Shown: in pieces, positions 1-31,616 of the stretch
Layout: each line of letters begins with the position of its first letter
Position numbering within the stretch: position 1 is the stretch's first letter
DNA from: an uncultured delta proteobacterium
GTDB taxonomy: Bacteria > Desulfobacterota > Desulfuromonadia > Desulfuromonadales > BM103
Direction: 5' to 3'
Assembly: GCA_963715335.1 (NCBI GenBank)
Contig: CAVQRZ010000015.1
Span: 1 to 31,616, forward strand
DNA length: 31,616 nt
Notes under the pieces: generated by a model
Database searches by the model: none
What the model saw: only the letters and a program-made list of their open reading frames with translations
What the model was told of the DNA's origin: nothing
Made by a program: the position numbers and the translations under genes

Positions 1-14
1 GTTTCGTCACTCAT
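1..14 (-). CDS. Possible 5' end of a divergent gene running off the window (MSDET...)
   Basis: Minus strand reads aggaaaggcaaccta-ATGAGTGACGAAAC: purine-rich RBS-like tract followed by ATG at 14; too short to identify. Confidence 0.35.
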
Positions 15-159
15 TAGGTTGCCTTTCCTGATCATTGGATGTGGTCATTATAAGCATGTTTATTATCCCTGTCATGGCATAAGATGATGGCTAGCAGGTA
101 AACTGTGATTGCATACGGCAACCTTGTCCGATGATAGTGCCGTTGAACGGAATAAATTC

Positions 160-1401
160 ATGAAACAATATGATGTGATCGTGATCGGCGGCGGACCTGC
201 AGGGCTTTTTGCTGCAGGCTTTGCCGCCCGACAGGGCGCCGGGGTTCTGCTTCTGGAGAAGAACCGGCGATGCGGGGCGAAGATCCTGATAACCGGCAAG
301 GGCCGCTGCAACGTCACGTACGATGAGCAGGATCCGCGCAAGTTCGTGGAACACTTCGGTCGCAATGGCCGGGCATTACTGACCGCACTCTATGCTTTCG
401 GGGTCGCGGAGACTGTCGAGTTTTTTGCCGGCCATGGAGTCCCGCTCAAGGTTGAGCGCGGCGGGCGTATCTTTCCAGAGAGCGGCCTTGCCGAAGACGT
501 GCAGAAGGCCTTGGTCGACTTTGTGCGTGGCGAGGGGGTTGAGATCCGCACGGGGTGCGAGGTCAAAGGTCTCCTGGTCGACGCAGAGCGGGTTCGCGAA
601 ATTGAGACCTCCGACGGTAATTTCGCCGCGGACAAGGTCATCCTTGCTACAGGCGGGCTGTCTTACCCGGAAACCGGCTGTACCGGAGACGGCTACGCCT
701 GGGCGCAGGATTGCGGCCACCAGCTGGTCAAGCCTGGGCCGGCCCTGATGCCGGTCAAACTGAAAGAACACTGGACCTCCGAAGTCAGCAGATTTAACCT
801 CAAGAACGTCCGGATTAGCCTGTTTGTTGACGGCAAGCAGGTCGACGAACGCTTCGGCGAAGCCTTTTTTACCCGTTCAGGTATCGGCGGCCCGATCGTG
901 CTCGACCTGAGCAGTCGTATCCGCGATGCACTGAAGCAGGGCAAGGTAAAGCTGCAGCTCGATTTCAAACCGGCTGTCGTCGCCGAGCTGTTCGACAAGC
1001 GTTTGCAGCGGGAACTGGCCGAGCACAGCAACCTGGATTTCGGTAACTCCCTCGGCAAGCTTTTGCCTCGCGACTTGATCCCGATCTTTGTCAGGCTGGC
1101 CGGAATCGATCCTGCCAAGAAATGCCATTCGGTGACCCGCACGGAGCGACAGCGCCTGCTGAAGCTTTTCAAGGAGATGGATCTTGAAGTGACCGGCTGC
1201 GCAGGCTTTCGGCGCGCGATCATCACTTCCGGAGGCGTTTCACTCAAGGATATCGACATGCGCAGCATGCGTTCGAAGAAAATCTCAAACCTGTTCTTTG
1301 CCGGTGAGATCGTTGACCTGGACGGCCCCACCGGCGGCTTCAACCTGCAGGTCTGCTGGTCGACCGGCTACCTGGCCGGTCTTAAAGCCGCAGAGGAATA
1401 G
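160..1401 (+). CDS. NAD(P)/FAD-dependent oxidoreductase, HI0933/YhiN (BaiN-like) family
   Basis: N-terminal GGGPAG Rossmann motif, KILITGKGRCNVT, ATGGLSYPETGCTGDGY, and C-terminal FAGEIVDLDGPTGGFNLQ, all HI0933 family signatures. Start taken at ATG 160. Confidence 0.93.
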   Translation: MKQYDVIVIGGGPAGLFAAGFAARQGAGVLLLEKNRRCGAKILITGKGRCNVTYDEQDPRKFVEHFGRNGRALLTALYAFGVAETVEFFAGHGVPLKVERGGRIFPESGLAEDVQKALVDFVRGEGVEIRTGCEVKGLLVDAERVREIETSDGNFAADKVILATGGLSYPETGCTGDGYAWAQDCGHQLVKPGPALMPVKLKEHWTSEVSRFNLKNVRISLFVDGKQVDERFGEAFFTRSGIGGPIVLDLSSRIRDALKQGKVKLQLDFKPAVVAELFDKRLQRELAEHSNLDFGNSLGKLLPRDLIPIFVRLAGIDPAKKCHSVTRTERQRLLKLFKEMDLEVTGCAGFRRAIITSGGVSLKDIDMRSMRSKKISNLFFAGEIVDLDGPTGGFNLQVCWSTGYLAGLKAAEE

Positions 1402-1450
1402 TCGGCTCCCGGCTGTCGGGATGCTCACAAAATTCAGATTTCATATATAG

Positions 1451-1982
1451 AGAGTGCAACAGATGGTTAATCTGTTGCACTCTTTCTTTTCTTGAAATGC
1501 GTAAAAGCAAAACCGGCGGGTCGCGTCCCGCCAGACGCCATACTTTTGTCCGGCAACAAAAGTATGCAAAAGTGCCTTCTCCTTGCGGAGGGCATCTCCT
1601 CTGCCGGATGTCTGTGACGTCAAAAGCCTTTACTGATGGGGATCCGGCCCTGTGTCAAAGGGCCTGACCTTGCCGTGTGATTTACCAGGGAAAAGCCAAA
1701 ACAACCTCTACCGATGCAAGCCTCCACAGAAGGAGAGGCTCTCAAGAGCCTCGGCTCCTGCGGGGGAAGCGTAGCCTTTTGATCGTTTAGAACCATCCGG
1801 ATTGAGGTTGCCGCCTTGACGCGCCAGACATGCCCAGCGCAGCGCAGGCCCTTTTCTGCTTACTCTTTTAGGCCAGTAAAAGAGTAAGGCGCAGTCGGGG
1901 GGCGCAACCCCCGGGTTTTGATTTTGACTTTGAATTCCAGAATACAATAGCAAAGTGCAACAGATTAACCTTCTGTTGCACT
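1451..1982. mobile_element. Non-coding MITE-like element with self-palindromic terminal inverted repeats
   Basis: 1453-1481 agtgcaacagatggttaatctgttgcact is the reverse complement of 1954-1982 with one mismatch. Subterminal blocks (~1503-1575 and ~1846-1925) are also imperfect inverted copies. No credible ORF inside. Confidence 0.65.
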
Positions 1983-2177
1983 AAGATTCATAGCGCCCCA
2001 TCTGCCAAACCCAAAAAATCCCGCATTATGTGTAGGATCTGATCAACGATCTGAGGCCGGCCCACGGACTGCCCTTTGTTTATGGAAGCAAACCTGTTAT
2101 AACTTATAAACTTGTAAGTCACGCCAGAATGAACCTGGACTGAATTAATCGTCTGAACCGATAAAAGGGAGGAAAAC

Positions 2178-3209
2178 ATGCAGGATTGGGGCCAGGGTCC
2201 CTCGAGCGACGACCTGGAAAAGAAGGTCATCGAGATCAGGGACTATTTCAAGAACAAGTTCAACCCGCAAAAGGGTTTGCTGCCGATACTGGTCGTCGTT
2301 GTCCTGGTCGTTATCGGCGCCTACACCAGTATGTACGAAGTTGATACCGAAGAGACCGGTGTCGTCCTACGCTTCGGCAAGTTTTCCGGCTTCGCTGAAC
2401 CCGGGCTGCATTTCAAGCTGCCACTCGGCATTGACCGGGTGTACCTGGTGCAGACCGGTCGCGTCCTCAAGGAAGAGTTCGGTTTCCGCACGGTCACGCC
2501 GGATATCCGTTCGACTTTCACCAAGGGTGGTCTGGAAGAGGAATCCCTGACCCTGACCGGCGATCTTAACGTCAGTGATGTCGAGTGGATTGTGCAGTTC
2601 CAGATTTCCGACCCCTTCAAGTTTATCTTCCGTATCAAGGATCCGGTTGATACCATCCGTGACATTTCTGAAGCGATGGTGCGCAAGGCGATCGGCAATG
2701 CCAACGTCACCGAGGTCCTGACCACCGAGCGTGCCCAGCTTGCGAGTGACATTGAACGAGACCTGCAAGCCACTCTCAACCAGTACGATATTGGTGTGCG
2801 GATCGTTACGGTCAAATTCCAGGACGTGACCCCGCCTGACCCGGTCAAGGCGGCCTACAACGAGGTCAACGAGTCTGAACAACAGAGGGAGAGCCTGATT
2901 TTCCAGGCGCGCGAGCAGTACAACCGCGAAGTTCCGCGTGCCCGTGGCGAGGCAAAGCAAGCCCTGCAGGAGGCGGAAGGCTATGCTGTTGAGCGGGTCA
3001 ACAAGGCGCGAGGCGAGACCAACAGGTTTTTGGCGCTGCTCACTGAATATCGCAAGGCCCCCTCGGTGACCCGCAGCCGAATCTACCTTGAAACGCTTGA
3101 AGAGGTATTGCCGCGACTCGAGGAAATTTACGTTATGGACGACAAAACCGGCGGGTTGCTGCCGTTGCTGCCGCTGCGCAAGGCAATGGAAGGAGGGGCC
3201 AAACAATGA
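2178..3209 (+). CDS. hflK: FtsH protease modulator HflK (SPFH/band 7)
   Basis: TM segment followed by GVVLRFGK...PGLHFKLP, LTGDLNVSDVEWIVQFQI, AQGEA-like coiled region, YRKAPSVTRSRIYLETLEEVL; RBS gggaggaaaac. Confidence 0.95.
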   Translation: MQDWGQGPSSDDLEKKVIEIRDYFKNKFNPQKGLLPILVVVVLVVIGAYTSMYEVDTEETGVVLRFGKFSGFAEPGLHFKLPLGIDRVYLVQTGRVLKEEFGFRTVTPDIRSTFTKGGLEEESLTLTGDLNVSDVEWIVQFQISDPFKFIFRIKDPVDTIRDISEAMVRKAIGNANVTEVLTTERAQLASDIERDLQATLNQYDIGVRIVTVKFQDVTPPDPVKAAYNEVNESEQQRESLIFQAREQYNREVPRARGEAKQALQEAEGYAVERVNKARGETNRFLALLTEYRKAPSVTRSRIYLETLEEVLPRLEEIYVMDDKTGGLLPLLPLRKAMEGGAKQ

Positions 3210-4138
3210 AAGCACCTGTGATCTTTTTTGTTGTCATTGCCCTGATCTTTGTCGGCATGGATGGCCTTTACGTGGTTAATGAGGCGGAGCAGGCGATCGT
3301 CACCCAGTTCGGCAAGCCGGTCGGTGATGTGTCCGGCTCGGGGCTGCATCTGAAAGTCCCTTTCGTACAGAAAGTCACCCGTTTTGAAAAACGCATTCTG
3401 AAATGGGACGGCGACCCGAACCAGATCCCGACCAAGGACAAGCGCTTTATCTGGATCGATACCACGGCACGCTGGCGGATCAATGATCCGCTCCTGTTCT
3501 ACACCACGGTTGCCACCGAGCGTGGCGCCATGAGCCGCCTCGACGATATCATCGACTCCGTGGTGCGTGATGCCGTCTCCGGGCGCTTGCTGGTGGAACT
3601 GGTCCGTGGTCGCGACTACCAGTCCCAGGCGGGTGGAGGAGAAGAGCGCTTTGAGGTTGAAGGTGTGGAAATTGCCAAGGAGAACCTGGTTGGCCGTGAG
3701 GAGATCATGACCGGGATTCTCGAAAAGGCCCGAGCCAATACTCCTGAATACGGCATCGAACTGCTCGATGTCGTGATCAAGCGCATCAACTATGTCGAGC
3801 AGGTGCGGACTCGGGTCTACGAGCGCATGATCAACGAGCGCAAGAAGGTCGCCGCCCAGTATCGCTCGGAAGGCGAGGGCGAGAAGGCCGACATCCTCGG
3901 CCAGATGGAGCGTGAGCTCAAGACTATCAGTTCCGAAGCCTACCGCAAGGTGCTCGAGGTGCGCGGTGCCGCCGATGCCGAGGCGGCAGCAATATACGCA
4001 GAGGCATACAACAAGGACAAGGAGTTCTACGCTTTCCTGCGGACACTCGAATCTTACAGGAAGTCGATTAAGGAGAACGGCCGTTTGGTGATCTCCACCG
4101 ACTCAGACTACTACAGGTACCTGAAACAGGCTCAGTAG
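3206..4138 (+). CDS. hflC: FtsH protease modulator HflC
   Basis: EQAIVTQFGKPV, VYERMINERKKVAAQYRSEGEG, FYAFLRTLESY; ATGA overlap with hflK. Confidence 0.95.
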   Translation: MKAPVIFFVVIALIFVGMDGLYVVNEAEQAIVTQFGKPVGDVSGSGLHLKVPFVQKVTRFEKRILKWDGDPNQIPTKDKRFIWIDTTARWRINDPLLFYTTVATERGAMSRLDDIIDSVVRDAVSGRLLVELVRGRDYQSQAGGGEERFEVEGVEIAKENLVGREEIMTGILEKARANTPEYGIELLDVVIKRINYVEQVRTRVYERMINERKKVAAQYRSEGEGEKADILGQMERELKTISSEAYRKVLEVRGAADAEAAAIYAEAYNKDKEFYAFLRTLESYRKSIKENGRLVISTDSDYYRYLKQAQ

Positions 4139-4153
4139 TCCTGGCTTGAGAAG

Positions 4154-5137
4154 ATGACGCTGAGTTCTCGTCAAACGTACCGTGATCTGCTCGACAAGCT
4201 GGTCACACAGGACGTCGGGCAATACGCTTTTGACGTGCCGCTGTCCGGCCACAACAGCTGGCAGATCGGCGGCCCTGCCGATCTGCTGGTTGAGCCCGAC
4301 CGGGCTGAGCAGGTGGTCGCGGTTGTTCGCTTCGCCAGCCAATTCCGGATTCCCCTGGTCGTCATCGGCCAGGGGACCAATCTGCTCTTTGACGATGCCG
4401 GCCTGCGCGGCGTCGTGCTCAAGCTGGGCGAGAATTTTTCCACCATCAAAATCGAAGGAAACCACATCACCGCCGAGTCAGGGGCCTGGGTCCCGGGCTT
4501 GGCGCGCAAGGCGATGCTGGCCGGCCTGGCCGGGCTCGAGCACATAGTCGGCATCCCCGGCACGATAGGCGGGCTGGTCCTGATGAACGGTGGCAGTCAA
4601 CGCAAGGGCATCGGGGAGAATGTGCGCCGGGTCCAGTTTGTCAGCCGCGAGGGTGAGATGTGCGAGCTGAACCGCGAGGAGTGTGTATTCTCCTACCGGA
4701 AGAGCGCCCTGCAGGGGGTCGGCGCCGTGGTGGTCAAGGTTGAACTGGAATGCGAGCGCCTGGATTCACGACGAATCCGTCGCATGATGCTTGATGACCT
4801 GCGCGAGCGTCGACGCAAGTTTCCACGCAAGGAGCCGAATTGCGGCTCGGTCTTTTTAAGCACCAGTGAAATGCACGCGAGTGTCGGCCCGCCCGGGAAA
4901 ATTATCGAGGAGGCGGCTCTGAAGGGCTTTCGCATTGGCAATGCCGAAGTCTCGCGTCAACATGCCAACTTCATCGTCAATCGTGGCGGGGCCACATCCA
5001 GGGACGTGCTCGACCTGATCAGTCATATCCGTCGGACGGTCAGGGAAAGAATCAGTTTCGACCTTGACTGTGAAGTCCGTTATGTCAGCCCGGCCGGGAA
5101 CATTCTACCGGCGCACCTGGCTGGTCGACAGAACTGA
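4154..5137 (+). CDS. murB: UDP-N-acetylenolpyruvoylglucosamine reductase
   Basis: HNSWQIGGPAD, IGQGTNLLFDDAG, GLEHIVGIPGTIGG..MNGG, FSYRKS, PNCGSVF, VSRQHANFIVN. Confidence 0.9.
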   Translation: MTLSSRQTYRDLLDKLVTQDVGQYAFDVPLSGHNSWQIGGPADLLVEPDRAEQVVAVVRFASQFRIPLVVIGQGTNLLFDDAGLRGVVLKLGENFSTIKIEGNHITAESGAWVPGLARKAMLAGLAGLEHIVGIPGTIGGLVLMNGGSQRKGIGENVRRVQFVSREGEMCELNREECVFSYRKSALQGVGAVVVKVELECERLDSRRIRRMMLDDLRERRRKFPRKEPNCGSVFLSTSEMHASVGPPGKIIEEAALKGFRIGNAEVSRQHANFIVNRGGATSRDVLDLISHIRRTVRERISFDLDCEVRYVSPAGNILPAHLAGRQN

Positions 5138-5531
5138 TTGCCTCGACAACAGCCCCGACCTGTTCCACCCATTCCAGCACATCGGTCAGTCGAAAAGGTT
5201 TTCTGAGCACATGCAGACCTTCTCCCCTGATCTGTGTTTCCTCCTCATCGGTCATGGTGCTGCTCATGATTGCCTTGCTGCACAATGGAATTTTACAGCC
5301 ATTTTCAGTCAAACCGGTCAGGGCTTCGACGACGGAGGCAGCGGGCCTCTTCATGTTGACAATGACCGCATCGGCACAAGCTGTGCCAGACGGGCACTGG
5401 TTGTCGCCGAGGAGATTGAAGGAACAGATGTGTGGTTCGGGGAAGGCCCGGACTTCATGACCATGATTGGTCAGGAGGGTTTTCAGTCTCTCCAGGGTTG
5501 ATCTGTCGTTGTCGAAGATAGTGACTTTCAC
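5085..5531 (-). CDS. Atypical single-domain response regulator receiver with Cys-rich insert
   Basis: VTIFDND...GHEV...DAVIVNMKRP...MSS...LRKPF receiver pattern; Asn at the phosphoacceptor position. GTG start at 5531 follows gggga; ATG 5546 is an alternative. The 3' end overlaps murB. Confidence 0.7.
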   Translation of the reverse strand: MKVTIFDNDRSTLERLKTLLTNHGHEVRAFPEPHICSFNLLGDNQCPSGTACADAVIVNMKRPAASVVEALTGLTENGCKIPLCSKAIMSSTMTDEEETQIRGEGLHVLRKPFRLTDVLEWVEQVGAVVEAISSVDQPGAPVECSRPG

Positions 5532-5773
5532 GGCGATATTCCCCATACCAATGCACACGATATATATACGTTTGTGCATTTTTCGAGCCTTTCCGTGTAA
5601 CATGCTGAAATAATGGAGTTGTTACTGTTCTCGGGGGGCACATGGCCGTCAATTGACGGACTGTCACATGTGCAGATCTCAGGGTTTCGGTGTTTTGCCT
5701 GGATTTGTCCTGATCATCGATTTCGGTGTATCATGAAGTGTCAATACTGGTTACGAACTGTCAGGACGATAAG

Positions 5774-6079
5774 ATGACCGATCGAAATGAGATTGTTCTG
5801 GAAACCGAAAACGTCCGTGTCCGCATCATGTCCCTCGAAAACGGCGCGGCGACGGCGTGGCATTATCACACCGAGGTAACGGACAGCATGTTCTGCCTGG
5901 ACGGGCCTGTTGCCGTTGAATTCCGCAACCCCGACGCATGTATCGAACTCGTCAATGGCCAGCACTGTGATGTTTCTGTCAAACGGGTGCACAGAGTTGT
6001 CAACCTGAGTACACGGCAAGCTAAATATCTTTTGGTCCAAGGTATTGGACACTATGATTTTAACGTGGTGGAGAAATGA
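5774..6079 (+). CDS. Cupin domain protein
   Basis: WHYHTEVTD..FCLDG and a second-motif VHRVVN. Confidence 0.85.
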   Translation: MTDRNEIVLETENVRVRIMSLENGAATAWHYHTEVTDSMFCLDGPVAVEFRNPDACIELVNGQHCDVSVKRVHRVVNLSTRQAKYLLVQGIGHYDFNVVEK

Positions 6080-6373
6080 GGGCCGGGAATGTTTAACTGT
6101 TTTTTGATTTTACTGTAGAAGTTTCCCCGGAACAACGCGCTAATATACCGTCCTCGGGGTTGAAAAGAGAGTCCTGCAAATCCTGGGATGATACCGTAAT
6201 TCAGTTTTTAGGAAAGCCCCAATCCGGAAAAACCGGATGGGGGTTAATTTTGTCGAAAATAATGAATCATAAGATCTAATCAGAGCTCCCCTGCTTAAAA
6301 ACAACCAGTGAGCCATGGATTCAGGTGTTAATATTTCAAAGTCCTTTAAACTTTTTAATATGAGTTCCTGACT

Positions 6374-7846
6374 TCAGTCCACGGGGAACTCAAGCCTAAC
6401 GGTGCATCCACCCCCTGGGGTTTCTTCTAACTGGAGATTCCCTTTAAGTCTTTGCACGATTTTGTGGACCGTCGCCAGCCCAATTCCTGTTCCACTAACG
6501 CGGCCAGATGTCGACCCTCGAACAAAAGGATTCAATACTGACTCCCGCTCCTGTTCTGGAATACCAGATCCGTGGTCAATGATTAAGAGAGAATGGCGTT
6601 CGCCGTTCGTTTCACCCCGGACTTCCACCAGTCCTCCCTGTTCACACCCATAGCGTATGGCATTCAATAACAAGTTGCTAAACAACTCGTACAGTAGCGT
6701 TTCGGGGATCTTCAGTTGCGGCAAGCCACCGTTATCTATGAGCGCTTTCTTTGCTTCGATCTCAAATCTATTATCCAGTAATACTTGTAAGACAATCTCA
6801 TTGGTGTTAACGGGAATGTCCGTGAGTACAACGTGGTCCACGGTCGAGTAGCACAACATATCCTCTATTATGTTTAACATTCGGCCGGCTTGGTTTTCAA
6901 TTTCCCCCAACATTTTAAGCCCGTCACCTCTAAGTTCCTCTCCATATTTTTCTTTGATGAGCTCGATATAGCAACCGACTCCAGTAAGAGGAGACCGCAG
7001 GTCATGCGACACGGTGTGAGCAAAAGAATCAAGTTGCTTGTTCACCTCAGTCAATTTTTCTAAAGCCTCTTTGCGCTCAGTAATATCACGGCAGACCGCG
7101 AGTTTCTGAATGTCTCCTCGTGGGCCATGCACCGGCGAATGGATCACTTCATAGACGCGGTTATGTGGTTTGAAGTCACACTCTTCTATAACAGCACCAC
7201 TAACAATCTTTCCCCAGGGACAATCTTTACAGGGAGCTTTACGACCATGGATAACTTCGTAACATCTTTCCCCGTGTTTTGCGCCAAAGACCTTCTCCAT
7301 TGCTTTATTGAAGAAATCAATACGCAAATCCGCCGTGACGATATAGGCCATATCGGTCATACCGTCCAGGATTGAGCGTAACCCGGCTCTTTCCTCCTGC
7401 AGGGCGGAAGTCCGACTTTTAACAAGTTCTTCAAGTTGTTCGCTATGGACACGAAGTTTGCCCTCTAGTTCTTTTTGTGTGGTTACATCAATAAAGGTTT
7501 CAATGCCGCCGATCACCTCACCATCCAGACGTAGAAAATCGATGTTTTTATTAATGACAATCTTTCGGCCGGCCTTGGTGTGAATTTCACATTCTGCACC
7601 AATAATAGGTTTTTCTGGAGTTCCGGCGTCATAAAGGCCGCAACCACGGCCACATTCAATCCCCTCAAGGATTGAACAATTGTTACCGACAACCTCTGAA
7701 GATGAATAGCCTGTTATTCTTTCTGCTTCGCTGTTCCAGTAGACAATATTACGTTCGGCATCAACCAGAAAAAGCCCACTAGGAATTGTTTCCAGTATCT
7801 GGTCTTTGGAAAGGACTTCTAATAGTCGACTGTTACGAAGCTTCAT
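6374..7846 (-). CDS. Cytoplasmic two-PAS sensor histidine kinase
   Basis: Two PAS domains, H-box FAHTVSHDLRSPL, N-box NLLLNAIRY, DHGSGI and GTGIGL G boxes; no TM segment. Confidence 0.92.
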   Translation of the reverse strand: MKLRNSRLLEVLSKDQILETIPSGLFLVDAERNIVYWNSEAERITGYSSSEVVGNNCSILEGIECGRGCGLYDAGTPEKPIIGAECEIHTKAGRKIVINKNIDFLRLDGEVIGGIETFIDVTTQKELEGKLRVHSEQLEELVKSRTSALQEERAGLRSILDGMTDMAYIVTADLRIDFFNKAMEKVFGAKHGERCYEVIHGRKAPCKDCPWGKIVSGAVIEECDFKPHNRVYEVIHSPVHGPRGDIQKLAVCRDITERKEALEKLTEVNKQLDSFAHTVSHDLRSPLTGVGCYIELIKEKYGEELRGDGLKMLGEIENQAGRMLNIIEDMLCYSTVDHVVLTDIPVNTNEIVLQVLLDNRFEIEAKKALIDNGGLPQLKIPETLLYELFSNLLLNAIRYGCEQGGLVEVRGETNGERHSLLIIDHGSGIPEQERESVLNPFVRGSTSGRVSGTGIGLATVHKIVQRLKGNLQLEETPGGGCTVRLEFPVD

Positions 7847-8198
7847 GAGAACCCTTTTTGAGAACAACGCATAGTGACTAAGTAAACGGAGTGCGATTTA
7901 ACGTTGCCAATTTACATCAGTAAACAGACGAGGTCAAAGGAGAGAGTGGCTTATTTATATTGATACAATGCTGCAGGGTACTCAGATTGGCTGAAATACG
8001 AAAATTTTACTGACCCTGACTAACAAGAACAGCCAGCCGTTCCTGGATGGCCTTTTCTGTTAGGATTAAATGCTATCTCGGGAAGGCTAGAATCTCCATA
8101 GAAAATAGAAGTCGGTGAGGAGTGACCAGCTTTAGAGTTAAATCTTCAAACACAACCACCGTGGAAGTAACTGGCAGAGCATCCCTGAGACAGACATA

Positions 8199-8227
8199 TT
8201 GACAAAATCTCAACATGACTATATTAA
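8199..8227 (+). promoter_or_regulatory. Putative sigma70 promoter
   Basis: TTGACA (8199-8204), 17 nt spacer, TATTAA, upstream of RBS taaggagg. Confidence 0.45.
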
Positions 8228-8269
8228 TTATTTTTAAATATTTTTTCTATATTTAAGGAGGTCCCCTCG

Positions 8270-9109
8270 ATGCCCAGAAAAATTCTTCTATCTTTCCTAA
8301 TTATTGCTACGCTCGGTTTAACAGTCTGTGGTTTTGCTCTCAGCGAAACGGACCATCTTAAATCGGCCGGTTGCAAGACCGAGATTTATCTCCTGAAAGA
8401 TATCGCAGAGGCATACAAGGCACAGACTGGCAAGTCAATCCGCCTGGGCGGCACTGGAAACAAAACAGCTGTCGACCTACTGCTGGAAGAGAAGGTTGAC
8501 TTCACCTTTACCTGCAAACCAGTTGATAAGTTGGCCAAGGGGATGAAGCTCGACAAAGAACAAGTCTCCTCATGGCAAAGCATTGCCCTTGCCAAAGACC
8601 CCGTCGTGATCGTTGCAAACCGCGACAATGGGATCACGAACCTCACGACAGACGAATTGACAAAAATTTTCCAAGGAGAAATCAGCAACTGGCGAGAGCT
8701 CAAAGGCAATAATTTGCCGGTTTTTCCCGCCTACCTCTCAGACGACCTGGAAAGTGGCCTTGTCTTATTGTTCAAAGAGTTCACAGTGGGGGACAAAGGC
8801 GAGTTGACTGACAACGCGATGAAAGCCAAAGCGCCCGATATGCTAGGCAACTACACATCAGTGACACCAGGTGCAATCAGTTTTATGAATTTTAATGCCT
8901 ATGATGAAAAATATGGCAAGATCCTTAAAGTGAATGGAATTCTGCCAAATGAGGAAAATATCCGCAACGGGACCTATCCCTTAACCGCTACCTATTTCCT
9001 GACGATTGATGGCAGGAACAACCTTGCCGTAGCAGAATTCATTGCTTTTACTAAGTCGGAGAGTGGGCAAAACGCAATCAACAAGAATTACATCTCAGTT
9101 TCTGAGTAA
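8270..9109 (+). CDS. PstS-like (PBP type 2) periplasmic substrate-binding protein
   Basis: Signal peptide, LAKDPVVIVANRDNGITNLTTDELTKIFQGEISNWREL, ENIRNGTYPL, FTKSESGQ. Confidence 0.85.
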   Translation: MPRKILLSFLIIATLGLTVCGFALSETDHLKSAGCKTEIYLLKDIAEAYKAQTGKSIRLGGTGNKTAVDLLLEEKVDFTFTCKPVDKLAKGMKLDKEQVSSWQSIALAKDPVVIVANRDNGITNLTTDELTKIFQGEISNWRELKGNNLPVFPAYLSDDLESGLVLLFKEFTVGDKGELTDNAMKAKAPDMLGNYTSVTPGAISFMNFNAYDEKYGKILKVNGILPNEENIRNGTYPLTATYFLTIDGRNNLAVAEFIAFTKSESGQNAINKNYISVSE

Positions 9110-9216
9110 AGATTGGTACTGATTATTAGGACGGTAGGGGGTGCCCAAAATTCATTCTTCGCTCACGTCCATTCAGGAAATTATTTCGACGGAGTCTTCT
9201 ATGGTAGGTGAGCGCA

Positions 9217-9285
9217 CAGGGTGCGGAGCGAACGCTACTACTTTGGGCGCAGGGGGGACTGGTTGAAATCCAATCATCCCGACCA
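9217..9285 (+). pseudogene. Degenerate tRNA-Pro(TGG)
   Basis: cagggtg...ctttgggcgcaggggggactggttgaaatccaatcatcccgacca resembles tRNA-Pro (TTTGGG anticodon loop, GGTT.AAATCC T-arm, CCCGACCA end). The D-arm is disrupted and TTC is mutated. Confidence 0.65.
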
Positions 9286-9567
9286 TCTTTAAATGAGAGC
9301 GACTTTCCCGGGGTCACACTTTTTTTCTTCCGGGCCATGTCTGGTCCGAAGTCTTCTCTATCGGACAAACTGAATGTTCTAAAAATGACGTCTTTTGTGC
9401 TCTGGTCTTGGGGTTTGTTTCCGGGTTATCTCTGGGGTGTTTTGGAAATGTCACTGAATACTTGTTTTCAACAAATCTTACCGTACAATGAAATTGAGAT
9501 TCTTTAATCTTGGTCAAACAGTAAGGACCACCTACGGATTCTTACTGAAATCCGAGAGGAGAAAAGT

Positions 9568-10098
9568 ATGCCAGACTTGTCCACAAATGATGATGCTTGG
9601 AGCCCTTATCTCGCAGGGGGATTATCGGGAATCGTGTCCATTCTATCGGTCTGGATTGCGGGTCATTTCCTGGGCGCCTCGACCACTTTTGTTCGTACTG
9701 TTGGCTTACTTGAAGAATTCATCTCTCCCGAGCGAGTCGCACAAATGGAGTATTTCATAAAAACCACCCCGAAGATCGATTGGCAGTGGATGTTCGTAGT
9801 CGGCATCTTCATTGGGGCTTTCATTGCCGCTCTGAGTTCTAAGAGCTTCAAATGGCAAGGCTTACCCGATCTATGGCAAAAGCGGTTCGGATCTGAGAGC
9901 CAAGGCAAACGAGCTGTCTTCGCTTTTACCGGAGGTGCTATAGCGATGTACGGAGCCAGACTGGCTGATGGCTGACCGAGCGGTCACGGGCTGAGCGGTT
10001 CGCTCCAGCTAGCTATCAGTGGTTTTGTTTCATTGGCATGCTTCTTCATTGGCGGTGTGTTTGTCGCTCGCCTCATCTACGGAAGGAGCCAGCCATGA
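9568..10098 (+). CDS. YeeE/YedE-family sulfur/selenium transporter subunit, predicted selenoprotein (UGA at 9973-9975 = Sec), 176 aa
   Basis: WSPYLAGGL and DWQWMFVVGIFIGAFIAA; GARLADG-[TGA]-PSGHGLSGSLQLAISG matches the family motif GARLAxGC(T/P)SGHG. The frame continues to TGA 10096-10098, which overlaps the next ATG. Confidence 0.88.
9990..10009 (+). promoter_or_regulatory. Putative bacterial SECIS hairpin
   Basis: gctgagcg-gtt-cgctccagc: stem with one bulge and a small G-first loop about 23 nt downstream of the UGA. Confidence 0.6.
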
Positions 10099-10622
10099 AA
10101 ATGCTCATCTATGGTCTTATAACCGGCATAGCTTTTGGCTTCCTGCTTCAAAAGGGCCGTGTCCTACGCTATGACAAGCAACTTGGAGCGCTATTGTTCA
10201 AAGATATGACCATCATTAAATTCATGCTTTCAAGTGTTTTAGTGGGAATGGTTGGAGTCTATCTTTTGGTTGACCTAGAACTAGCTAAACTAAGTATCAA
10301 AACAACTGTATTGGGGGGAAACATAATTGGTGGGCTGATCTTCGGTGTCGGATGGGGCTTACTTGGATACTGTCCAGGCACCTCAGCCGGAGCCCTTGCA
10401 GAAGGTCGTTGGGATGCTCTCTGGGGTATCATCGGAATGCTGGTGGGAGCGGCAGTGTACGCAGAGGCGTTCCCACTCATGAAAAAAACTGTTCTTACCT
10501 GGGGTGTTTTTGGCAAGATTACCCTACCGGAAATACTTGGAATAAACCATTGGGTGATTATAGTCATTGTTGTTATTGCAGGCTTACTCCTATTCAGCTT
10601 TTTTGAGAAGAAGAACCTTTAA
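10095..10622 (+). CDS. YeeE/YedE-family membrane protein, second subunit
   Basis: GIAFGFLLQKG, FKDMTIIKFM, GGLIFGVGWGLLGYCPGT; RBS aaggag and ATGA coupling give a start at 10095. Confidence 0.9.
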   Translation: MKMLIYGLITGIAFGFLLQKGRVLRYDKQLGALLFKDMTIIKFMLSSVLVGMVGVYLLVDLELAKLSIKTTVLGGNIIGGLIFGVGWGLLGYCPGTSAGALAEGRWDALWGIIGMLVGAAVYAEAFPLMKKTVLTWGVFGKITLPEILGINHWVIIVIVVIAGLLLFSFFEKKNL

Positions 10623-10850
10623 GGCCGTAAAAAAAAGCCCCACAATCATGAGGGAGAGGGGAAGAGAAAAAACTTTGGGAACGAAGGGCGGTTCCGGGGC
10701 TTCTCGGGGTGTTTCCAAGGTGGCCAAGATTAGGCCGCTCTTATTTATCTTGACTGCACAAATGCAAAAATATATGGTCCGCAGTGCTTAGTGTTATCTT
10801 CTGAGCCATCGACTCACGGATATTCGACACCAACACATAAGGAAACTGAT

Positions 10851-11588
10851 ATGCTCAACACTCGATTCTACAGAATTTTTCTCATGACTTTTTTTCTCAC
10901 ATTATCAACAACAGCCTTAGCCGGCGTTTACAAGGTAATTGGGCATGCAGAGCTAAAGCAATTAGTTGATTCCGACTCCCACACCTTCCTGCTGGTAGAT
11001 GCAAGAAACCCAGAGGAATACAGAGAATCCCATATTCCGGGTGCAATCAATATCCCTGAAAATAAATTTCAAAACTCTATTGGTCTGTTACCTTCAGACA
11101 AAAACATGAATTTGATTTTCTACTGTAACGGCATCAAATGTGGCAAAAGTAAAAAGGCCGCAGATCGAGCGGAGAAGCTGGGCTATACCAACATTCTAAT
11201 TTTTGCAGAGGGAATGCCCGTCTGGGAAGAACTCGGGTACTCATTTTACAAAAGTGGAGACTACGAAAAACGAATAGAGACGACCAAGATAGCCCCGGGC
11301 GCATTAAAAGAACTTGCTGACTCGCAACCTGACACCCTCCAAATTGTCGATGTCAGAGATGCCGAGGAGTTTGCTGAAGGGCATATACCAGGAGCGATAA
11401 ATTGTCCGTTATCAACCTTTGCCGCGTCTTCAGAAATTCTGGACAAGAATAAAAAAGTCGTTGTCTACTGCAACTCTGGAGGGCGGAGCTACAGTGCGTA
11501 CAGAAAGTTGATGAAGCTTGGATACCAGAACATTGCTCAATCCCTTTTTGCAGATTGGAAGGATTCAGGGTTACCGGTAGAGCTGTAA
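10851..11588 (+). CDS. Exported tandem rhodanese (sulfurtransferase) domain protein
   Basis: Signal peptide ending TALA; two domains with DAR/DVR..E..HIPGAIN and active-site loops FYCNGIKC and VYCNSGGRS. Confidence 0.9.
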   Translation: MLNTRFYRIFLMTFFLTLSTTALAGVYKVIGHAELKQLVDSDSHTFLLVDARNPEEYRESHIPGAINIPENKFQNSIGLLPSDKNMNLIFYCNGIKCGKSKKAADRAEKLGYTNILIFAEGMPVWEELGYSFYKSGDYEKRIETTKIAPGALKELADSQPDTLQIVDVRDAEEFAEGHIPGAINCPLSTFAASSEILDKNKKVVVYCNSGGRSYSAYRKLMKLGYQNIAQSLFADWKDSGLPVEL

Positions 11589-11691
11589 GAAAAGAGGACA
11601 TATACTAACTGCCCTTATGAATTTGCAGGAAGGTTTGTGCTGATTGTGGCAACTTACTGCCCTAGCAGCCAGACACACACAAACATCAACT

Positions 11692-11723
11692 AGCCCCAGT
11701 CATCCCGGTTGGGGCTTTATTTT
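11692..11723 (+). terminator. Putative intrinsic terminator
   Basis: agccccagtc-atccc-ggttggggct followed by ttatttt. Confidence 0.55.
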
Positions 11724-11899
11724 AATCTTCTCGCATCGCTTTAAAGTTTCCATATTCGCCTAAATGAGAAGTTCTTGGCGACCCTGAACTTATAAGCAAA
11801 TGGCCACTCGAGATTCATCCAGGTGACCATCGTTTTGTTGATGAGGGGACGTCTCAAACAACTCTATCAATAACACGCCTGCCAGTCGTGACTTGCAAG

Positions 11900-12010
11900 A
11901 AAAAAAGCCCCACAGTTCTGGAGGTAGAGACTGTGGGGCAAGCTTTTCTATGTTTAGGAGGTTTTGAAGAAGATTATCTCTGACCCGCCTGCCACAGCAA
12001 GTCTTCGATG
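11900..12010 (-). ncRNA. Putative ~110-nt sRNA, copy 1, with anti-SD CCUCC motifs
   Basis: Near-identical to 30290-30398. Ends in GCCCCACAG...CTGTGGGGC-T7 terminator; -10-like TAAATT at 12022-12017. Confidence 0.6.
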
Positions 12011-12140
12011 GTTGTTAATTTATCGAATCCTGCAAGAAAAAGATACGTGGTGTCTGGTAAAAATTGAATCTACATCACACGAAAATGAACTGTGCAATGA
12101 CGCACTACCGAATGTCCGATTGATAGCGATCAATTACACG
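11900..12140. repeat. ~240-bp dispersed repeat, copy 1 (copy 2 at ~30290-30528)
   Basis: Direct alignment by eye, e.g. shared tgtttaggaggttttgaagaagattatctc and gtaaaaattgaatctacatcacacgaaaat. Confidence 0.95.
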
Positions 12141-12226
12141 CCTATTTAAGTCTTGGCAGTGGAGATAAACCATCATTGCAGCGTAAATCGACAGTGCGCT
12201 TCTTCGTGTCAGCTGGAGTTGTCATT

Positions 12227-12628
12227 TCAACCGCGGTCTCCCAAAAAATCCCCCGAAGCGATTACTGGCAAGCCGTCGGTAGGCCGATTGTATAAATAGA
12301 CCCATGCCGGCAGCTTTTGGCCGGTGCCAAGGACTACTTCCTGCTTTACGCGCAAATACTCTGTGGGTTGAGTGGCCCTGGGGCCACACCCTTCGTACTG
12401 ATCAAGGGTGGACAGTACTTTCGCAGGCCTATGGAGGGAGTATACCTCTCCTTTCACCTGCTGAGTTGGTTCGTCTGCAGGGACGGCGCCAGGGTAGTCG
12501 TCAATTCTGTACAGTCGACCCTGGTATGTTGCTTTGCCCACAAAAACCGCACAGCGAGCAAGGAGATGGTACATCTCGCTTTCTGTCTCTCTTCTCAGGG
12601 TTCCATATACGAACAAGTAGTCCAGCAT
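12227..12628 (-). CDS. Gamma-glutamylcyclotransferase (AIG2-like) family protein
   Basis: LFVYGTLRR, YPGAV, VKGEVY, LDQYEG, AWVYLYN, IASGDF. Confidence 0.92.
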   Translation of the reverse strand: MLDYLFVYGTLRRETESEMYHLLARCAVFVGKATYQGRLYRIDDYPGAVPADEPTQQVKGEVYSLHRPAKVLSTLDQYEGCGPRATQPTEYLRVKQEVVLGTGQKLPAWVYLYNRPTDGLPVIASGDFLGDRG

Positions 12629-12781
12629 TTCCCTTTTCCTTCAATCCTCACACTTCTTGGCAGAAGTGCGAGGTTCCTGCTAACTGGCATGCTGATATTC
12701 CACACGATCATGCAATTTCTAAACGGGGCTCACAGGGTTACCAGCGCTATTCTTCAACACGAAATTAAATACCCTTTTTAA

Positions 12782-13006
12782 CTAGCGAAGCGGATCAAAC
12801 AGGGACTCGAGACCGTTTAATTTTATCTCGTAGACAGCTTGCAGCCTTCTCCCAAGCTGCCCCTCCGGGAAGCCCTGGTTGGCGAACCAGACCAGGTAAT
12901 GCTCCGGCAGGTCAATGAGCCTGCGTCCCTGGTACTTGCCGAACGGCATGCGCGCCTGTGCCAGATCAACAAGCTCCTTGTGTCCTGAATCGATATCCCT
13001 GCTCAT
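12782..13006 (-). CDS. DUF3820 family protein
   Basis: MPFGKYQGRRLIDLPEHYLVWF..GFPEGQLG..L..VYEIKLNGLE. Confidence 0.9.
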   Translation of the reverse strand: MSRDIDSGHKELVDLAQARMPFGKYQGRRLIDLPEHYLVWFANQGFPEGQLGRRLQAVYEIKLNGLESLFDPLR

Positions 13007-14007
13007 GAAGGTTCGATCTTTGCGACCAGATCGGTAAAGGCTGCAAGGCTTCTGGTCCTTTTCAGCTTGCCGACCGACCGGGCAAATTCGGGTTGATCGA
13101 GAAAAGCCAGAACGTTCTTGGCCTTGTCGAGGACCTGCTGCTCGCCGCGGAAAAGTTCCTGGTAACGTTCCAGAACAGCTCCCATGTATTTGCGCATCAT
13201 CTCCGCCGTTTCAACTGGCGTCGGTTCGTTCATGCAGTGGCTTCTGATGCGGGCAAAGAGCAGTGGGTCGGCCATTGCGCCGCGGCCGAGCATCAGCCCT
13301 GATGCCCCGGTTGTCTCGAGCACCTGAAGCCCCTGTTTGGCACTGCGTATGTCGCCGTTGGCAATGATCGGTATGGTGGTCTGATTGACCAGGCGTGCGG
13401 TGATGGAGTGGTCAGCCGAGCCGGCGTATTTTTGCAGGACTGTCCGCGGATGCAGGACCAGGAAGTCGACCTGGTTGTCCTCGAACAGCGATGCCAGGGA
13501 AAAAATCTGTTCGAGGTCGCTGTAGCCGGCCCGCATTTTGATGGAGAAGCTGCCTGCTATCGCCTGGCGCAGGGCCGGTATGATGGCCGAGAGTCGCTCG
13601 GGGTATTGCAACATGGCCCCACCGGTTGCGCCGGTGGTCATGCGTCCGTACGGGCAACCCATATTGAGGTTGATGTGGCGCGCTCCGGCTGCTTCAGCGT
13701 TGCGGGCCGCAGCGACCAGCGCCCGGGCATCGTTGCCGACCAGCTGCGCCACCAGCGGAACGCCTCCGGTTGCGCTGCCGGCCTCGGTCAGGTCGTTGCG
13801 GGCCAGGCGTTTGCGGCTGACGTTGCTGACTCGCATGAACTCGGTAAAGACCACGTCGGGGCGAACCCAATTTATAAACAGGTCCCGCAGTGCGCGATTG
13901 GTCAGCCCCTGCATCGGTGCCAGCATAATCGGGGCTTCAGCTTGCCGCCACGGCAGGTTGCGTTGTTTGCAGCCTCCCCGGTCAGCCGATGATCGGTTCT
14001 CGTTCAT
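13003..14007 (-). CDS. tRNA-dihydrouridine synthase (Dus) family protein
   Basis: LAPMQGLT, NLNMGCP, KMRAG, LHPRTVLQKY, IANGDI, MLGRGA. Confidence 0.9.
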   Translation of the reverse strand: MNENRSSADRGGCKQRNLPWRQAEAPIMLAPMQGLTNRALRDLFINWVRPDVVFTEFMRVSNVSRKRLARNDLTEAGSATGGVPLVAQLVGNDARALVAAARNAEAAGARHINLNMGCPYGRMTTGATGGAMLQYPERLSAIIPALRQAIAGSFSIKMRAGYSDLEQIFSLASLFEDNQVDFLVLHPRTVLQKYAGSADHSITARLVNQTTIPIIANGDIRSAKQGLQVLETTGASGLMLGRGAMADPLLFARIRSHCMNEPTPVETAEMMRKYMGAVLERYQELFRGEQQVLDKAKNVLAFLDQPEFARSVGKLKRTRSLAAFTDLVAKIEPS

Positions 14008-14026
14008 GGTTTGCGACTTCGATGTG

Positions 14027-15907
14027 TTAATCGCTCAGGGCGTCCAGTTCTTCCCAGCGGCGATAGGTTGCGGCGAGTTCCCGTTCGATCTCCTCGAGTC
14101 TTGTATTGACCTCTGCAACCGCTGCTCCTGCAGTCCGATAGAATTCCGGGTCGGCGATTTTCTCGTGCAGTTTGGCGACGTCCGTTTCAAGGCTTTCGAT
14201 TCGCAAAGGCAACTCATCGAGTTCCTGTCTTTCCTTGAAAGTCAATTTTCGCGGTCGCTCTTTTTTCGGCTTGCCACGATTAAGAGGCTTCTCCTTGTCA
14301 GGCGCAATCAAGCTTTGCGGCCTCTGTTGCAGCCAGTCATCATAGCCACCGACATATTCCCGTACCTGGCCGTCTGCCTCAAAGGCGATGGTGCTGGTAA
14401 CGACCCGGTTGAGAAATGCCCGGTCGTGACTGACCAGAAAGAGCGTACCCTTGAAATCGGCCAGCAGCTCCTCGAGCAGGTCCAGCGTCTCCAGGTCAAG
14501 ATCGTTGGTCGGTTCGTCAAGGACCAGGACGTTGGCCTCGCGAGTAAAAAGTCGGGCCAGCAGGAGCCGGTTCCGCTCTCCTCCGGAGAGGATGCGTACC
14601 GGGCTACGGGCTCGGTCGGGCGTGAACAGGAAATCCTGGAGGTAACCGATCACGTGGCGTGATCTGCCGTCGATAACCACCGAATCCTGATCGCCGGCAA
14701 GGTTCTGCTGAACGGTCAGGTTGGGGTCGAGCTGCTCGCGCATCTGATCAAAATAAAGTACGTGCAGATTGGTGCCGAGGCGCACTGTACCTTGTTGGGG
14801 CTTGATCTCACCCAGCAAGAGTTTCAACAGGGTCGTCTTGCCGATCCCGTTTGGCCCGATAATGCCGATCCGGTCGCCACGCAGGACCGTGGCCGAGAAG
14901 TCACTGACCAGCGGTGCCTTGTCATACGCGAAGGACAACCCCTTGACTTCGGCGACCAGCTTACCGCTGCGTTCTGCCTCCTGCAGATTGAGACGAGCCG
15001 TACCGATGCGTTCACGGCGCTGGCGGAACTCTTCACGCATTTTCTTCAACGCACGGACGCGTCCTTCGTTTCGAGTCCGCCGGGCCTTGATCCCTTTGCG
15101 GATCCAGACCTCCTCCTCGGCCAGTTTCTTGTCGAAACGGGCCTGCTCCTGTGCTTCGGCATTGAGCAACTCATCCTTGCGTTGCAGGAAGGTGTCGTAG
15201 TCGCAGGCAAAGTCAAACAGGCGGCCACGGTCTATTTCGACGATGCGGGTCGCAAGCCTGCGCAGGAATGCCCGGTCGTGGGTGACAAAAACCAGAGTCA
15301 GGTTCTCGCGCTGCAGAAACTCCTCGAGCCAGGTGATCGATTCGATGTCGAGATGGTTGGTCGGTTCATCAAGTAACAGGATGTCGGGGTCGACTGCCAG
15401 GGCGCGCGCCAGCAGCACCCGGCGCAGGATCCCCCCGGAAAGGCTTGAGACCGGTAGGTCGGTCGGCAGCTTCAGTCGGGAGAGGACTTGCTCGATCCTC
15501 TGCTGGTGTGACCAGCCGTCGCTGCTCTCGAGTCGCTGATGAACATCTGCCAATTGGCTGCTCAGGCCGGTTTCACCACTGTCCGCGCGCCGGGTGAGGT
15601 CGTGATAGCGAACCAGCAGGGCCCCTGTTTCAGCCAAGCCTTGTGCCGTCGCCTCGTAGATGGTCCCCTGCAGGTTTCTGGGAACATCCTGCTCCAGGCG
15701 TGCGACCCGCAACCCCTGCTGACGGTCGATGAGTCCGCCGTCAGCCTGTAATTCACCGGCAATGACCTTCAGAAGAGTGGATTTACCCGTGCCGTTGCGT
15801 CCCAGTAGAGCAATCCGCTCACCTTTTTGTATCCGCAGGGAGATATCAAGGAGCAGGGGGGGGCCGCCGAAGGCGAGGTTGATATTGCGCAGGTTGATCA
15901 GTGCCAT
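14027..15907 (-). CDS. uup: ABC-F family ATPase Uup
   Basis: Two ABC domains (GRNGTGKS, GPNGIGKT, LSGG, LDEPTN), linker EEVWIRKGIKARRTRNEGRVRALK, C-terminal KLTFKERQEL...RWEEL. Confidence 0.93.
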   Translation of the reverse strand: MALINLRNINLAFGGPPLLLDISLRIQKGERIALLGRNGTGKSTLLKVIAGELQADGGLIDRQQGLRVARLEQDVPRNLQGTIYEATAQGLAETGALLVRYHDLTRRADSGETGLSSQLADVHQRLESSDGWSHQQRIEQVLSRLKLPTDLPVSSLSGGILRRVLLARALAVDPDILLLDEPTNHLDIESITWLEEFLQRENLTLVFVTHDRAFLRRLATRIVEIDRGRLFDFACDYDTFLQRKDELLNAEAQEQARFDKKLAEEEVWIRKGIKARRTRNEGRVRALKKMREEFRQRRERIGTARLNLQEAERSGKLVAEVKGLSFAYDKAPLVSDFSATVLRGDRIGIIGPNGIGKTTLLKLLLGEIKPQQGTVRLGTNLHVLYFDQMREQLDPNLTVQQNLAGDQDSVVIDGRSRHVIGYLQDFLFTPDRARSPVRILSGGERNRLLLARLFTREANVLVLDEPTNDLDLETLDLLEELLADFKGTLFLVSHDRAFLNRVVTSTIAFEADGQVREYVGGYDDWLQQRPQSLIAPDKEKPLNRGKPKKERPRKLTFKERQELDELPLRIESLETDVAKLHEKIADPEFYRTAGAAVAEVNTRLEEIERELAATYRRWEELDALSD

Positions 15908-16065
15908 GGGATTGCTTTCCGGGGTAGAGACGGGATTATGGCAGAGCCTTCCGAAGATGAAAAGTAAAATGGGATATTTCTGCGAGCCCTGATTTTCAAT
16001 GTTTTCTCGAGTTCTTGGTGTTAGACTGATTTCCTGGTGTTAACGGTTTTATCAGGAGTCTGAGA

Positions 16066-16893
16066 ATGCTTGAGCCTGGCCGCACGAACCTGCTTACAGT
16101 GCATGCGATGGATGATGAAGGAGCCTGGCTCCAGGTCAACAAGGAAAGAGCCCTGCTGCCGAAGTCTGAAGTCCCCGCAGAGATGGCCCCGGGTGACCAG
16201 TTGGCCGCCTTTGTCTATGCGAATTTAGAAGGTAAAATGGTTGCGACGCTCCGACAACCTTTGGCGGAGTTCGGCGAGTTCGCCTTGATGCGGGTCAGCC
16301 AGGTGAACAGTCACGGCGCCTTCATGGATTGGGGATTAGCCAAAGATCTCCTGGTGCCGCCCAAGGAGCAGCTGGAACAGATGAAGCCGGGACGACGTTA
16401 TCTGGTCAAGGTGCGCCTTGATCGCCAGAACCGTCCGATCGGTACTGCGCGTATCGAAAAAAGCCTCTCATCCGCCGATGAGACGATACAGGCCGGGCAG
16501 AAGGTCGACCTGATCGTATACCTGTTCACGCCATTGGGGGCCAAGGTGATTATCAATCACCGTTTCAGCGGTCTGCTGTATCGTGATGAAATCGGTAACC
16601 GTCTTAGTTACGGTGATCATATCTCGGGCTATATCAGACAGATCCGTGCCGACGGCAAGATTGACTGTTCGCTGAGTCAGGGCACCCGTGATGACCTGGA
16701 TGATGCCAGGGCGACGATCATGAAGGCACTGAATGATAACCAGGGCTTCCTGCCCCTGCACGACAAAAGTTCGCCGGAGCAGATTCAGGAGATTCTTGGC
16801 TTAAGCAAGAAGCTTTTCAAGAAGGGGATTGGCGGGCTATACAAAGCTGGCCTGATTAAGTTGACTGACGGTGGGGTTCGCCTTAAAAATTGA
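16066..16893 (+). CDS. CvfB/YitL-family S1 RNA-binding protein
   Basis: GAFMDWGLAKDLLVP..EQ, DGKIDCSL, GFLPLHDKSSPEQI, SKKLFKKGIGGLYK. Confidence 0.9.
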   Translation: MLEPGRTNLLTVHAMDDEGAWLQVNKERALLPKSEVPAEMAPGDQLAAFVYANLEGKMVATLRQPLAEFGEFALMRVSQVNSHGAFMDWGLAKDLLVPPKEQLEQMKPGRRYLVKVRLDRQNRPIGTARIEKSLSSADETIQAGQKVDLIVYLFTPLGAKVIINHRFSGLLYRDEIGNRLSYGDHISGYIRQIRADGKIDCSLSQGTRDDLDDARATIMKALNDNQGFLPLHDKSSPEQIQEILGLSKKLFKKGIGGLYKAGLIKLTDGGVRLKN

Positions 16894-16999
16894 GTCAGGA
16901 ACTTTGACAGACACAGAATGCTGTTGTAGAAATTCAATAACGGTTTAGTTCTGACCGACACCGAGCGCTTTAACAAAACCTGACAACAAGGAGAGAATG

Positions 17000-17191
17000 A
17001 TGGCAACTTATAGCTGTGCAAAATGTGGCATGGGCGTGAATGCAACCTGCGCTAAGTGTGATGCTCCTCTAGAAAACGACAACCTGAAACTGCCCGATGG
17101 CAAGAACGTTCAGATATCCAAATGCCCGAACGGTCACGGCAAGATCAAGTCGCCGATGTGTTGTGGCCAGGATATGAGTTGTTCTATCTGA
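17000..17191 (+). CDS. Small Cys-rich metal-binding protein (63 aa)
   Basis: RBS aaggagag; CAKC-x7-CAKC...CPNGH...CCGQDM; followed by a terminator. Confidence 0.85.
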   Translation: MATYSCAKCGMGVNATCAKCDAPLENDNLKLPDGKNVQISKCPNGHGKIKSPMCCGQDMSCSI

Positions 17192-17212
17192 ACAATTCGC
17201 GGTAAAAGCATT

Positions 17213-17241
17213 AAAAAGGCAGCCATCCGGCTGCCTTTTTT
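17213..17241. terminator. Bidirectional intrinsic terminator
   Basis: aaaaaggcagcc-atcc-ggctgcctttttt between convergent genes. Confidence 0.85.
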
Positions 17242-17268
17242 GGTCGGCCTGCCAGAGGGCCTTGCCCT

Positions 17269-17955
17269 TCACAGCTCATGTTTGGGAGGAAACCCGCTTT
17301 TATCGACATATTGTCTGGATTTCCCGCTACGGAATGCGAGGGTGATTGTCAGCAGGACCGCCAGCGCAAGTGAGATGCCCCCACCCCAAAGGATAAGTTG
17401 ATCAAACCGGCCGCCTTCATTCGTCTTCAGGGCTGCAAGCTCTGAGCGGATTTCGGCGAGCTGTCGTTGCGTTTCAGTGAGCTGTTGTTGGGTTTCGGCC
17501 ACGGCCTGTTCGGTCTGCCTCCGGCTCGAGGTGAGCTCATCACGCAGGGTTCGAAGCACCCCTTCCTGGGAGTCTGATTTCTCTGCCTGTTGTTGCAAGC
17601 GGGCCTGATTCTGCTGGTTGAATTCGTTGACCATTGCCTGGACTGTCTCCTTCAGGCTTTGTATGGTGCTTTCGATTCCTTGCAAAGCTTCCTGCTGACT
17701 GCCAAGCGTCTTGGTCGCGGCCGCCAAATGCGATTCCAGGTCGCGCTGTTTCTTCTCGGTGCCGGCTAGAAGGCGGGTGAACTGCTCCGGTTGTTTTTCA
17801 ATGAGGGCTTTCTGTGTGGCAAGGTCTCTCTGGAGATACCAGATCTTTTCCTGAATCTGTTCTATTTCAGTTAAAACCAGGGCCTGGTCAGCATACAGAG
17901 GGGCTGCACAGAGCAGTCCCACGAGTAGGGACAGTAGTATTTTCATCTTAAACAT
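17269..17955 (-). CDS. Exported coiled-coil protein with C-terminal TM anchor
   Basis: Signal peptide, Q/E-rich heptads, C-terminal hydrophobic LILWGGGISLALAVLLTITLAF. Confidence 0.8.
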   Translation of the reverse strand: MFKMKILLSLLVGLLCAAPLYADQALVLTEIEQIQEKIWYLQRDLATQKALIEKQPEQFTRLLAGTEKKQRDLESHLAAATKTLGSQQEALQGIESTIQSLKETVQAMVNEFNQQNQARLQQQAEKSDSQEGVLRTLRDELTSSRRQTEQAVAETQQQLTETQRQLAEIRSELAALKTNEGGRFDQLILWGGGISLALAVLLTITLAFRSGKSRQYVDKSGFPPKHEL

Positions 17956-18127
17956 AACCCTTCTTCTTGTCGCAACTGGTTAAGTAAGTGTTGTTTAGAA
18001 CCTCTCGCGATGGTAACAAATTTTCGTATTATCTGTTATGTTTTTTGCATTGAATAATGTGGCGGCGGGTTCTGGTTTAATTTCAGCTGTTAATTTATGG
18101 TAAAACTTACTTTATTACAGAGGGCCT

Positions 18128-18892
18128 ATGCATGTAGTCGTTGTTCATCGTGGGCATGAAGCAACACCGGAACACGTTCAATCCCTCGCTGAAACTCTAG
18201 GCGCCACTGCCTTCGATGCACGCCAGAGACTCATTTGTCATGGGCCCGTCGTGGTTTCCACCCAAGCAGACCCTCAGCGAGCTTTAGCCATTCTGCGGCA
18301 ACTCCAGGAAAGCGGACTCCATGCCTTTGTCGTCGATGTCGATACGGCGCTGAACAAATGTCCAGTTTTTTTCGTTCGGAGCTTTAAGTTTGAAGATGAC
18401 TTGATTCGCGTTCTTGACCCCGGAGGGCGTAAAGGTTCGATCTCCTACAAAGACATAAGGCTCATACTGCCTACCTCCCGCGCGGTGCCCCTTACTGAAT
18501 TTGACACTGTGGGCGCGAGAAAGTTTAGTCTTGGCAAGACTCTCATGACGGGAGGCCTGACAATGACCAAAAAAGTTACATTCCAAGAAAAGTCATCAAA
18601 GGAGGAGCGTGAAAAAATCCTCTATTTATGCGGTGGGCAGCGAGCGAGATTAATATGTTGTCAGGAGCAAATGGAATATGAAGGCTTCAGTGACGAGATG
18701 AAGCCTTCGAGGGAAATGAACTTCAAGCTCTTCCTTGCCAAGATACGTCAAAAATGTCCTGCCGCAGCTTATGATGAAAGGTTGATGAAGCGTGCCGAGC
18801 AGATAAAATTGCTTGGCCCATTGCTGGACCCAGATAGCCATCTCGGTCTTGCTGCTGACATTCTTGCCACTTCTGCAGCACTGGGAGATTAA
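18128..18892 (+). CDS. Hypothetical protein
   Basis: 254-aa ORF with RBS-like agaggg and normal composition; family not recognised. Confidence 0.75.
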   Translation: MHVVVVHRGHEATPEHVQSLAETLGATAFDARQRLICHGPVVVSTQADPQRALAILRQLQESGLHAFVVDVDTALNKCPVFFVRSFKFEDDLIRVLDPGGRKGSISYKDIRLILPTSRAVPLTEFDTVGARKFSLGKTLMTGGLTMTKKVTFQEKSSKEEREKILYLCGGQRARLICCQEQMEYEGFSDEMKPSREMNFKLFLAKIRQKCPAAAYDERLMKRAEQIKLLGPLLDPDSHLGLAADILATSAALGD

Positions 18893-19017
18893 TACGATTA
18901 ACCATAGGTTTATTACTCCGGAAGTTTATGTCAGTCTATTTTGGCATGATCTTAAGCCTTCTGCATGGAACGCCCCAGTATTCTGGTTTCGGTTAGAGTT
19001 CCTAGAAAGGATATCTG

Positions 19018-19401
19018 ATGAAGAACATCGATCTTGGCCACGCCCGGATTACGCTGATAGATGAATGTATTGTGTTATTTGAAGCAGACCCTGACCTGGT
19101 GATAGACAAAAGGGCCGCGACAGATTTCTACAATGCAATTAATCAACATGTTACAGGTAACTACAGCTTGATAATTCACAGAAAAAACAAGTATCAATTG
19201 TTACGAATGGAGGTTTTTACTGTCATTAACAGCCAGGAGAGGTTGGTTGGCATGGCCATTGTCGCACCCCAAAATACGGCAAAAAAGATGGCTGATATTG
19301 AAGCCCCTCTCAGTCAGAAACCCTTTGCAACATTCAGTAACATTGACGATGCAATGGCCTGGCTCAAAACCTTGCATACTGATAGACAAGAGGAAGCATA
19401 G
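19018..19401 (+). CDS. Hypothetical protein, SpoIIAA/STAS-SEC14-like
   Basis: MAIVAP...PFATFSNIDDAMAWL is the C-terminal pattern typical of SpoIIAA-like proteins; RBS aaagga. Confidence 0.7.
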   Translation: MKNIDLGHARITLIDECIVLFEADPDLVIDKRAATDFYNAINQHVTGNYSLIIHRKNKYQLLRMEVFTVINSQERLVGMAIVAPQNTAKKMADIEAPLSQKPFATFSNIDDAMAWLKTLHTDRQEEA

Positions 19402-19434
19402 CCAAGGCTCCCATTAACGGAGTCATAAAGCAAG

Positions 19435-19469
19435 AACGCCCCCGATCCAAAGATTGAGGGCGTTTTTTT
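19435..19469 (+). terminator. Intrinsic terminator
   Basis: aacgccccc...gagggcgtt followed by a T-tract. Confidence 0.7.
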
Positions 19470-19521
19470 ATCGTGGGCGATGTGAGAAAAAAATGAGGCC
19501 TGTTTGGTATAATACCAATTG

Positions 19522-19923
19522 ATGCTTGGGAACCGACTTCCCTTAAAGGACGGAACAACGATAGTGGCTTTTTGCAATTGTGACAGCAGTCTCCCCGTAA
19601 TCAGAGAACTTATCAGCAAAGAGACAGGTTCCTTTCAGGCAACGCATACTTGCTCTAATTGTGACAAGGATGTTTTTGATTGCGAGTTGAATCCGGGTAT
19701 GCAACTTATTGCCACCAAAGACATCCTCAACATTACAGGCGATTACGTGGTTCCCCAGGGTAGAATCTTGCGCATTTCAGCTTTCAGCGAATTGCCGGCA
19801 GTCTCATCTCCTGGCTTGCTCTTTGCCGGGCTGTTCGGGGTTGGCGCTTTCCCCCCCCAAGGTTTTGCCACTCAGTGGGATATTCACAAAATACTGAGTA
19901 CGGCAGATCAAGGGACCAGATAG
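19522..19923 (+). CDS. Hypothetical protein with possible zinc ribbon
   Basis: CNC...CSNC in the N-terminal half; start uncertain. Confidence 0.55.
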   Translation: MLGNRLPLKDGTTIVAFCNCDSSLPVIRELISKETGSFQATHTCSNCDKDVFDCELNPGMQLIATKDILNITGDYVVPQGRILRISAFSELPAVSSPGLLFAGLFGVGAFPPQGFATQWDIHKILSTADQGTR

Positions 19924-19997
19924 GGCGGTCGGCCAAAAATGGAAAGTTCTTTGGTTTGTCACGATTTCGGCGGTGAAAACTATTAATCCATAAAATT

Positions 19998-20026
19998 ATG
20001 GCCACCCGATACCCGGTGGCCATTTT
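19998..20026. terminator. Hairpin, probable terminator
   Basis: atggccacc-N8-ggtggccat followed by ttt. Confidence 0.55.
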
Positions 20027-20175
20027 CATTTAGCCCTGATCAGTGGAATCACGTAAATTTTCATGATATCTCTGGTTAATAAACAGAATCATATCGGGAC
20101 CGCTTTATCCTGAGCGCAAGCCTAACTAGCTGATGTTTTTGATAAAGAAACAAAAGCTAGCGCCGGCATTCTTCG

Positions 20176-20192
20176 TTGGCTTGCTTGTTGCT
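20176..20192 (+). promoter_or_regulatory. Sigma54 (-24/-12) promoter
   Basis: TTGGCTTGCTTGTTGCT = GG-N10-GC; the predicted +1 falls just 5' of the riboswitch. Confidence 0.7.
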
Positions 20193-20206
20193 CTATATGT
20201 TTTTAA

Positions 20207-20285
20207 TCTCCGATAATGGCAAAACCGATGCGAGTCGGTGACGCAAAACCACAGGCCCCATGAGGGCAGCTGGGTTGCCGAAGGG
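20207..20285 (+). promoter_or_regulatory. c-di-GMP-I (GEMM-I) riboswitch
   Basis: cgataatGGCAAAACCGAT-GCGA-GTCGGT-GACGCAAAA-CCACAGGCCCCATGAGGGCAGCTGGGTTGCCGAA: GNRA-capped P2, GACGCAAA junction, P3 and a GYUGCCGAA end. Confidence 0.88.
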
Positions 20286-20370
20286 AAAAGCATCAAGAAG
20301 ATCTTTTTGCTCGTCTCGGCGCTTCGGGACGAGCTTTTTGTGTTAAGTGATTCGAGAAAGGGGTGGGTCA

Positions 20371-20760
20371 ATGGCAATCAAGATCGTAGACATCATTGTC
20401 GAGAGGAGAGGCAAGATTCTCTTGACGAAAAAAGGCGACTTCTGGATTTTGCCAAGCGCAGAGAACGAGCCCGGTGAAGACGAGATGCATTGTCTCGAAA
20501 AGATTGTCGCTCTAGAGATCAATGATCAGGTTTCAAGCGTTTTCAGAAAGCTTGAAAAATCCATCAGAGGCCTTTCTCCTGTCAGGGGGGGAGAAGTTGA
20601 AGTCTCTACCTATGTCGGGGAGATCAGTAGCACGAAAATGTCTGAAGTGCGGGATTGTAATGCCTACTGGTTTAGCAGAGAGAGTCTCCCTTCGGTAAGG
20701 CTTTCCAACATTACCAAGGAAGTATTGAACGCCTATTTTTCTGAAGGGGCAGAAGGCTGA
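20371..20760 (+). CDS. Nudix-fold protein with degenerate Nudix box
   Basis: IIVERRGKILLTKKGDFWILPSAENEPGEDEMHCLEKIVALEI ... SEVRDCNAYWFS. Confidence 0.75.
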   Translation: MAIKIVDIIVERRGKILLTKKGDFWILPSAENEPGEDEMHCLEKIVALEINDQVSSVFRKLEKSIRGLSPVRGGEVEVSTYVGEISSTKMSEVRDCNAYWFSRESLPSVRLSNITKEVLNAYFSEGAEG

Positions 20761-21489
20761 AAATACGGGTTTAGAGAGGGGCTCGTTGTCGGAACTTTTC
20801 TCTGCCAATCAGGCTGCGGGCATAAACACCACGACTTACAGCATATAGAATGAATAAAGATTGCGTGGAGACGTGGCCGCACCCAAAAGTGCCTGATCAA
20901 TCCCGCCGCAGGATTTTCCCGGCTGGATTGGAATGGGAAAGTGGTTGACCTGCGCACTCGTTCCCTATGAATACTGGTCGGTATAATTAAATCCGAACCA
21001 GCGCCCCTTGCATCCGCAGCAGAAGCGTTCGCATCGCATTCTGTGCGTCCAGACCGCGGAACCTCCCGACATCAGCCTTTGAAGACGTGCAGCAAAGAAC
21101 GTTTGTCTAGCGTACCTGTGTAAATCCTTGAAATTTGCCTATAGCGCACCAATTCCCGAAGAAGGCCCACTGTCTAACGGCTGTACATTACAATTCCCTT
21201 GATTTCACCTGGCTTTCAGGTGTTTACATAGTCTTGATCTGTCGACTAACGGACTGACCCGGCGGTAGAAGCAAGAGGGCCAGAGGGGATAACCTTGAGT
21301 GGTTTTTAACTGTGGCTTTGAATCTTCCAAGCCTTCTGCCGTGAACAAATTAAGTGGGTATTTGGTAGAATACATACGATGAAGATTGGATCTACTTGTT
21401 CGAAATGGCCGTCTCAATCGCACCAATAAAAGAGAAAAGCTTTTCGTTGCCTTATGCCATAGCGGAAGCAACCCTTCCGGAAGGTCTCC

Positions 21490-23187
21490 ATGGACAGTCT
21501 GTCCCCCCGTGACATCACCATAATTCTTCTTGCACTGGGAACGCTCCTTTTGTCTGCAAGGGTTCTGGGCGAGATGGCCAAGCGCTGCAATCTGCCTTCG
21601 GTCATCGGTGAGATTCTGGCAGGCATCCTGCTCGGGCCAACCTTGCTTGGCTGGCTGGCTCCCGGATTCAGCCGTGCGCTGTTCCCTTCCGACGGGGGCG
21701 TGGCTCTGGTTCTGGACGGGCTGACGACTCTTTCTATTGTCCTCTTCCTGCTGGTTGCTGGTATCGAGATCGACCTGCGCACTGTCTGGCGGCAGAAGCG
21801 GGCAGCTGTCTGCGTCGCCCTGTTCGGGATGGCTCTCCCCTTTGCCTTTGGTTTTGTAACCGCCTGGATCGCTCCGGACCTCCTCGGCTACCAACCCGGC
21901 ACCGACCGGCTCGTCTTCGCGCTGTTCATGGCAACCGCTATGTCGATTACCGCCCTTCCGGTCATCGCCAAGATTCTCATGGACCTCAACCTTTACCGCA
22001 GCTACCTGGGGGTGACGATTGTAGCTGCCGCAGTTTTAAATGATCTCCTCGGTTGGCTGGTTTTCGCCTCGATCCTTGGCTTGTCCGGAATCGCTCACGG
22101 GAATGATCTGAGCCCAGGTCACATGCTGTGGCTCATTCTGGTTTTTACACTGCTCATGATGACTGTCGTCCCCTGGATTATTCATCGACTCCTCTCTTTG
22201 ATTCTGGCTTACTCCCGATGGCAAGGTGGCGTACTGACCTTCGCCCTCTGCTTGGCACTGTTCAGCGCGGCGTTCACCGAATGGTTGGGTGTCCATGCGA
22301 TCTTCGGCTCCTTTCTGGCCGGGGTCGCGCTTGGACAGTCTTCACACTTGCGTGAGCGGACCAGAACCACCATCGACCAATTCGTCTCGTTTTTCTTTGC
22401 GCCGCTCTTCTTTGCCAGCATCGGCTTGAAGGTTGACTTCGCCACCCACTTTGATCTTTTTCTTACTCTGACCCTGTTAACCCTCGCCATGACCGGCAAG
22501 GTGCTCGGCAGCGCCTTGGGCGGATGGCTCGGTGGGCTTACCCGTCGGGAGTCATGGGGGGCAGGCTTCGGGATGGGGGCGCAGGGGACCATGGGGATCA
22601 TTCTTGGCGTCCTCGCACTGCAATTCGGTTTCATAAGTCAGCAGGTTTTTGTCTCTCTGGTGGTTGTGGCCCTCATCACTTCATTGGTCAGCGGACCCAT
22701 CCTGCAATCGATTCTACGCTTGAAGAAACCGCGCCACTTCACCGACTATCTCGACGCACAGGGATTCGTCAGGCGGCTACGGGGCAGAAATCCCGTGGAG
22801 GTGATCGGGGAATTGGCTAAGGCATTAGCCCCCCTTGCGGGGATGGACGCAAAGACGATTTCGTCTGCGGCCATCGCCCGTGAGCATATTATGGCCACTG
22901 GTATCGGCCAAGGAATTGCCATCCCACATGCTCGCCTCGACGGACTGGTGAAACCGCTGGTAGCGGTTGGCTTGGCGGAGAATGGAATCGACTTCGACGC
23001 ACCGGACGGCATTGGGGTGCAGATCGTCTGCCTGATCCTGACACCGCTTGAGGACGATGGTGCTCAGATAGAGATTCTGGCCGACATCGCGGCCACATTC
23101 AAGGGAGGGTTGCATAGGGATAAGGTGCTTCGTCTCTCTGGGCACACTGAGTTTCTCGCCCTCGCCAGAAGTGGCAGGAGTGATTAG
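21490..23187 (+). CDS. Cation:proton antiporter (CPA2/Kef-like) fused to a C-terminal PTS EIIA-2 domain
   Basis: PSVIGEILAGILLGP, SITALPVIAKIL, FFAPLFFASIGL, then RE..MATGIGQGIAIPHAR...GIDFDAPD. Confidence 0.92.
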   Translation: MDSLSPRDITIILLALGTLLLSARVLGEMAKRCNLPSVIGEILAGILLGPTLLGWLAPGFSRALFPSDGGVALVLDGLTTLSIVLFLLVAGIEIDLRTVWRQKRAAVCVALFGMALPFAFGFVTAWIAPDLLGYQPGTDRLVFALFMATAMSITALPVIAKILMDLNLYRSYLGVTIVAAAVLNDLLGWLVFASILGLSGIAHGNDLSPGHMLWLILVFTLLMMTVVPWIIHRLLSLILAYSRWQGGVLTFALCLALFSAAFTEWLGVHAIFGSFLAGVALGQSSHLRERTRTTIDQFVSFFFAPLFFASIGLKVDFATHFDLFLTLTLLTLAMTGKVLGSALGGWLGGLTRRESWGAGFGMGAQGTMGIILGVLALQFGFISQQVFVSLVVVALITSLVSGPILQSILRLKKPRHFTDYLDAQGFVRRLRGRNPVEVIGELAKALAPLAGMDAKTISSAAIAREHIMATGIGQGIAIPHARLDGLVKPLVAVGLAENGIDFDAPDGIGVQIVCLILTPLEDDGAQIEILADIAATFKGGLHRDKVLRLSGHTEFLALARSGRSD

Positions 23188-23399
23188 CGGCTTCGTCAGT
23201 GACAGGCCGCACCCTTTTGACCCCGGTCTTTGGTTGTTGTACATTGGTCTGTAGGGGCTTCGTGGAGAGATGGGTAATCCTGAATCAGGCCACGGGCTGC
23301 CCTGTGAATTTCGGGCCGCCCGCTTTATTTAAATGGTCTGTTTTGGAGAAAAGCTACAGTCTGGCCTTTGAACGATGTCTTCTTTGCCGGGGAATTGCT

Positions 23400-24509
23400 A
23401 TGCAACTCTTTCAATGGGATCAAACTTTTGAAACTGGCAGCACAGTTGTCGACGGACAACACCAATACTTAATTGAAATTATCAACCAGTTTGGTGAATT
23501 GATAACACACAATGCCTCTGGCACGAGAGAAATCGAACAAGTCTGTTCAAAATTGATGGAGTATACAAATTACCACTTTTCTGAAGAAGAGCGGTTAATG
23601 GAAACGGCCGGTCTTGACCAAAGGCATATCCTTCATCATTGCCAGCAGCACAAAGATTTACTTAATGAAGTTATCCCATTACGCAAGTCACTTGTTGGAG
23701 GAGATTTGGCGGCCGGCAAACACCTCTTCGAGTTCCTGGTCAACTGGCTGGTTTTTCACATTCTTGGCACGGACATGCTTATGTCCAAGCAAATTGATGG
23801 TATCCATCGTGGGATGACGGCCAATGATGCATACTCCTTCGAGGAAGAGCACAACCAAAAAACCACAGGGGTCTTGTTAACGGCAGTCAAGAAGCTTCTC
23901 TATCAGTTGTCCAGTCGCAACCGGGAGTTGGTCGAACTCAATGAAACGCTCGAGAAAAAAATTCAAGGTCGAACAGTTGAATTATCCAAAGCTAACGAGA
24001 AGTTAACGGAATTAGCCAGTACCGACAGCCTGACAGGAGTCTTGAATCGCAGGGCCTTCATGGAACGCGCACAGAGTGTGTTTGATCTGGCTCAACGTTA
24101 CCGGCGCCCCTTATCACTGCTTATGATTGATGTCGATCATTTCAAACGGGTCAATGACACTTTTGGGCATCAATCTGGAGATCTCTTATTAATCCGCCTC
24201 AGCGAGATGATGAATAAATGCCTTCGTGGGACTGATATAATCGGTCGGGTAGGGGGTGAGGAATTTGCCGTAATTTTACCAGAAACCGGTCCAGAGCAGA
24301 CGGTTCAACTCGCCGAGCGATTATTGACCTCCGTGCGTGGCGAGGCCGTCGAAGTCGAACAAACAAGCAAGGTAAATATTACAGTCAGTATCGGATTTGC
24401 TACTGTACCGCCATTGGCGCCTGATGTGGATTCCGTCATGAAAGAGGCCGACCGTGCCCTTTACACAGCGAAGTCAAAGGGCCGGGATCGCTGTTGCAGG
24501 GCAGGCTGA
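23400..24509 (+). CDS. Bacteriohemerythrin-GGDEF diguanylate cyclase
   Basis: Hemerythrin ligands DGQH, HFSEEE, HCQQH, HILGTD; coiled coil; TDSLTG, DVDHFKRVNDTFGHQSGD, RGTD I-site, GGEEF. Confidence 0.95.
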   Translation: MQLFQWDQTFETGSTVVDGQHQYLIEIINQFGELITHNASGTREIEQVCSKLMEYTNYHFSEEERLMETAGLDQRHILHHCQQHKDLLNEVIPLRKSLVGGDLAAGKHLFEFLVNWLVFHILGTDMLMSKQIDGIHRGMTANDAYSFEEEHNQKTTGVLLTAVKKLLYQLSSRNRELVELNETLEKKIQGRTVELSKANEKLTELASTDSLTGVLNRRAFMERAQSVFDLAQRYRRPLSLLMIDVDHFKRVNDTFGHQSGDLLLIRLSEMMNKCLRGTDIIGRVGGEEFAVILPETGPEQTVQLAERLLTSVRGEAVEVEQTSKVNITVSIGFATVPPLAPDVDSVMKEADRALYTAKSKGRDRCCRAG

Positions 24510-24744
24510 CCAGTCGGTTGTTTCCCGTCAACCAGCACTGTCGAGACGAAAACGTGCGTGTCTCTGATAGACACGTTTGGCCTGTCCTTTAGTATAATTG
24601 TGGCTGGCCGGACTCACGCCGGGCGGCCCTTTGTTTTAAGAGGTCGTTGGACTGTGTTCTTGCACAGGTGCTTTTCGTTGAATAGGGGCTCCTTTTTTAC
24701 GAGTCCCCACGTTTATTTTTACATCGCAGAGGCGTATCTTATGA

Positions 24745-24864
24745 GCCAACAGAGAGTTGTTGTGGAAAACGGGTCCGCAACAACCGTGCTCATAACCTCC
24801 TTATAGCCCGTTACCCTAATACCCCACAGTCGCCCCCCCCCTCCTGACTGTGGGGTATTTTTTT
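24745..24864 (+). ncRNA. Putative sRNA, diverged third member of the CCUCC family
   Basis: 5' hairpin gttgttgtgga/tccgcaacaac, unpaired AACCTCCTT, terminator aataccccacagtc-(C-rich, CCTCC)-gactgtggggtatt-T5; upstream region homologous to the promoters of copies 1 and 2. Confidence 0.55.
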
Positions 24865-24957
24865 GTATGTCACGCCTCCCGATCACATTGTACGGAAGCC
24901 TCACGGGTCACTGCGGTGAAAACCTTCGCAGAGGTTTAGCCCGTTGCTACGTCATTG

Positions 24958-25332
24958 TTACGCTTTTTGGTGTAGCGCGTCGAAAATCATGTCAAGTACG
25001 GCTCTCTGCCGAACTTCATGTTTATTCAGGACCGCCAGGCATTGCCCCATCGGGAAGCATTTGTGCAGGTAGTCGGCGTCGCGTCCGGATAAAATGATAA
25101 TACGCCGGCAATCCAGGCCCTTCGCGGTTGCATAGGCCAGGAGTTTGCCGCCGTCAAGGTCCGGCATTTCCAGGTCGAGCAGCAACAGGTCGAGATCGGT
25201 GTTGATGTGTGCAAGTCCCTGCAGGGCGTTGTCGAAGGCCAGAATTTCAAGGTTTGGATAGCGCTTACTTACATAGTCACTAAGAAAATTCAGGAAGAGT
25301 TGATCGTCATCAATGAGCAATATCTTCTTCAT
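24958..25332 (-). CDS. Single-domain response regulator
   Basis: ILLIDDD...LLLLDLEMPDLDG...ILSG...LNK. Confidence 0.88.
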   Translation of the reverse strand: MKKILLIDDDQLFLNFLSDYVSKRYPNLEILAFDNALQGLAHINTDLDLLLLDLEMPDLDGGKLLAYATAKGLDCRRIIILSGRDADYLHKCFPMGQCLAVLNKHEVRQRAVLDMIFDALHQKA

Positions 25333-25785
25333 GATCTCTGCCCTTAGCTTTATCCACTTCAAGCGACATTATAACAATAAAAATTACTGGGGGAAGCATT
25401 TACTCCACTTCATCCTCGATAAAGTGGTGATTCGGTTCGCAGATTATGCAAGCGTCGCCAAGAGGCCCTAATTAAACCAGCCGGTGGCACACTAAAAATA
25501 ACGAGGATGTTCAGGGAATTTGTTGCAACAGCATTAATTGGAATTTCGCCAGGAGATAAACCGGTCTTTACTGTGAATGGTGACTTGTGAGAATCGGAGT
25601 CAGACACCCGGTGCTTATCGACAGTCACTGAAGGTAATCATGCAAATGGCAGGGCCATATCTGACCCTGCCGTTCATTCCTGCAACATCCCGTGTCTGAT
25701 CTCTGTAAAGAGACCGACGTATCAATGCAGAGTGGTTTTGGTTAGGTGACAAATATACTGTTTCGCATTTTTCCGTGTCAACTTT

Positions 25786-26442
25786 TCAGGAATGAACCAG
25801 GCCGTCTCTGATTTGTACGGTCCTCTGGGCACGGGCTGCAAGTTCGGTATTATGAGTAATCATGACCGTGGCCAGTCCGTTCTGGCTGAGCGAACGCAGA
25901 AGCGAATAGATCTTGTCACTGTTTTCGCTGTCAAGGTTTCCGGTCGGTTCATCCGCCAGCAGAATCTCGGGGTCGTTGACCAGTCCTCGAGCGATGGCAG
26001 TCCGTTGCATCTCACCGCCGCTGAGTTGCGCAGGGGCATGGTCGAGTCGGTGCTCTAGCCCCACCATTTCGGCCAAGGCCATGATCTTGCTCCGGCTTGC
26101 CTGCTTTTTGCTGAACAGTAGCGGCAAAGCGATATTGTCAAAGACGCTCAGCCCCGGGATCAGGTAGAACTGCTGAAAGACAAAGCCGATCTTTTCACGC
26201 CGTAATTGCACCAGCTCCGACTCAGGCATCTTGGAGGTGCTCATGCCATCAAACAGCACCTCGCCTTTGGTCGGCTGGTCGAGACAGCCGAGGATATGCA
26301 GGAGGGTGGTTTTACCCGCCCCCGAGGGTCCGATAATGGCGAGCAGTTCCCCCGCAGCAATGCTGAGATCGACTCCACGCAACGCCCTGACCTCTTCAGA
26401 CCCTCTACGGTAGCTTTTTTCAATCTGTTTAAGTTCAATCAT
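25786..26442 (-). CDS. ABC transporter ATP-binding protein (LolD/MacB-type)
   Basis: GPSGAGKT, IGFVFQQFYL, LSGGEMQR, LADEPTGNLD. Confidence 0.95.
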   Translation of the reverse strand: MIELKQIEKSYRRGSEEVRALRGVDLSIAAGELLAIIGPSGAGKTTLLHILGCLDQPTKGEVLFDGMSTSKMPESELVQLRREKIGFVFQQFYLIPGLSVFDNIALPLLFSKKQASRSKIMALAEMVGLEHRLDHAPAQLSGGEMQRTAIARGLVNDPEILLADEPTGNLDSENSDKIYSLLRSLSQNGLATVMITHNTELAARAQRTVQIRDGLVHS

Positions 26443-27605
26443 CCTTTAATCGCCTCGACGGGGTTAATTTTCGATGCCTTCAAAGCCGGATAAATCCCGG
26501 CACATAGGCCGATGATAAAAATAAACAAGACACTGCCTGCGGCAACGCCGGGATCAAAGCTGATCAGGTCCCCGGACGGCACAAACGGCATCACCGAACG
26601 AACAAAAGCTTCGATCATTCGCGAGCCGAGGATCGAGATGAGGATGCCGACCAATCCGCCACTGAGAGAAAGAATCGTGGTTTCTTCAAGAATAATCCGG
26701 AAAATGTCCCAGCGTGAGGCACCAACGGCGCGCATCATGCCGATCTCCTGAGTACGTTCGAAGACCGCCATGAGAATGGAATTCATCACCCCCACGGCAC
26801 TGATCAGAATCGCGATTAAAACAATCGCGAGGCTCAGCGCCCGGGCGGAAGCGGCCAGGTTGGAAATTGAGTTCATCACCTCGCCCATGGTCACGATCTG
26901 GATGCCCGGCACTGCGGCCGTCAGCGCATCGGTAATCTCCACCATGCGCGTCGGGTCCGTTACCTTGACCCCGACAGCCGTTGCCGCAGCAGGATGATCG
27001 AGCAGTTTCTGTGCTGTCTTGATGGGAAGATAGACAAAAGCGTCATCCTGGCTGCCGGTGAGGCCTACAATCCCGGCGATCACCAGATTAATGCCGTTGT
27101 TGGTCGAGGTAAACCGGTCGCCGGGCTGCAACTTCTCGTGTTGGGCGACCTCGTAACCCAGCAGGATTTCATTGTCCTGCTCAGGGATTTTGCCGGTAAT
27201 CTGCCAACCGGGCTTGATCGCCGACAGAACAGACATGTCGACACCATAAATCAGGTCAATTTTGCCACGCTGCGGATCGGGGAGCTGGGCCACCAGAATC
27301 GGCGTTGCCAGATCGATGCCATCTGTGGCTGTGACATGCTCCATGACCTTGGTATCGAGAAATTTAGGAATAACCGCGCCGTGCAGAACCAGTGCCGCAA
27401 CCTCGTGTGCACACCCTGAAGGGACGACCATGAAGTGCAATCCGGTTCGCTCCAGTTCGACCGCGAGACCCTTGGTAAAACCTTGGTTAAAAGAGAGCAC
27501 TGAAAACAGAACGCCAACCGAAGCGGCAATCCCGAGCATCGTTAAAGCACTGCGTGTACGGTGCCGAAGAAGATTCTTGGCGGCAAGCTTCAGATAGCCG
27601 TTCAT
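26439..27605 (-). CDS. ABC transporter permease (MacB/FtsX-type)
   Basis: RSALTMLGIA, periplasmic domain, MAVFERTQEIGMMRAVGA, YPALKASKINPVEAIK. Confidence 0.93.
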   Translation of the reverse strand: MNGYLKLAAKNLLRHRTRSALTMLGIAASVGVLFSVLSFNQGFTKGLAVELERTGLHFMVVPSGCAHEVAALVLHGAVIPKFLDTKVMEHVTATDGIDLATPILVAQLPDPQRGKIDLIYGVDMSVLSAIKPGWQITGKIPEQDNEILLGYEVAQHEKLQPGDRFTSTNNGINLVIAGIVGLTGSQDDAFVYLPIKTAQKLLDHPAAATAVGVKVTDPTRMVEITDALTAAVPGIQIVTMGEVMNSISNLAASARALSLAIVLIAILISAVGVMNSILMAVFERTQEIGMMRAVGASRWDIFRIILEETTILSLSGGLVGILISILGSRMIEAFVRSVMPFVPSGDLISFDPGVAAGSVLFIFIIGLCAGIYPALKASKINPVEAIKG

Positions 27606-27961
27606 TTTACTTCAACTCCGGTGGCAATCAGCAGGTAACTTTGTTTCGACCTGCCCACTGTGCCGCTGGCAAGAGCTAGCTTGCCTGGCCTGGCCGGAAG
27701 GGTTAATTGGCTCTTGGCAAGGTCAATATAGATCTGCCCGGTTTCGTCCTGCAGATAGAACCAGCAGCCGTTTGACTGGCATTGCGAGACGATCCTGCCT
27801 TCCAATGTGACCTTTTTGCCCAAGAGCTCCTGCTTCAGGAAAACATCCTTGACCTGAACTTTTGGTGCATCAGGGTCGACGCCGGAACCATATGTTTCGC
27901 CACCGCAGCCAGCGAGAACAAGGGAGACAAGGAGGACTGTTGTCAGTAAAAGATTTTTCAT
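27602..27961 (-). CDS. OB-fold lipoprotein
   Basis: Lipobox LAGC; VTLEGRIVSQCQSNGCWFYLQD. Confidence 0.85.
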   Translation of the reverse strand: MKNLLLTTVLLVSLVLAGCGGETYGSGVDPDAPKVQVKDVFLKQELLGKKVTLEGRIVSQCQSNGCWFYLQDETGQIYIDLAKSQLTLPARPGKLALASGTVGRSKQSYLLIATGVEVK

Positions 27962-28096
27962 TTGTAATAACCTCGATTAAGTGGTTTGCGGATACTCGGA
28001 TTCGTGCCTTCTCTCCGGTCTCACGCTGGTGATGAACCTGGGCCACGGGGCACATGGTTCTCAGCCTTTGATGGCGAATGAAACGATGCGCCTGAC

Positions 28097-28393
28097 TTAC
28101 GTTCGATGCCTCTTCGGGCAAGAAAAAATGATCGTTTCAATGACTTTCTCCTCAGCACGTCCAGCGCAATGCCCAGCTTTGATCAAGGCGTCGAAATATA
28201 CCTGAGCCTTGCCTTGCACATGTCTGAGATGTGCACCAAGGACTCCGTCATCATGAAGCTCGCGGTAAAGGTTGGGATGCTGCTCTTTCAAATAGGTTTT
28301 ACGCAATTGTCCAATGTGATACCTGTTCAATATGGCACCTCCTATACTTCTCATATCAGGGACACGAAAGAGCTTCCTCCGCTGTTTGCTCAT
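28097..28393 (-). CDS. TnpV-like small protein
   Basis: IGQLRKTYLKEQHPNLYRELHDDGVLGAHLRHVQGKAQ resembles the TnpV pattern G.MR..YLKEH.P.LY..L...G.L..HL..I...A. Confidence 0.6.
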   Translation of the reverse strand: MSKQRRKLFRVPDMRSIGGAILNRYHIGQLRKTYLKEQHPNLYRELHDDGVLGAHLRHVQGKAQVYFDALIKAGHCAGRAEEKVIETIIFSCPKRHRT

Positions 28394-28463
28394 AGCGTTC
28401 TCTCTCACGGTCGGCCAACAGGGTGAGGCAGGTGAGCAGGAAAGTTGTTTTGAGGGTGTTCAT
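28356..28463 (-). pseudogene. Probable truncated htpX 5' fragment
   Basis: RBS ggag followed by MNTLKTTFLLTCLTLL, typical of an HtpX N-terminus; the frame then diverges and stops after 35 codons. Confidence 0.45.
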
Positions 28464-28549
28464 TTCATTGATCTCCGTATGGTTTGATTGCGCCGTAAGC
28501 AAAAGAAAAGATCTTTACGGCGCGGTAAGATTGTTTTTAAACAAACCCA

Positions 28550-29401
28550 CTATCCACCATAGGAATGTAGCCCGGAAAGTAGCAGGTTGACCCCCAGATA
28601 ACAGAAGATCGTGGCAGCAAAACCGAAGATCGAGAGCCAGGCAGCCCTTCGTCCTACCCAGCCACGAGTAAAACGGGCATGCAGGAAAGCCGCATAGATG
28701 AACCACACGATCAAACTCCAGGTCTCCTTCGGATCCCAACTCCAGTAAGTACCCCAAGCGTAGTTGGCCCAGGCAGCGCCGGTAATGATGCCGAGCGTCA
28801 GCATCGGAAATCCGACCATGATCGCCTTGTAGTTCAAATCATCCAAAACCTTGGTGCTCGGGAACATACCCAGAATGCCGGCAATTGGGGCCTCTTCGCT
28901 CGACTTCTCTTCTTTGCCGGCCTTGACCAGGTACATAATCGAGACTCCACACGCCAGCGCAAAAGCCGCATAACCGATAAAGCAGGTAATAACGTGATAA
29001 GTCAGCCAGTTGCTTTGCAGCGCCGGCACCAATGGGGCGATCGTCGCATCAAGACTCCACTGCGCCCAGATCATAAAGACAAAGGCAATGGGAATAACGA
29101 AAGCACCGATCGCACGCTGCTTGTATTTCAGGTCAAAGAGCAGGTAGATGAGCAGAATCGACCAGGCAAAAAAGACTACGGATTCGTAAAGGTTGGAAAG
29201 AGGTGCCTGTTCATATCCCATCGCATAGGCCTCGTACCAACGCATGCCAATCGCACCGGTGTTGGCAATAAATCCGGCCCAGCAAACCAAGGTCGCGAAG
29301 AAACCGACATTCTCATTTTTAGCGGTCAGATAAACTATAAAAACTACCATCGCAACGAAGTAAGCGATCGTTGTAACATTGAATAAAAGTGAACTGGTCA
29401 T
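28550..29401 (-). CDS. ccsB: System II cytochrome c biogenesis protein CcsB/ResC
   Basis: APLSNLYESVVFFAW, PLVPALQSNWLTYHV, WWD motif WGTYWSWDPKETW, GLHSYG. Confidence 0.95.
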   Translation of the reverse strand: MTSSLLFNVTTIAYFVAMVVFIVYLTAKNENVGFFATLVCWAGFIANTGAIGMRWYEAYAMGYEQAPLSNLYESVVFFAWSILLIYLLFDLKYKQRAIGAFVIPIAFVFMIWAQWSLDATIAPLVPALQSNWLTYHVITCFIGYAAFALACGVSIMYLVKAGKEEKSSEEAPIAGILGMFPSTKVLDDLNYKAIMVGFPMLTLGIITGAAWANYAWGTYWSWDPKETWSLIVWFIYAAFLHARFTRGWVGRRAAWLSIFGFAATIFCYLGVNLLLSGLHSYGG

Positions 29402-29419
29402 CTCGTATTCCTTCATCAG

Positions 29420-29565
29420 GATGACTAAATGCGTCATCGAAATCGTTTTGACTCATCAAAGAAAACGCAAAGTCTGGCTGGTTGCGATGTGTGTTGTCAC
29501 CAACTTTGGCGCCGGCTTCCGGCCAGCGCAACATCCGCGCCCACAGCCACAGCAAGCACATGAAG
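29420..29565 (-). pseudogene. Possible frameshifted remnant of the resB (ccs1) 3' end
   Basis: Translates to GDNTHRNQPDFAF / FDE / DFDDAFS across frameshifts directly upstream of ccsB; resembles the deltaproteobacterial ResB C-terminus as I recall it. Confidence 0.4.
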
Positions 29566-29710
29566 CTTTTGAGTTGATGGAGATAGCCTTTTAGACATCC
29601 GCTCTCTGGAGAGGATGACGCTTGTTGTCCAATTGTGAATTTAGTCAGGAATTAGGGCGAAATCACATATGAAGGCGTGAACCTTCCGGCGATTTCAAGT
29701 GGAGGGCGAA

Positions 29711-30154
29711 TCAATTAAGAAGCACTACTGTCCGATGAGCAAGAAGGGTTTGTGACGTTTTAGTTGGTGGTTGCGGTGCAAGGTTGTTAACAACCAGCTT
29801 GATCCTTGCGGCAGAGATCAGCGATAAGCATTTTGAGATTACAGGAACAGTGGCGGCAGTTGGAATTCTTTTGGTGCGTTTCGAGAAAACTGTCGAGCCC
29901 TGCTGTCTGGAGCAGTCGGGACATGGACCATGTTGTTCGTCACCTAATTGATGGATAGCGGGGAAATCATGACTATCATCTTGGTTGTATATTGGTTCAT
30001 CAGTGCCACAATCCTTCGTCGCTGAGGAGTTGACTCTTTGTGAGCCTTCACCGACCACACACTCAGTACAAGCCAATACATTCCCCGCGGGACTTGCCGC
30101 CAGGAATGCCGAAAGGATGAGGAGGGCTACTGTCTTTTGGAATTTCAGTCGCAT
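29711..30154 (-). CDS. Hypothetical Cys/His-containing protein
   Basis: Signal-like N-terminus, CTEC, HGPCPDC, and C-terminal QPP...LLAHRTVVLLN, a style seen upstream of metal-related operons. Confidence 0.7.
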   Translation of the reverse strand: MRLKFQKTVALLILSAFLAASPAGNVLACTECVVGEGSQRVNSSATKDCGTDEPIYNQDDSHDFPAIHQLGDEQHGPCPDCSRQQGSTVFSKRTKRIPTAATVPVISKCLSLISAARIKLVVNNLAPQPPTKTSQTLLAHRTVVLLN

Positions 30155-30289
30155 GAAATCAAAATAGCACAAGCAGTCTCGAGGATACAATGGAGCGGGC
30201 TTTTTGTTTAAACAGCAAAATCATCTTCATCTTAACCCCTTTAAACGGGGGCTATCAAAATGATGTGTTTCTTGCTCTCCTGACATCTT

Positions 30290-30398
30290 AAAAAAGGCCC
30301 CACAGTCAGGGAGGAAAACTATGGGGCGAGCTTTTCTCTGTTTAGGAGGTTTTGAAGAAGATTATCTCCGACCCGCCTGCCACGGCAAGTCTTCGATG
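30290..30398 (-). ncRNA. Putative ~110-nt sRNA, copy 2
   Basis: Near-identical to 11900-12010; terminator GCCCCATAGTT-TTCCTCCCT-GACTGTGGGGC-CTTTTTT; -10-like TATCTT at 30410-30405. Confidence 0.6.
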
Positions 30399-30528
30399 GT
30401 TGTCAAGATAACGGGTTGTTCAAGAAAAATATACGTGGTGTCTCGTAAAAATTGAATCTACATCACACGAAAATAAACTGTGTAATGGCACACTGCCGAG
30501 TGTCAGGTGGATAGCGTTCAATAAGACG
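30290..30528. repeat. ~240-bp dispersed repeat, copy 2
   Basis: Aligns with 11900-12140 in the same orientation. Confidence 0.95.
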
Positions 30529-30779
30529 ACCGTTTCTACCTGTTTCTAGTCGGCCTGTTTCGTCTCAGTCGTCGTCATCAACGATATTGGTGTCATCAAT
30601 TTGCGTCTCTATTATATGACGGGCATTTTGCAATACTGGTATGAATGGCTTGAAAATTCACTACTGGAGGAATGCATCACGCCATTCTAAACGGCTCTGA
30701 CAACAAATCGTTGTCTCGCCCTGAAGATCAGATATGCTAAATATGGCGGCGGTTCAAGTGAACTGCATAGCCCGAAATT

Positions 30780-30809
30780 AAAAAAGGGCGACCGGCCCGG
30801 TCGCCCTTT
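30780..30809 (-). terminator. Intrinsic terminator of dapL
   Basis: aaagggcgacc-gggcc-ggtcgcccttt followed by a T-tract on the minus strand. Confidence 0.85.
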
Positions 30810-30826
30810 GAGCAGGAATTAACGAT

Positions 30827-31615
30827 CTACTTTCCCCACTTGTCCTTGATCCTCTGCACCGCTGTTTCAACGTTCTTTTTGTCACCGAATGCAGAGAGTC
30901 TGAAATAACCTTCGCCGGAAGGACCGAAGCCGCTGCCGGGAGTACCGACGACGTGACATTCGTTGAGCAGCTTGTCAAAAAAGTCCCAACTGGACAGTCC
31001 CCCCGGTGTTTTAAGCCAGATGTAGGGGGCGTCGACACCGCCGTAGCAGGTGATGCCGGCGGCGGTGAGCCCTTCGCGGATGATGCGGGCGTTGTCCATA
31101 TAGTAGTCGATGATCGCCTTGGTCTCCTTCCACCCCTGTTCCGAGTAGACGGCGGCCGCAGCTTTCTGCACCGGGTAGGAGGCGCCGTTGAACTTGGTAG
31201 TGGTGCGGCGGTTCCAGAGTTTATTGAGGCTGTACTTCTCACCGGTTGCGGTGGTCCCCATCAATTCCTCGGGGACGACCACCAGGCCACAGCGTACGCC
31301 GGTGAAGCCGGCGGTCTTGGAGAAAGAGCGGAACTCGATGGCGCAGGTCCGTGCGCCGTCGATCTCGTAGATCGAGTGCGGAATCCCCGGGGTGGTGATG
31401 AAAGCCTCGTAGGCGGCATCGAAGAAGATGATCGCGCCGTTGGCGTTGGCGTAGTCGACCCAGGTTTTGAGTTGCGCCCTGGTGGTGACGGCGCCGGTCG
31501 GGTTGTTCGGCGAGCAGAGGTAGATGATGTCGACCTTCTCACTGGGCAAAGCCGGGACGAAGTTGTTCTCCTCGGTGCAGGGCATGTAGACGATCCCCTT
31601 GTAGTACCCCTTGGC
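30827..31615 (-). CDS. dapL: LL-diaminopimelate aminotransferase (3' part; 5' end outside the window)
   Basis: [36 protein letters not shown] (PLP Lys), [28 protein letters not shown]. Confidence 0.96.
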
Positions 31616-31616
31616 A

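Follow-up and report, generated by a model that had tools for sequence, protein, structure and literature searches.

The in-frame UGA at codon 136 of a YeeE/YedE half-transporter gene from an uncultured delta proteobacterium is very probably read as selenocysteine (Sec). On the overall evidence it is probable that this reading proceeds via a downstream hairpin and that the gene and its immediate neighbour encode a predicted two-gene YeeE-type channel, likely importing sulfane sulfur or thiosulfate. The window referred to throughout is the whole stretch of 31,616 nucleotides that was analysed (GenBank assembly GCA_963715335.1, contig CAVQRZ010000015.1). The selenoprotein call made in an earlier sequence-only reading of this DNA is confirmed as correct and well supported, and the family itself is not new.

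Results

The Sec half-gene (9568..10098, + strand) starts at ATG 9568, with GAGGAG at 9556-9561 upstream, and encodes 176 aa including the likely Sec136. Translation under table 11 yields 135 aa ending in GARLADG; when TGA is taken as U (9973-9975, + strand; codon 136 of 176), the frame continues as UPSGHGLSGSLQLAISGFVSLACFFIGGVFVARLIYGRSQP, and its terminal TGA at 10096-10098 overlaps the ATG of the next gene at 10095 to form ATGA. The stop at GARLADG, the read-through frame and the ATGA overlap described in the sequence-only reading were all exact on re-reading. The protein matches Pfam PF04143 with E 2e-23 and 83.8 bits (cut-off 27) over profile positions 175-309, and it aligns to residues 230-331 of the S. 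thermophila YeeE (StYeeE), i.e. the C-terminal half of TsuA. In this alignment Sec136, which stands in the motif G-U-P-S-G-H, falls on Cys293 of StYeeE, and the position of the thiol is PmpA-like. The earlier placement of Sec at a conserved pathway cysteine is supported by this correspondence and by the swaps of TGA and Cys among homologues.

Downstream of the UGA lies a predicted bacterial SECIS (9989-10010, + strand) composed of a 5-bp stem, one bulge, a 4-bp stem and a GUU loop at 9998-10000, which begins 22 nt after the UGA, close to the distance of about 23 nt given in the sequence-only reading. Its 26-nt core folds at -11.4 kcal/mol. The relevant passages of PMC13188914 describe bacterial SECIS elements by a loop of 3-9 nt, a G in the first two loop positions, a distance of 16-37 nt from the UGA and an MFE <= -7.5; the source hairpin, with its 3-nt GUU loop, its 22 nt and its -11.4 kcal/mol, falls within all of these limits, which were applied by our own script and not by bSECISearch. 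Folding of the source sequence alone did not go beyond chance when compared with shuffles (z -1.13 to +0.83 in four folding windows), and the significance of the hairpin is therefore drawn from comparison with homologues and not from single-sequence folding.

A GTDB genome search gave 146 relatives, spanning Desulfuromonadales, Desulfobacterales, Syntrophales, Nitrospirota and Negativicutes, and the best 80 loci of the 146 were analysed. The sequence-only reading had held that a lack of TGA at this position in homologues would speak against Sec; the codon at the site was TGA in 71 of these best 80 loci, TGC in 8 and TGT in 1, and TAA or TAG was found in none of the 80. An order-wide search returned 106 matches in 201 genomes, and its best 30 loci, which overlap with the best 80 GTDB loci, comprised 23 TGA and 7 Cys forms. 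The frame remains open for 38-43 codons past the TGA in all 71 TGA loci, and the crude pN/pS is 0.19 upstream as well as 0.19 downstream of it, so that a chance stop is ruled out. At least four switches between Sec and Cys were counted by well-supported branches among 96 rows; the trees were quick trees only, the second of them built from 36 hand-picked rows.

Hairpins within the above limits occurred in 70 of the 71 TGA loci and in 2 of the 9 Cys loci (best 80 of 146 relatives), as well as in 50 of 1000 sequences in which the window's peptide was recoded synonymously. Synonymous codon identity among 22 distinct TGA sequences reached 0.84 at codons +5 to +12, which hold the hairpin, in comparison with 0.61 at +1 to +4 and 0.42-0.52 in the flanks, while over the hairpin codons it was only 0.45 in 7 Cys sequences. 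Across 62 distinct TGA sequences 96.6% of the cells were paired, and two-sided compensatory change was seen in 23 cells at 2 of the 9 pairs (G-C to A-U in 8, C-G to U-A in 15), a level of covariation reached by 0 of 500 shuffles, though only two pairs are involved and kinship among the sequences inflates the counts. In the tree, both Cys loci with such a hairpin, L061 and L120, have TGA loci as their sisters, the placement to be expected of recent reversions.

Variants of the hairpin were also observed. Seven loci (L137, L144, L149, L117, L106, L107 and L122) have SECIS variants with a six-base loop, in which the encoded residues shift from SL to LA or SA and the hairpin is retained. Two loci (L142 in G479 and L143 in G442) constitute a second Sec clade with the motif GUTSGH. 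This clade stands away from the GUPSGH one and groups with Cys forms that carry GCTSGH; it has a weakly folding hairpin (-5.1) and may have gained Sec independently.

The Sec machinery, whose presence the sequence-only reading had named as a check, was found in full in the source genome: selA (two matches), selB, a selD that carries a single in-frame TGA, and a tRNA-Sec whose anticodon is TCA, selB and the TGA-bearing selD being on contig C6. The selA matches (G000 C6:149907 and C40:6842) and the yedF matches (G000 C6:127346-127927 and C13:476-667) are both double, which may reflect the 6.9% contamination of the genome. Among 22 TGA genomes tested, selB was found in 21 (one partial), and the one with no selB match, at 80% completeness, contains selA and a TGA-bearing selD. 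Three genomes (G028, G219 and G344) are without selA, selB and tRNA-Sec, and all of them have TGC at the site. G028, which is 100% complete, carries a TGA-free selD and still shows a SECIS-like hairpin; it sits among TGA relatives, and two congeneric genomes retain selA, selB and the TGA. In a phylum scan of 301 genomes, four had the family with no selA match: G219, G344, G469 (selB present, family match without a stop) and G295 (98% complete, TGA at the site, selB and tRNA-Sec present). Many Cys forms occur in selB-positive genomes, and Sec is thus optional and not required for function.

The transporter is split into two genes, a feature absent from the sequence-only reading. The partner half-transporter (10095..10622, + strand; 175 aa) matches PF04143 with E 3e-14 and represents the N-terminal half of TsuA, aligning with StYeeE residues 2-179 at E 4e-8. 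Its Cys93 corresponds to StYeeE Cys91 and is invariant in 37 of 37 aligned sequences; the equivalent of Cys22 is absent from the partner, with Leu24 at that position of the StYeeE alignment. Within the best 80 of the 146 relatives, the partner gene lies downstream in all 80 loci (one cut by a contig end), with the ATGA overlap in 64. Selenium gating of the partner via translational coupling was considered, and it is weakened because the partner has its own ribosome-binding site, AAGGAG at 10083-10088.

Downstream of the pair is a double-domain rhodanese (10791..11588, + strand; PF00581 twice), possibly a sulfur acceptor or donor for the pair, for which tblastn at E 1e-4 gave no match in any of the best 80 of 146 loci. 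A conserved operon around the pair was rejected, the rhodanese neighbour being unique to the window and the other neighbours variable. A CoA-disulfide-reductase-like gene (under the NCBIfam cut-off) follows the pair in 13 of the best 80 of 146 loci, all belonging to one branch of the gene tree, and had no match at E 1e-30 in the source genome; no TusA/YeeD gene was found adjoining the pair. The neighbourhood offers no common clue to the substrate. In one Desulfobacteria MAG a sulfur oxygenase reductase gene (L119:5457-6713) is located directly upstream of a TGA-type pair. Rfam and ARAGORN gave no match in the region.

The AlphaFold2 model of the Sec half as a monomer was too poor for a judgement of the fold (pTM 0.38; residues 135-142 with pLDDT <50), and a wide fold search from it gave a best Z of 5.1, with YeeE absent among the 50 matches listed. 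Sequencing runs contained at most 0.30 of the query words, and parts of the two genes are covered by contigs from relatives' RNA libraries, a kind of contig that cannot show transcription.

Discussion

In StYeeE, Cys293 contacts thiosulfate in a periplasmic indentation, the C91A and C293A variants are inactive while C22A is active, and the structure paper models transport with hydrogen bonds (PMC7449682). Import of zero-valent sulfur by the split YedE1E2 depends on both of its Cys, one of which is predicted to face the cytoplasm (PMC10812762), and because of that prediction the membrane side of Sec136 is taken here solely from the StYeeE alignment. PmpA/PmpB of Serratia shares the two-gene layout, with thiols matching Cys293 and Cys91 (PMC11582611). 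The pair described here resembles PmpA/PmpB and YedE1E2 (Cupriavidus, Sinorhizobium) in having two adjacent half-genes with one conserved thiol each, whereas their halves are of ~130 aa and carry Cys, and those of the present, longer subfamily are of 176 and 175 aa with Sec replacing Cys; moreover, unlike them, this subfamily belongs mostly to anaerobic Thermodesulfobacteriota, Nitrospirota and Negativicutes. TsuA/YeeE (E. coli, S. thermophila 6LEO) is homologous to the pair in both halves and the Cys91 and Cys293 sites are retained, but it is a single chain of 330-350 aa that contains three Cys and has YeeD (TsuB) next to it, in contrast to two chains, no Cys22 and no adjacent YeeD in our case.

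We consider it probable that SelB-dependent insertion of Sec at codon 136, via the conserved hairpin, gives a Sec half that joins its partner in a predicted heterodimeric YeeE-type channel, in which a periplasm-side Sec136 would receive sulfane sulfur or thiosulfate and hand it over to Cys93 of the partner, from where it would reach a thiol or sulfurtransferase in the cytoplasm. The relay role of Sec is an inference. Since the Sec and Cys forms swap repeatedly among close relatives, they probably serve one and the same function, Sec being the more reactive nucleophile of the two. A selenol where the substrate makes contact is a hint that YeeE transport may involve covalent chemistry, and a bolder version, which we put forward tentatively and consider doubtful, is a catalytic transporter in which an outer-gate Sec would attack periplasmic polysulfide and form a covalent selenopersulfide, the sulfane sulfur then passing to Cys93 and on to cytoplasmic thiols. 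If true, it would constitute a selenium-dependent, selenium-gated route of sulfur import in anaerobic sulfur-cycling bacteria. The natural Sec/Cys pairs of close kin (G001 and G043 against G028) would make the choice between a hydrogen-bond and a covalent relay directly testable.

The main rival to sulfur import is that Sec is inserted but the pair moves selenium species, in uptake or export, with YedF in place of sulfur acceptors. It could draw on the observations that the pair is the sole PF04143 match in the source genome, that YedF is the sole TusA-domain protein there and its gene adjoins tRNA-Sec, and that two Cys-form genomes without selA and selB retain selD; full-length YedE has also been proposed as a selenium transporter, split in archaea, in the relevant passages of PMC5322559. 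However, the selenium YedE/FdhT models TIGR04112 and NF033796 score 31-33 bits, far under cut-offs of 200-350, with 33 bits against 350 and 32 against 200, these being whole-protein cut-offs that penalise half-length proteins. The NCBIfam TsuA models NF041049 and NF052577 score 35-55 bits, likewise far under their cut-offs of 400-645. No sel gene was seen among the neighbour families (one representative per adjacent-gene cluster), and the family is present in 69 of the 301 phylum genomes (E 1e-45) as against 282 with selA. We regard selenium transport as unlikely, and sulfur import by the pair as the preferred reading.

Two further explanations carry still less weight. That Sec is inserted and the two proteins work separately, form homodimers, or serve export or redox sensing instead of sulfur import, is improbable: SoxT-type YeeE proteins do take part in signal transduction as well (PMC11582611), but the halves here are complementary and the partner's constant place behind the Sec half across the best 80 loci opposes it. 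That the UGA is a true stop, through nonsense mutation or assembly error, leaving a 135-aa protein or a pseudogene, is barely credible. Public gene calls do end at 133-135 aa and the hairpin is unremarkable against shuffles, yet TGA recurs at the site in several phyla without ever giving way to TAA or TAG, the downstream codons are under purifying selection, the hairpin tracks the TGA, and the short product would contain neither the essential Cys site nor the final helix.

The sequence-only reading had cautioned that Sec-containing members might already have been predicted, and this caution was well placed. The Sec-containing YeeE/YedE family (PF04143, WP_012471001.1) is tabulated in PMC9312934 and PMC13188914, the latter giving the motif GUxSG and naming the family among predicted Sec transporters, and the supplement of Peng 2016 lists Sec YeeE/YedE in 5 organisms. 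The present protein agrees with the catalogued family in Pfam family, in motif (GUPSG within GUxSG) and in having one Sec. YeeE appears neither in the text nor in the four supplements of Zhang and Gladyshev 2008, the source to which the catalogue entry refers, and no experimental study of Sec-YeeE was found in the literature searched, subscription papers being outside the search. As family and motif are already in print, the discovery is modest; the analysis adds the split layout of the genes, the mapping to Cys293 and the SECIS covariation, all three absent from the catalogue passages, together with the natural reversion controls. With 71 TGA loci among the best 80 of 146, compared with the 5 organisms of the 2016 supplement, the family is far commoner than was counted.

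A widespread annotation error is also corrected. As the sequence-only reading had expected, such proteins are misannotated as truncated, public records stopping at the TGA with 133-135 aa. Eight of 120 protein matches end at the site; in the set of 121 proteins these 8 stand beside 111 with Cys, a number that includes the source protein itself (P0001, written with C for U), and 2 outside the search pattern. GenBank and UniRef entries, SHJ60846.1 and SHJ82880.1 among them, end at the TGA, and two entries that end there are from Malonomonas rubra. This organism has two TGA-type copies (L056 and L060) on different contigs, deposited as truncated hypothetical proteins.

Apart from the transporter, a degenerate tRNA-like family was observed in the window at 9205-9331 (+ strand) and 20928-21069 (- strand), with copies elsewhere at G000 C23:3317-3461, C30:25741-25877, C30:29403-29529 and C28:24918-25001. 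The stretches, the 3' half of which we take to resemble tRNA-Pro, are followed by a hairpin and a T run. The family comprises six nhmmer matches, four of them the seeds, and ARAGORN calls three of the stretches, only at lowered thresholds; they are possibly attachment-site remnants of islands.

Follow-up and report, generated by a model that had tools for sequence, protein, structure and literature searches.

The LhrC1-5, Rli22, and Rli33-1 small RNAs (sRNAs) of Listeria monocytogenes are multicopy siblings in which a 5′ stem-loop is combined with a CU-rich single-stranded stretch and a terminator loop that is also CU-rich. One two-component system controls most of them and another regulator controls one, and they pair with the Shine-Dalgarno (SD) regions of envelope-protein mRNAs (PMC5880928). 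In the Alphaproteobacteria, the cuckoo/ar14 RNAs (RF02344; NfeR1 and RSs0680) present an anti-SD loop over freely varying stems. The number of modules is variable and tandem copies occur, with two to four adjacent hairpins that each carry CCUCCUCCC (PMC4615179 and PMC10746234). Candidates of the CsrB/RsmY/RsmZ type have been described in G. sulfurreducens (PMC11934962).

Here, we describe a cassette that we interpret as encoding a family of sibling anti-SD sRNAs not described before, similar in working to LhrC and cuckoo and a member of neither. The layout is that of LhrC (multiple copies, a CU-rich linker and terminator loop, and more than one type of regulator), with targets that are predicted in our case. 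Unlike LhrC, the 5′ loop reads GUGGCA and is not CU-rich (two of the three positions are), the carriers belong to a different phylum, and the cassette gave no Rfam match at E values up to 1 in the window, by which we mean the whole 31,616-nt stretch of DNA that was analyzed. The anti-SD motif kept in a hairpin loop, the varying stems, and the tandem copies are shared with the cuckoo RNAs. Unlike in the cuckoo RNAs, the only hairpin loop with CCUCC is that of the terminator, the second motif lies in the linker, and the 5′ loop is GUGGCA (67/77 members). The ar14 model scored 33.4 and 24.2 bits on 2 of 10 homologous loci, compared with a gathering score of 58.8, and did not match the window copies.

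Two further groups invite comparison. The RyhB/PrrF-type sRNAs are iron sparing, and the family resembles them in the Fur-like box of one homologue (L190), in the operator that one type of sibling has in common with feoAB and ahpC, and in the multiheme cytochrome among the best predicted partners of these operator-type siblings. It differs from them in that there is no sequence match and in that the window copies carry activator-type boxes and no Fur box. CsrB, RsmY, and RsmZ are sponge RNAs, and the family is similarly multicopy, with a small repeatable hairpin and a promoter that seems to serve these RNAs exclusively; unlike the sponges, its loop is GUGGCA, the hairpins number at most two, and two or more GGA motifs are present in only 14/77 members. 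No description of the family was found in the open-access literature searched, although tables of predicted sRNAs in supplements may list these loci, and the same search turned up nothing on regulatory sRNAs of Desulfuromonas-type bacteria.

Copies of the cassette in the window and the genome

The cassette is present in three copies in the window and in about 16 copies in the genome. An earlier note on this DNA had reported a noncoding block that occurs twice. Both of these copies were verified, but a third and more diverged one on the plus strand (24653 to 24864) had been overlooked. Copies 1 and 2 share 86% identity over 218 ungapped nucleotides (11930 to 12147 and 30318 to 30535), and a longer alignment of the two spans 241 nt at 85% identity (E = 5e-73). 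Covariance model R1, built from 21 close sequences, assigned 134.7 bits to the predicted sRNA of copy 1 (11899 to 12012, minus strand), which is ∼113 nt long and begins with ACCAUC at a predicted start of 12012 to 12009. The predicted sRNAs of copy 2 (30289 to 30400, minus strand) and copy 3 (24745 to 24864, plus strand) scored 119.9 bits and 62.8 bits (E = 1e-11), respectively. Across the genome, 13 of the 18 R1 matches listed had an E value of 4e-5 or better, and a diverged long copy (C14:112887) and two short copies (C6:77747 and C6:111306) found beyond the R1 set bring the total to about 16. The locus C12:22307 is a possible copy of the 3′ half. No Rfam family, among 4,227, matched the coordinates of the cassette at E values up to 1, so the possible novelty proposed in the earlier note, which had named this search as a check, stands.

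Two of the ∼16 genomic copies are located on contig C28, which repeats much of the window at 91 to 99% identity. Given this repetition and an assembly contamination of 6.87%, the two copies may belong to a second strain. The assembly as a whole may mix strains, judging by its contigs: window positions 6208 to 11781 and 25337 to 30776 are without a counterpart at the same place in C28, and contig C41 matches window positions 1 to 6071 at >99%. A degenerate 3′ half of an RNA of this type, with a C-rich tract, GUGGGGC, a U tract, and a poor stem, was also seen at 10628 to 10700 on the minus strand; it received no score from the covariance model.

Structure of the predicted RNA

The minus strands of copies 1 and 2 fold more stably than shuffled sequences (z = −3.77 and −3.23), compared with −2.05 and +0.43 for the plus strands and −0.68 and +0.45 for the 130 nt upstream; copy 3 reaches a z score of −5.98. 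The GC-rich 5′ hairpin region noted earlier on the minus strand is present in both copies. In copy 1 it forms an 8-bp hairpin (11982 to 12003) with the loop GUGGCA at 11995 to 11990, followed by the CU-rich linker CUUCUUCA-AA-ACCUCCU (11956 to 11972) and by an intrinsic terminator with its U tract (11900 to 11939), whose loop CCUCC (11924 to 11920) has an unpaired probability of 1.0. The corresponding parts of copy 2 are the hairpin at 30391 to 30370 and the CCUCC motifs at 30349 to 30345 and 30314 to 30310, all on the minus strand. The 5′ hairpin of copy 3 has diverged, and its CCUCC motifs are located at 24796 to 24800 and 24840 to 24844 on the plus strand. The strong terminator with CCUCC in its loop and the stem substitution of C to U opposite G, both reported in the earlier note, were found again in the sequence.

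The linker is complementary to AGGAGGU and UGAAGAAG, i.e., to the SD sequence and the start of MKK-type genes, which makes the copy 1 linker a candidate pairing seed. The unpaired AAAACCUCCUAAAC of the earlier note is present as a motif, but in copy 1 the CCUCC of the linker is buried in the RNA's own ensemble. The mean unpaired probability of this CCUCC is 0.16 in copy 1, compared with 0.79 and 0.99 in copies 2 and 3, respectively. The consensus fold leaves it unpaired, and the individual folds expose it in 4/6 copies. The CCUCC of the terminator loop is unpaired (0.99 to 1.0) in all 7 of the copies folded. The family therefore combines a conserved structure with an exposed anti-SD motif.

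Conservation of both stems with compensatory changes was observed among the homologues; the earlier note had named a lack of structural conservation as a refutation. In an alignment of 41 sequences that had not been fitted to a model, RNAalifold recovered the 8-bp 5′ hairpin with five pairs changed on both sides. Among the 21 close sequences, pairing holds for 97.1% of cells, and changes on both sides occur in 8/18 pairs, compared with 0/500 shuffles; many members of these alignments (A1 and A2) had been found by a pattern in which part of the hairpin is fixed. For 77 model-aligned sequences, 16/18 pairs change on both sides, and the covariation score is 0.644, compared with 0.211 for shuffled and at most 0.164 for slid alignments; this alignment (A3) is fitted to the model and is thus a lenient test. 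Among the 77 members, the GUGGCA loop is retained in 67, CCUCC near the 3′ end in 64, CUUCUUC in 40, two CCUCC motifs in 38, CUUCUUCA in 29, and at least two GGA motifs in 14.

The linker differs between clades, and the terminator stems are fully exchanged between clades with the CCUCC loop kept. The GUGGCA hairpin, the best-kept 5′ feature and not itself anti-SD, behaves as a module of zero to two copies: it is doubled in tandem in 9/57 homologues, and it is absent or replaced in 7/29 activator-type and 19/29 operator-type promoter matches, where the CCUCC terminator loop stays. The smallest member, at 62 nt, consists of the terminator hairpin alone. The constant core of the family is the promoter, the CU-rich linker, and the CCUCC terminator loop. 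The linker of the short siblings, CUUCUUCAUG-N4-ACCUCCU, is complementary to an entire ribosome-binding region that includes AUG AAG AAG. Short copies were also considered as the 5′ ends of MKK genes and rejected, as the open reading frames (ORFs) end after 8 to 20 codons.

A putative activator-type promoter precedes the long copies

The −10-like hexamers given for copies 1 and 2 in the earlier note were verified on the minus strand (TAAATT at 12022 to 12017 and TATCTT at 30410 to 30405), but that account of the promoter had overlooked two dedicated upstream boxes. Each long copy has a promoter with the boxes TGTGC-N4-GCACA (box A), TTTACG-N6-CACGT (box B), and TAnnnT at fixed spacing. Relative to the A of ACCATC, box A lies at −92 to −79, box B at −49 to −33, and TAnnnT at −10 to −5, as read without gaps from 57 homologous upstream regions. 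The T, A, and T of the −10 box are kept in 56, 55, and 56 of the 57 regions, and each position of box B is kept in 48 to 57. In copy 1 (minus strand), the −10 box TAAATT occupies 12017 to 12022, at the position that is fixed in the homologues; box B, TTTAC(C/G)-N6-CACGT, at 12045 to 12061, is predicted to take the place of a −35 box as an activator site; and the palindromic box A, at 12091 to 12104, is a predicted upstream regulator site. Matrix and pattern searches placed the three boxes of copy 2 at 30405 to 30492 (minus strand) and those of copy 3 at 24653 to 24740 (plus strand), with TATCTT as the −10 box of each. A sigma-70 scan of the cassette promoters returned no promoter-like site and no −35/−10 pair; the lack of a −35 box suggests that transcription depends on an activator. 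ACG recurs at a 10-bp interval in the promoter, an arrangement reminiscent of response-regulator sites.

A weight matrix of the promoter, trained on a set that included near relatives of the scored genome, found nine genomic sites of 34.5 to 47.7 bits, every one in front of a family copy. The next-best site scored 13.1 bits, and the maximum in shuffled sequence was 12.9. Among the matrix matches in the genome there was no gene besides the sRNA family, and no regulator gene recurs among the 66 ORFs scanned of the 85 that flank family copies. The promoter pattern alone, with two mismatches allowed, was present in 60/75 genomes of the same order and in 0/75 from the other orders of the class; a reversed-pattern control matched 0/151 genomes. 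In a test blind to the RNA, 29 distinct promoter matches were obtained (re-found in 30 returned loci), and 28 of these have a terminator call within 230 nt. The terminator has a CCUCC-like loop in 26/29 matches, and the GUGGCA hairpin is present in 22/29. The background frequency of a CCUCC-like loop is 15/338 terminator-like hairpins of the genome, the family itself included. The cassette thus has sequence signals, as distinct from activity, of its own promoter and its own intrinsic terminator that are independent of the neighboring genes.

Sister copies share a putative operator with feoAB and ahpC

In the shorter siblings, as well as in long siblings of another family, the palindrome T.AC-N7-GT.A sits between TTGACA and a −10 box (18/18 cases). 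This operator was found only in the present order among those searched, with the operator-type promoter pattern in 22/75 genomes of the order and in 0/75 from other orders. Of 29 operator-type matches, 25 lead to a terminator with a CCUCC loop and 4 to a short ORF; the one of these four that was scanned is rubredoxin-like. Twelve operator sites of at least 20 bits are present in this genome, compared with 0 and 2 in two shuffles, and they precede five family copies and seven genes, which by eye are feoAB, ahpC, two yceI genes, two hydrolase genes, and one without an assignment. Gene-associated sites were recorded at G000:C29:66667, C33:61092, C14:111829, C30:26973, C9:52624, and C10:27327 and at L248 to L251. 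The operator looks like the site of an oxidative- or metal-stress repressor.

Several candidate regulators of this operator were rejected. IscR, suspected from its consensus, was dropped because such a site is missing in front of the three Rrf2 genes and because the cysE-iscR-iscS-iscU operon has none among the top matches. No PerR site listed in Table 7 of PMC545781 fits the operator, which also differs from the deltaproteobacterial Fur box WTGAAAATNATTTTCAW given in that paper. The Fur box itself sits separately at feoAB and fur in this genome. In homologue L190, a Fur-like box with two mismatches to the WTGAAAATNATTTTCAW of the same paper lies between the −35 and −10 boxes; the window copies are without a Fur box and carry the activator-type boxes instead. 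Three promoter types thus lead to the same RNA core.

Range of the family

A strict pattern recovered 56 loci in the genome collection, the carriers named by their record titles being Desulfuromonadales, Desulfuromonas, Geoalkalibacter, Malonomonas rubra, a few “Geobacteraceae” bins, and unclassified deltaproteobacteria. Model R1 matched 61/75 genomes of the same order and 0/75 from the other orders of the class. The broader model R2 matched 74/75 genomes of the order (Desulfuromonadales, a name based on these titles), so the covariance search across genomes that the earlier note had suggested finds the family almost throughout the order. In the comparison set outside the order, which presumably includes Geobacter, R2 gave weak matches (E of 1e-4 or worse) in 13/75 genomes, and in a sample of the phylum it did so in 15/150; these matches were left out of the member counts. 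Ten of the phylum matches were read and one is a clear member, the operator-type short sibling L117 (G288:C204:557-650). It is near the siblings of this genome and lies in a genome of another class, which may reflect transfer or a binning error. Two matches in G110, from another order (L169 and L176), have CCCUCC-loop terminators behind CU-rich tracts and neither promoter, and are possibly distant relatives. Together, L117 and the two G110 matches make a range wider than the order possible. The number of copies per genome reaches about 20, and most genomes of other families have one to six. One carrier, Malonomonas rubra DSM 5091 (L080), is in culture; since cultured strains carry the family, direct testing is possible.

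Genomic setting and an associated repeat

Copy 1 is convergent with the rhodanese gene at 10791 to 11588 (plus strand), as stated in the earlier note, which had concluded from this that the RNA is not simply a leader. That conclusion is strengthened by the wider set, in which 25/42 downstream neighbors are convergent and 17/42 are on the same strand. The functions of the 66 flanking ORFs scanned, of 85, are unrelated, and tandem arrays of family members occur. Taken together, the convergent neighbors, the unrelated functions, and the tandem arrays exclude a plain leader. A gshA-tkt setting recurs (L026, L028, and C1:50822), and tkt is also present at L116.

The cassette showed no consistent terminal inverted repeats or target duplications: the best inverted matches were 5 to 8 nt long and scattered in 24/25 copies (the 25th locus was too short for the test), and the direct repeats found around cassettes belong to a separate repeat of ∼120 bp. 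Plasmids, phages, and viral contigs yielded no match to the cassette. Full copies of the ∼120-bp repeat are located right after the terminator of copy 1 (11782 to 11895, minus strand; homology to C28 begins at 11782) and immediately before the copy 3 promoter (24528 to 24640, plus strand), and its left part is fused to the promoter of copy 1 (12126 to 12167, minus strand). The repeat ends in a GGCCACC hairpin and has about 20 full and many partial copies, including part of one at 19986 to 20032. It forms same-strand clusters with copies 0.6 to 1.7 kb apart in variable islands (G000:C5:54028-57133 and G000:C43:32092-35624), a spacing like that of the spacers of a gene-cassette array, and the spread of the cassette within this bacterial family may be due to it. 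The junction of copy 1 with the repeat contains an FNR/HcpR-like palindrome, TTGAT-N4-ATCAA (12120 to 12133; compare the consensus wyTTGACnnnnGTCAArw of PMC1274295), which was rejected as a part of the promoter because its position coincides with the junction to a separate repeat and only close relatives have it. Copy 2 lies within 25336 to 30777, a stretch absent from C28, and copy 1 borders another swapped region. The copy 2 stretch also encodes a TnpV-like ORF (PF14198; 28097 to 28408, minus strand).

RNA sequencing data

Seventeen RNA runs each contained a small share of the words of the stretch, and 8 runs from 7 studies were compared. The RNA pieces are unstranded contigs of relatives, of which 20/28 and 26/65 were listed. 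Among the listed pieces, 10 contigs from 5 studies end at 12010 to 12012, which is the predicted start or just within it; 16 extend into the promoter, to 12013 or farther; and 5 end at 11995 to 12003. Two listed contigs cover nearly the entire predicted RNA. The summed depth of run X1 is on par upstream of the predicted start (114) and within the RNA (92), and the missing coverage to the right of 12147 is uninformative. These contigs, which come from relatives and from libraries that may contain DNA, give a weak hint that the copies are transcribed from a start near 12010 to 12012.

Predicted targets

Target predictions used 2,659 gene starts and signal peptides called with rough in-house scripts. 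The long seed of copies 1 and 2 matched 561 start regions below −14 kcal/mol, compared with 398 to 831 for flank-shuffled seeds, and 197 below −17 kcal/mol, compared with 116 to 312, and thus showed no excess. Scans of the genome with the 5′ end and the terminator loop likewise gave no excess over controls. The shift of the long seed toward exported proteins was equaled by 1/10 shuffles; a Cache-domain protein and NAD kinase ranked highest among its individual partners.

In the case of the short sibling C28:57812, each of the four top-scoring start regions belongs to a protein with a signal-peptide-like start: a cytochrome with eight CxxCH motifs (−33.8 kcal/mol), a lipoprotein-like protein, an outer-membrane protein of the GSU2204 family, and the same Cache-domain protein. 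The best energy was equaled by 1/40 shuffles and the fourth best by 0/40. In the orthologues of the cytochrome, the 12 scorable start regions of 13 gave −14.6 to −29.5 kcal/mol; as these energies are weaker than −33.8, the near-perfect match is not conserved. Genes with heme motifs were not enriched in the top 3% (one found and 0.6 to 0.7 expected). Exported proteins whose genes begin with AUG AAG AAG are, with weak support, the likeliest targets, and this applies to the short siblings only. The genome encodes Hfq.

A proposed mechanism and its alternatives

The cassette itself, the spacing of its promoter, the covarying stems, the loop motifs, the copies throughout the order, and the hfq gene are the basis for reading the family as sRNA genes. 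The view in the earlier note of a multicopy and possibly undescribed anti-SD family gains from the lack of an Rfam match, the covariation, and the fixed promoter spacing; the occurrence throughout the order, the modularity of the GUGGCA hairpin, and the siblings with other promoters had escaped that note. Probably, each cassette is a free-standing gene and the siblings act in trans, blocking ribosome binding through the CCUCC motifs of the linker and the loop. An activator would bind boxes A and B, and transcription would begin near 12012 and be stopped by the terminator near 11900, yielding an RNA of ∼110 nt. The CU-rich linker and the terminator-loop CCUCC would pair with SD and start-codon regions, presumably with the assistance of Hfq, such that translation would be repressed. 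The many siblings may provide dosage and may allow one RNA output to answer several types of regulator, which would include an activator, a repressor at the operator common to feoAB, ahpC, and rubredoxin-like genes, and, at one copy, a regulator of the Fur-like box. The GUGGCA hairpin is predicted to be an accessory module that binds a protein or stabilizes the RNA.

Some observations sit poorly with an anti-SD sRNA: the linker varies between clades and is buried in the copy 1 fold, GUGGCA is not anti-SD, the long seed performs no better than controls, the cytochrome match is not conserved, and the RNA contigs are unstranded, come from relatives, and in 16 listed cases extend into the promoter. 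The lack of a target excess for the long seed would be expected if the RNA were mainly a protein sponge, with the GUGGCA hairpin titrating an RNA-binding regulator as in Csr/Rsm systems and the CU tracts serving folding or Hfq loading. The persistence of the loop in 67 of the 77 members over a freely covarying stem and its tandem doubling in 9 of 57 also speak for a sponge. GacA serves RsmY/Z, and the exclusive use of the promoter by family RNAs in this genome was counted on the same side by this analogy. We nonetheless consider a sponge unlikely as the main role, because it is the hairpin that is lost or replaced (7/29 and 19/29 matches) and the CCUCC terminator loop that stays, because the 62-nt member has nothing except the terminator hairpin, and because so few members (14/77) have two or more GGA motifs. 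Sponge activity could coexist with an anti-SD role.

Near-identical copies at unrelated places, the location of copy 2 in a stretch absent from C28 and of copy 1 at the border of a swapped region, and the proximity of several copies to the ∼120-bp repeat of the variable islands would all suit a nonautonomous mobile or recombinogenic repeat, whose promoter and hairpins serve its own spread. This is very unlikely given that terminal inverted repeats, target duplications, and matches in plasmids, phages, and viral contigs were not found, that most genomes of other families have one to six copies, some at the common gshA-tkt locus, and that three promoter types drive one RNA core; the ∼120-bp repeat may explain the expansion in this bacterial family but not the conservation of the element. 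Less probable again is the antitoxin of a type I toxin-antitoxin pair or a cis-antisense RNA, with GGAGG, a start codon, AAG AAG, and a small peptide on the opposite strand. An SD-like motif and a start codon do face the RNA in 39/57 homologues, and the opposite strand of the short siblings reads AGGAGG-N6-ATG AAG. The peptide was rejected, however, as the ORFs range from 3 to 56 amino acids and share a common frame in just 9/57. One sibling also has ACG instead of ATG with the stem still paired, copies 1 and 2 have too short a spacer and different stops, and the conserved promoter and terminator signals all face the other way. The least probable role is that of a cis-acting leader, attenuator, or riboswitch of the downstream gene. 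The 17 same-strand neighbors and an alternative fold of copy 1 that hides the linker would be in keeping with it, but the other 25 of the 42 are convergent, the functions are unrelated, tandem copies occur, and the terminator formed in all folds computed.

For a family of sibling anti-SD sRNAs, a broader and doubtful extension is an order-wide hub, in which an activator with sRNA genes as its only targets, an oxidative- or metal-stress repressor, and Fur would each turn on siblings resembling the complement of an entire ribosome-binding region (SD, spacer, and AUG AAG AAG). These siblings would throttle, as a class, the exported multiheme cytochromes and porins of extracellular electron transfer, and the GUGGCA hairpin would recruit an RNA-binding protein. 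In sediments and on electrodes, Desulfuromonas-type bacteria reduce iron, manganese, and sulfur. Being near universal in the genomes searched from the order, present in up to ∼20 copies, and equipped with a promoter seen nowhere else in this genome, the family would be a central posttranscriptional layer in these bacteria, and if the predicted partners hold, oxygen and iron stress would be linked to the synthesis of electron-transfer cytochromes. The promoter points to a transcription factor recoverable with an 88-bp probe.

Other features of the window

Elsewhere in the window, the Rfam search returned two chance matches and a c-di-GMP riboswitch, and nothing more. The riboswitch (c-di-GMP-I-GGC; 20209 to 20283, plus strand; 64.9 bits) precedes an ORF at 20347 to 20760 that has no Pfam or NCBIfam match. 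A 530-bp noncoding repeat with palindromic ends is located at 1453 to 1982 and has at least 41 long matches in the genome (40/93 candidates scored).
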